The translations under genes and the position numbers were made by a program. The notes under the pieces were generated by a model. The model was given only the letters and a program-made list of their open reading frames with translations. It did no database searches and was not told the DNA's origin. From Syntrophales bacterium (GTDB lineage Bacteria; Desulfobacterota; Syntrophia; Syntrophales; UBA2210), in the NCBI GenBank assembly GCA_963666365.2, contig CAXXNF010000002.1, positions 928,001 through 992,000 of the forward strand: a stretch of 64,000 nt of DNA, in the 5' to 3' direction. Shown in pieces: positions 1 through 64,000 of the stretch (within the stretch, counting starts at the first letter, position 1; the number at the start of each line of letters is the position of its first letter).

Positions 1-205
1 CCATGGCAGAATAATAGAACAGGATTGCCGAAATTGCAACGCAGTGTGCCACGGTGTTTTTTTACACATTTTTTCTTGATTTTTCTTCTTGAATAGCAGA
101 TTAATACTAATTAACATCAAGGTCATAAAAAATCTCAAATAATGGAATATTCATACAGTTTTTCTCGTTCGAGCTTATCGAACCTGTGATTGAAAGGAGT
201 TGCCC

Positions 206-1756
206 GTGAAACGAGGAATATCGATAGCACTGACAGGCCTTTTCGTTTTCTCCACACTGATTTTTTTCCTCCCCCCCCTGTATTGTCAGGAACCCTCGGA
301 GATCATCAAAAAGGGAATTGCAGAATATAAGCAGGAAAATTATGAAGAGTCCGTGGCAATCCTTGAAAGAGCACGAGCCGAAGAGCCGAATTCCTCGCTC
401 GCCGCATTCTTTCTCGGCATGGCCTACAAACAGGTGATGGATTTCGAGAAGGCCCTCGTCCATTTCAACGACGCCGTGACGCTGACGCCGCGGATCAAGG
501 AGGCGCTCCCCGAACTGATAAGCATTCTCTACAAACAGGACAACATAGAAGAGGCAAAAAAATGGATTGCCGTGGCGGAAAAAGACTCGATAATGCCGCC
601 ACAGATCGCCTTTCTTAAGGGTCTTGTGCTGCAGAAAGAAAATAAATTCACCGACTCGGTCGTCGAATTCGAGAAGGCGACGGATCTCGATCCATCGCTG
701 AAGCAGGCCGCGGAATTCCAGATTGCCCTCTCTTATGTCAAGGCAAGGAAACTCTCGTACGCGAAGGAGCGTTTTCAGGCTGCCGTTATCGCCAACCCTG
801 ACAGCGACCTCGCCGCGTACGCGAGACGATACCAGGATCTCGTGGAAGAGCGCATATTTGTGGAGCGGCCCCTTCGTTTCACCCTCGGTCTCTTCGGGCA
901 GTACGATTCCAACGTGGTGCTGAGTCCGGACGATTCCGTATTTTCGGCCGGAATCACCAATGAATACAGTACGGTTCTCATGCCTTCATTCCGCGTCGAT
1001 TATGTGCCCATTCTTGAGGGATCGAAGCTTTTCAGCGCCCAGTATTCATTTGTATCCAACTACCACGAACACAATTCCACAACCCATGATATGACGGCAA
1101 ACACCATCAGCCTCACCCCCGGCTACAGCTTCGGACGTTCGGCGCTCAATTTTAACCTGAGCTATAGCCATTTTCTGCTGCACGGATCCCGATATATGGA
1201 AAACCTGTCCTACGGGCCCCTCTACCGCTACCTGCTCAATGATACAAACATTTTTGAAGTGTTCGCGGGGTACGGCATAAAAAACTATTTCCAGGACATC
1301 ACTCCGCCCGATTTCGAAAACGACCGCGACTGCGAAGGAATCAATGCCTACCTGAGCTGGGTGTGGCTGTTCAGCCGCAACGCCTTCTTTAACTTAAAAT
1401 ATGAATTTATCGATGAAAACGCCGACGGGCTCCGTTACGAAAACAACGGCCACCGGTTGAGCGCAAACGCTATCATTCCCCTGTTGACCAATCTCAAGCT
1501 GCAGCTCAGCGCATCCTATTACCGGCAGCAGTACCGATACCGACTCAATTACCCCGAGTTCATTGCGGGCGCCCTTGTCAACGTACCCAAGGAACGGCGC
1601 GACAAGAACTTATCGAGCACCATCGGCCTTACCTGGGAATTAAACAGGAATATCAACGTGATTGTGCAGTATTCGAGAACACGGAACGACTCGAACGACG
1701 AAACTTCGGAATATACCCGTCATCTCTACACCGCGGGGGTTGAATTCAAGTTCTAG
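206..1756 (+). CDS. TPR-repeat + C-terminal outer-membrane beta-barrel protein (Slam/DUF560-like exporter)
   Basis: RBS GAAAGGAG then GTG at 206 (ORF track starts at TTG 200). N-terminal signal peptide, ~180 aa of TPR-like helices (e.g. FFLGMAYKQVMDFEKALVHFNDAVTLTP), then amphipathic beta-strands starting at GQYDSNV and ending in a BAM-type signal YTAGVEFKF. Confidence 0.8.
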   Translation: MKRGISIALTGLFVFSTLIFFLPPLYCQEPSEIIKKGIAEYKQENYEESVAILERARAEEPNSSLAAFFLGMAYKQVMDFEKALVHFNDAVTLTPRIKEALPELISILYKQDNIEEAKKWIAVAEKDSIMPPQIAFLKGLVLQKENKFTDSVVEFEKATDLDPSLKQAAEFQIALSYVKARKLSYAKERFQAAVIANPDSDLAAYARRYQDLVEERIFVERPLRFTLGLFGQYDSNVVLSPDDSVFSAGITNEYSTVLMPSFRVDYVPILEGSKLFSAQYSFVSNYHEHNSTTHDMTANTISLTPGYSFGRSALNFNLSYSHFLLHGSRYMENLSYGPLYRYLLNDTNIFEVFAGYGIKNYFQDITPPDFENDRDCEGINAYLSWVWLFSRNAFFNLKYEFIDENADGLRYENNGHRLSANAIIPLLTNLKLQLSASYYRQQYRYRLNYPEFIAGALVNVPKERRDKNLSSTIGLTWELNRNINVIVQYSRTRNDSNDETSEYTRHLYTAGVEFKF

Positions 1757-1919
1757 TGTGAATGATTTCACATGGAACACACCAATTTAATCGATGATTA
1801 GCCGCCATTGCCGGTTGAAGGCGCCGGCGTATTTTGCTAAACTGATATCATCATTTCATAAACGAACGACGCCGTGGAGGCGCCTGACAGATAACCGCCA
1901 ATCGTAAAGGACTCAAAGG

Positions 1920-4900
1920 GTGACCGCAATGAAGATGAAAAAATATATAGTATTTTTTATTCTGATAGGCCTGATTTTCCTGCTGCCGCTTTCTGTACTC
2001 GGTGCGAGCATAGGGAAGTTCACCTTTACCCAGGGAACGGTGGATCTCACACGGCCGGGAGAAGCGGCGCAGCCGGCCACGGTCGGCGACGAGATCGCCA
2101 TTGGCGACTTTATCCGCACCAAGAGTAATTCAAAGGCGGAAATTACCTTTGTAGACGGGAGCATCACCCGTCTGGCGCCCCGTTCGCGTCTTAAAATTAC
2201 GGAATACTTCATCAGCGATGAAGGGCGGAAAGGCACCCTTGACCTTGTCAGAGGAAAGGTACAGAGCGTCATACAAAAGACTGAAATAACCGGAACGGAC
2301 AGCCGCTTTGAAGTGCACACCCCTACCGCCGTCTGCGGCGTCAGGGGCACCATTTTCTTCACCTATTATCAGGACGGCGTATCCGGCGGCGCAACTCAGG
2401 ACGGCGTGGTCTATGTATACAGCAAGAACAGGCCGAGCGAAGTAAGGACTATGTCCTCAGGCGAGGCGATGATCGTTACGAGCCCTGACCAGCCTCCAGT
2501 GGTGCGACCGGCCACGGATCCTGAAATTCAGCAACATACAGACGATACCAGTCCCGGTGACGACGGAGAGGAAGGCGATGATGACAGTGGCGACGATGAC
2601 GGTGGAGGCGGCACGCAGTCTGGCGGAACCCAGGGTGATGAAGGTGGCGGCGGAGCCGGCGGCGGTGATGGTGGTGGAGGAGAGGGAGCCGACAGTGTTG
2701 ATGAGGAATTAATAACCACCACGTTACTGACCGGCACGGAAGATACCTCCGGCGACAGCGGCCAAGGCCCCGGCAGTTCACTGCCCGGGCCGGACACTAC
2801 CGGCCAAAATCTTGTGGACAATACCCCTGAACCGATAATTGAGCCCGAAACCCCCTCAAACGCCTTTTGCAGTACGGGTGAATACGGGTATGGAACGGTC
2901 ACCCTGGCGATCACTCCCCCTGAAGGAACGCAGCAATACGGCGCCATTGATATAAGCGGCATAGTCTATGATTCTGTCTGGATGGGTTCGATTGCCGCCG
3001 CCTCTGAAGAGGGCAGCAAATTGGGCGGCTACTTTGCGGGTGTAGCCGGTTCATGGCGCGGCTATCTGAGTACGCTCTACTGTGAGACGAACGACCGTAC
3101 CGAGGGAGGCCACATACTAGGCTATCTCTCTACCGATCCCTCGGGGAGCTTCGAAGCCGAAACCGGCGCTTTTGCGGGAAGCGGCACTGTCCTCATGATT
3201 CCCATGGCGGACACCACCTTTAATCCTACTGAATTTACTGCACTTCTCAATGACGAGATCTATCAAGCGGATCTCCCCTTCTCGCGCATCCCCTTCCATG
3301 CATTTACCCTGGGAGTGATCGATTTCGACGGTTCCTTCAGTGGGTCCGTGACTTCCGAAGGAGACTATAAAGGAATCGACGCCGGCGATATTCTCCTCGG
3401 CGTATGGGCCGCGAAAACTAAAGACGGATATTACTCGAATGTGAACCAGCATGATCTCGGAACAATTTATTTCGGTTATACTCCTGACCTGGATGAAGAT
3501 GAAGACTGCTACATGATAGGCGGCATCGACGGGAATCAATCTCTCGGCGACGATGGCGACGGCCATATTGACCTTTACGGCTACGCCACCTATATCGACC
3601 ATGAGCACCTCGGTGTGCTCGACTTTCGTCATCTCGGCGTCTACGAGGGCAACCCCGGCGCCTACAACAGCATTACCAGCGGCACGGCAACCCTTTACCC
3701 CCTCGCCTTTTCGGGGCACATCGGCGGAACAGTGAGACCGGTGGGCGCAGTCGAACAGCAACCTTCCAGCCTTTACAGAAACGAGGGGGGCATGGCCTTG
3801 ATCTATGCCCACGAGGAAGGCATCGTCGGCGGCCGTACAAGCCCCTGGGGCGCCGCCGACTCCACTCTCAAGGATGTGCAGCCGGGATTCTTCCGTGCAC
3901 TGGGACAATACTATGATACGGAAGAGGCGCCACTGGTCAGTGCAACCCCTTCGCACTTTCTCTGGAACACCGCTTCATACCTGTCATACCTGAACCGAAA
4001 CGAAGGCGGCACGCTTGACAGAGAAGAGCGTTCCCTGTCCTTTGTGACAGGGCTCTGGAAAGACGACGGAACCATCGTCGGGGAAAGCATCGGTTTTTAC
4101 GAAAGCGACGACGGGACCCTTGGCATTATCGGCGGTGATCTTACCGGCTATTATTACACGGATCTGGGCATGTGGATGATCGAAGGCACAGTAACTCCCG
4201 ATGATACGATTATCGGCACATTTACCGACAGCACGCACCTCTCAATGGACGAAATCACCGGCTCTCTCTACTCCGATTTCAGCGACGGCAGCTATGTTGA
4301 GGGTGCAGCTCTCGGCAGCGCATTCAGACTCACCGACAACGAGGGAACACCCGCCCTCTTCGGCGTATTCGATATTTTGTTCGGCGGGTATTCCGAGTTC
4401 TTTTCAACCGGCGGCGGCAACACCTTTTACTGCGCCTCGGAGAATTATGCGGACATGGCGGGTCGCGAGATACTGTTCGGCTCTTTTGCCTACAATCCCT
4501 ACACATATCCCGTATCATACCCCCTGAATGGCCTGGACATGGGCGGCGGCACTTATATGATGGGGTCACTGATCATCGACAGCTGGAACAACGACGGCAC
4601 CATTTACGGAACCCTCACGAACGGTGAGTATTTCTATCTTTCCCTTGACTCCTTCGGTAGCTTTGAGGGCTCTTTCTACGGCCTCTATGATGAGCTGGAA
4701 GCCGGTTACGGCACCTGGATCGGCGTAAGCGCAGGCGCCTTTGTTGGTGAACCTCTCGCATACAGTGGATTATGGGGAAATTACCTGTTCGATGGATTCG
4801 ATGCGGGCTGTCTTTTTACCGTCGATTCCATCGATGAGTATGGCGACCTCCTTACCATGGGCGAAGAGTACGGCCTCTTCGGCCTTGCACCCCGGGGCGA

Positions 4901-7900
4901 CGACTACCTGTTCGTTGCCATGGGTTCCTACGACGCATGGGATGAAGGCATCGGTCCCTATCTGTGGAACACGCCCATAATGAGCGCAAGCTTCGATCCC
5001 TATGAGTATACCTTTTTCGATAATGAAGGCATCGCCGGGTATACCACGGGCATATGGAACAACGGCGCCCTCGAGGGCTATGCCCTGGCCCTGCTTTCAC
5101 GGTACGACGGAGAAACGGGCCTTGTCGATCTCGGCGTCGTCGCGGGACCGCTCACCGGCACATACAATGCCGACATTGCCATGTGGATGGCGCAGGGTAC
5201 GGCAACCACCAACATCCGTGAGACCGGCGTCGATCCCTTGGTGTTTGAACTGTACGGTGACTGGGGGTATTTCGATGAATCCTGTCTGGCGGGAGATTTC
5301 GAAGGAAATGGCTCTATCGAGGGATACAGCGACTGGGGAAGTACATACTTTGCAGGATATTACGATGCGGAAGAGGATCTCGACCTTTCCTATCCCTGGG
5401 GCATCTACAGCGTTACCATGGCGGGAACGTTTGAAAACCCGAATTCCGGATCTTCATGGTCGGCTGTCATCGGCGGGTTCGGTGAATTCGGCTACGACGA
5501 CCGCTACTATAATTTCAACGATGAATACGGCTACCTCGAAGGCTACTGGATCGCCTCCGTCTCCGGCATATGGAATGAGGACGGTACGATACTGGGCTAT
5601 CTAGGCATTGAAGAGGAAGAGAACGGCATTACCTTTTTCAGTACGAGTGTAATAAGCATCCCCGAGCCGGGTGTAAGCGACGAAGGCTTCGGACTGTTTA
5701 TCACGCTCCAGGGAATCGGCTCTATCGGCGGTCCCTTCTACGGTCTTTATGACAACAACGATTATTGGATCGGCGCGAGCATAGGCACCTTTGAATTGGA
5801 GGCCGCCTTTGACATGAGCGGCTACTGGGAGCATTGGCTTCTTGCTGACGACGGGGGATCTCTTGTCGAGGTGGGCGAGGGATGGGGCATTATCGGCCTT
5901 GTCGAAAACGAAGGCATCTACGAATATTTCGGCATGGGGGAATTCTTCGCCGAAACGGGGTACGACTCCTATCTCTGGGATACTTTCACCTATGGGATCC
6001 CCGGAACGCTCTCCACCAGCGCAACTCCCTATCACATGTTCCTGGGATATGCCGGCGGCATATGGAACAACGGAACATGGAACGGATATGCATCATTTCT
6101 CTATTCCGAAGCCGATCAGGATACGGGGTTAGTCAATCTGGGATATCTTTCGGGATCGATAGACGGCGTCTACTATCCCGGCATTGAAATGTGGATAATG
6201 GGCGGCACGCTTACCCCGGAAATCAAAGTGAGCGGCCTTGATCTTTCCGAAGGCGGCTATTTCTGGGAATACGGCAGTTCTCTTACGGCGGCCCTGTCGG
6301 GAAGTTTCGGTGAATTGCAAGAAGGCGCACTCTCATCGGAGTTCAACGAGGAGGACATGCAGGGAAACACGTTCTTCTTTGTAGTAGAAACTGCCGATCA
6401 GCAAGGGCCACTTCCCTGGGGCATCTACTCGCTGAGTCTGGGGTATGACAGCGCCTATTCGCAACCCGAAGGCACAGATGCGTTCAGTGCTGTAATCGGC
6501 GGAGAAGGCGCCTTCAGCGCCTCCGATACGGGAAGCCCCGAATACGGCTACTGGATGGCTTCCGTCTCCGGCATATGGAACGAAGACGGCACAATCAGCG
6601 GCATGCTGGGCGAAACGGAGGAGCATGAAAACTCCTTCGGCTTCTATCTGAACGCCACGCACATGGGAACTCTCGGCGGACCTTTCTACGGTCTTTACAG
6701 TGAAACCGAGGCGGGCGTCGGTACCTGGGTTGCCGGAAGCGTTGGCGCCTTCGACGGGGCGCCGCTGGCGCTCGGCGGTGAAATAACCGGGAATGCTCTT
6801 TATTACGACGGTACCGCTCTTGTCACCGGAAACAGTGTCGAAGGTCTTCTCGGCGCCACGACGAACCCTCTGTTCGGTGAGGAACTTACGGAAGCAGTAA
6901 TCATGGGCGCACTGAATGTGAATGACCCCGCTGCTTCAGGCCTTTACGAGCAGGAGGTGACCGGCTGGTCCGCCGACGGAGACGCCTTTACCGGATTTAT
7001 GGCGAGCATCCGTACCAAAGAGCCGTTCTATGGGGGTGTCGGCTTTCTCCTCGCCTTATATATCGATTCAGAAGGCAATGCAGGAATTCTTGAAGGGGAG
7101 TTTGAAGAAGCCGGCCGTCTAAACAATAGTGTATGGCTCGACTACGGAATCCTCTCGGCCATTCCACAGGGCACGACGTCAATAACCCCGGATATGCTCT
7201 ACGATTCTCTCATAACAAGCACATTCGAGGGATGCGGGGGATACAGTCAGGAAGAGGGGAACGGCCTCTGGACCGAATCCGTTTCGGGAACACTGCTCGG
7301 ATTAATGGATCAGGATTGGGGAATTTTCAGGATATCTCTCGGCGGCAGCTATGAAGGCGTACTCCCCTACTCTGTCATGGCGTTCTGGGGCGCCTCCGCC
7401 ACGCTGGACGAATTGCCCGGGTATGTGTTCGGGATTTCAGAAACAATGCTGCAGGAAGAAGCCTTTCCGCTTGTAGCCTTCTCATATGGCTTTGCGCTGA
7501 ACGACTCTTATCTGTATATGCTTATGGGCGAACTGATCGGCACTTATCAGCCCGACGGCGCCGCCGGAGGGGAACTCGAAACAGGCACGTGGCAGGCTTC
7601 CGGCGTCGGACGGTATGAAAGGGCTGCATTGTCCGCAAGCGGCGCCTGGAACGCCGAACAGACACCCGACGTATTCTATAATTCAGAAGGCTATATGGAG
7701 TCGGCCGGCGTAATGACGGGAATTATCGGCATTGCTGATGAAGAAAGCGGGTTTTTCTCATCTCTCGTCGCCATGGGAAGTTATGAGGAATACGCCCCTG
7801 CGCAACTCTATCTGTGGAATTCACCCCTCGAAGTCGAGTGGAAAGACGGATCGGGCGGATTTTACGGTTACGGTATCGGCATCTCGGGCAGTTGGTATAA

Positions 7901-10900
7901 TGATTACAGTGCAACCGCAGGCATGACCGTTTCCCTCGGATACATGGTAACTCTCTTTGATCAATACGATGCCGACGGCATGACATTCGATCTGGGAATC
8001 ATGTCGGGGGAAATGGAAGGATTCTTCGTAAACGATTCGGGACTCTGGTTTATGATGGGAGAGTTTGACGATGCCCTGATAATGGATACGGTCCCCGATT
8101 CACTGTCGGTATCGCTCGAAAGCGGTACGCTCGACGGCGACTTTTACGGCGATTTTATAGGCTCCGGCTCCATTACGGGCAACGGTGCAATCGGAACCAC
8201 GGACTTCTTTGTAATCTCCGAAGGAGAATTGTCCTATTCGCTCCCCTGGGGTATTTATAGCTTCATCCTTGCTTCGGGAAACTACTATGAAAATCCGCTT
8301 TACGAAACCGACTTTTCCGCAATTGTCGGCGGAATGGGCGTTTTCGGCTATGAGTTCGACGGTACCGACGGATATGACGAAACCGGATACTGGATAGCCA
8401 CAGTAGAGGGCTATTGTGATGAAGACGGTTCAATTTTCGGCGATCTCGGTATGTTCGAAGATGATGGCACTACCTACAGCGCAGGCTATTATATAACCGA
8501 TACGCACATGGGAACAATTCAGGGGCTTCTCCTTGGTATCTACGAAGCATCCGAAGACGAAGGATCCGGCACCTGGATCGGCGAAAGCCTGGGAACCTTC
8601 ACGGGTGAAGAACTCGCCTATGGCGGCGCCTGGGGCGGTTATTATAATGGTGGTTACGATGCATTGAGTGCCGGCAGTCTCTTTTCCCTCGGTTCCGTGA
8701 TTACCGATGAATATGACGACACCTATATCGAAGGTCCGATGGGAGAAGAATTCGGCATGTTCGGTCTTGCCCCGAGAGGAAACGACTATGCCTTTCTCGC
8801 CATCGGCGAATATGAATATTATGACGAAAGCGGCAGCGGACCTTATATCTGGAACACGCCCATCGCAAGTCCCGGCTTTGACCCCTACGATTTCCTCTTC
8901 AACTATGACGGTATTGCAGGATATACCTCCGGCATTTGGAAAGATGGCTCGATGGGTGGTTATGCCGTTGCACTTTTATCGCGATATGACGACGAAACAG
9001 GCCTCGTCGATCTCGGCTTTGTCACGGGACCGCTTGCAGGCATCTACAGTCCCGAGATCGCCATGTGGATGGCGGAAGGAATGCTGATCACCGACATAAG
9101 GGAAGTCGGTATCGACCCGGAAGAGTATGAGTTATATGGTGACTGGGGCAACTTCGATGAAATAACCTTTACTGGAAGCTTTCAGGGCAGCGGGTATCTC
9201 GAGGGATACAGTGATGGAGGCCACACCTACTTCTTCGGTGCGATCGACCAGGCAACGGAAATCGACATTTCCTATCCCTGGGGACTCTACACCTTCACTA
9301 TTGCGGGCACGCATGATAATCCCGAACTGGGTTCCTCGTGGTCGGGGCGCGTGGGCGGGAACGGCGAGTTCGGATACGACAGTCGCTTCACCTCATCTTA
9401 TTACGAAGGGTGCTGGTTAGCCACTGTTTCAGGCACATGGAACGATGACGGCACGATCACCGGCGTTGTGGGCGATACGGCGGGTGAGGATGACGACAGG
9501 TTCGGCATTTTCATGAGCGTCAAAGGAATGGGGAAAATAGGCGGGCCCTTCTGCGGACTCTATGACGATACCCTCGGTACCTGGATCGGCACGAGCATCG
9601 GCACCTTTAAACAGGAAATCGCCTTCGACTGCGCCGCCTATGTGGGATTTTACGGAAGCGAGCTTTTCTATGACGACGGCGGGTATCTCGCCTCGGCGGG
9701 ATGGCTGGAAGGTTTGTCCGGTCTTAAATCGACGGATACGGGCTTTGACTTCCACGCCATGGGAATGTATGACGATTACGATGCCTATGGTATCTACGAG
9801 GGCCCCTATCTTTGGTATGCCGATGTTTCGCCGGGTGAATACTACTACAACTATTATGCTCTCAGCCCCATGGTCGCAGCGGGGGAAGAACACGTCAGCG
9901 GTTATGTGGGCCGCACCATCGGCATCGCGAAAGAGGGCGCCATGGGCGGATACCTTGCCGCGTTGTTCGGCCGGTTTGATTCCGAGGGCACATCGTACCA
10001 GGCAGGTCTCTTATCAGGATCTGTCGAAGGCACGCTCTTCGATGATATCGGCATGTGGCTGGCAGCAGGCACGATGGACTATACACTCCTTGTTGAAAGC
10101 GCTCCCTACTCCGAGAACCTGGACGTATACCCCGACTGGGGCGATCTGGACTACATCGCGCTTTCGGGAAGCTTTGATGGCAATGCGGGGATGATCAGCG
10201 GCGCCAACGGCTACGGCAGCACCAGCTTTATCAGCGTCTACAACATTGAAACCGACTATGAATCATCATACCCCTGGGGCATCTATGAGTTCATTATCGG
10301 TACCGGAAATGCCTATGAAAACCCGAACGCATCGACGGTCTTCTCTGCGACCATCGGCGGATACGGCGAGTTCGGATACAGCACCGATGCCGACGGTATG
10401 CACATCGGCTACTGGCTTGCCACGTTACAGGGCGACTGGAACAGTGACGGAACCATTATAGGCACCCTCGGCAAGGTGGCTGAGGATGACGGCACATTTG
10501 GCGTTTACCTTACCACCGGCCAGCGCGGCGTTATCGGTGGTCCCTTCTATGGGCTTTACACCGAGGCAGAAGAAGGCGGGTCCGGCACCTGGGTAGGCGA
10601 AAGTATAGGCACGTACCAAGGTTCAGCGCTGCACCATGTCATTCAGATTGAACCCACAGACGGATATAGAAACGCCACCTTGATCACCCAGGTCTGGGAT
10701 AGTCAGTACGAATATTTGTACTACGAGGAAGACGGCTCCCTAACGGCACTTTTCGGCGGAAGCGATATAATCAGGGATGCGACGGAAGCTTCACCCGCCG
10801 ACGTCCTGATGCTGGGCGAATACTATCCGGAAAGCACTCAACCGCACATGTGGTACTATGGCACCAGACCATGCGAACCTGCAAGTATCTTCACCACAGA

Positions 10901-13900
10901 TGGCGGGGCATACAGGACTTTCTTTGTGGGCGCTGAAGCGGGCAATGCGATGGATGCGCTCCTGCTCGGTCTTTACATAGACCCGGACGGGAATCCGGGC
11001 TATCTCAAAGGCACAATGAGCGGCAATGCCTATAGTGAAATAGATATGTTCTTAATGGATGGCAGCCTGTACCCGACTATGGTGACATCCTCGGCAACCT
11101 ACAACCCCGAAGACATTCAATACACCTGCAACGATGCTGTTGCAATAGTACGATCCATGCCCCTATCGCCTTTTGCCTTCGATGGAACCTACGGTTTGGA
11201 AGGTTCAATGGTGAACTATGAAGGCTGTACCGGCGCCCAGCGCCCCTCCAGTTCCTGGTGGTTTGAGGATTATGAATCGAACACGTCCGAGCACTGGGGC
11301 ATATACTTCCGGAGCGTGGCAGGAACCTATCAATCGCCATTAGAGGGAGAATCGTGGACGGCAACGATGGGTGGAATGGGATTCTTCGGCTCATTTGAAA
11401 ATAGTGATTGCGGGGAGCTTACACCTGCCCGTGGATACTGGCTGCTGTTCCTCGGTGGCGAGGCGCAGGATAGCATGCTGACCGGCGCCGTATGTGAAGG
11501 ATACTATGTCACGACGAACACGATGGGAATCTTTTCTGAAGAAGCGGGCACAGGCATGACGGGAGATCTGCTTGGAACCTATGATTCGACTAACAATACA
11601 TGGCAGGCAGGAATCCTTGGCACATGGGCCGGAACACCCACAGACTTCGGAGGGTATTGGCACCATAGCACACTCTATAATGATAATGTCTACCTGGAAT
11701 GGGCCAGTGTAAACAGCTGTAGCAAGGAGAATGAGGGTACCTTTGGATTAATAGAGAATACGGAAGGTGGATATGACTTTTTCGCCATGGGACGATATTA
11801 CGAGCCGCTATCACAGGGAGCAGGCTTTGTCGGACCGTACCTCTGGAACGGGTCATTGTCGTATGATGACCGTCGAATGGGCAATCGCAACTTTGAAGCC
11901 TTTGTCGGCGGCATTTGGTCGAATGGAGCAACCACCGTGGCGGCGATGGAAGGCGTAATTACGGCCCTTTACTTTACCGAAGAACTTATCGGTGAGAATT
12001 TCGTTCCCGCAGCAGGCCTTATGACGGGTGACCTGTCCGGCGTCCTGCACGAAATGGTGTATTGGACCCATGACGACATGTCCGGCATGTGGCAGGTTGA
12101 AAGCGATGAAGAGGGACTTGCCGTCATTGAAAGGCCTGTGCCGGAAGACTTCACGGCGGAAAACGCCTATGTCGACGAAGACGGCATCTCTGCCCACCTT
12201 GCGGGCGGGTTCGGCGGCGCCGGCGGAATGAGCAGTGAATATGAGGGGGGCAGTACACGGTTCATCAGTTATGATGTCTATGAATCCGAAACCTTTATGG
12301 CCACGAAGAGCCTTCCCTTCGGCATCTACAATCTGAAGCCGGCTGACGGTTATGGAAGCAGCTACTTCACCGGCAAGCCTTCGGGGACTTCTGTTGAATG
12401 GAACGCAACGATAGGCGGCGCCGGTTACTTCGGATACAGTTATACCTCTGACTACGGTTCACACTATCATCCCGGCTTCTGGCTGGCCGATATTACAGGT
12501 ACATGGGATGCACGCGCTGCGGAAGAGGGACAGGGGACCATCAGCGGCACATTGGAGGGCGCCTATATGACCTATACGCATGTAGGAACCATAGGAGGTC
12601 CCTTTTACGGACTTTATACCGAATCAGGCGAGGCCGGAGACGGCGCTTGGGTCGGAGAAAGCCAGGGCGTTTTCGATGCCTCATCGACGCTCACCTTTGC
12701 CAATGAGCTGAATGCGGATATCATCAGTTGCTGCGTGGGACCCGAAGGGACTATGGCCGGTATTCTGGGCGGACCGGATTCGCTCTGGACCGGTTCAGAC
12801 ATTCCGGTTTATTCAATGGGAGCAGTCACCAGCGGCACTGAATGCATCTGGTATGATCACTATTTCATGAGTGCCAACTACCTGACCGGCGAAAGCGATA
12901 CCTACGACGGCGGCGCCTTTTACGGAACCGTCAGCGGTATAAAGCAAGACGAGTTTCTGTCGGGCAGCCTCTTTGCCCTTTACATAGACAATGCCGGCGC
13001 CGCCGGATATCTCGCGGGAGACCTCTCGGGTACGGTCTACGAGACACTCGGCCTTTATGAAATGGACGGCACTGTGAACCGGATCGTCATGAACGAGACT
13101 CTTGACGGCGTAAGCCAGACATCGTTTCCTGGTGCCGTCACCCGTATTGACGGCATCGACTTCATGGGATCAGGCGTGTTCAGCGCAGGAGGAGACATCG
13201 TTGAACTTACATCCGAATATGACGAGGGATGCGGCTTCAGCGCCTTCATCACCGGTCAGGATTGGGGCATGTGGGCCTCCACGCTCTACGGAGCATACAC
13301 CGACAACAGTGAGCTGACAAATGATACCTGGTCGCTTGAGCTGGTGGAAGCCGCTCAGGAATCACCGACGGGAATGAACCACTGGATGGAAATATCAGGG
13401 ACGAAGTTCTCCAACGGTGAAATGGCGGGAAACACGGCAGGCGCCTGGGTGAACTGGGATCAGGCCATGACGGGAGTCTCCGGGGGCACGCTCAAGGGGA
13501 CCTTCGATGCCGCCAACTTTGCCTGGGAGGCGGTAGCGAAAGGTGCTTCCATCGAAACCCAGAAGTTCCTCGACATGGTGGCCAACAGCCCTGAAAAACT
13601 GGCACAGTTGAATATTCCCTGTGTTCAGATCGGCACCACCGATCTTACAGGATCGAACGGAGACCTGACGGTGAATATGAACAGTGTGAACTTCTTCGCC
13701 TACTCAAACGGAACATCGCCTTCAATATGGGCCACTGATTCCGTGAGCGGCGCCTACAATCAGGAAATACCAAGCTACACGGGTACATCGCTCACCCTCA
13801 GCGGCAATGGATTCAGCAGCGTTGATTTCGGGGTGAAGAAATGGGATAATGCCCAGTGGGGCGCCGCAGTGAACGGCGCCGGCAACGTACCGGGAACCGA

Positions 13901-14000
13901 CTTTAATGTGAACATTACAGGGGCTGCGGCGGGAACGTTCAGTGCCGGCACTCTCAGCGGCACCGGCGCCGGCGTTGCCTCCCCGGGCGGCAGCAGGTGA
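1920..14000 (+). CDS. Giant secreted FecR-domain protein with ~11 tandem beta-rich repeats (putative surface protein/adhesin)
   Basis: Uninterrupted 4026-codon ORF; the start may be ATG 1929 or 1935. Sec signal MKKYIVFFILIGLIFLLPLSVLGA; FecR-like domain (GDFIRTKSNSKAEITFVDGS...FEVHTPTAVCGVRGT); G/D-rich linker; repeated PWGIY / GYW.A...G.W..DG.I.G / GGPFYGLY / GTW.G.S.G.F motifs. Confidence 0.85.
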   Translation: MTAMKMKKYIVFFILIGLIFLLPLSVLGASIGKFTFTQGTVDLTRPGEAAQPATVGDEIAIGDFIRTKSNSKAEITFVDGSITRLAPRSRLKITEYFISDEGRKGTLDLVRGKVQSVIQKTEITGTDSRFEVHTPTAVCGVRGTIFFTYYQDGVSGGATQDGVVYVYSKNRPSEVRTMSSGEAMIVTSPDQPPVVRPATDPEIQQHTDDTSPGDDGEEGDDDSGDDDGGGGTQSGGTQGDEGGGGAGGGDGGGGEGADSVDEELITTTLLTGTEDTSGDSGQGPGSSLPGPDTTGQNLVDNTPEPIIEPETPSNAFCSTGEYGYGTVTLAITPPEGTQQYGAIDISGIVYDSVWMGSIAAASEEGSKLGGYFAGVAGSWRGYLSTLYCETNDRTEGGHILGYLSTDPSGSFEAETGAFAGSGTVLMIPMADTTFNPTEFTALLNDEIYQADLPFSRIPFHAFTLGVIDFDGSFSGSVTSEGDYKGIDAGDILLGVWAAKTKDGYYSNVNQHDLGTIYFGYTPDLDEDEDCYMIGGIDGNQSLGDDGDGHIDLYGYATYIDHEHLGVLDFRHLGVYEGNPGAYNSITSGTATLYPLAFSGHIGGTVRPVGAVEQQPSSLYRNEGGMALIYAHEEGIVGGRTSPWGAADSTLKDVQPGFFRALGQYYDTEEAPLVSATPSHFLWNTASYLSYLNRNEGGTLDREERSLSFVTGLWKDDGTIVGESIGFYESDDGTLGIIGGDLTGYYYTDLGMWMIEGTVTPDDTIIGTFTDSTHLSMDEITGSLYSDFSDGSYVEGAALGSAFRLTDNEGTPALFGVFDILFGGYSEFFSTGGGNTFYCASENYADMAGREILFGSFAYNPYTYPVSYPLNGLDMGGGTYMMGSLIIDSWNNDGTIYGTLTNGEYFYLSLDSFGSFEGSFYGLYDELEAGYGTWIGVSAGAFVGEPLAYSGLWGNYLFDGFDAGCLFTVDSIDEYGDLLTMGEEYGLFGLAPRGDDYLFVAMGSYDAWDEGIGPYLWNTPIMSASFDPYEYTFFDNEGIAGYTTGIWNNGALEGYALALLSRYDGETGLVDLGVVAGPLTGTYNADIAMWMAQGTATTNIRETGVDPLVFELYGDWGYFDESCLAGDFEGNGSIEGYSDWGSTYFAGYYDAEEDLDLSYPWGIYSVTMAGTFENPNSGSSWSAVIGGFGEFGYDDRYYNFNDEYGYLEGYWIASVSGIWNEDGTILGYLGIEEEENGITFFSTSVISIPEPGVSDEGFGLFITLQGIGSIGGPFYGLYDNNDYWIGASIGTFELEAAFDMSGYWEHWLLADDGGSLVEVGEGWGIIGLVENEGIYEYFGMGEFFAETGYDSYLWDTFTYGIPGTLSTSATPYHMFLGYAGGIWNNGTWNGYASFLYSEADQDTGLVNLGYLSGSIDGVYYPGIEMWIMGGTLTPEIKVSGLDLSEGGYFWEYGSSLTAALSGSFGELQEGALSSEFNEEDMQGNTFFFVVETADQQGPLPWGIYSLSLGYDSAYSQPEGTDAFSAVIGGEGAFSASDTGSPEYGYWMASVSGIWNEDGTISGMLGETEEHENSFGFYLNATHMGTLGGPFYGLYSETEAGVGTWVAGSVGAFDGAPLALGGEITGNALYYDGTALVTGNSVEGLLGATTNPLFGEELTEAVIMGALNVNDPAASGLYEQEVTGWSADGDAFTGFMASIRTKEPFYGGVGFLLALYIDSEGNAGILEGEFEEAGRLNNSVWLDYGILSAIPQGTTSITPDMLYDSLITSTFEGCGGYSQEEGNGLWTESVSGTLLGLMDQDWGIFRISLGGSYEGVLPYSVMAFWGASATLDELPGYVFGISETMLQEEAFPLVAFSYGFALNDSYLYMLMGELIGTYQPDGAAGGELETGTWQASGVGRYERAALSASGAWNAEQTPDVFYNSEGYMESAGVMTGIIGIADEESGFFSSLVAMGSYEEYAPAQLYLWNSPLEVEWKDGSGGFYGYGIGISGSWYNDYSATAGMTVSLGYMVTLFDQYDADGMTFDLGIMSGEMEGFFVNDSGLWFMMGEFDDALIMDTVPDSLSVSLESGTLDGDFYGDFIGSGSITGNGAIGTTDFFVISEGELSYSLPWGIYSFILASGNYYENPLYETDFSAIVGGMGVFGYEFDGTDGYDETGYWIATVEGYCDEDGSIFGDLGMFEDDGTTYSAGYYITDTHMGTIQGLLLGIYEASEDEGSGTWIGESLGTFTGEELAYGGAWGGYYNGGYDALSAGSLFSLGSVITDEYDDTYIEGPMGEEFGMFGLAPRGNDYAFLAIGEYEYYDESGSGPYIWNTPIASPGFDPYDFLFNYDGIAGYTSGIWKDGSMGGYAVALLSRYDDETGLVDLGFVTGPLAGIYSPEIAMWMAEGMLITDIREVGIDPEEYELYGDWGNFDEITFTGSFQGSGYLEGYSDGGHTYFFGAIDQATEIDISYPWGLYTFTIAGTHDNPELGSSWSGRVGGNGEFGYDSRFTSSYYEGCWLATVSGTWNDDGTITGVVGDTAGEDDDRFGIFMSVKGMGKIGGPFCGLYDDTLGTWIGTSIGTFKQEIAFDCAAYVGFYGSELFYDDGGYLASAGWLEGLSGLKSTDTGFDFHAMGMYDDYDAYGIYEGPYLWYADVSPGEYYYNYYALSPMVAAGEEHVSGYVGRTIGIAKEGAMGGYLAALFGRFDSEGTSYQAGLLSGSVEGTLFDDIGMWLAAGTMDYTLLVESAPYSENLDVYPDWGDLDYIALSGSFDGNAGMISGANGYGSTSFISVYNIETDYESSYPWGIYEFIIGTGNAYENPNASTVFSATIGGYGEFGYSTDADGMHIGYWLATLQGDWNSDGTIIGTLGKVAEDDGTFGVYLTTGQRGVIGGPFYGLYTEAEEGGSGTWVGESIGTYQGSALHHVIQIEPTDGYRNATLITQVWDSQYEYLYYEEDGSLTALFGGSDIIRDATEASPADVLMLGEYYPESTQPHMWYYGTRPCEPASIFTTDGGAYRTFFVGAEAGNAMDALLLGLYIDPDGNPGYLKGTMSGNAYSEIDMFLMDGSLYPTMVTSSATYNPEDIQYTCNDAVAIVRSMPLSPFAFDGTYGLEGSMVNYEGCTGAQRPSSSWWFEDYESNTSEHWGIYFRSVAGTYQSPLEGESWTATMGGMGFFGSFENSDCGELTPARGYWLLFLGGEAQDSMLTGAVCEGYYVTTNTMGIFSEEAGTGMTGDLLGTYDSTNNTWQAGILGTWAGTPTDFGGYWHHSTLYNDNVYLEWASVNSCSKENEGTFGLIENTEGGYDFFAMGRYYEPLSQGAGFVGPYLWNGSLSYDDRRMGNRNFEAFVGGIWSNGATTVAAMEGVITALYFTEELIGENFVPAAGLMTGDLSGVLHEMVYWTHDDMSGMWQVESDEEGLAVIERPVPEDFTAENAYVDEDGISAHLAGGFGGAGGMSSEYEGGSTRFISYDVYESETFMATKSLPFGIYNLKPADGYGSSYFTGKPSGTSVEWNATIGGAGYFGYSYTSDYGSHYHPGFWLADITGTWDARAAEEGQGTISGTLEGAYMTYTHVGTIGGPFYGLYTESGEAGDGAWVGESQGVFDASSTLTFANELNADIISCCVGPEGTMAGILGGPDSLWTGSDIPVYSMGAVTSGTECIWYDHYFMSANYLTGESDTYDGGAFYGTVSGIKQDEFLSGSLFALYIDNAGAAGYLAGDLSGTVYETLGLYEMDGTVNRIVMNETLDGVSQTSFPGAVTRIDGIDFMGSGVFSAGGDIVELTSEYDEGCGFSAFITGQDWGMWASTLYGAYTDNSELTNDTWSLELVEAAQESPTGMNHWMEISGTKFSNGEMAGNTAGAWVNWDQAMTGVSGGTLKGTFDAANFAWEAVAKGASIETQKFLDMVANSPEKLAQLNIPCVQIGTTDLTGSNGDLTVNMNSVNFFAYSNGTSPSIWATDSVSGAYNQEIPSYTGTSLTLSGNGFSSVDFGVKKWDNAQWGAAVNGAGNVPGTDFNVNITGAAAGTFSAGTLSGTGAGVASPGGSR
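2870..13550 (+). repeat. Intragenic tandem array of ~11 diverged ~0.87-1.05 kb units
   Basis: The unit-terminal motif (G.W.G.S.G.F/Y or variants) ends near 3690, 4741, 5792, 6752, 7616, 8600, 9608, 10616, 11627, 12674 and 13547. Confidence 0.75.
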
Positions 14001-14024
14001 TATATCTAAGCCTTAGTACTACAG

Positions 14025-14063
14025 GAGGGGCACTGTAACTGAATTACCGTGCCCCTCTTTTTT
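14025..14063 (+). terminator. Intrinsic terminator after the giant gene
   Basis: GAGGGGCAC-N15-GTGCCCCTC hairpin followed by a T6 run. Confidence 0.7.
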
Positions 14064-14087
14064 AAAAATTGAAAGGAGTTATGTTGT

Positions 14088-14609
14088 ATGAAACGTTCCT
14101 GTGTGGTTGCTTTTTCCTTTATGCTTATCTTTTCTTTTCTCATGGTATCGACTGCCTGTGACGCAGCAACGGTAAAAATCGGCGTTATCGATACGCAGAA
14201 GATTCTGCGCGATTCGCAGGCAGCCAAGGAAGCGCAGAAGGTTTTTCGAAGGGATCTTGAAGCGAAACGGGCCGTATTGAAATCCAAGGAACAGGAAGTG
14301 ATGGTCCTGGATCAGGAAATAAAAAAAGAGGGGCCCAAAATGGAAGCGACGGTGCTGAAAAACAAGCGTGAAAAGCTTGCCGATGAAATGAAAGAACTGA
14401 AACGCCTCAGGACCGATCTAAGCGACGACCTCAAGAAGAAAGATGCCGAACTGACCCAGAAGATCCTGAAGGAAATCGATGCAATCGTCAAGGATTACAG
14501 CAAGAAGAATAAATATACGATCATACTCGACAGGCGCATGGTCATAGACTTCGATGAAACTGTGGAAATCACGAATGATGTCATTAAAATTTACGACAAA
14601 AAGAAATAA
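14088..14609 (+). CDS. skp: OmpH/Skp periplasmic outer-membrane-protein chaperone
   Basis: Signal peptide, KIGVIDTQKIL motif, long basic coiled coil, C-terminal YTIILD...EITNDVIK; RBS AAGGAG. Confidence 0.88.
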   Translation: MKRSCVVAFSFMLIFSFLMVSTACDAATVKIGVIDTQKILRDSQAAKEAQKVFRRDLEAKRAVLKSKEQEVMVLDQEIKKEGPKMEATVLKNKREKLADEMKELKRLRTDLSDDLKKKDAELTQKILKEIDAIVKDYSKKNKYTIILDRRMVIDFDETVEITNDVIKIYDKKK

Positions 14610-14640
14610 ACCCGGTACGTTACTATAACTGTTTTAAAGA

Positions 14641-14712
14641 TTGTCTCGCGCAGCGGGTGGGCATGAGAGGAATTATGTGACATGTTTCCAGGTGCTCTGC
14701 TGCGCGAGACAA
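14641..14712. repeat. Palindromic intergenic element with a 14-bp perfect inverted repeat
   Basis: TTGTCTCGCGCAGC (14641-14654) and GCTGCGCGAGACAA (14699-14712), lying between convergent genes. Confidence 0.65.
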
Positions 14713-14752
14713 AGGGCGGAAAGCCCAACAACCCTGATCCACACACGCACAC

Positions 14753-15196
14753 CTAATCCATGGTCGCGAAATCGATCTGTACCACTTCTTCCCCGAGCGC
14801 GGCTGCATCCTCTCTGCGTTTGAACTGTCTGATCTTATCCATCAACCAGAGCGCCTGCGAAGGCGTAAGCACTTCGAGCTTTTCCGCCAGAAGAACGGGA
14901 TCAACGCCATAATTGACGCTGATCTTTTCGCAGCGTTCCACATCCTCCACATCCCAGGCAAAAAGCATGGGCCATTCCTGGAATCTGTCTATCCCCATAT
15001 CGGTATTTTTAAATAACTCACAGAGCAGCGCTGCTTCCGCGTCCGTAAACATGTCGCGCATTTCCACCGCAGTTGCATCCACGAGCGCATAATAGGATTG
15101 TACCGCTTCCCACGCCGCATCGGGCAGATTTTCGTTTCGTTTTTCCAGTCGTTTTATGAGCGTTTCCGAAATGTGAACAGTGACCGGTACATTCAT
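14753..15196 (-). CDS. Hypothetical protein, 147 aa, possible N-terminal ribbon-helix-helix
   Basis: Protein-like ORF starting ~29 nt downstream of the tRNA-His 3' end; N-terminus VTVHISETLIKRL is a beta-strand + helix pattern. Confidence 0.6.
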   Translation of the reverse strand: MNVPVTVHISETLIKRLEKRNENLPDAAWEAVQSYYALVDATAVEMRDMFTDAEAALLCELFKNTDMGIDRFQEWPMLFAWDVEDVERCEKISVNYGVDPVLLAEKLEVLTPSQALWLMDKIRQFKRREDAAALGEEVVQIDFATMD

Positions 15197-15224
15197 ACAT
15201 TTCTATCGATTTCAAAAATAAAAA

Positions 15225-15302
15225 TGGGGTGAGTGAAGGGATTTGAACCCTCGACCTCCGGGGCCACAACCCGGCACTCTAACCAACTGAGCTACACCCA
15301 CC
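15225..15302 (-). tRNA. tRNA-His (GTG)
   Basis: Reverse complement GGTGGGTGTAGCTCAGTTGGTTAGAGTGCCGGGTTGTGGCCCCGGAGGTCGAGGGTTCAAATCCCTTCACTCACCCCA: full cloverleaf, anticodon GTG, G-1:C73 His identity pair, encoded CCA. Confidence 0.97.
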
Positions 15303-15527
15303 ACAGAATATTACCCCTTCGAGAGTGGCATGTCTCTGACGATGACCCAGTGTGCTGATACATCGCTGAAGGATGATGTTCATATCATACATTCTTTGAG
15401 ATTGGCAATAAAAAAGACACGCCATCACACCAAGGAACGTAAAAACTGCTCTATGCCGACCGTTTGACATTATAATGGAAAGTAACGCACAGTTGTTTGA
15501 GCAGCATACCGAAAATAAAAAAAATAG

Positions 15528-15613
15528 ATTTTCGCGCAGGGCGCAGTGGCGCTGAGAACAAGCCAATAAAAATAGTTTTTCTCTGCGAACTCGCCGTCTC
15601 TGCGGGAGAAAAT
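15528..15613. repeat. Imperfect REP-like palindrome (CGCAG...CTCTGCG type)
   Basis: Left arm TTTTCGCGCAGGGCGCAGTGGCGCTGAGAA and right arm TTCTCTGCGAACTCGCCGTCTCTGCGGGAGAAAA around an AT-rich loop. Confidence 0.5.
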
Positions 15614-15678
15614 GAATACGTTACTTACAAGAGCGCTGGACATGGTGCCACGCCGCCCCTCACCCGAGATCCTCGAGG

Positions 15679-16440
15679 TTACACATATCCGTATGCGGTC
15701 CACCCGCCATCGACCGTCACAACACAACCCGTGATATAGGCAGCTTCGTCGCCGGCCAAAAAAACTGCGGCACCGGTCACATCCTCCGCTTCGCCAATTC
15801 GGCCCTGAGGTGTTCGTCTCTTTACGGCTTCCAGATCGAGTAATCCCTGGTCAATGACACCCTGCACCAGCTCCGTTCTGATATATCCCGGGGCAATGGC
15901 ATTTACTCTGATATTTTTTTTCGCCCACTCCGAAGCGAGCACTTTTGTCAGCATATTCCCCGCCGCTTTGCTGGCGCAGTAGGCGGCACGATTGGGCGCG
16001 GCAACGATGCCATAGGCCGACGTGATGGTTATGATAGAACCGCCGCCCTGGGGAATCATCTGACGTGCCGCTGACTGGCACCCGTAAAAGACACCGAAAA
16101 GATCCGTTTCCAGCGCCCGTGTCCAGTCCTCGGGGGCGATGCTCTCCGAGGGTCCTCCCATGGAGATGCCGGCGTTGTTGACAAGAATATCAAGTCTCCC
16201 ATAGGTTTCCACCGTTTTATCCACTACATCCTGAATACTCTGCGCACTCCGCACATCAACGGCAAGGGCCAGGGCTTCCCCACCTGCCTGCACAATCTCT
16301 TCGGCAATCGCCGAGAGAAGATCCATCGAACGACTCGCCAGGACTACCGAGGCGCCCTCTTGCGCATAACGCTTCGCAATTGCCTTGCCGATACCCTTGC
16401 TCGCCCCTGTCACTATAGCTACTTTATTTTCAAGCTTCAT
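15679..16440 (-). CDS. Short-chain dehydrogenase/reductase (SDR)
   Basis: TGASKGIG, NNAG, YCASK and VNAIAPG motifs; RBS GGAGG before ATG 16440 (MKLENK). Confidence 0.93.
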   Translation of the reverse strand: MKLENKVAIVTGASKGIGKAIAKRYAQEGASVVLASRSMDLLSAIAEEIVQAGGEALALAVDVRSAQSIQDVVDKTVETYGRLDILVNNAGISMGGPSESIAPEDWTRALETDLFGVFYGCQSAARQMIPQGGGSIITITSAYGIVAAPNRAAYCASKAAGNMLTKVLASEWAKKNIRVNAIAPGYIRTELVQGVIDQGLLDLEAVKRRTPQGRIGEAEDVTGAAVFLAGDEAAYITGCVVTVDGGWTAYGYV

Positions 16441-16466
16441 CGCGCCTCCTTTTCTTCTATTGAAAA

Positions 16467-16502
16467 GAAAGGTGCAATCCATGAAATGCGATTGCACCTT
16501 TC
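16467..16502 (-). terminator. Stem-loop between the substrate-binding gene and the SDR (terminator or mRNA stabiliser)
   Basis: GAAAGGTGCAATC-N10-GATTGCACCTTTC, followed by T-rich sequence on the minus strand. Confidence 0.6.
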
Positions 16503-16537
16503 GTCATTATCAGTCCGGCGGCATCACCGGATTTCAA

Positions 16538-17752
16538 TTACTTGATGCGGGTACAACCCGTTTCTTCACAGGGCGTGGCGATATCGCCCGCGGGAATAAT
16601 GGTCGCCTGACCCACGAAGGGATGTTTGAAATACTTGTTATCTTTCACGATCTTTCCGATCCAGGCGGGAATCTGTGCTTGATGATCGCAGGCACGCATT
16701 TCCCATGCGCCTGCGAGACCGTCCCATTTCAGCCCTTCCCAGGCCTTAATAACGTCTTCCACTTTTGTGCTGCCCGCCTTTTTGACGGCTTCCGCCCAGA
16801 ACATGATAGAGCTGTAGGCTTTTCCTCTCAGGTAGGTGGGATAATGACCATTTGCCTTATAGAATCCCTCAACGAATTTTGCATTTTTTTCAGTGGGAAT
16901 GGAAAGCATGTAGCACTCGGCGGTAACGGAATCCAAAACCGCCTGCTCGCTGCCCACCGCCGAAATAACATATTCGTCATTGAGGTAGTAGCAGGCGAAT
17001 TTTGACTTCATGCCAAGAGATTCGGCTTGCTTGATAAGGAGAGTAAGATCGTTGCCCCAGTTCGAGGTGAACACGATTTCCGGTTTGGATGAAATTATCT
17101 GGCTGATATAGGGAGCGTAATCTTTTTCTCCTATCTTATGATAGAGTTCTACGGTAATTTCTATCTGAGGATTTAATGCTTTCACCCGTTTTATAAATGC
17201 CGCTGTGGCCTCGTGTCCGAAAGAATAATCCTGAGCGATGGTCGCTACCTTTTTATAGCCGTTTTTTGCTACCCACGCGGCAAGAGCGTAGGACTGCTGG
17301 TCCGTTGTCAAGCAGGTCCTGAAAAAGTTCTTGCTGCATTTCGGGCCGGTCAAACTGGCCGCTGCCATGCCGTAAGAAATCATTATGGCATTGTTCTTTT
17401 CCGCAAGCACCGACATGGCGCCACCGACGGAGCTTCCCGTACCGCCGCAGAAGAATTTCACATCATCCTGCATGATCAGTTTGGTCGCTTTACGCGTGGC
17501 CACATCAGGCTTCAGTTCTGTATCAACGGCGATCAATTCAACCTTTTGACCCAGAAGCCCTCCTCCGGCGTTGATCTCTTTTACGGCGTACTCGACGCCA
17601 CTCAAATAACGCTCGCCAATATCTTTAAAATTACCGGAAAGAGGTTCCATCGCCGCAAGCTTGATGGTATCCGCAGCCACGGACATCGATGCAAATCCGA
17701 GAACCCCTGCTATACACATAACCGCCACACCTACTAAAAAAATCCTTCTCAT
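16538..17752 (-). CDS. LIV-family (branched-chain/aromatic) ABC transporter substrate-binding protein
   Basis: Signal peptide; EPLSG...EINAGGGLLG and DYSFG motifs; start ATG 17752 after AGGAG. Confidence 0.9.
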   Translation of the reverse strand: MRRIFLVGVAVMCIAGVLGFASMSVAADTIKLAAMEPLSGNFKDIGERYLSGVEYAVKEINAGGGLLGQKVELIAVDTELKPDVATRKATKLIMQDDVKFFCGGTGSSVGGAMSVLAEKNNAIMISYGMAAASLTGPKCSKNFFRTCLTTDQQSYALAAWVAKNGYKKVATIAQDYSFGHEATAAFIKRVKALNPQIEITVELYHKIGEKDYAPYISQIISSKPEIVFTSNWGNDLTLLIKQAESLGMKSKFACYYLNDEYVISAVGSEQAVLDSVTAECYMLSIPTEKNAKFVEGFYKANGHYPTYLRGKAYSSIMFWAEAVKKAGSTKVEDVIKAWEGLKWDGLAGAWEMRACDHQAQIPAWIGKIVKDNKYFKHPFVGQATIIPAGDIATPCEETGCTRIK

Positions 17753-17785
17753 CACTAGTCTCCTTTCCACCATGTTGTGTTGCAA

Positions 17786-18496
17786 TTAAACCTCTAAATA
17801 ATTTCTCCTTACATCTTCCGCCGCCATCAACGCCTTGTCATCGCCTTCGAACATAATCTGTCCCTTACTCATGACATAAAACCGATCGGCGATCTTGACG
17901 GCTGCTTTAAAATTTTGCTCTACCATAAGCACGGTGACTCCCGACTCGCGGACCCGCGACAGCATCTCCAGCACGTCCTTTACTATGAGAGGCGCGAGCC
18001 CTTCCGTCGGTTCATCAACGAGCACCAATTCCGGGTTTCCCATCAACGTGCGCACCACCGTCAGCATCTGCTGTTCACCGCCCGAAAGATGTTTCCCTTT
18101 ATTGTTCTGCCGTTCCTTCAGACGAGGAAACATTTCATAGACCCGTTCCGGCGTCCAGCCCGCACCGCTCTTCCCTCTTCTTCCTTCCTGAATGCCGATA
18201 AGGAGGTTCTCATGAACGGTAAGGCTCCCGAATATGCGCCGTTCCTCCGGCACAATCCCCACGCCAATGCGGGCAATTTCATAAGGCGCCTTTCCTGCCA
18301 GTTCCTGTCCGTTAAAAAGAATGCTTCCGTCTTGGGGCGTGACAAGCCCCATGATGCTTTTCAGGGTGGTCGTTTTACCCACGCCGTTACGGCCCAGTAG
18401 ACAGACCATTTCACCCTTTTTCAGTTCCATTGACACCCCGTGGAGTATATGGCTCTTTCCATAATAACTGTGAATATCCCTTACTTCTAGCAGCAT
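17786..18496 (-). CDS. livF: LIV-type ABC ATP-binding protein (LivF-like)
   Basis: GRNGVGKT, LSGGEQQML, DEPTEGLAP, VEQN. Confidence 0.92.
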   Translation of the reverse strand: MLLEVRDIHSYYGKSHILHGVSMELKKGEMVCLLGRNGVGKTTTLKSIMGLVTPQDGSILFNGQELAGKAPYEIARIGVGIVPEERRIFGSLTVHENLLIGIQEGRRGKSGAGWTPERVYEMFPRLKERQNNKGKHLSGGEQQMLTVVRTLMGNPELVLVDEPTEGLAPLIVKDVLEMLSRVRESGVTVLMVEQNFKAAVKIADRFYVMSKGQIMFEGDDKALMAAEDVRRNYLEV

Positions 18497-19251
18497 TATT
18501 CTTCCTCTCCCAGATAGGCGTCTTTCACCCGTTGATCGTTTCGTATTTCTTCCGGCGCCCCCGAAGCCAGAATGGCGCCGTAATGCAAAACGGATATCCT
18601 GTCGGCCAACGAAAACACCACATCCATGTCGTGTTCTATGATGACAAGCGTTTTTCCCCTGGTAACCCGGTCTATCATGCGGATCGCCTCGGCCGTTTCT
18701 TCCCGGGTCATCCCCGCCGTGGGCTCGTCAAGCAGAATCAGTTCCGGCTCCGTGGAAAGAGTAATACCGATCTCAAGGGCGCGTTGACGACCGTAGGACA
18801 GGGCGCTGACCGGTTCATGCATTACATCGTCAAGGCCTACCAGTTTCAGTATCTGTTCAGTTTTTTCAGCAACCACCCTGTTGTGGTCCGGTCTTTTAAA
18901 AAAACTGTATCGCAATCCCTGGCGACATCGGACACCGGCTCTCACATTTTCCAGGACTGTCAGTTCCTGAAAAAGATTGGTAATCTGGAAGGATCGAGCC
19001 ATTCCTCTATGGTTCAGCACATGGGGCTGTTTTCTTGAAACGTCCCGTCCCTTGAAAATAATTGCTCCTGTTGAAGGTTTATATTTGCCGGAAATAATAT
19101 TGAAGAGTGTGGTCTTGCCGGCGCCGTTGGGACCGATCACGGCGTGACGCTCCTCATTTCGCACGGAAAAGGTCACGCCCGTAAGCACTTCGAGTCCCGA
19201 GAAATCCTTGTATATATCTTTAATTTCAAGAATGCCCTGTGAGGGGTCCAT
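18496..19251 (-). CDS. livG: LIV-type ABC ATP-binding protein (LivG-like)
   Basis: GPNGAGKTT, RSFQIT, LSYGRQR, DEPTAG, EHDM, AYLG. Confidence 0.92.
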   Translation of the reverse strand: MDPSQGILEIKDIYKDFSGLEVLTGVTFSVRNEERHAVIGPNGAGKTTLFNIISGKYKPSTGAIIFKGRDVSRKQPHVLNHRGMARSFQITNLFQELTVLENVRAGVRCRQGLRYSFFKRPDHNRVVAEKTEQILKLVGLDDVMHEPVSALSYGRQRALEIGITLSTEPELILLDEPTAGMTREETAEAIRMIDRVTRGKTLVIIEHDMDVVFSLADRISVLHYGAILASGAPEEIRNDQRVKDAYLGEEE

Positions 19252-20246
19252 CAGTCATCTCCCTCCATTTCAAGTTTCCCTGTGGAATTTGCAAAACCAA
19301 ATCGCTCTTTGATCGAAACAATGAGTCCCGACAAGCCTCCCGGCACATACAACACCATTACCACAAAGATAATCCCCATGATAATCGGCCACCGATCGGT
19401 AATATCGCTTAAAAAATCCTGGAGATAGGTAAAGACAAGCGCACCCAGAATAGGACCGCCGAAACTTCCCGTGCCTCCGATAAACGTCATAAGCAGTACC
19501 GTCGTTGTCATGTCGATACTGATTGCCGAAATTGAAGTGAACTGAAAAAAAAGCGCATAAAAGGCACCCGCACAACCGGCCAGGGCACCCGTGAAGGTAA
19601 AGAGAATCAAGCGGCTGATATTCGTATTATATCCGAGAAATTTCATCCTTTCCTCGTTTTCTCTCATGAGAAGAATCGTCTTCCCCATTGCCGTAGTGGT
19701 AAAATACCAGCAGAAAAGAATCACCAGGCCGACAACGATCAACGTGAAAAAATAGAACACCTTCACATTGGTCATGTTCAGGGTGGCAACGCCTAAGTTG
19801 ATATCGGGGCGCCATACGCTGAGTCCGTCATCGCCGCCGGTCATGGAGTACCACTTTGTCGCGACGGCAAAGAACAGGGCGTTAAAGGCCAGTGTTAAAA
19901 GGGCAAAGTAGGACCCCTTGTGCCGGAGCAGAAGGCTGCCCACGAGGAACCCGACAATCACCGTCACCAGCGTAGCCGCCAGAATGGCCGCGAGAAGCGG
20001 AATGCCCTGAAAATGATTCAGAATCACCGCTACGGCGTAGGCGCCGGTGCCGAAAAACATGGCATGACCGAAGGATAACAACCCGGCGTAACCGAGGAGC
20101 AGGTTATAGCTGACGGCAAAAAGTGAAAAAATAACTACTTCCGTCATCAGTGCTATCTGATAACGTGGGAACAGGAGTGGAACAATTATCAGAAGCACGA
20201 CAAGCAGAACAATTCCCAGATATATGCGTATGTTGAGTCCTTTCAT
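19251..20246 (-). CDS. livM: LIV-type ABC permease (LivM-like)
   Basis: GYAGLLSFGHA, YFALLTLAF, TGGDDG motifs; multiple TM segments. Confidence 0.9.
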   Translation of the reverse strand: MKGLNIRIYLGIVLLVVLLIIVPLLFPRYQIALMTEVVIFSLFAVSYNLLLGYAGLLSFGHAMFFGTGAYAVAVILNHFQGIPLLAAILAATLVTVIVGFLVGSLLLRHKGSYFALLTLAFNALFFAVATKWYSMTGGDDGLSVWRPDINLGVATLNMTNVKVFYFFTLIVVGLVILFCWYFTTTAMGKTILLMRENEERMKFLGYNTNISRLILFTFTGALAGCAGAFYALFFQFTSISAISIDMTTTVLLMTFIGGTGSFGGPILGALVFTYLQDFLSDITDRWPIIMGIIFVVMVLYVPGGLSGLIVSIKERFGFANSTGKLEMEGDD

Positions 20247-21107
20247 TTACTGTTCCTCTCCAAATAGTCCCGAAGGTTTTATGATGAGCACTGCCGCCAT
20301 AAGCATATAAATCAGCGCCATTGAAAGTTTGGGTATCAGGAGCGCACCAAATGACTGCAGTTCGCCGATAATAAGCGAAGCCAGAAGGGCACCCCCAAGA
20401 CTTCCGAACCCGCCCACCACGATGACCACAAAGGCGTCGATGAGGATCTCAGCCGCCATGCCGGGATAGGTCGTCAGGAGCGGTCCGGCAATCACACCGG
20501 CAAACCCTGAAAGGGCGGCGCCTGCAGCAAAGACGCTCATAAAAACAAGAGGAATATTAATTCCCAGGGCATTTACCATTTCGTTATCGTTCACTGCGGC
20601 TCGAACGATAATACCGACGCGCGTTTTATAGAGTACCAGGTACATAATAAGGCCAATCGCCACGGCACAGAACATCATAAAGAGCCTATATATGGGATAG
20701 GTGATTCCGAAAATGTCCACCTGCCCTTCCAGGAAATTCCCCAGGGTCACTGCAAGGGGGTAGTTTCCCCATATCCATTTGACCGACTCTGTAATGATAT
20801 AGGCAAGCCCGAAGGTCAGCAAGAGTTCATGCACATGCCCGAAGGCATGGACGCGACGCAGCAGGAATCGTTCAACCAGTATGCCGAATATAAACATCAG
20901 AAAGGGACAGATAATAATGGAAAGCCAGAAGTTGCCCGTTAACTTCAGTACGGTATAGGAGAAATAAGCTCCCATCATATAAAACGCTGCGTGTGCGAAA
21001 TTAAGTACATTCATCATGCCGAAAACGAGGGTCAGCCCCGATGACACCAGAAAGAGCAGTCCGGCATAGGCAAGGCCGTGCAGAATAAATACAGGAATGT
21101 CACTCAT
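20247..21107 (-). CDS. livH: LIV-type ABC permease (LivH-like)
   Basis: GLTLVFGMMNVLNFAH, VVGGFGS, KPSGLFG. Confidence 0.9.
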   Translation of the reverse strand: MSDIPVFILHGLAYAGLLFLVSSGLTLVFGMMNVLNFAHAAFYMMGAYFSYTVLKLTGNFWLSIIICPFLMFIFGILVERFLLRRVHAFGHVHELLLTFGLAYIITESVKWIWGNYPLAVTLGNFLEGQVDIFGITYPIYRLFMMFCAVAIGLIMYLVLYKTRVGIIVRAAVNDNEMVNALGINIPLVFMSVFAAGAALSGFAGVIAGPLLTTYPGMAAEILIDAFVVIVVGGFGSLGGALLASLIIGELQSFGALLIPKLSMALIYMLMAAVLIIKPSGLFGEEQ

Positions 21108-21191
21108 GTCCCTTCCTTTCTATTACAATTGTTGCCGCACATCAGGTAACCTGTTTTGAAACAGCGGCATTATTAATCACATCCAGTCCCC

Positions 21192-21779
21192 TTATCTGCT
21201 GCCAGGGCCCGGGTTGTATATCACCATAAAACATTTAACCGCTCTCTCACCCATCGACTCTCCGAAATGGGAAACGCTTGAATCAAAGTAGACACAGTCT
21301 CCCTTTTCCACGATGTATTCTTCAGTGCCGTAGAGAAACTTCATTGTTCCCTGAAGTACGAAAAGCAGTTCCTGCCCTTCATGCCGGTAGACGGTCTTCT
21401 TTTTCTGATGAACGGGAAGAGTAAGGATAAAGGGCTCCATCATTTTGTTCTTAAAATTATGCGCTACCGCTTCATAGGCATATCCAAAGGCGGTCCCGTC
21501 CCGTGCGATCAGAGGCCGCTCTTTTCTCTTTACCACACTGATGGATGTCTGAATATTATCCTCGCCCAGCAGAAATGAAATGGAAACCCCCAATGCACGC
21601 GCTATGATGCCGAGGGTGGAAACAGGAGGCGCTTTTTCCGATTTTTCGACCTTTGACAGATAACCCTTGCTGAAGCCGGTCTGCGCCGCGAGACGTTCGA
21701 GCGTAACCCCTCTCCCGGAACGCAAGGCCCTTATTCTCGTCCCAATTTCCGCTTCTGTAATCACTTGCTGACGTTTCAT
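21192..21779 (-). CDS. XRE-family HTH + cupin transcriptional regulator
   Basis: IGTRIRALR...LSKVE HTH; C-terminal HEGQE...GDCVYFDSSVSH cupin. Confidence 0.92.
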   Translation of the reverse strand: MKRQQVITEAEIGTRIRALRSGRGVTLERLAAQTGFSKGYLSKVEKSEKAPPVSTLGIIARALGVSISFLLGEDNIQTSISVVKRKERPLIARDGTAFGYAYEAVAHNFKNKMMEPFILTLPVHQKKKTVYRHEGQELLFVLQGTMKFLYGTEEYIVEKGDCVYFDSSVSHFGESMGERAVKCFMVIYNPGPGSR

Positions 21780-21995
21780 CTCAGGATACAGGCCTCACAA
21801 AACAAGGGTAGTACTTATATGGGTGCTCTATAATGTATTACCCTGTCGCATATCAACGAAATGAGTGGACACACATACGCTACTAAACTTATATTACTGA
21901 GTATACTGATCATATAGTTATCAAAACCAACAGATCAAACCACCATGAGCGGCGCTGGAACTCCATGCGACGACCACAAGAAATAGCCGCAAAAT

Positions 21996-22018
21996 AAAGT
22001 TTCATATCAGTAAACTTT
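21996..22018. promoter_or_regulatory. Candidate palindromic operator next to a minus-strand TTGACA
   Basis: AAAGTTT-CATATCAGT-AAACTTT, adjacent to TGTCAA (22019-22024), upstream of the XRE gene. Confidence 0.4.
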
Positions 22019-22183
22019 TGTCAAGTAATATTTTTGCCGTCCCTGAAATTCAAAACTGTTCTGTAATCATAGTATGTTTCGCCACTTTTTTCAAAGCGAG
22101 GACAGTCATTTATTTCCATTGATATCTTACAGGGAATGCGATAGGATCACGTGTTATATTGATCTGCCGGAGAACAATCGAAG

Positions 22184-24499
22184 ATGGCGCTTTTTCAGTC
22201 GCGGATAAAACAAGATACAGTAACAGAAAAAAGCCATATTACAGAGCTTGAGGAAAAACTTAATTTTCAAAAAAGGCTCAAAGAGATCACCAATCGGATA
22301 CATGCCGCACAAAACTTGAAACAGATCCTTGTTGATCTGAGAGATGACATCCTCAGTCTCTTCGATGCCGAATCCCTTACTCTGTATGTCGCCGACAATT
22401 TAAAAAATGAAATATATTCTATGGTCCTTTCAGGGACCACACTTTCGGAGATCAGACTTCCCATAAGCAATAAGAGCATCGCCGGATATGCCGCATTCAA
22501 ACGGCACTCGGTAAATATTAAAGATGCCTATGATAAGTCGGAAGTGAACACCTTTGACACCGAGCTCAATTTTGACAGCAGCTGGGACCGGAAATCCGGC
22601 ATGCGGACAACCCAGGTGCTGGCCGTCCCCATTCTCTACAAAGATCAGGTGCGCGGCGTAATTCAGCTTATCAATAAAAAATCAAGCGGTTTTTTCAGCA
22701 AGGATGACCAGGATTTGGTCGAGGAAATGGCGAGCGTCCTGGGAATTGCCTTTTTCAACCAGGAACGAATTAAACAAAAGAAGAAATCTAAGTTCGATTA
22801 CCTCCTGAGAAGCGGGCTGATATCAGTCGAAGACTTGGAGGGTTCATGGGAAGACGCTCGAAAGAACAGAGAAACAATTGAGCAGTATCTGATAAAGCAC
22901 CATAAAATATCCAAGAGCGATATCGGGAAATCCTTAAGCGAATTTTACAACTGCACATTTGTCGAGTTCAGCGACAAGGCACCCACTCCCTACGATCTTC
23001 TAAAAAATCTGAAGGAAGAGTATCTCCGGCGCGAAATGTGGGTGCCGCTCGAGCGCAAAGACGGGAAGATAATAATCGTAATAGACGACCCAAACAACGT
23101 TTTGAAGCGCGATATGATCGAAAGCCTCTTGAAGACACGGGAAGTCGTCTACGATGTGGCACTCTATGAAGATATCATAAAGTTTATAAATCATTTCTAC
23201 CAGACCGACGACAGCGCATCTTCCATATCAGACATCCTGGGCAAACTCGACAGCGACGACGACCACGAAGATGAAGAAGACGAGGGCATCACGGAATCCG
23301 ACAGCATTATCATGCAACTGGTGAACCGCATTGTCAACGATGCCTACAATCGAAACGCATCTGATATTCACGTGGAACCGAATCTCACAAAAAAGAACGT
23401 TGAAGTCCGGTATCGCGTAGACGGCGCTCTTATGATCTATCAGACCGTCCCTTTCAGTTACAAAAACGCGCTGGTGTCACGAATCAAGATCATGTCGAAT
23501 CTGGATATTACCGAGCGCCGAGTCCCACAGGACGGGAAAATCAAATTCAGACGCCCTCGAGGCGATGAGATCGAACTTCGGGTCGCGACAATTCCCACCC
23601 AGGGCGGTCTTGAAGACGTGGTCATGCGCATCCTCGCCAAGGGGGAAACGATGCCCCTCGAGGATATGGGGCTGTCAAAGCGCAACTTTAATGAACTTGT
23701 GGAAATTTTAAAAAAGCCCTACGGCATGTGCCTCGTTGTCGGCCCTACCGGGTCGGGAAAGACCACTACTCTGCACGCCGGTCTGCACCATATTAATAAA
23801 CCGGACACTAAAATATGGACCGCCGAAGATCCCGTGGAGATTACCCAGTACGGCCTCCGTCAGGTACAGGTCAATCCCAAAATAGGGTTTGATTTCGCTG
23901 CCGCCATGCGCGCCTTTCTCCGGGCCGATCCCGATGTAATCATGGTAGGGGAAATGCGCGATTACGAAACAGCCAAGACCGGCGTCGAGGCTTCGCTGAC
24001 CGGACACCTTGTGTTCAGTACGCTCCATACGAACAGTGCCCCCGAAACCATTGTCAGGCTCCTGGATATGGGAATCGACCCTCTTAATTTCGCTGATTCG
24101 CTCCTGGGGATACTGGCACAACGGTTGGTGCGCACACTGTGCAAGCAGTGCAAGGAAAAATATCATCCCACAAAAGATGAGTACGACGAATTGGCGCGAA
24201 ATTACGGAGAAGAATTATTTTCACAGTTGAATATTCCCTACAACGAGGATTTCATGCTATTCCGCCCGAAGGGGTGCAGCGCCTGCGACAATACCGGCTA
24301 CAAGGGTCGCATGGGCATTCATGAATTGCTCGTCTCGACTGATGAGGTCAAAGAGAAGATTCAGAAACGCGCATCGGTAGAGAATCTTCGTGATCTGGCC
24401 ATTGAACAGGGAATGCGGACACTGCTGCAGGATGGCATTGAAAAGGTCATCGAAGGACGGGCCGATTTTGCCCAGGTGAGAAAGGTGTGTATAAAGTAG
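22184..24499 (+). CDS. GAF domain + GspE/PilB-family secretion ATPase
   Basis: N-terminal GAF (IAGYAA...VLAVPI...GVIQLINK); ASDIHVEP, Walker A GPTGSGKTT, LRADPDVIMVGEMRD, HLVFSTLHTN, CxxC/CxxC zinc motif. Confidence 0.92.
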   Translation: MALFQSRIKQDTVTEKSHITELEEKLNFQKRLKEITNRIHAAQNLKQILVDLRDDILSLFDAESLTLYVADNLKNEIYSMVLSGTTLSEIRLPISNKSIAGYAAFKRHSVNIKDAYDKSEVNTFDTELNFDSSWDRKSGMRTTQVLAVPILYKDQVRGVIQLINKKSSGFFSKDDQDLVEEMASVLGIAFFNQERIKQKKKSKFDYLLRSGLISVEDLEGSWEDARKNRETIEQYLIKHHKISKSDIGKSLSEFYNCTFVEFSDKAPTPYDLLKNLKEEYLRREMWVPLERKDGKIIIVIDDPNNVLKRDMIESLLKTREVVYDVALYEDIIKFINHFYQTDDSASSISDILGKLDSDDDHEDEEDEGITESDSIIMQLVNRIVNDAYNRNASDIHVEPNLTKKNVEVRYRVDGALMIYQTVPFSYKNALVSRIKIMSNLDITERRVPQDGKIKFRRPRGDEIELRVATIPTQGGLEDVVMRILAKGETMPLEDMGLSKRNFNELVEILKKPYGMCLVVGPTGSGKTTTLHAGLHHINKPDTKIWTAEDPVEITQYGLRQVQVNPKIGFDFAAAMRAFLRADPDVIMVGEMRDYETAKTGVEASLTGHLVFSTLHTNSAPETIVRLLDMGIDPLNFADSLLGILAQRLVRTLCKQCKEKYHPTKDEYDELARNYGEELFSQLNIPYNEDFMLFRPKGCSACDNTGYKGRMGIHELLVSTDEVKEKIQKRASVENLRDLAIEQGMRTLLQDGIEKVIEGRADFAQVRKVCIK

Positions 24500-24561
24500 G
24501 ACCCGGGTTCGAGGGAACGCAGGGCGGGGCGATCGTGCGAGTGCCCTTTCCTGACATATCG

Positions 24562-27186
24562 TTATTTTTTCAGCATTTCCTGCCACTGTGAAATTCTGTT
24601 GAGTGCCTCCAGGGGTGTCAGGTTGTTCGCATCAAGCCCTTTGAGATCGCGAATAACCCGGTCCTTCTCATCCACAAAGAGGTTGAGCTGGCCGGCGTTT
24701 TTCCGTCTGGCTGAGACCTTTCCCCCGGCAATTTTGGGAAGCCCCACATCGTCGAGTTCCCCTTTTTCAAGATTCTCCAGCACCTCACGGGCGCGCATCA
24801 CCACCGTTTCGGGAACGCCTGCAAGTCGAGCTACCTGGATTCCGTAACTTCGGTTTGTCCCCCCTTTCACAATTTTTCTCAGGAAAATGATTCGTTCTCC
24901 CCATTCCTTGACGGCAATGCTGTAGTTTTTCACTCCCTCGGCAGTGCATGCCAGATCGATCAGCTCGTGATAGTGGGTCGCAAAGAGCGTCCGCGCCCCT
25001 ATACGCTGACTGTCGTGAATATATTCACTTACGGCCCAGGCAATGCTCAATCCATCGAATGTGCTTGTGCCTCTGCCCACCTCGTCGAGCAGAATGAGAC
25101 TCCGCCCGGTTGCGCTCTTTAAGATGGCTGCCACCTCCGTCATTTCAACCATAAAGGTGCTCTGCCCCCGAGCCAGACTGTCTCCGGCGCCGACGCGTGT
25201 GAAAATTCGATCCGCCACGCCGATCAGAGCCGACGCGGCAGGCACAAATCCCCCCATTTGCGCCATAAGCACAATCAGGGCGGTCTGCCTGATGTAGGTC
25301 GATTTTCCTGCCATATTCGGCCCGGTAATGATGAGAAAGCGATTCGATCCGCAATCGAGCATGGCGTCGTTCGGCACAAATCCATCGGCGAGGTTCATCC
25401 TTTCGACCACCGGATGGCGGCCGTCTTTTATTTCGATTCTGTCATCGTCGGTGATTTTCGGACAGCAGTAGTTATATTGTTCGGCCACCTCTGCAAGCGA
25501 AACAAGGACATCCAGATCGGCGATAGAGGACGCCGTTTTTTGTATCCTTTGTATCTCCTGTGCAATTTGGGCGCGAACTTCGACAAAGAGCTCGAATTCA
25601 CGGCTCTTCCTCTTCTCTTCCGCATTGAGCACCGTCGTCTCGTAGCGCTTCAGTTCTTCGTTGATGTAACGCTCGGCGTTGACAAGGGTCTGCTTTCTGA
25701 TGTAGCTTTCCGGCACGAGATGGGCATTCGCCTTTGTAACCTCGATATAATATCCGAATACGCTGTTGTAGCCCACCTTCAGGGTCGCGATGCCTGTTTC
25801 ACTCCGTTCCTTCGCTTCCAGAGAGGCAATCCAGCGCTTTCCGTCCATTGACATGGACACCAGTTCGTCCAGTTCACTGTCGAACCCTTTTTTAATCAGA
25901 TAGCCCTCACGAATTGTCAGCGGCGGATCGTCTACAATGGCTCTTTCCACGAGGTCGGCGATATCCTCCAGGTCATCAAGCCCCTCGGCTGTTGCATTAA
26001 TCAATGAGGATTCTCCGCCTCCAATGGCGGTTCGAATTTCAGGCACGACGCAAAGTGATTTTCTGAGGGCAACCAGATCACGGCCATTGGCGACACCCAT
26101 GGAAACCCGGCTGCCCAATCTCTCAAGGTCATACACTTCCGCCAGCAACCCCCTCACCTTTTCCCGCATGTGATGCGCGTCTTTCAGCTCCGCAACAGCG
26201 GCGAGCCTCTCTCGAATCCTATCGGGATTCACCAGAGGATACTTCATCCACCATCGAAGCCTTCTCCCGCCCATGGCGGTAACGGTCTGATCAAGCACGT
26301 GAAAGAGCGACCCCTCTTTCTTCATATCCTGTATCGTACCGAACAGTTCGAGATTCCTTCGGGCTGTATCATCGATGACGAGGTAATTTTCAGGATGATA
26401 CCACCTGATCCGGTTGATGTGGTCAAGTTCTTGACGTTGCATCTCCCGGACATAGCGAAGCACTGCGCCGGCAGCCCTTGTCATGGCTTTGTTTGTTTCG
26501 AAATCCACACCTTCGACTGCACCGTTATGAAAGTGTTCGTGAAGCAGCGTTAAAGAATCTTCGTAGTTAAAACAGTCTCCATCCAGATAATTAACCCGAC
26601 ACTCCGTCATGGCACTTACGAGCATACGGGTAACCGCCGCGTCCCTGTCATCCTCGCGTACAACAGCTTCCTTGAATTCAAGACTGGCCATTTCCGCAGC
26701 GAAGTCTTCCTTCGCATCTCCTTCGGTTACGCGAAATTCCCCTGTTGAGATATCCACAAAGGCAATACCGATACGATCACCGTCGATAACCCATCCGGCC
26801 AGATAGTTATTCTTGTTCGCATCCAGGGTATCCGTATCCACCACCAATCCCGGAGATACGACCCTGACCACCTCGCGCCTGACAACTCCCTTGGCCTCTT
26901 TGGGATCTTCCATCTGCTCGCAGACGGCGACTTTAAATCCCGCACCGATCAGTTTCGACAGATAGGTCGATGCTGCGTGGTAGGGCACGCCACAGAGGGG
27001 AACACTGTCTTCCTTGCCTTTGTTTCTTGATGTCAGAGTTATGTCCAAGACCTTCGAAGCCGTCAGTGCATCTTCGAAAAACATTTCGTAAAAATCGCCC
27101 ATGCGGAAGAACAGAATGCAGTCTTTATATTGTTCCTTGATAGCAAGATACTGCTGCATGGCCGGAGTCAGGTTCATTACTCCCAT
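24562..27186 (-). CDS. mutS: DNA mismatch repair protein MutS
   Basis: [51 protein letters not shown]. Confidence 0.98.
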
Positions 27187-27602
27187 TTGTCTCCGTCTTT
27201 CTTCTTCAGATCAATGTAGCCTCCTCTGTCGCCTCGACGGCCTCCCCTTGCAAACCCGCCGCTTTCCCGTAATAGTATACCCAGAATCCAGTTGATTATA
27301 CTTATGATCAGCGCAGCCAGTATCGCCGTCCAGAAGTCTGCAACTTGAAAGCCCGAAATGACGCCCGATGCCATCTTGATCAGTAATGCATTAATGACAA
27401 ATGTGAAGAGGCCGAGACTCAGGACATTGATGGGCAGTGTAAGGACAAGCAGTATGGGCCGGAAAAAAGTGTTGAGCAGTCCCAAAACCGCTGCAGCGAA
27501 AAAGGCGGAGAAAAAATCTTCCACATACACACCCGAAAGCGTATACGAAGCGGCCATTACGGCAATTGTCAGAATAATCCATCGAATTATGATGTGTGTC
27601 AT
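27177..27602 (-). CDS. YvlD/DUF360-type 4-TM membrane protein ('phage holin family')
   Basis: [31 protein letters not shown] signature; ATG 27602 after GGAG. Confidence 0.85.
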
Positions 27603-27691
27603 AGGCAGCTCTCCTATTGTACCGGTTCTTTTTACCTGCACTCACAGAGCAGGTCAACCCCTTGTAGAAAAAATGAACGTCTCTCATCTTT

Positions 27692-28660
27692 CTAGAGGAT
27701 GAGCATCCATCGGTATTCCCTGATATGATCGAGAAGTTCGTAAATGATTTCCTGTGTGTCCGATCCCACCATGCGACCCACAAAGATGTTTCTCATCCGG
27801 GACGTTTTTTCTAGGCCGACTAAATCAATCAGGGCGCCGGTGACCACGCGTTTACCCCACCAGGCGGCAGTTTTGATCAAATGATCGAAGCGAATGGTAT
27901 ACTCGGAGTGATCTTTGAGGCAAATCTCCCTCGGAAACCCGTCGCAGGACAGACCACGGGCCAGATAGGCCATGCCCTCCGGGATAATCGGATCGCTTGA
28001 ATGCTCGGAAATGAAAGCACAGGCGCCGGATTTACAGATCTCCTCCACCAGACAAACTGCCCCCATATTGAAGTGGAACAATTCTTCCCGGGGAATGGTA
28101 AGGCCATAACGCGCCACTCTCTCCTCCACGGCGTGAGGAAGACGTCGTGAATCGAGATCGGTCCATGTATCCAGATCGCCGACGACTTCATTGATTATAA
28201 AGAGATCAATTCCGGAAAGCGCCGGCACAATCCCATGGGCATCCCCGTTGATAAAGGATATTTTGTTTTTCCACTGTTTCAGCAGGCCACGCTGCCTTTG
28301 CAAGAGATTGAAGGACAGATCGATCATGCAGACATGGCGGAGGCTTTCTGCATAGCAGGACAGCAGACCCTTCATAAGATTGCCGTAGCCGCCGCCTATT
28401 TCACAGATCCGCCCGTTGCCGTTCATAAGACCCTTATCATATAAAAGGTCCCCGATAATTTCGCCGTAGGCCCGCGGGTGCTCTATGGCGATCATGTAGG
28501 GTGAATCCGCTCTGGCCAGGGATTCGCAGATGGTATGTTCAGTAAAGAGATCGACCGGCTGCATCCGGTAAAAAGCGGCCGTTGAATTCACCTGCCTCAT
28601 CAGGTCATTACCTTGTTCCGATTGCATACCATTATCGTGCATCCGTGACACTGCTGTCAT
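27692..28660 (-). CDS. Class I SAM-dependent methyltransferase
   Basis: ICEIGGGYG motif I, IDLS motif II, INEVVGDL; exact start uncertain. Confidence 0.75.
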   Translation of the reverse strand: MTAVSRMHDNGMQSEQGNDLMRQVNSTAAFYRMQPVDLFTEHTICESLARADSPYMIAIEHPRAYGEIIGDLLYDKGLMNGNGRICEIGGGYGNLMKGLLSCYAESLRHVCMIDLSFNLLQRQRGLLKQWKNKISFINGDAHGIVPALSGIDLFIINEVVGDLDTWTDLDSRRLPHAVEERVARYGLTIPREELFHFNMGAVCLVEEICKSGACAFISEHSSDPIIPEGMAYLARGLSCDGFPREICLKDHSEYTIRFDHLIKTAAWWGKRVVTGALIDLVGLEKTSRMRNIFVGRMVGSDTQEIIYELLDHIREYRWMLIL

Positions 28661-28860
28661 AACCGCCTGTCATAGAGCATTTGTTGTGTCTGCTCCTTTT
28701 TTATACAAACACCACTCCATTATATACCAGCGCTTTTTATTACAGACACCACCCCGGGTCAAGCGAAACCATCAAACTCGAAGGTGCTGTCAGTTTTTAT
28801 TGAAATTTACATTTCCTTCATATATGGTAATGTGCTTTGTTTCAGGGAGATGATTGATTG

Positions 28861-30810
28861 ATGGGCAAAACACTGGTGGAAAAGATCATTGAAGGGCGCC
28901 TTGTTTCTGGCACATTTACTCCAGGCAGGGAGATTTCAATTCGCATCGATCAGACGCTTACCCAGGATGCCACGGGCACCATGGCGTATCTTCAGTTCGA
29001 AGCCCTCAATATCCCCCGTGTAACCACGGAACTCTCCGTCAGCTATATCGACCACAATACAGTACAGATAGGCTATGAAAACGGCGACGATCACGCATAT
29101 CTTGCGGACATCGCTCAAAACTACGGCATCTATCTCTCTCGGGCCGGTAACGGCATCTGCCATCAGGTGCATCTGGAACGATTCGGAATCCCGGGTAAAA
29201 CGCTTCTCGGTTCCGATAGCCACACCCCCACGGGGGGGGGCATGGGCATGCTTGCCATCGGCGCCGGCGGTCTTGACGTGGCGCTTGCCATGGGAGGTGA
29301 ACCCTTTTTTCTTACCTGCCCCAGGGTGGTCGGCATTACCCTGACGGGGAAACTCAGACCCTGGGTGTCGGCAAAAGATGTGGTTCTCAGGATACTTGAA
29401 CTTTTCACCACAAAGGGGAATGTGGGAACCGTTTTCGAGTACCGAGGCGATGGACTTGCCACTTTGACAGTACCGGAACGAGCCACAATCGCCAACATGG
29501 GCGCCGAGTGCGGGGTGACCACCTCGATCTTTCCAAGCGACGAAATGACACGCCGTTTTCTTACGGCCCAAAGACGCAAAAGAGACTGGGTGGAACTCAC
29601 CGCCGACAGTGACGCGGTCTATGATCGAATCGTTGATATCGATCTTTCGGAAATAGAACCGCTGGCCGCCGCTCCTCACAGTCCCGAGAACACAGTTTCC
29701 ATAAAACACATAACCGGAACACCGGTCGATCAGGTCTGCATAGGAAGCTGTACCAACTCGTCCTATAAAGATCTTGCGACAGTCGCCGCGATGCTCAAGA
29801 GAAAACATATTCACAGACGCGTAGGCCTTGTCGTTGCGCCCGGCTCCCGACAGGTCCTTGAAAACCTTGCCCGGGACGGATTTCTTGCCGACCTTATCGC
29901 CGCCGGGGCGCGCATCGATGAGTGCGCCTGTGGATTCTGTATCGGAAACAGCAGGAGTCCCTCATCGGGCGCAGTGTCGCTCCGCACATCCAACAGAAAC
30001 TTCAAGGGACGGTCGGGCACGGGAGACGCCAAAGTCTATCTCGTGAGCCCCGAAACAGCTGCCGCTGCGGCAATCAGCGGCCGAATCACCGATCCAAGAG
30101 ATCTGGGAATCCCATATCCGTCAGTCGAACCACCCCTGCAATTTCACATCGACGACGGCATGATTGTCCCGCCGGATGCATCACAGAACTCAGCGGTAAA
30201 AATTCGCCGGGGTCCCAACATCGGCGACCCCCCTGCCGGCGAACCCCTCCCCGCTGACATTGCAGGTGAAGTCACGATCAAAGTAGGCGATAGAATTACC
30301 ACGGACCACATCATGCCCGCCGGCGCCCGCATGAAATATCGCTCAAATATCGCTCGGTACGCCGAATTCGTCTTCGAACCGATAGACCCCTCATTTTCAG
30401 ACCGCGCAGCGGCAATCAAAAAGGAAGGCCGGCACAACATCATTATTGCTGGACTTTCCTATGGTCAGGGATCATCCCGTGAGCATGCGGCCCTGTGCCC
30501 CATGCATCTGGGAGTGAAGGCGGTGCTGGCGAAATCCTTTGAACGAATCCACGAATCGAACTTGATCAATTTCGGAATCGCTCCTTTCACATTTGCCGAC
30601 AGATCGGATTACGATGCAATTGACCAGGCGGATCTAATTGAGATACCGGCCATTCATGAACGTATTGCTTCGGACGATCCGATCATTGTAATCAACACAA
30701 CGAAAGGCCGTTCCTTTCAGGTACGATACAGTCTTTCCCCACGGCAGAAAGACATACTGCTGGCGGGGGGGGCGCTGAATTTTTCAAAGCATGCACGATT
30801 ATCGCTTTAA
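28861..30810 (+). CDS. Aconitate hydratase
   Basis: TQDATGT, DHN, GICHQVH, GSDSHT, IGSCTNS, CGFCIG, TSNRNF, TTDHI, GSSREHA. Confidence 0.95.
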   Translation: MGKTLVEKIIEGRLVSGTFTPGREISIRIDQTLTQDATGTMAYLQFEALNIPRVTTELSVSYIDHNTVQIGYENGDDHAYLADIAQNYGIYLSRAGNGICHQVHLERFGIPGKTLLGSDSHTPTGGGMGMLAIGAGGLDVALAMGGEPFFLTCPRVVGITLTGKLRPWVSAKDVVLRILELFTTKGNVGTVFEYRGDGLATLTVPERATIANMGAECGVTTSIFPSDEMTRRFLTAQRRKRDWVELTADSDAVYDRIVDIDLSEIEPLAAAPHSPENTVSIKHITGTPVDQVCIGSCTNSSYKDLATVAAMLKRKHIHRRVGLVVAPGSRQVLENLARDGFLADLIAAGARIDECACGFCIGNSRSPSSGAVSLRTSNRNFKGRSGTGDAKVYLVSPETAAAAAISGRITDPRDLGIPYPSVEPPLQFHIDDGMIVPPDASQNSAVKIRRGPNIGDPPAGEPLPADIAGEVTIKVGDRITTDHIMPAGARMKYRSNIARYAEFVFEPIDPSFSDRAAAIKKEGRHNIIIAGLSYGQGSSREHAALCPMHLGVKAVLAKSFERIHESNLINFGIAPFTFADRSDYDAIDQADLIEIPAIHERIASDDPIIVINTTKGRSFQVRYSLSPRQKDILLAGGALNFSKHARLSL

Positions 30811-30825
30811 TGAGGAAGAGATACA

Positions 30826-32055
30826 ATGAGCAGCACAAAGAAAATCAAAGTTGTCAGCCCCATCGTTGAGATGGACGGTGACGAAATGACCCGCGTGATG
30901 TGGACCATGATAAAGGAAAAACTCCTTTACCCCTTTCTCGATATGGATATCCGTTACTACGACCTGCACATCGCCAATCGAGATATAACCAACGATCGGG
31001 TAACGGTGGAGGCGGCCGAGGCAACCATGGAATATGGCGTGGCCGTTAAGTGTGCCACCATTACCGCCAATATGGATCGGGTAAAGGAGTACAATCTGAA
31101 ACAGATGTGGAAAAGCCCGAACGGAACAATCAGGGCCATGCTTGACGGAACGGTCTTCAGGGCGCCAATAATTGTCAAAAACATCAAGCCTCTTATTCCT
31201 TCCTGGCGTCACCCCATAGTGATCGGCAGACACGCTTACGGCGACGTGTATGATAATGTGGAACTCTCCGTCCCCGGTCCCGGGGCGGCTGAAATCACCT
31301 TCACCCCTTCAGACGGCTCACCGGCTGTGCGAAGCGTTATAAAGAATTTTACGGGCACCGGCATCATTCAGGGTATTCATAATACCGATATATCGATTCG
31401 AAACTTTGCACAAGCCTGTTTTATATTTGCGTACGAAAGGAAGATCGATCTCTGGTTCAGCACCAAGGATACGATTTCCAAAATCTATGACGCGCGCTTT
31501 CGGGATATTTTCGAAGAGGAATACCGGCGCCACTGGAAAGAGAAGTTTCGCGATGCCGGAATTGAGTATTTCTTTACGCTTATAGATGATGCAGTTGCGA
31601 GGGTGGTTCGCTCTCAGGGAGGAATGCTCTGGGCTTTAAAAAATTACGACGGTGATGTGATGTCCGATATGATTGCCACCACCTACGGCAGTCTTGCCAT
31701 GATGACCTCCATCCTCGTCTCTCCGAAAGGATTTTACGAGTACGAAGCGGCCCACGGCACCGTACAGAAGCACTACTACCGGTACCTGGAAGGCGAGAAA
31801 ACGTCGACCAATTCAATGGCCCTCATTTTTGCGTGGTCCGGCGGACTCCGCAAACGGGGAGAACTGGATGAAACAGAAGATTTAGTAGACTTTGCCGACA
31901 GGCTTGAAGCAGCGGCGATAGAAACCATCGAAGCGGGAATCATGACAGGCGACCTTCTGCTTGTGGCCGATCCCGATCCACACAACCGCAAGGTAACCAC
32001 GGAAGAATTCATTGATGCCATTGCAGATCGACTCCACTCAAAAAAAGGCCGATAA
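30826..32055 (+). CDS. icd: NADP-dependent isocitrate dehydrogenase
   Basis: GDEMTR, KCATIT, SPNGTIR, GRHAYGD, NYDGDVMSD, EAAHGTV. Confidence 0.96.
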   Translation: MSSTKKIKVVSPIVEMDGDEMTRVMWTMIKEKLLYPFLDMDIRYYDLHIANRDITNDRVTVEAAEATMEYGVAVKCATITANMDRVKEYNLKQMWKSPNGTIRAMLDGTVFRAPIIVKNIKPLIPSWRHPIVIGRHAYGDVYDNVELSVPGPGAAEITFTPSDGSPAVRSVIKNFTGTGIIQGIHNTDISIRNFAQACFIFAYERKIDLWFSTKDTISKIYDARFRDIFEEEYRRHWKEKFRDAGIEYFFTLIDDAVARVVRSQGGMLWALKNYDGDVMSDMIATTYGSLAMMTSILVSPKGFYEYEAAHGTVQKHYYRYLEGEKTSTNSMALIFAWSGGLRKRGELDETEDLVDFADRLEAAAIETIEAGIMTGDLLLVADPDPHNRKVTTEEFIDAIADRLHSKKGR

Positions 32056-33106
32056 GCCTGATTTGAAGGATATGACCCTGGAGGAGATGGAGGAATTCAT
32101 CTCCCGGCTCGGCAAGGAACGGTACCGCGCCCGGCAGCTTATGAAGTGGATGTACCAGTCCGGCGCCACCGATTTCGATGACATGACGAACCTGTCGAAG
32201 GAATTCAGAAAAAATATAAAAGGACTGGCACGGGTCAGTGCGCTCTCTTTGGAGGAAGTGCAGAAATCGGCGGACGGCACAAAAAAGGCACTTTTTCGTC
32301 TTGACGACGGCAACTACATAGAAAGCGTGCTCATTCGAGAGATGAACCACTGGACGCTCTGCATTTCCACCCAGGTGGGGTGTCCCATGGGATGTGCATT
32401 CTGTCTGACGGGAAAGCAGGGATTTACACGGAATCTGCGTCCTTCTGAAATTGTCGGTCAGATCACGGCACTCCGCTTCGGCACTCCCGAGGGGGCAACA
32501 ATTAAAAATATCGTCATGATGGGCATGGGGGAACCCCTGCTCAACTATGACAATATTCTCAAGGCCATCGAAATTATGACCCTGGATGTGGGACTGCTCA
32601 TGTCCAGAAGAAGAGTCACCGTGTCAACCTGCGGCATTGTTCCCATGATCTACCGACTGGGCAAGGATATCTGCGTGAACCTTGCCGTGTCGCTCAACGC
32701 ACCCGACAATGCCACACGGAACATGCTTATGCCGATAAACAAGACCTACCCCCTTGAAGCGTTGATCGAGGCATGTCGGACCTACCCCATGCCGCGCCGC
32801 CGAAGGATCACCTTCGAATACATCCTGATAGGGGGCGTCAATGATTCTCCCGTCCATGCAAAAAAAGTGGCGGCCCTGATCAGGGGGGTGCGGTGCAAAT
32901 TCAATCTTATCAGATTTAATGAATATCCGGGGAGTCCCTTCAGAACATCGCGGGATGAAGATGTGGCCGCCTTTCAGGAACTGCTGGTAAAACAGGGATA
33001 CACTGCCGTGATACGAAAGAGCAAAGGGCGGGACATTCTGGCGGCTTGTGGACAACTGAGCGGAAAGAAAAACAGCGGCGATCCTCAGGCGGATCCATCG
33101 GTGTAA
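32015..33106 (+). CDS. rlmN: Dual-specificity RNA methyltransferase RlmN (radical SAM)
   Basis: CISTQVGCPMGCAFC, MGMGEP, FEYIL, AACGQL; start uncertain because it overlaps the icd end. Confidence 0.95.
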   Translation: MPLQIDSTQKKADKPDLKDMTLEEMEEFISRLGKERYRARQLMKWMYQSGATDFDDMTNLSKEFRKNIKGLARVSALSLEEVQKSADGTKKALFRLDDGNYIESVLIREMNHWTLCISTQVGCPMGCAFCLTGKQGFTRNLRPSEIVGQITALRFGTPEGATIKNIVMMGMGEPLLNYDNILKAIEIMTLDVGLLMSRRRVTVSTCGIVPMIYRLGKDICVNLAVSLNAPDNATRNMLMPINKTYPLEALIEACRTYPMPRRRRITFEYILIGGVNDSPVHAKKVAALIRGVRCKFNLIRFNEYPGSPFRTSRDEDVAAFQELLVKQGYTAVIRKSKGRDILAACGQLSGKKNSGDPQADPSV

Positions 33107-33272
33107 TCAAATATTATCCTTATTTATCAAAGAGTTGTAGCCCACGATGTTTCACATGAAGAAAGGTATGGCATTAAATAGCGCCCTGTGATACAACGCA
33201 CTCTACACAAATGAGGAACCGAATTTCAATAAGTCTTTCACGGTTTCCTGCAAAGGATGCCCACCATATACA

Positions 33273-34247
33273 ATGATGATGTACGCTCACAATGGACAGA
33301 TGCGTTCTTCCGCAGTTCGAGGAAAACAACGCCGCATAAAGACTGCTCGTGCCTTGGCAGCAGCACTTTTCACGGGAATTGCCGTGGTGGAAAAGCTCTA
33401 CCTGCTTTCGCCGTTAATCGCGGGACGCAGACTGAGGCCTGAAATATCCACATTGATGGCTCACCAGCGTTGTGCGGCAGCGCCCTGTGAAAGTGGTGTC
33501 TCATCACTTCGTGTGCTGACGCTGAACACCGCCCATGGAAGAAAGAACAACGCGCACCAGATACTCCAGAAGCGCCCCGCAACCCGCGCCAACCTCGATG
33601 ATATAGCGAAAATATTAAAGAGAGAGCGCCCTGACATTGTCGCGCTTCAGGAAACCGACGGTCCCTCCGTATGGAGTGGCATGTTCGATCATGTTGAGTA
33701 CCTTGCGCAAAAAGCGGACTATCCCTATTCCATCCTCGGCGAGCATGTAAAGGGAAAAAGAAATGTCTACGGTACCGCATTGCTTTCCACCGCACCGCTT
33801 CAGACGCCGGAGTCAATTAAATTTTCGCCTGCGCCGCCAACCTTCTCAAAAGGCGCCGTTATTTCTACAATTCAGTTTCCCGGCAATCATTCCATCGATA
33901 TTGATGTCGTTTCGGTACATCTTGATTTTGCAAGAAAATCCGTAAGAAAGCGGCAGGCCGAGGAACTGACTGACCGCCTTCTCTCCCGGGAACGACCCCT
34001 GATCCTGATGGGTGATTTCAATTGCGAGTGGACATCGGGGGAATCAACGCTTCCCTTCCTTGCCCGCACACTCAATGTAAAGGCATACCGCCCCTACGCG
34101 CAGGATTTAACGACCTATCCGACGTCGGATCGACGTCTCGACTGGATACTCATCTCGCCGGAGCTTGAGTTCATCGATTATCACGTGTTCCACGACACCA
34201 TGTCCGATCACCTGGGCGTGCTCTCAGAAATCGGTTTGGCTATCTGA
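33273..34247 (+). CDS. Endonuclease/exonuclease/phosphatase family protein
   Basis: VLTLN, DIVALQE, SVHLD, MGDFN, LDWIL, SDHL; start uncertain. Confidence 0.88.
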
Positions 34248-36504
34248 TGCTTCTTTCACCCGATTGCCGCCACAGGCGCCGCAAACGAAGCGAGTTGCTC
34301 ACCACCGATACGGAACTGAGCGCCATGGCAACAGCCGCAAACATGGGATTTAATAATATGCCGAAAAAGGGGTAAAGGATCCCCGCGGCAATTGGAATTC
34401 CCATACTGTTGTAAAAAAACGCCCAGAAGAGATTCTGTCTGATAACCCGCATGGTCAATTCCGAAAGCGCAATAGCCTCCACAACAAGGGTAAGATCGTT
34501 TCTCATGAGGGTAATGTCGCTTGCCTCGGCGGCGATATCCGTTCCTGCGCCAATGGCAATCCCGATATCAGCCGCAGCCAGTGCAGGGGCATCATTGATG
34601 CCGTCACCCACCATGGCGACAACCCGGTTTTCCTCCTGCAGCAACCTGATCTTGTCCGCCTTTTCCCCGGGAAGCACTTCCGCCTCAACATGATCGATTC
34701 CTACAGCCCGTGCTGTCATGGTCGCTGTTTCCTTATGATCGCCGGTAATCATGGCCACGTAAAGTCCTCTTTCTTTTAATCGAGACACCGCATCGCGGGC
34801 CGATTCTTTCGGCGCATCGGCAAAGGCGAGCACTCCCGCCGGTTTTCCGTCAAGAACGACATAGGCAATGGTCTTCCCCTGGCCGATCAGTGAAGCGGCC
34901 TCTTTTTCAAGGCCTGCTGTCGAAACCCCTTCCTGTAAAAGAAGCTTTCCACTCCCCACCAGAACATGCATGCCTTTGACAATGCCCCGGGCCCCAAGAC
35001 CCGAAAGCGCGATAAATTCTTCCACAGGCAGAGAGGGAAGCCCCGTCTCGCGGGCGCGTATGGAAATAGCTGCGGCAAGTGGGTGTTCGGAGACCGACTC
35101 TATGGAATGCACCATCTGCAATAGTGTATTCGAATCAATGCCGGAGACAGGAATCACGTCCGTCACCACCAGTTCTCCTTTTGTTAACGTCCCTGTTTTG
35201 TCGAAGACAACGGCATCGAGCTTGTACGCTTTTTCGAGGGTTTCGCCTCCTCTGATCAGAATGCCGCTCTCCGCGCCCAAACCCGTCCCCACCATCACCG
35301 CCGTCGGCGTTGCCAGCCCCATTGCGCAGGGGCAGGCAATGATCAGCACGGACACGAAATTGAGAAGCGCCCGGCTGAAATCGGCGCCGGGGACCACCAC
35401 AAACCAGATCACAAAAGTGAGTACCGAGACGGCAAGAACCACGGGGACGAACACGGATGCTACCTTGTCCGCAAGACGTTGAATTGGCGCCTTCGATCCC
35501 TGCGCCTCCTCCACAAGACGGATAATCTGCGCCAGGGCCGTTTCTGCACCAACGGCTGTTGCCTGGAAGGAAATGCTCCCGTTTTGGTTAACGGTACCGC
35601 CGAAAACAGCATCACCTTCCTTTTTTTCGATGGGAAGGCTTTCACCGGTCAGCATGGATTCATCGACGGTAGAGCGTCCCTTCACTACCCGGCCATCAGT
35701 GGGAATCTGTTCTCCGGGGCGTACAAGAACTAAGGCGCCCCTGTGCAGGGCATCAATGGGAATATCCCTTTCTTCCCCATCGATGATCACGCGTGCCGTC
35801 TTCGGTTTCAGTGTAAAAAGGTTTTTTATTGCCTCTGAAGTGCTGCCCCTTGCCTTCGCCTCAAGAAGGCGACCGAGAAGCACCAGCGTGACAATCATGG
35901 CTGCGCCATCGAAATATACATGTGGATAGGCGCCGGCCTTCAAAAAGAAACCGGGGAACAGCGTTGCCCACACCGAAGATATATAAGCCGAAAGCGACCC
36001 GATGGTCACGAGGGTATTCATGTCGAAGGTTTTCTGGCGTAAAGCCTTCAACGCCCCGATAATAAATCTGTTTCCCACCCAGAAGATAACGGGGAAGGTC
36101 ATAACCGCCAGCACATACAGCATCATCCGCCGCGGAATATGAACAAGAAAAGGGAACCAGTCCTGCATGGTCCCCATCATGATGCATAAACTCAGCACCG
36201 CACCCACGGACACCTTGCGGACCAGATCCTTTGTCTCCCCTTTCCGGGCCGCCTCAATAGCTCTGTTCGTGGTGTCGCGATCGGAACCGTCTCCTGTCGC
36301 TATAACTTCATAGCCCAGGCTCACCACCTTGTCCCTGAGTACCTCTTCATCAACCACTGCGGGATCGAAATTCACCGAAGCCGTCTCGGAGGCAAAGTTC
36401 ACCGAGGCCGACTCGACCCCATCCAGCGCTCTCAACCCCTCTTCCACACGACGCACACAGGAAGCGCAGCTCATTCCCTGAATATGAAGCTTTTTCTCAG
36501 CCAA
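34240..36504 (-). CDS. copA: Cu(I)-exporting P1B-type ATPase
   Basis: GMSCASC HMA domain, [26 protein letters not shown] and MALSS motifs. Confidence 0.93.
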
Positions 36505-36694
36505 GCCTGTATCCCGCCTTTTCCAGGTGCTCCTTTATAATCTCCTTTGATACCGGCGACATTTCATCAAATGTCGCCTCCCCGTTCGCCAGATCGACCT
36601 TGACGTGTGCAATCCCCTCAATGTCCTCCAGTGCCTTTTTCACTGCCATCACACAGTGCCGGCATGACATACCCTCGATCTTGATGTTTTTCAT
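36497..36694 (-). CDS. copZ: Copper chaperone (HMA domain)
   Basis: GMSCRHC, C-terminal AGY, 65 aa, overlaps the copA start. Confidence 0.9.
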
Positions 36695-37003
36695 TTTTTA
36701 TCTCCCCGATAAATTTCCCGTTCATAAATAAAGGCAACCTCTTTGTTGCCTGTGATTTTACATTGATTATGCTGAGATTACCAGGACCAACGTGAGCACA
36801 GCTGCCCATGTGAATAGCTGTAAAAACCATAGGACACTGCCACGGGAGGCATCTTCAAGGGCCTCTTTCTGCTTGACCAGGCATGTTTTTTTGTATATTT
36901 ATAAAAACATTGAAAAAATAGCCTATAAGGCAATTGTTGTTCCCTCGATATTTCGAAGGACGTTCCTCAAACTATTAATTTCTGGCAGATGGAGGTAGAA
37001 AGA

Positions 37004-37528
37004 ATGGATCAGAACGATCGTTTAAACGCCCTTGAGATTGCGCTCAAAAACGAAGCCCGGGAACGGGAATTTTATCTCCTTCAGGCGGAACGGACGAGCA
37101 ATCCCTTGGGCAAAGCTATGTTCAAAGAAATTGCCGATGATGAGCTTGAACATTACGAGCGACTTACAAAACTGCACGAGGCATGGGAAAAGGAGGGGCA
37201 GTGGCCCGAAACGATTCCTCTTGAAGTTAAGCGTACGAACGTCAAGGATGTGCTTAAACAATTCGTGTCGAATGCAGCCAAACTGCCGGCCGGCGATACC
37301 GACGATCTGAAGGCAGTACGCACCGCCATCGACTTTGAAGCCAAGGGAGTGGAATTTTACGGTCGTCTTCGGGATGGCGTGGCTGATCTCAGAGAAAAGA
37401 AATTCTTCGATCTCCTTGTGTCAATAGAAAATGAGCACTATCTCTCCCTAAAAGAAACGGAAGAGTTCCTGACTGATCCGGCCTCGTGGTACCGTTTGAA
37501 GGAACGCCACACTCTTGACGGAGCTTAA
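37004..37528 (+). CDS. Ferritin-like/rubrerythrin-family diiron protein
   Basis: Two E...FY...ExxH repeats (DELEH, IENEH); GGAGG before ATG 37004. Confidence 0.85.
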   Translation: MDQNDRLNALEIALKNEAREREFYLLQAERTSNPLGKAMFKEIADDELEHYERLTKLHEAWEKEGQWPETIPLEVKRTNVKDVLKQFVSNAAKLPAGDTDDLKAVRTAIDFEAKGVEFYGRLRDGVADLREKKFFDLLVSIENEHYLSLKETEEFLTDPASWYRLKERHTLDGA

Positions 37529-37647
37529 TTGGAAAAGAGGGATTGCTGCTGGAGGAGCGCGGGCAGGACTGCAGCCCAGTAAAAGCTTGCCCATTGTTCC
37601 ATCATTGTGATAACTCTACCCCGCATTTACTATCGGTGAGGTGAATC

Positions 37648-38460
37648 ATGAAAAAGATGAGTCTCTATGCAGTAAGCATTCTGTTGCTGCTTATCGGAGC
37701 AACATCGGCCCTTGCCCAGCCGAAAACGGATTGGCTGGAGATAGGAAAGGCAGCCGAAATGGAACATCAATATGAAGCTGCGATTGTCGCCTACACGGAG
37801 GCTATCAAACTCAGTCCATCGTCTCCGAACCCATACTTCAACCGTGCGCGACTGAACTATCGTTTGAACCCTACTGAATGCGTGTCGGCGTTACACGATC
37901 TGAATAAAGCCATAAGCCTTGACCCGGGCAATGCCGAAGCCTATTACTTGAGGGGACTCGTCAACTTTTACATGCTCAACAATGACAGCGGTAGAAAAAA
38001 CATGGAACTGGCGGCGGCGCTGAGACACGAAAAAGCCTATGCGTTTCTTCATCCTCAGGCTTCGGGCGCGAATAAGGGCGGCGCAGTATACGTCAGCCTG
38101 GGCGGCGCCACTTCATCGGGAAAACCGTCGATCATACAATTCGACATCAATAAAATCGACATAAAGGAACCCGACAGGCAACTCCTCGATGCAATCGGAT
38201 CAAAGCTGTCACAGGAGCTCACCACTGTCACCATCTTCATTACCGGTCATACAGACAACACCGGATCTGAGGAATACAACGAATCGCTGTCACTTCGTCG
38301 GGCGGAGGCAGTACAGTCGTACCTTATGGAGCAATCGGGCATCGCACCTGATCGCATTGTAGTGAGGGCCTACGGCGAAACCCTTCCGATTGCGTCCAAT
38401 AAGACAGAAGCGGGACGAGCCCTCAACCGCCGGGCAGACCTCATCGGCGTAAAGAAATAA
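37648..38460 (+). CDS. TPR + OmpA-like peptidoglycan-binding protein
   Basis: Signal peptide, TPRs, C-terminal GHTDNTGSEEYNESLSLRRA...NRR. Confidence 0.9.
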   Translation: MKKMSLYAVSILLLLIGATSALAQPKTDWLEIGKAAEMEHQYEAAIVAYTEAIKLSPSSPNPYFNRARLNYRLNPTECVSALHDLNKAISLDPGNAEAYYLRGLVNFYMLNNDSGRKNMELAAALRHEKAYAFLHPQASGANKGGAVYVSLGGATSSGKPSIIQFDINKIDIKEPDRQLLDAIGSKLSQELTTVTIFITGHTDNTGSEEYNESLSLRRAEAVQSYLMEQSGIAPDRIVVRAYGETLPIASNKTEAGRALNRRADLIGVKK

Positions 38461-38482
38461 GGAGCCAAGGAGACAATTTGCG

Positions 38483-40057
38483 GTGACACAGGCGAATCTT
38501 GCAGACACAATGCGTAATCCTGCATTCTATCCTCACGGGCCGGCAACGGTGGAGATGGTGCAGACACACATATCATACATCTTCATTGCCGGCGACCTGG
38601 TCTTTAAAGTGAAAAAAGGTGTGGATTTCGGTTTTTTGGACTTCACCACACTTGAAAAGCGTCGCTACTACTGTGAGCAGGAACTCCGACTCAACCAGCG
38701 TCTTGCGCCGGAAATCTACCTCTCGCTGGAGACAATCAGTCAAGCGCCTGATGGTTCGCTTGTGTGGGGCGACAACGGCAACATCGTCGACTATGCAGTA
38801 AAAATGAAAAAGCTCCCCGAAGATCGAATGCTTTACCGACTGCTGAGGGAAGGCGCCGTTACAACCTCCGTCATGGATGAAATTGCGCACCGGGTCTTTC
38901 TTTTTCATGAAAAAGCCGAAACCGGGGGGAAGATTGACCTCGGCGGTAATATCGAAACAATCCGACACAATCACAACGAAAACTTCGAACAGACGGAACC
39001 CTTTGTCAATATAACCATTTCAGAGGAACAGTTCAGCTTTATTAAACATTACGCCCTCTCGTTCATTTCCGACAATGAACCCCTTTTTAAGGCACGCGTG
39101 GATCGGCATCGAATCAGAGACTGTCACGGCGATCTTCACCTTCAACACATATGTATTGCTGACAGCATTCTCATCTTTGACTGTATTGAATTCAATGAGC
39201 GGTTTCGCTACCTCGATGTGGCGGCGGAGACAGCCTTTCTTGCAATGGATCTGGACTTCAACGGCTACGGTGATTTCAGTCGCGCCTTCCTGGATGCCTA
39301 TCTGAAGTATTCGAAGGACTGGGAAATAGAACAACTCGCTAATTTCTACCAGTGCTACTTCGCCTATGTGAGAGGAAAAGTCACGGGGTTCAAAATAAAT
39401 GATCCGGCGATCGGCGCCGAGGAACGGAGCGCTGCAATTGAAACCGCAGCGCGCTATTTCGACCTCGCCTTCCGCTATGCCTCAAAACCAAAGAAACCGG
39501 TCCTGATTCTCATTGCCGGTCTCATGGGAACAGGAAAGAGTGTCCTTGCTCGCTCTTTGGAAACTCCGCTGCAGGCAAAGATTATTCGCAGCGACGTGGT
39601 GCGAAAGGAACTGCTGGACATCTCTCCTCTGGACCATCATTACGATGACTTCGGGAAAGGGATCTATTCACATCACATATCAGAAATGACCTACCACAGG
39701 ATGTTCGATCTGGCGAAAGCATCCCTTCACAGCGGTGAGAACACAATTATCGACGCCTCGTTCAAAGAACGTCATGCGAGAAATGGCGCCCTCGAACTGG
39801 CGCGCAGCCTGGGAATCGATTGCGTTCTTTTCGAATGTACATGCCCCGATGAGATCGTAAAAACACGGCTTGATGATCGAATGAGGGCCGCCGACGAGCC
39901 CTCGGACGGCCGATGGGAAATATTTCAGGCCCAGAAAAAGGATTTCGAACCTATTGCCGAAGAGGATCTGAAGCGCCGTCATGTCGTTATCGACACATCA
40001 CAGAGCCCGACTCAATGTTGCAATAATGCACTGGAAAAGATGAAGGAGTTGCAGTGA
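38483..40057 (+). CDS. Bifunctional APH-like kinase / AAA (gluconate-kinase-like) protein
   Basis: QTHIS, DCHGDLHL, DCIEFN, then GLMGTGKS and IRSDVVRK. Confidence 0.88.
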   Translation: MTQANLADTMRNPAFYPHGPATVEMVQTHISYIFIAGDLVFKVKKGVDFGFLDFTTLEKRRYYCEQELRLNQRLAPEIYLSLETISQAPDGSLVWGDNGNIVDYAVKMKKLPEDRMLYRLLREGAVTTSVMDEIAHRVFLFHEKAETGGKIDLGGNIETIRHNHNENFEQTEPFVNITISEEQFSFIKHYALSFISDNEPLFKARVDRHRIRDCHGDLHLQHICIADSILIFDCIEFNERFRYLDVAAETAFLAMDLDFNGYGDFSRAFLDAYLKYSKDWEIEQLANFYQCYFAYVRGKVTGFKINDPAIGAEERSAAIETAARYFDLAFRYASKPKKPVLILIAGLMGTGKSVLARSLETPLQAKIIRSDVVRKELLDISPLDHHYDDFGKGIYSHHISEMTYHRMFDLAKASLHSGENTIIDASFKERHARNGALELARSLGIDCVLFECTCPDEIVKTRLDDRMRAADEPSDGRWEIFQAQKKDFEPIAEEDLKRRHVVIDTSQSPTQCCNNALEKMKELQ

Positions 40058-40083
40058 GACAGTTCGACAGAGCCGCCTCCGAT

Positions 40084-40767
40084 CTAGTTGTTGGCTTTTT
40101 CCTTCTCGGCTTTTTCAAGTTCCCTTTTCGTCTCGTGAAGAAAATAGCTTACCTTATAGTCAAGGCCTAAGTTTGCGTAGTGCTGCCGCACGTTTTCAAA
40201 TCGAGAAAGAGCGGCGCGGTATTCACCGCGCTTGAAATAGAAATGCCCCACATAAAACTCATGGTCGCCCAGTCTTTTTTTACAATCTCTGAGCCGCTGC
40301 TCCGCCATGAATGAGAATTTACTGCTTGGGAAACGGGAAATCAGTCTTTCAAAGTCTTCTATCGCGATGCGCGTATTCGTCTGATCGCGGTCAATTTCGA
40401 GCATTTGATTGTAATTGCACATGCCAAGCTGATACATGACGTAGGGAAGATTTTCGTTCGTGGGATGGAAATCCATGAAATCCCGGTAATTGGCTTCCGC
40501 CGCCGCATACTCCTCCGCGCTGAAATATGAATCGGCAACTCCCATCTCTGCAAGGATCGCATATTTGCTGAGAGGATATTCCTCTCTCAGTCTCTGAAAC
40601 TCACCAACCGCTTTCTTGTATCTTCCATCCTGGTAGTAGTCAATCCCGTTTCGATAAAGATCTGCCGGCGCGCCTCTTCCCATCGGGGATGATCCCCACC
40701 ACCACGAGCATCCTGAAAGGGTACAGAGCAGGATAAGCCCTGTAATCAGCTTCAATGCACGAACCAT
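40084..40767 (-). CDS. bamD: Outer-membrane assembly lipoprotein BamD
   Basis: Lipobox LSGC, YPLSKYA, FHPT, DRDQTNT, HEFYVGHFY. Confidence 0.93.
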   Translation of the reverse strand: MVRALKLITGLILLCTLSGCSWWWGSSPMGRGAPADLYRNGIDYYQDGRYKKAVGEFQRLREEYPLSKYAILAEMGVADSYFSAEEYAAAEANYRDFMDFHPTNENLPYVMYQLGMCNYNQMLEIDRDQTNTRIAIEDFERLISRFPSSKFSFMAEQRLRDCKKRLGDHEFYVGHFYFKRGEYRAALSRFENVRQHYANLGLDYKVSYFLHETKRELEKAEKEKANN

Positions 40768-40769
40768 TA

Positions 40770-41102
40770 TTATAAAACCTTTTTCACAAATTCTTCAAAG
40801 CGGTCCTTAGGCGCAAGACCTATCAGGGTGTCTTCAAGTTTTCCATCCTTGAAGAGCATTATGGTCGGGATGCTTCTGATTCCGTAATTTGCCGCAATGT
40901 TAGGGTTTTCATCAACGTTGACTTTCGCCACTTTCAGCCGGCCTTTAAGCTCCTGGGCAAGTTCCTCGATAATGGGACCGACAGCGCGACAGGGCCCGCA
41001 CCAGGGTGCCCAAAAGTCAACGACTATAGGAGTGTTTGATTTTATGACGTCCTTTTCAAAACTATCGTCAGTTACATTGACAATCACATCATCTCCAGCC
41101 AT
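40770..41102 (-). CDS. trxA: Thioredoxin
   Basis: DFWAPWCGPC, SIPT; AAGGAG before ATG 41102. Confidence 0.96.
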   Translation of the reverse strand: MAGDDVIVNVTDDSFEKDVIKSNTPIVVDFWAPWCGPCRAVGPIIEELAQELKGRLKVAKVNVDENPNIAANYGIRSIPTIMLFKDGKLEDTLIGLAPKDRFEEFVKKVL

Positions 41103-41291
41103 ATACCTTACTCCTTTATGCATTACGTGTCTTATTGTGTATATATGTATGCATTCTTTCACAGATTGTCAATTCCTGTCAAACACTATTTGGGGCAATT
41201 GCCCTGGACCGTTTTCTTCGTCCTACAACACTTTGACAGAACCCACAGAATCTGCTAAAAAAGAAATACTGAGACAAAGGCAGGCCGGGAA

Positions 41292-41996
41292 ATGAAAAAA
41301 TTGGGCATAGTGTCTGGTACGGTTTCCCTCAATGATCACATTTTTGAATCCATGGGAACTGAAATTGTTCAAACGGCATATGGCAGCGCCACTGTTCTTT
41401 CCAACGATTTGCTCCTCTATATACCGCGCCACGGCATGGACCCGCACCACCATATTCTCCCCCACATGATTAATCACGCGGCAAACATACAGGCGCTGAA
41501 AGATTTGGGCGCTTCCGAAATAATCGGAATCAATTCTACAGGATCGCTTAAAAGTGCGCTGGCGCCGGGCACTCTTGTTGTTCCTGACGACTTCATCGCC
41601 CTCGCCCCTACGCCGACAATTTTCACTGACATCGCGGCTCATGCACTGCCCCTGCTTGATGAACAGGTCCGTGAACGGCTGGCACTGGCGGCACGGGCCT
41701 GCGGGATGGATCTTCTCACCTCGGCGGTTTATTGGCAGACCGGGGGACCGCGGTTCGAGACAAAAGCGGAGATACGGATGATGGCGCACTACTGTGATAT
41801 TGTAGGAATGACCATGGCGAGCGAGGCCGTCATTTCCTGTGAACTGGAGATTCCCTATGCCGCCATCTGTTCCGTTGACAATTTTGCCCACGGGATCGGG
41901 ACGAAGGCGCTTTCCACAGACGCCGTCAGGGAAGGAGCGCAAAAAAACGCACACAGAATCGCGCTTATCATAAAAGAATACGCCGGCACTTTTTAA
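41292..41996 (+). CDS. MTAP-family purine nucleoside phosphorylase
   Basis: PRHG, PH.IN..ANI.AL, GPRFETKAE, VGMT...E, VDN. Confidence 0.9.
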   Translation: MKKLGIVSGTVSLNDHIFESMGTEIVQTAYGSATVLSNDLLLYIPRHGMDPHHHILPHMINHAANIQALKDLGASEIIGINSTGSLKSALAPGTLVVPDDFIALAPTPTIFTDIAAHALPLLDEQVRERLALAARACGMDLLTSAVYWQTGGPRFETKAEIRMMAHYCDIVGMTMASEAVISCELEIPYAAICSVDNFAHGIGTKALSTDAVREGAQKNAHRIALIIKEYAGTF

Positions 41997-42035
41997 TGTA
42001 GTGATCCATAACACACCTATCTGGAGGAAGACCGT

Positions 42036-42905
42036 ATGAATCTCAAGGGGAGCAAGACAGAAGAAAATCTTCGCCGTGCATTTTCACAGGAATTACGAGC
42101 CTATTTTGAATACCTCTATGCGGCGGAAGCGGCAACGGCCGCCGGATTCGACCTCATAGCCGATGTATTCCACCAGACGGCTCAAAACGAAGCGGAACAT
42201 GCCGAACACGAATTCAATTTCCTTGGAGGGGCCGGCGACATCAAGGCAACCACACTAAGGGCAATCAAGCATGAGGAGGAATCGGTCGCCTTTTACATCG
42301 AGACGGCAAAAGTGGCGGAAGCAGAAGGATTCGCTGAAATCGCGCAATTCTTCCGCAGGATAAGCGTGGTCGAAGCAAAACACAAAGATTCCTTTGAAGA
42401 ACTCCTCAAGGTAGTCGATGAAGGCACGGAAATTAAAGGAAGGACCGTCCGTCATTCCGCCCTTACCATGGCCCAGCTGATGCTGCCGAGCCAGGCGAAT
42501 CCCGCGGGATTTGTCCATGGCGGAGAACTGATGAAGATGATGGACAACGCGGCCGGCGTCACTGCGGCCCGTCACTGCAACTCAAACGTGGTCACGGCGC
42601 TGGTCAATGAAATCAATTTCTTTCATCCCGTGCTGGTGGGATCACTGGTTACGATCAACACCCGCATCACCTTCGTCAGCCGCTCTTCCATGGAAGTGCA
42701 GGTGGAACTCTTTACCGAAAATCTAGAATCCGAAAAACGGTTAAAGGCACTCACGTCCCACTACACCATGGTCGCTGTCGACAACATGGGGCGACCAAAG
42801 CCTATTCCCGAACTGACGCTCTACACGGAGGAAGAGGAAAGATTATTCAACGAAGGAATGACACGCTACAGAGCACGGAAAGAAAAAACATCCAAACCGG
42901 CGTAA
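42036..42905 (+). CDS. Rubrerythrin-like diiron domain fused to a hotdog acyl-CoA thioesterase
   Basis: N-terminal LKGSKTEENL...NEAEHA...VEAKH; C-terminal ANPAGFVHGGELMKMMD...VGS...SSMEV. Confidence 0.88.
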   Translation: MNLKGSKTEENLRRAFSQELRAYFEYLYAAEAATAAGFDLIADVFHQTAQNEAEHAEHEFNFLGGAGDIKATTLRAIKHEEESVAFYIETAKVAEAEGFAEIAQFFRRISVVEAKHKDSFEELLKVVDEGTEIKGRTVRHSALTMAQLMLPSQANPAGFVHGGELMKMMDNAAGVTAARHCNSNVVTALVNEINFFHPVLVGSLVTINTRITFVSRSSMEVQVELFTENLESEKRLKALTSHYTMVAVDNMGRPKPIPELTLYTEEEERLFNEGMTRYRARKEKTSKPA

Positions 42906-43024
42906 TGCCTGCAGCAGGCGCGGCGGATCCCTTTCCTTGAACCCTGGCAACGAGGGGGCGACCCCTGCCCTCGCAGAGGCAGAAAAGAGGCGCCAGTGAG
43001 GGGAGTGTAAAAGAGGCACAGTGT

Positions 43025-43732
43025 GTGACGATAGCGGCGCCCATACTTGTCATAGAAGACGACCTCAAAATCGGCAGGGTCATCAAGGCCTATCTCGAAG
43101 GCGCCGGTTTTTACGTGATCCATCGCGACAATGGGAAGGCTGCCATCGAAAGCGCCCGGAAGCACTCACCTCTGCTGGTAATTCTTGACCTTATGCTTCC
43201 GGACATGCAAGGAGAGGCGGTCTTCGATGAGTTGAAGGGAATGGGTGATTTTCCAATAATTATGGTCACGGCAAAATCATCGGAGGAAGAACGAATTGCC
43301 GGATTCGCCCTCGGCGCCGACGATTATGTCGTCAAGCCCTTCAGCCCCAGGGAACTTGTCTGGAGAGTCAAATCGCTCCTCAAGCGATCCAGTAAAGAAG
43401 CATTTGCCGACACACCGCTGTTGAGCTTCAATGAAGGTACACTGACGCTGGACGGGAGATCCTATGAGACAACCGTCCGTGCGACACAGATGGATCTGAC
43501 GCCCACCGAATTTAAGGTGCTCTTCACCCTCGCCTCCTCTCCCGGCAGAGTATTTACGCGGGACGAACTGGTGGATCATGCGCTGGGGTATCACTTTGAG
43601 GGATATGATCGCACAGTGGACGCGCATATCAAAAATATCCGGCAAAAAATCGAGCGAGACCCCAGGAATCCTGTCTTTATAATTACAATCTACGGGGTAG
43701 GATACCGTTTTTCAGGAAAGCCGGATGGCTAG
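43025..43732 (+). CDS. OmpR-family response regulator
   Basis: EDD, LDLMLP, TAK, GADDYVVKPFSPREL, RTVDAHIKNIRQK, YGVGYRF. Confidence 0.95.
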   Translation: MTIAAPILVIEDDLKIGRVIKAYLEGAGFYVIHRDNGKAAIESARKHSPLLVILDLMLPDMQGEAVFDELKGMGDFPIIMVTAKSSEEERIAGFALGADDYVVKPFSPRELVWRVKSLLKRSSKEAFADTPLLSFNEGTLTLDGRSYETTVRATQMDLTPTEFKVLFTLASSPGRVFTRDELVDHALGYHFEGYDRTVDAHIKNIRQKIERDPRNPVFIITIYGVGYRFSGKPDG

Positions 43733-45086
43733 ACACCTCTGGAGCAAGATACTTGCCATACTGCTCGTCGTATCGATGGTATCGCTCGCCTCGGCCTATG
43801 CCCTGCGCACCATGATGATCGGCGACTTTCAAGAGTACCGGGAGGGAGAGATGCTCGACCGGGCACAGTGGCTGACGGCAACCATAGAAAAATCCTACGA
43901 AAAAACATCTGACTGGTCTAAAAATGACATTGCCGATAACATCGTCAACGCCCTCATGGCAGGACTCGACATTACCGTCAGGGATGCCGGAGGAAACCGG
44001 ATAATGGATGCTCCAGAGGCCCTGGACAGACTCACTCCTTCGATGAAACGGCGGGTCCTTGGCACAATGGCCGCCCAGCGACTGGGATCACGGGGGCCGG
44101 CACTGACATTCCCTCTTTTTTCGGAAGGGAAAGAAATCGGCTCGGTAGACGTATCATTTCTTGAAAGACAAAAGGATTTGACTTTTATCGATCAAGCCGA
44201 CAGGCTTCTTTTTGCCTCCCTTTTAGGAACCGCCTTTATCGTCATCATTCTCAGCGTGTTTCTCTCACGAAAGATAGCCCTTCCCATCAACGCACTCTCG
44301 GCAGCATCGCAGGCAATCAGCGAGGGTGAACTGACAACGCGCGTCGCTGTTGACGGAAAGGACGAAATTGCACGACTTGCCGACACGTTCAATCTCATGG
44401 CCGACAACCTGGAGCGCCAGGACACATTGAGAAAGAAGCTCATCACCGATGTAGCACATGAATTGAGAACGCCCGTCGCCGCTCTCAGGGGGGAACTTGA
44501 AGCAATGATCGACGGGATCATCCCCCTGGGCAGAACACAGCTTCAATCTCTACATGAAGAAATCGGGCGACTTGCCACGCTCATCGAGGGGATCGAGGAT
44601 CTCTCACAGGCGGAAGCCCGGGTCTTTTCCGTCCATAAGGATTGGATTCAACTCCATCCCTTCATATCCCATATCATAAAGCGCTTCAGGCCTCTTTTTG
44701 ATGCAAAGGGGGTGCGGATTGATTTCACATGCGATGAAAGCGAAGGGATCAGTGCCGATCCGGACGCCCTAAGTCGAATACTGATAAATCTTATTAATAA
44801 TGCCCTTGCGGCCACGGTAAAAGATGATACCGTCTTCATCACGGCGACCCGTTCAGGCAGCCGCTCGATAATCGAAATCAGGGACAGCGGCAGGGGTATC
44901 CCGGCGGAGGGGCTCCCCTTCATATTCGAACGCTTTTACAGCACTGCCCCGGCCGGGTTGGGCATCGGACTGGCCATAGTAAAAGAACTGGCCGAGGCAC
45001 AGGGGGGAACCATAGAGGCAACAAGTGAAGAATCGAATGGGGCGACATTCACTCTTTCGCTTCCACTTCTTCACAATAATTCATAA
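43725..45086 (+). CDS. HAMP-HisKA sensor histidine kinase (BaeS-like)
   Basis: Two TMs, HAMP (DEIARLADTFN), DVAHELRTP, NLINNA, DSGRGI, FERFY, GLGIGL. Confidence 0.95.
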   Translation: MARHLWSKILAILLVVSMVSLASAYALRTMMIGDFQEYREGEMLDRAQWLTATIEKSYEKTSDWSKNDIADNIVNALMAGLDITVRDAGGNRIMDAPEALDRLTPSMKRRVLGTMAAQRLGSRGPALTFPLFSEGKEIGSVDVSFLERQKDLTFIDQADRLLFASLLGTAFIVIILSVFLSRKIALPINALSAASQAISEGELTTRVAVDGKDEIARLADTFNLMADNLERQDTLRKKLITDVAHELRTPVAALRGELEAMIDGIIPLGRTQLQSLHEEIGRLATLIEGIEDLSQAEARVFSVHKDWIQLHPFISHIIKRFRPLFDAKGVRIDFTCDESEGISADPDALSRILINLINNALAATVKDDTVFITATRSGSRSIIEIRDSGRGIPAEGLPFIFERFYSTAPAGLGIGLAIVKELAEAQGGTIEATSEESNGATFTLSLPLLHNNS

Positions 45087-45107
45087 TTTCTTCATTTTCT
45101 CTTCACA
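45070..45107 (+). promoter_or_regulatory. Four TTCAYW direct repeats at 10/11/11-bp spacing (candidate OmpR-family binding site)
   Basis: TTCACA 45070, TTCATA 45080, TTCATT 45091, TTCACA 45102, followed by a TG-n-TAGTGT extended -10-like element. Confidence 0.6.
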
Positions 45108-45158
45108 GTCGCGTGATAGTGTTGAGCAAACACAAACATGAAAAGAGAGGAGAAAATC

Positions 45159-45560
45159 ATGGGAAAAAAGATACTAATTGTTCTGTTGGCAGCCCTGTTG
45201 GGCCTCGCAGTCGTTCACACGGTCAGTGCAGGTCCCTGGGGCGGACTCGGCAAGCACGCCTGTCCTTTCTATCAAACCGGAACAGGACCGCAGGACATGG
45301 GTTCCGCACAGGAATTGGCACTGCGAAAGGGGCTTATGGACAAGAACTGGGAATTAAGAAACGAGATTCGTAAAGAAACTCCTGATCAAACTCGAGTGGA
45401 AACACTGAAAGAGGAAATTACAGACCTGAGAGAAAAACTTGTCAAAGAAAATCCTGACAGATTTTATCATGGGAAAGGGCGCTTCGGGCAGGGCAATGGC
45501 GATTGCCCATTCGCCCGTGACGGGAACCACGGCCGCTGGAACTCCTGCAAGCGCCGTTAG
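45159..45560 (+). CDS. Small periplasmic Spy/CpxP/ZraP-like protein
   Basis: Signal peptide, helical K..ELR...PD...V..L..EI..LR core, G/H/C-rich ends; GAGGAG before ATG 45159. Confidence 0.65.
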   Translation: MGKKILIVLLAALLGLAVVHTVSAGPWGGLGKHACPFYQTGTGPQDMGSAQELALRKGLMDKNWELRNEIRKETPDQTRVETLKEEITDLREKLVKENPDRFYHGKGRFGQGNGDCPFARDGNHGRWNSCKRR

Positions 45561-45583
45561 ATAGCGTCAAATACTATGAAAGG

Positions 45584-45620
45584 CCCCGTTCACCAGTTGC
45601 ATGGCAATTGGTGAACGGGG
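45584..45620. other. Strong intergenic stem-loop
   Basis: CCCCGTTCACCAGTTGC-ATG-GCAATTGGTGAACGGGG. Confidence 0.6.
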
Positions 45621-45632
45621 ATTCATTCGACC

Positions 45633-45980
45633 ATGCACAAAGCACCACTGCTCATCATTGTCGCCTTGCTGACTGCCCTTTCCCTGCCGCCGGTGCTTCC
45701 CCCTGTCAGTGCCGAAGAATCATGGCGCCCCCGGGGATGCCGGCCCTATGGTGATTATTGTCCGCGCCGGCACGGCCGTTACGGGGCGAAACAGGCCGTC
45801 CATTCCAGAGAAGAGGCGCGCACCATCCTCGAAGACTATTTCAGGGACAGGGAGCTCACCATCGGCCCCATCGCAGAGCGTAAGTGGTTCTTTCGGGCGG
45901 AACTGCGCGACCATGAAAACAATCTCGTTGATATCATCATCATTGATAAAAGGACGGGACGGATACGGTCCATATTGTAG
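45633..45980 (+). CDS. Small exported PepSY-like protein
   Basis: Signal peptide; EEARTIL...F.AE...IIIDKRTGRIR C-terminal pattern. Confidence 0.6.
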   Translation: MHKAPLLIIVALLTALSLPPVLPPVSAEESWRPRGCRPYGDYCPRRHGRYGAKQAVHSREEARTILEDYFRDRELTIGPIAERKWFFRAELRDHENNLVDIIIIDKRTGRIRSIL

Positions 45981-46025
45981 GTGATGGATGATGGTCTGCT
46001 GCCTATTAGCCATTCCCTGTTTCTG

Positions 46026-47447
46026 TTATGTACTCATCGATGAAAGGTAGCTTTGCAAATTGACCTTTTTTTTATTCAGATTCAATTTGCACCGGATGCT
46101 GTTTCTATAGATATTTACCGTACTCGTGGAGATGTTGAGAATTTCTCCTATCTCCTTTGTGGTTTTGCCGTCTTTGATAAGACTGGCGATTTCGATTTCG
46201 CGGGGCGTAAAATTATAACTGCAGGCCGTCATTTTTGAAAGAAAGGGCGACACCAGTTCTTCCAGATGCTTCTCGAGAATACTGACATACACGGCTTGAT
46301 TATCGTCCAGTCTCGTATGTTTCAGCTTTTCCACGTAGGGCATTATTAATTTTCTCATATTGGCCATAAACCGGTCTTCGATCTCGCCGCGATCCTCTTC
46401 CCGGTGTCTGAGGAGCACTTTCAGAGCGGTATTTGCTTCCTCAAGGTTTAGTGTCTTCGCTTTCAGCTCCTGCTCGGTCTTTTTGAGTTCCGTGATGTCT
46501 CGAATAGATTCGATGGCGCCGATCACATTTTCGTTGTGGTCGTACATCACACTTGCCTTACACCAGAGATGCCGGATCCGGCCGTTGTGCTCAATTTTTG
46601 ATTCCGCGAAGAGATACTCTCCCACTTTTCCGAATGAGGGGTAGGGTTCCATCACCTCCTCGTCCGGTCTGAGAACCAGGTCGATCAGCATGGGTCTTCT
46701 GTGCCTGTAAAAAGGCAGCGCATATGCGTAGTCGCCTTTTCCCACTATATCGCCGGCGCTGACCCCTGTTAACTGCTCAATAACGCGATTCCATGCAATG
46801 ACCACTCCGTCAGTATCGACGGCAAAAGTGGCATCGGGCAAAAAATCGACTATGTCCGACAGCTGTCGCTCTGACTTTCGAAGGGCTTCTTCCACCTTCA
46901 CACGTTCCGTTACATCGGTGGTAAACACCAATACCGCCGGCCGCCCTTCCCACATGATTTTTATCGCGGTGATTTCCTTCCAGGCTATTTTCCCGCGGCC
47001 GGTCAGCATGCGGTAACAATAGGGGGAAAGAACGGCGCCCTCCAGGGTCTTGCGATAATTTTCAGCAACCATCTCACGGTCGTCGGGATGCACATATGAC
47101 AGTACATTGATCGGCGCCATTTTTTCCAGAGATGTGGCCCCGCCGAAAAGCGTCGAGGGATTCGCATATTTCAGCAGATAGTCCTGTACGACGTGAATCG
47201 ACTCCTGGGCATTATCTATCATCATCCGGTACACGTCCTCTATCTTGTGCAATGAGCGCCCATGCTCGGCGTCGTTGCTGTCCTGTGTATCCGTATTTTT
47301 GCGGGTGACTGCCGATTTGACAAGTTCGGCTGTTATTTCATGCCTTTGCGCAAGATCAGCGACAGGTTCACTTTTTGACTTGCCCTCGTAGTTCATAATA
47401 CGTCGCTCCTTCGGTTCGCAGATGTTTACTATATTGTTTTCTTTCAA
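46026..47447 (-). CDS. PAS-PAS + LuxR-type HTH transcriptional regulator
   Basis: VHPDDR PAS, LPDATFAVD...IESIRDIT PAS, FTPREIEIA...GKTTKEIG...IRCKL; start uncertain. Confidence 0.88.
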   Translation of the reverse strand: MKENNIVNICEPKERRIMNYEGKSKSEPVADLAQRHEITAELVKSAVTRKNTDTQDSNDAEHGRSLHKIEDVYRMMIDNAQESIHVVQDYLLKYANPSTLFGGATSLEKMAPINVLSYVHPDDREMVAENYRKTLEGAVLSPYCYRMLTGRGKIAWKEITAIKIMWEGRPAVLVFTTDVTERVKVEEALRKSERQLSDIVDFLPDATFAVDTDGVVIAWNRVIEQLTGVSAGDIVGKGDYAYALPFYRHRRPMLIDLVLRPDEEVMEPYPSFGKVGEYLFAESKIEHNGRIRHLWCKASVMYDHNENVIGAIESIRDITELKKTEQELKAKTLNLEEANTALKVLLRHREEDRGEIEDRFMANMRKLIMPYVEKLKHTRLDDNQAVYVSILEKHLEELVSPFLSKMTACSYNFTPREIEIASLIKDGKTTKEIGEILNISTSTVNIYRNSIRCKLNLNKKKVNLQSYLSSMST

Positions 47448-47592
47448 CGCTGTCCACCCTCAATTAAAAAATTACCTATCTCCCCTCTTAGTTGACCGAA
47501 ATGTGCGATACCGCTCGCCCGAAAACATCTTGACTATTAAAGTCTTTTATTAAATACTCTGTGGTTTGAAAATACAGAGGGGCCCCAGGGTA

Positions 47593-48450
47593 ATGAATCT
47601 TCCTGTTCTGACAGACACCATTGATTTATATATGTCCGAGATCAGTCAATTTCCGATCCTCGAGGCGGACGAAGAGTTTAAGCTTGCCGTACAATTCAAG
47701 AAATTCGGCGATATGAGCGCCGCTGAGCGTTTGGTGACCGCGAATCTCCGGTTTGTGGTAAAGATTGCCCATGAGTACAAAAACTACCGGGTGCGACTCC
47801 TGGACCTCATACAGGAAGGCAATATAGGGCTCATGCACGCCGTGAAAAAATTTGACCCTTACAAGGGGTACCGTCTCATATCCTATGCCGTATGGTGGAT
47901 ACGGGCCTACATGCAGAACTACATTATCAGAAACTGGAGTCTCGTAAAAATAGGAACCACCCAGGCCCAGAGAAAACTCTTTTTCAAATTAAACCAGGTA
48001 AAGAAAAAACTGGAACGGCTGTCTGTGGACAATCCGGAATTCAGAGAGGCCGCGGAGCTTCTTAATGTGCGGCAAAGCGACGTCGAAGAGATGGATCTGC
48101 GCCTCTCCAACAGAGATGTGTCCCTCGACGCATCATTCAACGACGAAGGGGAATCTCTTTTCATCGATCACCTGGTCGACGACAGTGTAAGCCAGGAAGA
48201 AGATCTGATCAAAAAACAGGAAACGGCGCTCGTCAAAAAGAATATTACCGGCGCCCTGGCAAAGCTGAACGAAAGAGAAAGCTACATTATACGAAACCGA
48301 ATCATGGTGGACAATCCCCAGACACTTCAGGAAATCGGCGACAGGTTCAATATTACCCGAGAGAGGGCGCGTCAAATCGAAAAAGAGGCCTTGAAGAAAA
48401 TGAGACTTGCCCTCCCCTATTTCGAGGAAACGCGGGAAGAGGAACGCTAA
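47593..48450 (+). CDS. rpoH: RNA polymerase sigma-32 factor
   Basis: NLRFVVKIA, DLIQEGNIGLM, RpoH box TTQAQRKLFFKL, TRERARQIE. Confidence 0.92.
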   Translation: MNLPVLTDTIDLYMSEISQFPILEADEEFKLAVQFKKFGDMSAAERLVTANLRFVVKIAHEYKNYRVRLLDLIQEGNIGLMHAVKKFDPYKGYRLISYAVWWIRAYMQNYIIRNWSLVKIGTTQAQRKLFFKLNQVKKKLERLSVDNPEFREAAELLNVRQSDVEEMDLRLSNRDVSLDASFNDEGESLFIDHLVDDSVSQEEDLIKKQETALVKKNITGALAKLNERESYIIRNRIMVDNPQTLQEIGDRFNITRERARQIEKEALKKMRLALPYFEETREEER

Positions 48451-49802
48451 AATTCTTCCACATTCATGGCGGGGTTTTCAAAGCGCGTGTATTCTTTAAG
48501 AAATACCAGCTTGATTTTACCGGTAGGGCCGTTTCGCTGTTTGCCGATATCGATTTCCGCAAAGCCGCGTTCCGGATTGTCTTCCGATTTGTTGTACACC
48601 TCGTCCCGGTAGATAAACATGATTACGTCGGCATCCTGTTCGATGGCGCCCGATTCACGGAGATCCGCCAGATAGGGCCGTCGATCCGCTCGTGTTTCCA
48701 CCTGGCGGTTGAGCTGCGACAGTGCAATGACCGGTACATTCAGTTCCTTTGCCAGCGACTTCAGGGACCGGCTGATATCAGATATCTCCTGTTCTCTGGG
48801 CATGGATGCATCTCGACCTCTCATCAACTGAAGATAATCGAGCACAATCAGTCCGAGGCCCATTTCCGCCTTGAGTCTTCTCGCTTTTGCCTTCATCTCC
48901 AAGGCAGATATGGCCGGTGTATCGTCGATAAAAATGGGCGCTTCCGAAAGCCTTCCTGCCGCCGTGGTGAGCTTTGGCCAATCCATCTCTCCCAGAAATC
49001 CCTTGCGCAGGCGCTGCGAGTCGACTCTCGCCTCTGATGCGAGCATTCTGAAGGCCAGTTGCTCTTTCGACATCTCGAGTGAAAAAATGGCTACCGGTAT
49101 ATCATGTTCGATAGCGGCGTATTGGGCAATGTTGATGGCAAAGGCTGTTTTTCCCATACTGGGACGGCCCGCGATGATAATAAGATCGGATTTCTGAAGT
49201 CCCGATGTCAGTTCGTCAAGTCTTCGATAACCTGTAGATACGCCGGTGATCAACGACTTTTTTGCGTATAATGCTTCAATTGTCACGAAGCTTTCCTTCA
49301 CAATTTCCTTGATAGGGAAAAAGGAAGGTTTGATCTTATGTTCAGAGATCTCGAATACTGCGTGCTCGGCTTCATCCAGCACGCTGTCGATATCCGCGCC
49401 GGCGCCGTAACTCTTGGTGAGAATATCGGTGGCTGCACCGATCAGACCCCGGAGAATGGATTTTTCCTTGACGATTTTCGAGTAGTGAACAATATTCGCG
49501 GCCGACGGCACTCTATCAACAAGCCCGGCAAGGTACACTTCACCACCGATTTTATCCAGTTCTCCCTTGTTACGAAGCTCGTTGCTTAAGGTAATCAGAT
49601 CGGCCGGTTCATTCTTCTCCCCCAGATCAAGAATGGCGCCGAATATTTTTTTGTGGGCTTCACTGTAGAAATCCCCTGTTTGCAGAACCTCGATGACACT
49701 GTTCACGGCTGCATTATCGAGGAGAATGCCGCCGAGCACCGATTGCTCTGCATCAAGATTCTGCGGCGGGATTCTGTGGAGAGACGAATCTATATCTTTC
49801 AT
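48447..49802 (-). CDS. dnaB: Replicative DNA helicase
   Basis: PPQNLDAEQSVLG, GRPSMGKT, FSLEMS, DYLQLM, LSQLNR, DLRESGAIEQDAD, KQRNGP. Confidence 0.98.
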   Translation of the reverse strand: MKDIDSSLHRIPPQNLDAEQSVLGGILLDNAAVNSVIEVLQTGDFYSEAHKKIFGAILDLGEKNEPADLITLSNELRNKGELDKIGGEVYLAGLVDRVPSAANIVHYSKIVKEKSILRGLIGAATDILTKSYGAGADIDSVLDEAEHAVFEISEHKIKPSFFPIKEIVKESFVTIEALYAKKSLITGVSTGYRRLDELTSGLQKSDLIIIAGRPSMGKTAFAINIAQYAAIEHDIPVAIFSLEMSKEQLAFRMLASEARVDSQRLRKGFLGEMDWPKLTTAAGRLSEAPIFIDDTPAISALEMKAKARRLKAEMGLGLIVLDYLQLMRGRDASMPREQEISDISRSLKSLAKELNVPVIALSQLNRQVETRADRRPYLADLRESGAIEQDADVIMFIYRDEVYNKSEDNPERGFAEIDIGKQRNGPTGKIKLVFLKEYTRFENPAMNVEEF

Positions 49803-49812
49803 TATTCCCCGG

Positions 49813-50259
49813 CTATTCTCCTCCGACTACCTGAACCTTACACTCTCCCACGACTCCTGAATAAAGTTTCACCTTTACTTTGAACTCGCCGACATGTTTT
49901 ATCGGCTCTTCAATTATAATGTGTTTACGGTCCACTTCTATGCCCTGTGCGCGGAGTTCCTCTTCTATATCCCGTGTCGTGACCGAACCAAATAACTTAT
50001 CCTGTTCGCCCACTTTTCTTGAAATCACCAGCGACACCTGCGAGAGACGTTCAGCCGTTGCCTGGGCTGTGCCTTTTGCCTTTTCTATCTTTCCCGCAAT
50101 GATCCGCGTCTCATGTTCCATTGCTCTTATATTTCGAGTATTCGCCTCTACAGCGAGATCCTTCGGAATGAGAAAGTTTCTCGCATAGCCGTTGGAGACC
50201 TTTATGATCGCCCCCGCCTTTCCCAGGGATTCAACATCCTCTTTCAAGATGACCTTCAT
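49813..50259 (-). CDS. rplI: 50S ribosomal protein L9
   Basis: MKVIL...LGKAG...GYARNFLIP, KLFGSVT. Confidence 0.98.
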   Translation of the reverse strand: MKVILKEDVESLGKAGAIIKVSNGYARNFLIPKDLAVEANTRNIRAMEHETRIIAGKIEKAKGTAQATAERLSQVSLVISRKVGEQDKLFGSVTTRDIEEELRAQGIEVDRKHIIIEEPIKHVGEFKVKVKLYSGVVGECKVQVVGGE

Positions 50260-50280
50260 AACCTCTATCCTCCTTATACG

Positions 50281-51240
50281 CTACAATTCGGTATCCTTTT
50301 GTTCTCTGTTGAGTTTTCTAAAATCAAACCATACATCAACCAGCCCCAGGCCGGCCACTACTAAAAGCAAAAGTTGCTGTACCAGAATAATTGAGTAGCC
50401 GATTGCCCGCATCAGGAACGGAACCCGCCTGCTCTTGAAAAAAAACGAAATCACGGCAAATCCCTGGAGCATATATACAAACAGCATAATTATCAGTACA
50501 TTGAACCCGACAACCTTGAATGCAAACCAGGGAACAAAGAGACAAAGGGCCGCGGCAATCGCCAGCCAGATACTCTTATCGGGGATTTTCCAACGGGCAA
50601 GGTCTCCGAAGTCAGGATACCACATCCCCCGCCGGAGGAACAATATTCTTCCCATCAGTATATTGATCCATACCACGCACAGCGCACCAGTTACGGAAAG
50701 GGAAGGCGTCATCGTATACAACATGCCGGCGATAAGCGGCTCACTTTCCCGTACCATCTCGATCTGATCCTGGGGAGCGCCGGTCCGTGCATACAACTCT
50801 ATATTTTGATGGACGGCCCCGACAATATACTCCTTGACAAGAAGCACCGGCCCGTTTCCGCTGTGTAGTCCATGCCCGAGCACCACCAGCGCGGTAAGTG
50901 CCAGCAGTATGGCAGAAGCAACCGCCACGGTTTTTTCGATGGAGAAATTCCGCCTCAACGTTTCCGAAAGAACCACACCGAGGGCTCCCAGGACTAAAAA
51001 CAACATCAATGGCAAGGAGGAATTCATCAATCGCAATGCAACGGCGCCGACAATAAGTGCAATCGCGAAAAGGAGGGTACCCCACAACCTTCCCAGTCTG
51101 GAGTAAAAATAAAAGACAGGAAAAGGAATAATAAATGCACCTAGGTGGCCCAGCGCCGAAGTGGTCGCTACTGCAACAAAGACAACAGAGGTAACGGCAA
51201 CCGCAACAAAAAATTCCCTAATAAATACACCACCTCGCAG
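50281..51240 (-). CDS. YybS/DUF2232 membrane protein (probable non-canonical start)
   Basis: Multi-TM protein in the conserved position between rpsR and rplI; QGFAV and GLVDVWFDFRK motifs. The frame stays open and hydrophobic upstream of the ORF-track start to an in-frame CTG at 51240. Confidence 0.8.
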   Translation of the reverse strand: MRGGVFIREFFVAVAVTSVVFVAVATTSALGHLGAFIIPFPVFYFYSRLGRLWGTLLFAIALIVGAVALRLMNSSLPLMLFLVLGALGVVLSETLRRNFSIEKTVAVASAILLALTALVVLGHGLHSGNGPVLLVKEYIVGAVHQNIELYARTGAPQDQIEMVRESEPLIAGMLYTMTPSLSVTGALCVVWINILMGRILFLRRGMWYPDFGDLARWKIPDKSIWLAIAAALCLFVPWFAFKVVGFNVLIIMLFVYMLQGFAVISFFFKSRRVPFLMRAIGYSIILVQQLLLLVVAGLGLVDVWFDFRKLNREQKDTEL

Positions 51241-51285
51241 TTTTCGAAATGTTGTGGTATCGTTCCACTCTCCTGAAAAACGATA

Positions 51286-51558
51286 TTATCCTTCAGCCAC
51301 GACGAAGGGCAAAAGTGCTAAATTTCTCGCTCTTTTGATTGCCACGGTCAGCTCGCGCTGATGCTTTGCACAGGTTCCTGAAATTCTGCGCGGCAGTATT
51401 TTACCCCGTTCCGTAATGAAATTTCTCAGATTTTCCGGTTTTTTGTAATCGATTTTCAAGGTCGAATCCCCACAGAACCGACATACTTTGCGCTTGTGAA
51501 AAAACTTTCTCCTCGGACCTCGCGGACCCTGTTGACCGCCTCTTGATGGATATGCCAT
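51286..51558 (-). CDS. rpsR: 30S ribosomal protein S18 (zinc-binding type)
   Basis: [29 protein letters not shown]. Confidence 0.98.
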
Positions 51559-51561
51559 GAT

Positions 51562-52098
51562 TTAATTCTCCTTCGTTTCAGATGCTTCTTCCACGGGTTC
51601 AGTCACGGCTTTTTGAGAGGACTCTGACGCGGCATCTTCAGCCTGCGCGACCTCCGGTTCAGCCGTCTCTTCAGTCTGCCCGGCCTCCGATTCAGTTGCT
51701 GCCTCTTCTACCTGCGCTTCCTGAACGGCCTCCGCTGCCACCGAAGCTTCTTTTGCCTGCTCCGCTTCCCCCGCTTTGGCGATCTCCCGCTCCAGCTCTT
51801 CCGGGTCAACCTTATCTGCTGTTTTGACGGAGATAAACCTTAAAATTTTGTCGTCAATCCTAAAATTTCTCTCCAGTTCGGGAACGATCTCACTTTTACC
51901 GGCGAAATCGATCAGCACATACACGCCGTCTCGACGTTTCTGTATCGGATAGGCAAGGCGCCGCTTGCCCCAGATATCGACCTTTATCACCGTACCTTCC
52001 ATACCGGTTATAATGGTTTTGTATCGTTCCAGCTGAAGTTCGAATTCGTCGGTCGACAAATCGTCAAATGAAATGTAAACTACTTCATACCTTTTCAA
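51562..52098 (-). CDS. rpsF: 30S ribosomal protein S6 with long acidic C-terminal tail
   Basis: TTG start (MKRYE) 8 nt after AGGAGG; WGKRRLAYPI motif. Confidence 0.95.
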   Translation of the reverse strand: MKRYEVVYISFDDLSTDEFELQLERYKTIITGMEGTVIKVDIWGKRRLAYPIQKRRDGVYVLIDFAGKSEIVPELERNFRIDDKILRFISVKTADKVDPEELEREIAKAGEAEQAKEASVAAEAVQEAQVEEAATESEAGQTEETAEPEVAQAEDAASESSQKAVTEPVEEASETKEN

Positions 52099-52106
52099 GC
52101 TTCCAA

Positions 52107-52152
52107 CCTCCTCTCGGCTCAATGACCCCGGATATGCATCCGGGGAAGGAGA
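52107..52152 (-). promoter_or_regulatory. S6:S18 ribosomal leader (autoregulatory RNA)
   Basis: Minus strand TCTCCTT-CCCCGGATGCATATCCGGGG-TCATTGAG-CCG-AG-AGGAGG: anti-SD CUCCU pairs with the SD, with an inner hairpin and the conserved CCG just before the SD. Confidence 0.8.
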
Positions 52153-52273
52153 CCATATTTAATTTTCAAAGCACTTCTCTCTATACCATCACCCCCGAGA
52201 AATCAAGTGAAATTTGCACACAATCCCTCGCGCAGATTATCCTTAAAAAATTAAAATTTTTGCCCCTCAACGT

Positions 52274-52302
52274 TTGACAATCGCGAGTTCAAGAGGTACA
52301 AT
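52274..52302 (+). promoter_or_regulatory. Sigma-70 promoter for the fdh locus
   Basis: TTGACA (52274-52279), 17 bp spacer, TACAAT (52297-52302). Confidence 0.7.
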
Positions 52303-52420
52303 TCCGGCGCTTACGGAGACATGGCATTAATAAGCAAATAGTTTAATAAATTAGGTGTGTTCTTCTGGTTTCCTCCAATTTACCTAGAAGTGCGCTCCAA
52401 ATTAAGGAGAAAAAAAGTCT

Positions 52421-55114
52421 ATGAGCGAAAAATTTACCATTCACATCGATGGAAAGGACGTTCAGGCTTCGCCGGGACAAACCATCCTTGAAGTGGCGCG
52501 GGAAAACGGATTCTTTATTCCCACCCTGTGCTACTACAGGGGTACCACGAATGTGGGCGCCTGCAGGGTCTGCGTCGTTGACGTCGAGAACGCCCGTTCA
52601 CTGGTGGCATCTTGCGCCATGCCCGTCACTCCCGGCATGAAGGTTAGAACCGACACGGAGCGCGTGAAAAACGCCCGCCGTCTCGTGGTAGAACTGTTAT
52701 GGGCCTCGGGAGATCACAACTGCCTTACCTGTGAAAAAAACGGCAATTGCGAACTTCAGGATCTGGTGTACAAATTCGGCATTGACTCGCCGCGCTTCGA
52801 TATCGATCCTCCCGGATACGATACCGAAGATACCAACAGCATGATCGCCCGCGATCTCAACAAATGCATCCTCTGTGGCCGTTGTGTGAGAGTGTGCAAC
52901 GAAATCCAGGTAAACGAGGTGCTTGATTTTTCCATGAGAGGGTCGCACGCCAAGGTAGGACCTGCCTTCGATACCGATTATATTTCATCGAACTGCTATT
53001 TCTGTGGTGAATGCGTTGATGCCTGTCCCGTAGGAGCGATCACCTTCAAGGGCGCACGTTTCCAGGGGCGTCCCTGGGAAATTGAAAAGGTAAAAACCAC
53101 CTGCACCTATTGCGGGGTGGGCTGCCAGATGGACCTGAACATTCATGACGGAAAAATCATCAAGGTAACGGGAAACCGTGAATACGGCGCACCCAACCAG
53201 GGAAGTCTCTGCGTGAAAGGTCGCTTCGGCTTGAATTTCGTCAATCACCCCGACCGCTTGAAAACACCACTGATTCGCAAGGGGGGAGAACTTCAGGAGG
53301 CCTCCTGGGAAGAAGCCTACGACTACATCGCTCATTCGCTGACCGCCATCAAACAGGCTCATGGAGCGGACAGCATCGCCGGTCTTTCCTCGGCACGCTG
53401 CACCAATGAAGAAAATTATCTCTTCCAGAAATTCATGAGGGCGGTCATCGGCACCAATAATGTCGACCACTGCGCCCGTCTCTGACACTCCGTTACGGTG
53501 GCCGGTCTGGCCGCCGCATTCGGCAGTGGTGCAATGACAAACTCCATAGAGGAAATTGAATCGGCTGATGCAATTATCGCCATCGGTACCAACACTACCG
53601 AGAACCATCCCGTCATCGGGTCCAGGGTCAAACGGGCCGTGCGGCAGCGCGGCGCACGGTTGATCGTGATCGATCCCCGCAAGATCGGCCTGGTGAACTA
53701 TGCCGACATATGGCTCCGCCCCCGTGCAGGAACCAATGTGGCCGTGCTCAACGGCTTGATGCAGGCAATTATCGAGGAAGGTCTGGCGGACGACGAGTAC
53801 ATCCAATCGAGAACCGAGGGCTACGATGCCCTTAAAGAAACACTTTCACACTACACTCCGGAATACGTGGAGAAAATCAGCGGCGTACCTGCCGAAGACT
53901 TGAAAAAAGCAGCACGAATTTATGGAGAAGCACAGCGGGGCTCCATTTTGTATGCGATGGGAATTACACAGCATTCGCACGGCACCGATGCGGTGAAATC
54001 CTGCGCGAATCTCGCCATGATGTGTGGAAATGTGGGCATCGAAGGGGGCGGCGTCAATCCGCTTCGCGGTCAGAACAATGTTCAGGGGGCCTGCGATATG
54101 GGCGCCCTTCCCAATGTCTTTACTGGCTATCAGCAGGTGGCGAACGACGAAGCGCGGGCCAAGTTCGAAAAAGCCTGGCACGCAACCCTTTCAGGAACGC
54201 CGGGGCTCACGATTATGGAAATTATGAACGGCGCCCACGAGGGAACCATCAAGGCCCTGTACATTATGGGTGAAAACCCCATGCTGAGTGATCCCGACCT
54301 TACCCACGTGGAAGAGGCATTGAAAAATCTCGACCTTCTCATCACTCAGGACATCTTCCTGAATGAAACCGGTCAGTTTGCGCACGTGGTGCTTCCCTCG
54401 GCCTGCTTTGCCGAAAAGGACGGCACTTTCAGCAATACTGAGCGCAGGGTCCAACGGATACGCAAAGCCGTCGAGCCCCCGGGAGCAGCACGGCCGGACT
54501 GGGCAATCATCGCGGAAATCGCCACGCGCATGGGATACCCCATGAACTACGAATCCGCCGAGTCGATAATGGAAGAAATCAACGCGGTTACGCCGAGCTA
54601 TGCCGGTATCACCTATGAACGCATTGAGGGGGAAGGGCTGCAGTGGCCCTGTCCGAATAGGGAGCATCCCGGCACCAGGTATCTTCATAAAGACCAGTTC
54701 AGCCGGGGAAAAGGACTTTTTACCCCCATCGATTACCGCCCCTCCGATGAGTTGCCGGATGATGAATACCCCTTCATTCTCACCACCGGCCGGGTGCTGT
54801 ACCATTTTCATACGGCAACAATGAGTCGGAGAAACGAAGGGCTGATGGAGCGCTATCCCGAAAGTCTGATTGAAATAAGCCCCGAAGACGCAGCAAAACT
54901 GAACATTGACGACGGTAAATTTGTGACGGTGACTTCTCGACGGGGAAGCGTCCAGGCAAAGGTGAAAGTGACGGAAATGTCGCCTGAGGGAACCGTTTTT
55001 ATGAATTTCCATTTCAGAGAGACCGCCGTAAATCTGCTGACAAACCCGGCGCTCGATCCCACGGGAAAAATTCCCGAATATAAGGTCTGTGCGGTAAAAG
55101 TCGAGGCAGCCTGA
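52421..55114 (+). CDS. fdhF: Selenocysteine-containing cytoplasmic formate dehydrogenase alpha subunit (Mo/W-bisPGD, NuoG-like N-terminal Fe-S domains)
   Basis: The two ORF-track ORFs are in the same frame, joined by TGA 53483-53485 in DHCARL-U-HSVTVAGL. Fe-S Cys motifs, CTYCGVGC...LCVKG, RGQNNVQG, PEYKVCAV; no Tat signal; 897 aa. Confidence 0.93.
53496..53516 (+). promoter_or_regulatory. Bacterial SECIS element
   Basis: CGGTGGCC-GGTCT-GGCCGCCG hairpin beginning 11 nt after the Sec TGA, with a G-led apical loop. Confidence 0.85.
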
Positions 55115-55151
55115 CGTAAGGGGGTACTCGCCCCGTAAAAGTCGGAATCAC

Positions 55152-55183
55152 GCCCTCTTTTTCTCTTTGAAGAAAAAGAGGGC
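55152..55183. terminator. Stem-loop after fdh
   Basis: GCCCTCTTTTTCT / AGAAAAAGAGGGC inverted repeat; no clear downstream U-run. Confidence 0.45.
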
Positions 55184-55253
55184 AGCCTATATATGCTGCA
55201 TTCCGGCGTTTACGAAGGCGTCAAATAGCAATTACAACAAGGAGGTAGAAGAC

Positions 55254-55499
55254 ATGGCACGGTGGAAGTACAGAACGAGCATCCTGGATCTTGACGCGGT
55301 CATCCCCCCTGACAAAATATCATGCGCTGAAACGGGTGTATGCATGGTGGATAACCTGCCGGGTTCGGGAATTGATGTAATGCAGGAGCTGCTTGACAAG
55401 GAAGGCGAGCAGGAATGGGAACTGGTCCAGTGCCAGCTCCACGGGGGCAAGCTTCTTTGCATATGGAAAAAAGAAATTAAAGAAGCATTTGTAAGTTAG
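55254..55499 (+). CDS. Small hypothetical protein (DUF4177-like pattern) with Cys motif
   Basis: AAGGAGG before ATG 55254; WKY...L...G..EWELVQ...WKKE pattern, internal C-x4-C. Confidence 0.7.
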   Translation: MARWKYRTSILDLDAVIPPDKISCAETGVCMVDNLPGSGIDVMQELLDKEGEQEWELVQCQLHGGKLLCIWKKEIKEAFVS

Positions 55500-55615
55500 C
55501 GGCACAGGAACAGCGAGAAACCCTCACATGCAGAAGAGGGAGTGCATGCGATTCAGGATCTCTCGCTGGGCAGTGGAAAAAATTTTCAAATAATAAAATT
55601 AACGGAGGTTTTCTT

Positions 55616-56497
55616 ATGGCTTTCAATGCCCCGGCGAAAATGGTGGGTCTGGTAAGTAATGCTGGAGTCTACAAATCAAAGCTTTCTGTCTTTCAATTTC
55701 TTATTCGCGGGTTCATGGCCGGCGCCTATATCGCCATCGGCGGCGCCCTTTGCACGGTCTGCGTAACCGGCGCGGGTGCGCAGCTTGGGGCGGGAGTCGC
55801 CAAGCTTATCGGCGGCGCCGTCTTCCCTGTCGGACTTATTGCAATCGTCTTAACGGGAATGGAACTCTTTACCGGAGACTGTATGATCGTCCCCATGGCC
55901 GCCATGATGAAACGGATCACCTGGGGATCGGTTTTACGGAACTGGGTCTGGGTCTATATCGGGAACATCATCGGTTCCTTCTTCTATGCTTACATAATGG
56001 CGGTAGGTCCCTTTGTCACCGGACAGGCTGACGGCGCCATGGCCGTCAACGCCTTCGGCATGACCGCAATAGGCATCGCCGTGGGAAAAATCCTTCCCTA
56101 CAAAGTGGTGGGGGCTGCCGGTCTCTGGTCCTGTTTTATAAAGGCCATTGGATGTAACTTTCTTGTCAATATCGCAATTCTTCTCGCGATTACCGCAGAC
56201 GATGTAATCGGAAAATTTTTCGGCGTCTGGTTCCCCATCATGGCCTTCGTCGCCAGCGGGTTTGAGCACTGTGTCGCCAATATGTACTTTCTCCCCACGG
56301 GTAAATTCCTCTGCGACTGGTATCCCGCCGTAGTGGAAAAAAGCGGCGGCCTGCTTGCGGCAAACGGCGGTCTCGGATGGGGGGACGTCTGGCTCTGGAA
56401 TATTTTCCCCGTTACATTAGGAAACATTGTAGGCGGCTTCCTCTTTATCGGCGTTGCCTATTTTCTTATGTTCAGAAAAGAGATTCCTCAGGATTGA
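55616..56497 (+). CDS. Formate/nitrite transporter (FocA/FdhC family)
   Basis: AGAYIAIG, FPVGL, ELFTG, GNIIG, IGCNFLV, GFEHCVANM, TLGNIVGG. Confidence 0.95.
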   Translation: MAFNAPAKMVGLVSNAGVYKSKLSVFQFLIRGFMAGAYIAIGGALCTVCVTGAGAQLGAGVAKLIGGAVFPVGLIAIVLTGMELFTGDCMIVPMAAMMKRITWGSVLRNWVWVYIGNIIGSFFYAYIMAVGPFVTGQADGAMAVNAFGMTAIGIAVGKILPYKVVGAAGLWSCFIKAIGCNFLVNIAILLAITADDVIGKFFGVWFPIMAFVASGFEHCVANMYFLPTGKFLCDWYPAVVEKSGGLLAANGGLGWGDVWLWNIFPVTLGNIVGGFLFIGVAYFLMFRKEIPQD

Positions 56498-56569
56498 GGT
56501 TTGGACGCGGGCTTGCCCGCTCCTTACGCTGCTTCGCAGGAACATTGATGTGAGGATGTTCCGCAGGCA

Positions 56570-57076
56570 TTGCGATTACTGGGGATGCGAGGATGGAATA
56601 CGTTGTCGATACCGGCCTGGGCAGTATTTATCATATGCAGTATCGCTGTTGCCTTTCATTTTGCAAAAACAGGCGACAGAACTTTTTTATTGTATGCGGC
56701 GCCTTCACTGGCGCTCCTGATAGTGATCCCCTTTGCACTCGCCTGGATGAGCCGAAGGAGCTTTGCACAGGCCAGTATCGAACAGAGTCCCCGGGCCAAA
56801 GTTGTGAAGATCGGAAAAATCGATTCACGTATGACCGGCACGGTTTTGAAGGTAAAAGGGATTGTTGAAAAGATAAGTTTCAAGTGGCTTAACAGACCCC
56901 ACTTTCACCTCAAAGACGAAGGCGCCGGCATTCGCGCCGTTATGTTCACCGCGCCTTCGCAGAATATACAGGTGGGAGACCGTGTCGAGGTTCTGGGAAT
57001 TGTGGTAAAACATCTGCTTACGAAACACAGGCTGATCATATCGGCCGTAAGCATTACAAAGATCGAAAACTCATAA
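56570..57076 (+). CDS. Two-TM membrane protein with C-terminal OB-fold-like domain
   Basis: Two hydrophobic helices, then VKGIV...GDRVEVLG; start uncertain. Confidence 0.65.
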   Translation: MRLLGMRGWNTLSIPAWAVFIICSIAVAFHFAKTGDRTFLLYAAPSLALLIVIPFALAWMSRRSFAQASIEQSPRAKVVKIGKIDSRMTGTVLKVKGIVEKISFKWLNRPHFHLKDEGAGIRAVMFTAPSQNIQVGDRVEVLGIVVKHLLTKHRLIISAVSITKIENS

Positions 57077-57090
57077 GGAGGTCTCATAGA

Positions 57091-57234
57091 ATGGATTCGA
57101 AAGAAGCACGCTTTGCCTTTGGATTTCTGCTTTTGGGATTGGCGCCGCTCTTTGCGACGGCCGGCGGAGCAGGTCTCGGTGTGGTCTTTTTTATTATCGG
57201 AATGCTGATTGCCATCTCACCGGCATTCGCCTGA
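57091..57234 (+). CDS. Unannotated 47-aa two-helix membrane protein
   Basis: AAGGAGG (57075-57081) then ATG 57091: MDSKEARFAFGFLLLGLAPLFATAGGAGLGVVFFIIGMLIAISPAFA*; below the ORF-track size cutoff. Confidence 0.65.
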   Translation: MDSKEARFAFGFLLLGLAPLFATAGGAGLGVVFFIIGMLIAISPAFA

Positions 57235-57239
57235 GCAGC

Positions 57240-57282
57240 AAAAGAGAGGGAGCGGAATCCCCTGTTCTCCGCTCCCTCTTTT
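57240..57282. terminator. Bidirectional intrinsic terminator
   Basis: AAAAGAGAGGGAGCGGA...TCCGCTCCCTCTTTT between convergent genes. Confidence 0.7.
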
Positions 57283-57331
57283 CACCCCGTCGATGCCCAT
57301 GAAATGGCGCCCTCAATCGTGGCCCTCGCAA

Positions 57332-57655
57332 TTACGCAACCTTTCCAGCCAATTTCCGTGTTTTCTTTTTGAGCTTATTGATTTTTCTTCTCAGGCGTTT
57401 GACCCCGGCCTTGTCCGCTTCGTTCCGAAGTGCTGTTTTCCGTTCTCTCAGTTCCCTGATCTTTTTCTTTACCTCCACAATTGTGTCAATGGCTTCCTGG
57501 CGTTCCTCCTTTATGGGAATTCCCCGCGCCTCCTTTATGGCGATGAGCAACGCCTCCTTTTTCATGGCGCTTACGCCCTCAAGTCCTTCAATACCGTGCG
57601 CCACATCCCGCAGTTCCTTCACAGTCATCTTCTCCAAAGGTTTCTCTTCAGCCAT
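57332..57655 (-). CDS. Stand-alone Rho-N-terminal-like domain protein with basic coiled coil
   Basis: LEKMTVKELRDVA...GVSAMKKEALLIAI (Rho_N pattern); AAGGAG before ATG 57655. Confidence 0.75.
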   Translation of the reverse strand: MAEEKPLEKMTVKELRDVAHGIEGLEGVSAMKKEALLIAIKEARGIPIKEERQEAIDTIVEVKKKIRELRERKTALRNEADKAGVKRLRRKINKLKKKTRKLAGKVA

Positions 57656-57798
57656 TGTCGCTCCTTTCTGCCAAATATTTAAAGTATTGTATAGCATATC
57701 GACTTTTATAAAATCAAATTCAATCATTACCTCTATTTTCCATTAACCTGAGGGCGGGAACATGCTATAGTCCACAAATTTTAAAGAGGCGCCTTTCG

Positions 57799-60700
57799 TT
57801 GTCTGAGAAACTACCGCATACCATTGCGAAACGCATTGCACAGACTTTGCGGGTGGACCGTGTTGCCTTGAAGGCAGCCTTCGGACGCATAGAGGCCCTT
57901 CGACAGAGAGGGACCGACGCAGCATCAATCGCCGCAATGACGGCTGCACTGGAAAAACGGCTTCAGCGGGCGGAACAGAAGAAGCAGGGGCGCATCGCCC
58001 ATCGTCCTGCACTTACCTACCCTGAGGATCTTCCCATTACGGAGAAGCGCACCGAAATCATCGGCGCCATTCGCCGTTATCAGGTGATTGTGGTCACCGG
58101 CGAAACAGGATCGGGCAAAACCACACAGCTTCCCAAGATGTGTCTCGACGCAGGTTGCGGAATCGACGGCGTGATCGGCTGTACCCAGCCCAGGCGGATT
58201 GCCGCGCTTACCATTGCAGGACGGCTGGCGGAAGAAATGGGTGAGCCGGTAGGGCGCTCTGTGGGCTACAAGGTCCGTTTCGACGATCACACCACCCGGC
58301 AGGGGTATATCAAACTGATGACCGACGGCATTCTGCTCATGGAAGCGCAGGGGGATCAATTCCTCAGCGAATACGACACGCTGATTGTCGATGAAGCCCA
58401 CGAGCGAAGCGCCAACATCGATTTTATTCTGGGGATCCTGAAGAGGCTTATAAAAAAACGCACTGACCTGAAGCTCATCATCACTTCGGCGACCATCGAT
58501 CCGGAAAAATTCTCACGCGCCTTTGACCATGCACCGATTATTAAAGTATCAGGGCGCATGTATCCCGTAGAGATTCGCTACCGCCCGCCGGAGTCCGTCC
58601 TCGATCAGAACGGCGAAGCAAACCATGTAGAAGCCGCGGTGCAGGCGGTATCGGAATTAAAGAAAGAGCGCAGACGGGGCCACACGTTGATCTTCATGCC
58701 CACGGAACAGGACATCCGAGAAACCTGCGAACTTCTTGAGGGCAAACATTTCCGCAACAGTCTTGTACTGCCCCTGTTCGGGCGACTTTCTTCGGCGGAT
58801 CAGCGACGCATCTTTCAATCCACGCAAGAGGAAAAACTGATTGTGGCCACGAACGTGGCCGAGACCTCGATTACTATCCCCGGCATTCGCTATGTCGTAG
58901 ACACGGGCCTGGCGCGCATCGCTCACTACAATCCCGCGACAAGGACCAAAGGTCTTCCGGTAAAACCGATAGCGCAGAGCAGCGCCATCCAGAGGGCGGG
59001 CAGATGCGGCCGCATGGAAAGCGGCATCTGCCTGCGTCTGTACTCCATTGAAGACTATGAAGCGCGCCCCCTCTTTACGGCGCCTGAAATCCTTCGATCA
59101 AACCTGGCCGAAGTCATCCTGCGCATGATGGCACTGAAGATCGGCGACGTAACGGATTTTCCCTTCATCGATCCCCCCCGCCCGAGAGCCGTCAAAGACG
59201 GCTATGACATTCTCAAAGAACTCGGCGCCATTCACCGCAGGGGAAAGAACTACGCACTGACCGAACGGGGACGCCTCATGGCGCGGATGCCCCTGGACCC
59301 CCGCATCGCCCGCATGATCCTTGAGGCACAGCATCAGCACTGCGTCGAAGAAATCATTATCATCGCCGCGGCACTCTCCATCCAGGACCCCCGGGAGCGT
59401 CCCATGGAAAAAGAGGCCGCCGCCGATGAAGCCCATCGTCGCTTTGTCAACCCTTCGTCGGACTTCCTCACCTTCCTTTCCCTGTGGACGCACTTTCGAA
59501 CCGTGCAACGAACTGAAAAGACGCAGAATCGGGTGCGGAAATTCTGTCGCGACCATTTTCTATCCTACCGGCGCATGAAGGAATGGTGCGACCTCTATGA
59601 TCAGATCGTTCAGATTATTGAAGAAAACGGCGACAGGTCGCCGATAGCAAAGTCGCTCCTTGAGGGGGAGGCCCTCTACGAGGCGATCCACAAATCAATT
59701 ATTGCGGGGTATCTCTCTCAGATCGGCCTGAAAAAAGAAAAAAACCTCTATCGGACCGCCAAAGGAAAAGAAACCATGATATTCCCCGGCTCCGGGCTTT
59801 TCAATCGGGGCGGAGGATGGATCATCGCGGCGGAAACCGTGGAAACGTCGCGCCTGTTCGCACGAACCGCAGCCGTTGTGAAAAGCGAATGGCTTGAGGA
59901 AATCGGAAAAGAATTCTGCAGGTATCGCTATGCCGAACCACGATGGGACTCCGCCCGCGGAGAGGTTGTCGCCACGGAACAGGTCATGCTGTACGGCCTT
60001 CCCCTCGTGACGGGGCGAACAGTATCGTTCGGTGCCGTCAATCCTCAGGAGGCGTCAAAAGTCTTTATTAGATCCGCCCTGGTCGAAGGCGATCCCTCTG
60101 TCACCTTCCCCTTTCTCTACTATAATCGAGCATTGATCAAGAAAATCGTCACTATGGAAAACAAGATCCGGAAGCGCAACATCCTGGTGGCGGACGACGA
60201 TCTGGTCGCATTTTACGAATCGCGTCTGGGAATGATCTTTGATATCAGAACCCTGAGAAAACGTATTAAAGATGAGCGGGGCGATGGATTTCTTCGGATG
60301 AGTGAAGATGATGTGCGCACCTACATTCCCGACAGGGATCTTCTTTCCCGCTACCCCGATTCAATCAGTCTCGGCAACACACCGCTGAAGGTGACCTATC
60401 GCTTCGAGCCCGGGGCCGCCAGGGACGGCGTCACCGTGCGCATCCCGGCGGGAATTGTCGCCGACATCCCCGCCGAATCCGCCGACTGGCACATCCCGGG
60501 GCTGATGGAGGAAAAGATCACGGCGCTCATCAGGGGACTGCCCAAAGACTACCGCAGGCAGCTGATACCGATTCCCCGCACCGTGGAGATTATCGGGCAG
60601 GATATTGCGGCGGAGGCAAAAGAAGGATCGATTCTTGCGGCCCTTTCCCGATGCATTTACCGTCGATTCGGCCTGTCGATACCAGCGACGGCATGGTCCC

Positions 60701-61740
60701 TGGAGGGCGTTCCCGACCATCTCAAAATCCGGTACGCCCTGACCGACGGGAAAGGAAAGGAGATGAAGGCCGTCCGTGATATCGAACTGCTGAAAAACTC
60801 CTCTACAAAGGGGAAGGATGCGCCGGTCTTTGAAAATGCCCGTGCCCGGTATACGCGGGAGGGCATTACCGAGTGGAACTTCGGAGATATTCCGGAACGC
60901 ATTCCCCTTACCGCAAAGGGACGAAGCACCGGGATTGCCTATCCTGCCCTGAAGGACGAAAAAACCTCCGTCACGCTTACACTCTGCGCCGGCGAGGAGG
61001 ATGCTCGCAGAGAACATGCCCGAGGGGTGCGTCGGCTCTACACACTGCAATTCGGCAAGGACATGAAATATTTAAAGCAATGTCTCTCTCTACCCCGTGA
61101 AATGCGCATTGCCGCAGCCTATTTCGGCGGCGCGGCGCGAATCGAGGGCGATCTTTTCCACATGGCCCTGCCCCTGCTCGTCGACTGCGCTGTGCGAAAT
61201 CAGGGCGCATTCTTTCAAGCAATGGAAAGGGCCCGACCCCGTATTTACGAAAGTGCCGGACAGTGCCTCGCCATGGTCGAACAGATTCTCCACAGCTACA
61301 GCGATCTGCGCCGGCAGCTGCAAGATCTTGAACAGGCAAATCGCACCAATAAAAAGACAGGGGAGTATATCGCACAGATACACCACGAACTGGACCACCT
61401 GCTTCCCGAAGACTTTCTTTCCCGATACGATGGAGAAGTGCTCGTGAAAATGCCCCGCTACATCCGCGCCCTGGCCATTCGGGTCGATCGCGGCACGGCC
61501 CATCTGGACAAGGATCGTCTCAAAGCGGAAAAACTTCAGACATTTACACAGGCCCTGCAGACACTGAAAAATACGCTCCCCCCCTTCTCGTCGTCGCAAA
61601 AACACCGCGCGCTGGAGGAACTTCAGTGGATGATTGAAGAATACAAAATCTCTCTTTTCGCCCCGGAATTAAAAACACTGATTCCCGTGTCGCCAAAGCG
61701 ACTTCAGCAGAAGGTGGAAGAAATCGGGAACATGATCTGA
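57799..61740 (+). CDS. hrpA: ATP-dependent RNA helicase HrpA
   Basis: GETGSGKTTQLPK, TQPRRIAA, DEAHER, TSAT, QRAGRCGR, C-terminal EEYKISLFAPEL. Confidence 0.95.
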   Translation: MSEKLPHTIAKRIAQTLRVDRVALKAAFGRIEALRQRGTDAASIAAMTAALEKRLQRAEQKKQGRIAHRPALTYPEDLPITEKRTEIIGAIRRYQVIVVTGETGSGKTTQLPKMCLDAGCGIDGVIGCTQPRRIAALTIAGRLAEEMGEPVGRSVGYKVRFDDHTTRQGYIKLMTDGILLMEAQGDQFLSEYDTLIVDEAHERSANIDFILGILKRLIKKRTDLKLIITSATIDPEKFSRAFDHAPIIKVSGRMYPVEIRYRPPESVLDQNGEANHVEAAVQAVSELKKERRRGHTLIFMPTEQDIRETCELLEGKHFRNSLVLPLFGRLSSADQRRIFQSTQEEKLIVATNVAETSITIPGIRYVVDTGLARIAHYNPATRTKGLPVKPIAQSSAIQRAGRCGRMESGICLRLYSIEDYEARPLFTAPEILRSNLAEVILRMMALKIGDVTDFPFIDPPRPRAVKDGYDILKELGAIHRRGKNYALTERGRLMARMPLDPRIARMILEAQHQHCVEEIIIIAAALSIQDPRERPMEKEAAADEAHRRFVNPSSDFLTFLSLWTHFRTVQRTEKTQNRVRKFCRDHFLSYRRMKEWCDLYDQIVQIIEENGDRSPIAKSLLEGEALYEAIHKSIIAGYLSQIGLKKEKNLYRTAKGKETMIFPGSGLFNRGGGWIIAAETVETSRLFARTAAVVKSEWLEEIGKEFCRYRYAEPRWDSARGEVVATEQVMLYGLPLVTGRTVSFGAVNPQEASKVFIRSALVEGDPSVTFPFLYYNRALIKKIVTMENKIRKRNILVADDDLVAFYESRLGMIFDIRTLRKRIKDERGDGFLRMSEDDVRTYIPDRDLLSRYPDSISLGNTPLKVTYRFEPGAARDGVTVRIPAGIVADIPAESADWHIPGLMEEKITALIRGLPKDYRRQLIPIPRTVEIIGQDIAAEAKEGSILAALSRCIYRRFGLSIPATAWSLEGVPDHLKIRYALTDGKGKEMKAVRDIELLKNSSTKGKDAPVFENARARYTREGITEWNFGDIPERIPLTAKGRSTGIAYPALKDEKTSVTLTLCAGEEDARREHARGVRRLYTLQFGKDMKYLKQCLSLPREMRIAAAYFGGAARIEGDLFHMALPLLVDCAVRNQGAFFQAMERARPRIYESAGQCLAMVEQILHSYSDLRRQLQDLEQANRTNKKTGEYIAQIHHELDHLLPEDFLSRYDGEVLVKMPRYIRALAIRVDRGTAHLDKDRLKAEKLQTFTQALQTLKNTLPPFSSSQKHRALEELQWMIEEYKISLFAPELKTLIPVSPKRLQQKVEEIGNMI

Positions 61741-61896
61741 ATGAATGAAGGAATGAAATAATTGACAATTCCCCAGAAAGAGGAATATAAAACTCATCCA
61801 TGTACCGAATGGCCGCCGCAACGCCGACAATGAAACGAATCAGTCCCTGATGGGCAAAGGATGGGCAATGACTGACTGTATAAGGATTTTTTACCG

Positions 61897-62610
61897 ATGC
61901 ATCGGGGATTGAAAAAAATTCTTTTCGTACTGAAAGACCGCATTGATCTTATCGAAGTCAAAATATTGTTGATCGGCCTGTTGTTGTGCTATCTGGGCGG
62001 TCTCTATCTGCTGTACCTCGTCTTTGCCGACCCCGGGCTTTACAGAGCATTGATTTCAACAGCAATGATCCATCTTGTGGGAGGCAGGGCGCTGGGAATC
62101 GCCACATGCCTCTCTGCCGACATTCCCCTCGGCTACACGATCCTTTACAACCTCTATCTTGAAATCGTGATTGTCCTCGTCGCCTATGGCGTGGTCGTGC
62201 TCTTTATGCGCAACATCATCCAGCCGAAGCTGTTTCGCAAGGCGGTGCGTCAAGCGGAACTGACGGCGCAGAACCAGAAGACCCGGATCAAAAAATTCGG
62301 CGCCGTCGGGCTTTTCCTCTTCGTGATGTTTCCCTTCTTCATGACCGGACCGGTGATCGGCGCCATCATCGGTTATCTTCTCAACTACAGAGCAATCAAC
62401 AACTTTCTTCTCGTGTTCAGCGGCACGCTGACGTCCATTCTCATCTATGCATTCATGGGCAATAACATCGTAAAGCACATCAATCAATATGTGCACATAG
62501 ATGTGGTAAAGAAGTGGGGCTCCATCATCGTCGCCCTTTTCATTGTAATATTTTTAATATATCACCTTAAAACCATTAAGAAGTACCTATCAGATGACGA
62601 CAGTGAGTGA
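61897..62610 (+). CDS. Small multidrug-export-like membrane protein
   Basis: Multi-TM, KFGAVGLFLFVMFPFFMTGPVIG motif. Confidence 0.7.
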   Translation: MHRGLKKILFVLKDRIDLIEVKILLIGLLLCYLGGLYLLYLVFADPGLYRALISTAMIHLVGGRALGIATCLSADIPLGYTILYNLYLEIVIVLVAYGVVVLFMRNIIQPKLFRKAVRQAELTAQNQKTRIKKFGAVGLFLFVMFPFFMTGPVIGAIIGYLLNYRAINNFLLVFSGTLTSILIYAFMGNNIVKHINQYVHIDVVKKWGSIIVALFIVIFLIYHLKTIKKYLSDDDSE

Positions 62611-62668
62611 AGAAATGCCCTCCCCGGGAGAGTATCGGCGCCCTTCCAGTGCACAAGCGGCCCTCTCT

Positions 62669-63055
62669 TTATATGCCGTATGACCCGTCGGCCTGATGCA
62701 CCTCACGTCCCACCAGGGGAGGATTGAACACACAGAGGAGGCGCATGTCGCGGTCGTGGGCACGCAGCAGGTGCTCGTCATGCTCGTTGAGCGCGTAGAG
62801 CGTACCCGGTTCGATCGGGATGATTTCTCCGGTTTTCACCAGTTCCACCTCACCGGCGCCGTCCACGCAATACACCGCTTCCAGGTGGTTTTTGTACCAG
62901 ATGTGCGTTTCCGTATTGGCAAATATTATTGTTTCATTAAAGGAAAAGCCCATCCCGTCTTCCTTGAGCAGCAGCCGCCTGCTTACCCAATTCCCGTTTT
63001 CGGCGAAGACTTCACGTTCGGAATTCCGTATTTCGTCAATTTTTTTAATGATCAT
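62669..63055 (-). CDS. ectC: L-ectoine synthase
   Basis: WVSRRLLL..DGMGFSF, WYKNHLEAVYC, PGTLYALNEHDEH, CVFNPPL.GREVH. Confidence 0.96.
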   Translation of the reverse strand: MIIKKIDEIRNSEREVFAENGNWVSRRLLLKEDGMGFSFNETIIFANTETHIWYKNHLEAVYCVDGAGEVELVKTGEIIPIEPGTLYALNEHDEHLLRAHDRDMRLLCVFNPPLVGREVHQADGSYGI

Positions 63056-64000
63056 TGTAAATGACACCCTTCAGCATTTCCTCTTTTTTCTCGACACATG
63101 CCGCAATGGACTCGTCGATTATCTCCAGCCCTTTGCGAAGTTGCTGCTCTTCGATCACAAGGGGGGGCAAAAACTTGATGACATCGTTCTTGGCGCCGGC
63201 CCGTTCAATCACCAGCCCCCGCTCAAATGCCTCGGCCGTCACCGCGCCGCTGAAACCCTGCTGAGGAAAGTGCAGCCCATAGATCATCCCGCGCCCGCGC
63301 ACACTTACTCCAAGATCCTTGTACGTCTCGGCAATTCGCTCGAGTTCTTCCTTCAGGATCGCCTCCCGATATTTGATCGCCTCGGCTAAATCCGAATTAT
63401 CCCAATACGATAGAAGCTCCGTCGAAGCTATGAACGCCAGGTTGTTGCCCCTGAAGGTCCCGGTGTGTTCACCCGGTTTCCACTGATCAAGCTCCGGTTT
63501 CATAAGCACCAGGGCCAGAGGAAGCCCGCCGCCTATTGACTTGGACAGAATCACGATATCGGGATTGATCCCCGATTCTTCAAAGCTGAAGAACGTGCCC
63601 GTCCTGCCGTTTCCCACCTGAATGTCGTCAATCACGAGCAGCACATCAAAATCCCGGCAGACCTGCTCTATGTCCTTGAGCCACTGGCAGCTCGCCACAT
63701 TGACGCCCCCTTCCGCCTGGACCGTTTCCAGGAAAACCGCCGCCGGAAGATCGACGCCGCTGCTGCTGTCTTCAAGAAATTTTCTCAGGTACAGCGCCGT
63801 ATCGACGCCGTCTCCGAAGTACCCGTCGTAGGGCATGAAGGTAACGTTCGCCCTGTTGATGAAGGCCTCATCCCGGTAAAAGGCATTACCCGTAATTGCC
63901 ATGGATCCCATAGTGAGGCCGTGAAATCCGTTGGTAAAGGATATGACGTTCGATCGCCCTTTCACCATGCGGACGATCTTCAGCGCCGTTTCAACGGCGT
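63045..64000 (-). CDS. ectB: Diaminobutyrate--2-oxoglutarate transaminase (5' end outside window)
   Basis: NAVETALK, FTNGFHG, ETVQAEGG, DDIQVGNGRTG, LSKSIG, PGEHTGTFRGNN; adjacent to ectC. Confidence 0.94.
   Translation of the reverse strand, partial: AVETALKIVRMVKGRSNVISFTNGFHGLTMGSMAITGNAFYRDEAFINRANVTFMPYDGYFGDGVDTALYLRKFLEDSSSGVDLPAAVFLETVQAEGGVNVASCQWLKDIEQVCRDFDVLLVIDDIQVGNGRTGTFFSFEESGINPDIVILSKSIGGGLPLALVLMKPELDQWKPGEHTGTFRGNNLAFIASTELLSYWDNSDLAEAIKYREAILKEELERIAETYKDLGVSVRGRGMIYGLHFPQQGFSGAVTAEAFERGLVIERAGAKNDVIKFLPPLVIEEQQLRKGLEIIDESIAACVEKKEEMLKGVIYNDH

Follow-up and report, generated by a model that had tools for sequence, protein, structure and literature searches.

We identified in the window, a stretch of 64,000 nucleotides from a Syntrophales bacterium, three co-oriented genes on the + strand encoding a TPR and outer-membrane β-barrel protein, a giant FecR-headed protein, here called the cargo, and the periplasmic chaperone Skp, all three open reading frames lying where an earlier note on this DNA had placed them. 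Other genomes carry homologues of all three genes in an identical order, a co-occurrence that is far beyond chance. A functional partnership of barrel and cargo is very probable, and a surface exposure of the cargo that depends on the barrel is rather probable. The reading as a whole, i.e. a Slam-like translocon, assisted by Skp, through which the cargo is exported and then kept tethered by its N-terminal head as in LapA, has in our view about an even chance, the head acting as a plug being put forward tentatively. The window begins ~200 nt 5′ of gene 1, so that the upstream context of its own gene 1 lies out of view. The features are as follows.

200..1756, + strand: gene 1 (P0001), TPR and outer-membrane β-barrel protein, ORF of 518 aa from TTG 200
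aa 1-29 of gene 1, + strand: signal peptide
299-862 (aa 34-221), + strand: TPR helices of gene 1
872-1750 (aa 225-517), + strand: 14-strand barrel of gene 1, from the AF2 model
1809..1829, + strand: terminator-like hairpin between genes 1 and 2 (gap of 163 nt)
1920..14000, + strand: gene 2 (P0002), giant cargo, ORF of 4,026 aa
1920..2003 (aa 1-28, ...LSVLG/ASIGKF), + strand: cargo signal peptide, type I, no lipobox
2004..2519 (aa 29-200), + strand: cargo head, FecR-type domain (PF04773, 49 bits; 5ix9_A match)
2520..2849 (about aa 201-310), + strand: acidic, Gly-rich low-complexity linker, from the sequence
2937..13250, + strand: cargo body, from self-BLAST and iterated HMM searches
13401..13997 (aa 3828-4026), + strand: conserved terminal module (HMM positions 8-174, E 1.5e-31)
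14088..14609, + strand: gene 3 (P0003), Skp/OmpH-family periplasmic chaperone, 173 aa (PF03938, 91.4 bits)

The start of gene 1 is likely the GTG at 206, as the earlier note had it, in agreement with the 516-aa homologue P0004, which is 98% identical. The AF2 model of the protein (pLDDT 91.4) comprises 12 helices at residues 7-221 and 14 strands at 225-517, exactly the combination of TPRs and a barrel of ~14 strands that had been expected from structure prediction; several TPR families match residues 37-200 in Pfam, and the chain ends in VEFKF with Phe as the final residue. The residue at position −1 of the signal peptide is Cys in 16, Ser in 7, Gly in 6 and Ala in 1 of 30 barrel proteins, a spread that marks the site in gene 1 as one for SPase I and not as a lipobox. 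Positions 1-2100 hold four terminator-like sites compared with 2.4 ± 1.6 in shuffles, so these are not above chance; the hairpin at 1809..1829 may, as a weak suggestion, be an attenuator.

The pairing of a TPR-barrel with a FecR-repeat protein, raised by the earlier note, recurs across phyla. In a survey covering 82 barrel genes in 80 loci of Desulfobacterota-type, Nitrospirota and Omnitrophota MAGs, 68/82 barrel genes have a co-oriented FecR-headed ORF no more than 3 kb downstream, the gap being <400 nt in 54/68 pairs, and 8 of the 14 unpaired barrel genes lie at contig ends. Two genomes each hold two paralogous barrel-cargo pairs kept as units, with 82-86% identity within and about 53% across types for the barrels and 87-88% and about 55%, respectively, for the heads. 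The 45 neighbour proteins sampled at 19 loci include no conserved upstream gene, no polysaccharide synthase or OPX gene, no ECF sigma factor and, except for one OEP gene in L026, no T1SS genes; a PMT_2 glycosyltransferase is encoded downstream in L014 and L039. The assignment of the third gene as Skp holds (91.4 bits to OmpH/Skp), and its linkage is recurrent, Skp being part of the module in 13/80 loci and lying 3′ of 9/33 complete cargo genes. In 13/80 loci the barrel is followed by a VpsT-like regulator, 11 of 80 contain PilZ genes, and in one sub-clade the cargo appears to be under c-di-GMP control.

The mature cargo has about 3,998 aa, a mass of 427 kDa and a pI of 4.05. At E≤0.1, FecR (PF04773, residues 64-162) is the one Pfam family found in it; the RTX, autotransporter and TPS families are thus without a match at this threshold, in line with what had been claimed for this protein. 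It had also been described as Sec-exported and non-lipidated, and a Sec signal without a lipobox is found in all 69 cargo N-termini listed (68 from the loci plus the window), the signal peptides of homologues ending in AxA/APVGKF. Cargos share a plan of a conserved head (72 loci), a variable middle and a conserved terminal module. The head query matches 77 ORFs, and in a profile search the N-terminal ~70 residues of the head match RIN, the plug domain in MpIBP (5IX9, E 5.4e-5), the match spanning only about 68 residues at modest significance. A hydrophobic-poor stretch of at least 40 aa occurs within about 250 aa after the head in 46/60 homologues, directly after it in most, and a long linker is absent from 14/60; the stretch is not conserved in sequence, and the linker query finds only itself.

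The cargo body consists of a partial module (aa 340-504), nine full ~320-aa all-β modules (aa 556-3545), one of them truncated (1574-1827), and a further partial module (aa 3547-3777). Self-BLAST offsets of ~335 and ~1290 were found within it, as well as a recent ~4-unit duplication (aa 890-1600 versus 2167-2890, about 50% identity). Among 702 representative clusters the number of modules per cargo ranges from 1 to 19, the largest cargos reaching about 7,000 aa. The terminal module is homologous to the first half of a body module by HMM, lies at the extreme C-terminus in relatives (37 ORFs matched by the query) and has no match in Pfam, PDB, Atlas or BFVD; the last 337 aa of the cargo fold all-β (AF2 pLDDT 90.2, pTM 0.89).

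Two lines of evidence couple the head to the barrel. The pairwise divergence of barrel and head correlates with r 0.87 (1,540 pairs), compared with 0.81 for the two halves, TPR and barrel, within a single protein, 0.39 for barrel and CTD and 0.27 for head and CTD, the barrel-head value being confounded by shared phylogeny. Complex prediction for barrel and head gave an ipSAE of 0.54, the best of three controls reaching 0.00, with at least 90% of contacts agreeing between runs and a partner pLDDT of at least 82; the output listed no interface. The mark passed by this pair is reached by 116/157 solved complexes and 2/215 mismatched pairs, counts that hold only roughly here because in-house alignments were used. 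Only 18/157 solved complexes, and both passing mismatches, pass at 0.60 or under, and 0.54 falls in this band, in which a pass is likelier to be false than true except where the prior is high; we therefore grade the prediction as weak support. Together with the linker and the RIN match, these results indicate that coupling to the barrel involves the N-terminal head and not the C-terminus alone, and they suggest a LapA/MpIBP-like tethering, a reading absent from the earlier note.

From the linkage, the architectures, the predicted folds and the co-divergence of head and barrel we infer a model according to which genes 1-3 would constitute an outer-membrane module dedicated to export and display. 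The giant protein would reach the periplasm via Sec, where its FecR/RIN-like head would fold and dock on the TPR-barrel protein, while the Skp paralogue, where encoded, would hold the unfolded chain. The linker and then the ~320-aa β modules would, in this direction, pass through or along the 14-strand barrel and fold outside, the low-complexity linker spanning the pore; the folded head would be too large to follow, so the cargo would stay tethered, as in LapA/MpIBP, but in a Sec-dependent manner and with a Slam-like barrel. For MpIBP, RIN is described as a plug in the periplasm whose size keeps it from entering the pore (PMC5550230, in part). 5IX9 RIN also served as the template for the retention module of LapA, after which comes a flexible poly-Gly stretch that is threaded through LapE (from an excerpt of bioRxiv 10.1101/198937). 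Shared with these adhesins are the N-terminal β-sandwich with sequence relation to RIN, the flexible low-complexity linker next to it, the long array of repeated β domains and, in one sub-clade, the c-di-GMP link. In contrast, LapA and MpIBP belong to the type I substrates, which use a TolC-like pore; they have RTX repeats and a C-terminal signal and lack a Sec signal peptide, whereas the cargo here has a Sec signal peptide, no RTX match and a TPR and 14-strand barrel protein as partner, and the sampled neighbourhoods lack T1SS genes apart from the OEP gene noted above. A difficulty for the export model is that the 427-kDa chain would have to stay export-competent without an energy source; BcsC as best whole-chain structural match of the barrel, the missing PF04575 match of the window barrel, the more frequent BBP2_2 and DUF2860 matches of its family, the homologues lacking a long linker and the presence of Skp in only 13/80 loci are further points against tethered export.

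An unlikely alternative is a classical Slam/T11SS-like route, in which the barrel recognises the C-terminal β module of the cargo and translocates the protein, followed by release or another form of surface retention, the head having another role, e.g. ligand binding. Within the body, conservation is highest in the terminal module, which is always at the extreme C-terminus, Skp is linked, and PF04575 (SlipAM/DUF560) matches 12/56 family barrels at E≤0.01 (best E 1.8e-14), three relatives exceeding the gathering cut-off and covering model positions 69-286 of 288. Slam/type XI systems likewise combine periplasmic TPRs and a 14-strand barrel with an adjacent cargo gene; their cargo depends on Sec and need not be lipidated (PMC12282271), as is the case in the window, and Skp, here encoded in the module, is reported as the holdase needed for Slam1-TbpB translocation (PMC9090332, in part). 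The PF04575 matches of relatives and the holdase role of Skp speak for the tethered-export reading as well. However, the window barrel has no PF04575 match even at E≤1, and the family matches BBP2_2 (51/56) and DUF2860 (22/56) more often than SlipAM; the barrel is at best a remote relative and not a member, so that the candidate membership of gene 1 in Slam/DUF560 suggested by the earlier note is not supported. Nor is the cargo C-terminus similar to TbpB/HpuA barrels, a comparison that the earlier note had proposed, the terminal module having no Pfam family and resembling the 8-strand barrel of TbpB with a probability of 0.14 and a TM of 0.10. It also diverges almost independently of the barrel, compared with the tight coupling of the head. 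Further differences are the cargo size (up to about 7,000 aa versus tens of kDa), the FecR/RIN-like head with its spacer, and the hosts, which are those surveyed above versus the Proteobacteria of the T11SS papers. Both readings are compatible, as the export signal could lie in the terminal module and the anchor in the head.

Somewhat less probable still is that the cargo is not exported, the head docking on the TPR-barrel in the periplasm, the body serving as a scaffold or structural element, either periplasmic or beneath the outer membrane, and the barrel as its membrane anchor. The head-barrel coupling fits such a periplasmic complex equally well, a Pfam search of the cargo revealed none of the known export signals, and FecR domains are periplasmic in anti-sigma regulators. 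However, the periplasm could hardly accommodate a protein of this mass and acidity and of up to 19 modules, and the disordered spacer after the head together with the RIN similarity fits a membrane-spanning tether. The head has weak NCBIfam matches to the surface adhesin Lsa33 (59 bits) and the lipoprotein LipL45 (53 bits), far below the model cut-offs of 420 and 350 bits. The Leptospira FecR-domain proteins (LipL45, Lsa33, Lsa19) are small, LipL45 being a lipoprotein by NCBIfam model name, and we know of no TPR-barrel partner for them; outer-membrane location and host-interaction roles are reported for this group (PMC13719327, in part), which also speaks against a purely periplasmic cargo.

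We give a low probability, slightly below that of the periplasmic scaffold, to the barrel being an exopolysaccharide export porin of the BcsC/PelB/PgaA/EpsL type and the FecR-headed protein an accessory factor, periplasmic or at the surface, in a pathway for matrix polysaccharide. BcsC is the top whole-chain Foldseek match of the gene 1 model (E 2.7e-12), PelBC is also found, and these exporters likewise join periplasmic TPRs and a C-terminal barrel in a single polypeptide; BBP2_2 and weak EpsL matches, the VpsT-like and PilZ regulators and the two PMT_2 genes add to this. The TM-scores to BcsC/PelB/PgaA-type exporters are only 0.39-0.41, and Foldseek also found an OmpG-like barrel (TMt 0.62). 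The barrels of BcsC, PelB and PgaA have 16 strands, compared with 14 in our model, and BBP2_2 covers only the last 54-55 residues of the window barrel and of 2/3 homologues shown, the third being covered over about 120-150 residues. The obligate partner here is a FecR-headed protein, not sugar genes, and synthase and OPX genes are missing among the 45 neighbour proteins scanned at 19 loci. PgaA homologues that carry a PF04575 assignment are mentioned by Grossman et al. (PMC8406197, in part), which counts for the porin.

FecA/FecR-type trans-envelope signalling, with the barrel as ligand sensor and the FecR-domain protein passing the signal on, is suggested by PF04773 and a weak match to the putative anti-sigma factor 4m0n (E 0.14), but is highly improbable and largely refuted by architecture, since in the listed N-termini the FecR domain directly follows the cleaved signal peptide, leaving no room for a preceding cytoplasmic anti-sigma domain or anchoring transmembrane helix, the neighbours scanned include no ECF sigma factor, Pfam finds no plug, TonB-dependent or STN domain in the gene 1 protein, and cargo size and repeats are not accounted for.

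In the tethered-export model, the acidic modular protein on the surface would probably be an adhesin or a matrix fibre, and this gene set, conserved in uncultured anaerobic bacteria, probably represents a means, so far undescribed, by which a large protein is displayed at the cell surface.

The module consists of three co-oriented genes in the window:

200..1756, plus strand, gene 1, TPR-barrel protein, 518 aa
1920..14000, plus strand, gene 2, giant FecR-headed protein (the putative cargo), 4,026 aa
14088..14609, plus strand, gene 3, Skp/OmpH chaperone, PF03938 with 91.4 bits (cut-off 32.4)

The gene 1 protein carries a signal peptide and ends in ...EFKF, with TPR matches at residues 37-200; the start at 206 proposed in the earlier note fits its 98% identical, 516-aa homologue P0004. 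As gene 1 lies only ~200 nt from the window start, its upstream context was judged from relatives. A terminator-like hairpin at 1809-1829 showed no excess over chance. The gene 3 protein, combining PF03938, a signal peptide (a hydrophobic leader at its start) and a length of ~170 aa, is a Skp/OmpH protein. 3' of the module follow a tRNA-His and, on the opposite strand, SDR and Liv-type ABC transporter genes unrelated to it.

Elsewhere in the window, a T2SSE-family ATPase (22184-24499, plus strand) encoded 8 kb away from the module carries GAF and MshEN domains at its N-terminus, MshEN being a c-di-GMP-binding domain. A TPR-OmpA-domain protein (37648-38460, plus strand) and BamD (YfiO; 40084-40767, minus strand) belong to envelope biogenesis with no obvious tie to the module. 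At 52421-55114 (plus strand) a formate-dehydrogenase-type molybdopterin oxidoreductase is encoded by two ORFs split by an in-frame TGA (53483-53485); reading this TGA as selenocysteine gives the junction ...HCARLUHSV..., suggesting that this FdhA is a selenoprotein. These ORFs are followed by a gene for a formate/nitrite transporter (55616-56497).

An AF2 model of the gene 1 protein built on 30 homologues (pLDDT 91.4) shows TPR helices at residues 34-221 and 14 β-strands at 225-517, in agreement with the TPR domain and ~14-stranded barrel anticipated in the earlier note. The residue preceding the predicted cleavage site is Cys in 16, Ser in 7, Gly in 6 and Ala in 1 of 30 homologues, and the site is therefore an SPase-I site and no lipobox; this variation also rules out a lipoprotein anchored via Cys 29. 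For the suggested assignment to the DUF560/SlipAM family, matches exist in part of the relatives only: the window barrel gives no PF04575 match even at E ≤ 1, whereas a Pfam census of 56 barrel-only sequences at E ≤ 0.01 detected SlipAM in 12 (best E 1.8e-14), alongside BBP2_2 in 51 (best E 3.2e-11), DUF2860 in 22 (best E 1.2e-10) and OMP_b-brl in 16 (best E 2e-06). The homologues P0010, P0073 and P0085, one of which is 57% identical to the window barrel protein, score 36.1, 32.1 and 35.1 bits over SlipAM model positions 69-286 of 288, above the cut-off of 22. In the window protein the BBP2_2 match covers just the last 54 residues (28.8 bits) and TPR_Slam (PF24575) reaches 18.2 bits, below its cut-off of 35.2. 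Foldseek with the whole model ranks BcsC first (E 2.7e-12, TMq 0.41), followed by the 14-stranded OmpG (TMt 0.61-0.62), PelBC, FadL and autotransporter barrels, with no Slam-named entry among the 50 matches listed. Searching PDB sequences with the complete barrel alignment returned TPR proteins only and was uninformative on the barrel part. We conclude that gene 1 represents a distinct barrel family of Slam architecture and remote SlipAM kinship, which is not a SlipAM member by the Pfam criterion.

Of 7,996 candidates scored, 343 are relatives of the barrel protein at E ≤ 0.001, with ~45-98% identity, ~505 aa and an origin in Syntrophales and Desulfobacterales MAGs. Scanning a single genome for each GTDB species with three peptide patterns confirmed 155 loci, the best 80 of which we examined (L numbers denote these loci). 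Their hosts are, by title, delta-proteobacterial/Desulfobacterota-type (67), Nitrospirota-type (5), Omnitrophota (5) and unclassified (3), all 80 being MAG or SAG titles or assemblies labelled uncultured or symbiont-derived. Counting barrel genes at E < 1e-60 (82 in the 80 loci) and FecR heads at E < 1e-10 on the same strand and at most 3 kb downstream, 68 of the 82 barrel genes are followed by a FecR-headed ORF, 54 with gaps below 400 nt, so that the proposed adjacency of barrel and cargo gene extends well beyond the window. Among the 14 unpaired barrel genes, eight have at most 1,302 nt of contig remaining, five precede a large ORF whose head is divergent (L023, L024, L025, L034, L051), and in L032 a terminal-module ORF lies upstream of the barrel gene instead. 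Upstream neighbours vary between loci (45 neighbour proteins from 19 loci). A Skp homologue is found inside the module in 13 of the 80 loci, and 3' of 9 of the 33 complete cargo genes with enough room. The Syntrophales loci L020 and L021 each hold two divergent barrel-cargo pairs in one genome, the barrels being 82-86% identical within a type and ~53% across types, the heads 87-88% and ~55%; this parallel similarity indicates that barrel and cargo are inherited as a unit.

Individual loci depart from the common gene order. The two paralogous barrel-cargo pairs of L020 (2826-4397, minus strand; 9872-11482, plus strand) and those of L021 are divergently oriented, in L030 two FecR-headed ORFs (1,075 and 678 aa) come after a single barrel gene, and L047 carries a tandem pair of Skp genes after the cargo gene. 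Between barrel and cargo genes, an IS200-like transposase (Y1_Tnp) is found in L002 (11689-12231) and Skp together with an SLT lytic transglycosylase in L026 (11630-13667), where a TolC-like OEP gene (18458-20005) comes after the cargo gene. Directly 3' of the cargo gene, L014 (17425-19254, with TPR) and L039 (20960-21550) encode a PMT_2-family glycosyltransferase, which may act in glycosylation of the cargo or the envelope.

The mature cargo of the window has ~427 kDa, a pI of 4.05, 15.9% Gly and 572 Asp and Glu versus 98 Lys and Arg residues, and FecR at residues 64-162 is its sole Pfam match at E ≤ 0.1. All 69 cargo N-termini (68 loci and the window) are type-I signal peptides with an AxA|APVGKF-like end and no genuine lipobox, supporting the earlier view of a Sec-exported, non-lipidated protein; a lipobox flag in L001 was a regex artefact within the n-region. 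A query with the head (aa 29-200) matched 77 ORFs in 72 loci and one with the last ~180 aa 37 ORFs, the terminal region lying at the extreme C-terminus of every complete ORF except that of L055, where it is internal. The middle-repeat query matched just eight loci and the query with the linker following the head only itself. Of 60 homologues, 46 have a hydrophobic-poor stretch of at least 40 aa within ~250 aa past the head, mostly directly after it; this stretch varies freely in sequence between acidic-Gly, poly-Pro, Lys/Glu-rich, Gly-Ser/Gly-Thr and poly-Thr. The repeats were resolved by windowed BLAST and an iterated HMM, self-BLAST of the whole cargo giving the identity match alone. The body comprises a ~320-aa unit in nine full copies at aa 556-3545 and partial copies at aa 340-504, 1574-1827 and 3547-3777. 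An internal duplication of about four units (aa 890-1600 versus 2167-2890, nt ~4587-6719 versus 8418-10589; ~50% identity, offset ~1,290 aa) appears recent and, judged from the sequence, indicates a repeat array that is still expanding.

The terminal module (aa 3828-4023) aligns to positions 8-174 of the body-module HMM with E 1.5e-31, which identifies the C-terminal domain as a further body-module copy. Searching 1.84 billion proteins with a terminal-region profile yielded 702 representative clusters, 511 at E ≤ 1e-30; the best 150 of the 702 have 1-19 matched stretches and lengths up to 6,991 aa, the top stretch nearly always ending at the C-terminus. Of 11 longer module-bearing proteins, six have a precomputed PF04773, two of them with other domains too, and five list none. 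AF2 predicted the last 337 aa from a 34-sequence alignment as all-β with ~20 strands in a meander (pLDDT 90.2, pTM 0.89). The TbpB-like C-terminal barrel considered in the earlier note was not recovered in this model (Foldseek TbpB probability 0.14, TM 0.10). Foldseek found nothing above TM 0.22 in the PDB and no match in BFVD, the ESM Atlas gave no usable match, and Pfam no family among the 34 members save two stray matches. We also considered a hidden autotransporter-like membrane barrel and rejected it: the module has no aromatic residue at its end (...ASPGGSR), its last strands are rich in Gly, Ala and Thr, and it is repeated ~10 times in the body.

For the head, a profile of 56 sequences searched against PDB sequences returned 5ix9_A first, a modest and partial match (E 5.4e-5, 25.9 bits) of 68 residues aligning head positions 2-69 with chain positions 14-81; second was 4m0n, a putative anti-sigma factor (E 0.14, positions 99-168). 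The structure 5IX9 shows RIN, the domain at the N-terminus of the 1.5-MDa adhesin MpIBP, which its authors place in the periplasm as a plug too large for the outer-membrane pore (PMC5550230). The LapA retention module was modelled on RIN; behind this module, a flexible poly-Gly segment runs through the LapE pore (bioRxiv 10.1101/198937).

We measured coupling as the Pearson r of pairwise divergences, values which shared phylogeny inflates. Barrel protein and head reach r 0.87 (1,540 pairs), compared to 0.81 for the TPR half versus the barrel half of the same protein (1,540 pairs), 0.39 for barrel protein versus terminal module and 0.27 for head versus terminal module (406 pairs each). The difference between 0.87 and 0.39 within one and the same cargo points, despite the phylogenetic inflation, to the head being the cargo part that evolves with the barrel. 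A complex prediction of barrel and head gave ipSAE values of 0.54, 0.54 and 0.55 in three runs (best of three controls 0.00), with at least 90% of contacts agreeing between runs and a partner pLDDT of at least 82. Of 157 solved complexes, 116 reach the ipSAE mark, as do 2 of 215 mismatched pairs, counts that hold roughly because we used our own alignments; at values of 0.60 or under it is reached by just 18 of the 157 solved complexes but by both passing mismatches. The prediction thus weakly supports a contact between head and barrel.

In one alternative the barrel recognises the terminal module in the manner of a classical Slam, which is compatible with a head-plugged tether in a signal-plus-anchor arrangement. 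According to PMC12282271 and PMC8406197, DUF560 outer-membrane proteins define the T11SS, its cargo has a C-terminal eight-stranded barrel, and it is described for Proteobacteria. The system presented here resembles it in the TPR and 14-strand architecture, the adjacent cargo gene and Skp, but its cargo has no C-terminal eight-stranded TbpB-like/lipoprotein-C barrel. According to a second alternative, barrel and cargo form a purely periplasmic complex. A third takes the barrel as a polysaccharide porin and the cargo as its accessory protein; the exporters BcsC, PelB and PgaA likewise join TPRs to a barrel, but theirs has 16 strands and is encoded in a synthase operon, whereas the present barrel has 14, no synthase gene is found among the 45 neighbour proteins of 19 loci, and NCBIfam BcsC scores 13 bits on the gene 1 protein against a cut-off of 858. 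A FecA/FecR-type signalling pair, suggested by the FecR domain, is disfavoured by the architecture: FecR-type anti-sigma regulators have a cytoplasmic anti-sigma domain, a TM helix and a periplasmic FecR and lie close to genes for an ECF sigma factor and a TonB-dependent transducer, unlike the cargo, in which FecR begins directly after the cleaved signal peptide, and neither an ECF sigma factor nor a TonB-dependent receptor is among these neighbour proteins.

The tethered arrangement shares with LapA and MpIBP the RIN-like head, the disordered spacer and the long array of β-domains in the same order. It differs from them in the Sec signal peptide of the cargo and in another pore protein. LapA and MpIBP show type I secretion features, i.e. 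RTX repeats, a C-terminal signal, adjacent ABC/MFP/TolC genes and no Sec signal; the cargo has no RTX match in Pfam, as noted earlier from the sequence, and the 45 neighbour proteins include no T1SS genes save the one OEP gene in L026.

For export, topology, threading direction and function of the cargo we infer a model according to which it would reach the periplasm through Sec, where the head would fold and dock on the TPR-barrel while Skp would hold the unfolded chain. Slam1-TbpB provides a parallel, Skp being required there (PMC9090332). Threaded through the 14-strand barrel, the modules would then fold on the outside, leaving the protein tethered with its spacer in the pore; the head would be unable to pass the pore and the cargo would therefore stay tethered. 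We tentatively propose, as possible rather than probable, an undescribed Sec-dependent outer-membrane secretion and retention system that is widespread among anaerobes of the Desulfobacterota, Nitrospirota and Omnitrophota. In it, a giant modular protein would be threaded to the cell surface by a TPR-barrel related to Slam and kept attached by a FecR/RIN-like periplasmic plug and a disordered pore spacer, with a dedicated Skp assisting. It would correspond to LapA-type display carried out in two steps and independently of a T1SS, and would be the first T11SS-like example beyond the Proteobacteria, with a ~320-aa β-module that would be a new fold. In a limited literature set, we found no published account of a TPR-barrel paired with a FecR-headed giant protein.

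In 13 of the 80 loci (L004 at 11477-12769, L014, L031, L034, L039 and eight more) a VpsT-like LuxR regulator lies directly after the barrel gene and before the cargo gene, and 11 of these 13 have one or two PilZ genes 5' of the cargo gene. VpsT-like and PilZ domains bind c-di-GMP, and this gene content suggests control by c-di-GMP and a role in biofilm formation or adhesion in one sub-clade. L011 has a CRP-like regulator in the same place.

Few routes are known by which very large proteins cross the outer membrane and stay on it, i.e. T1SS adhesins, T5SS, T9SS and Slam. If the proposed system is true, it would add a route joining a Slam-like barrel and Skp with a LapA-like plug, widen the reach of the Slam/DUF560 superfamily and imply that FecR-type domains are able to act as periplasmic anchors. 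It would also provide a testable role for a family of giant proteins lacking annotation, which comprises at least 702 representative clusters, with the short family members of ~600 aa being tractable test cases. The hosts are syntrophs, sulfate reducers, Nitrospirota and Omnitrophota, phyla with an almost unexplored surface biology, in which cell-cell attachment is important for syntrophy and biofilms.
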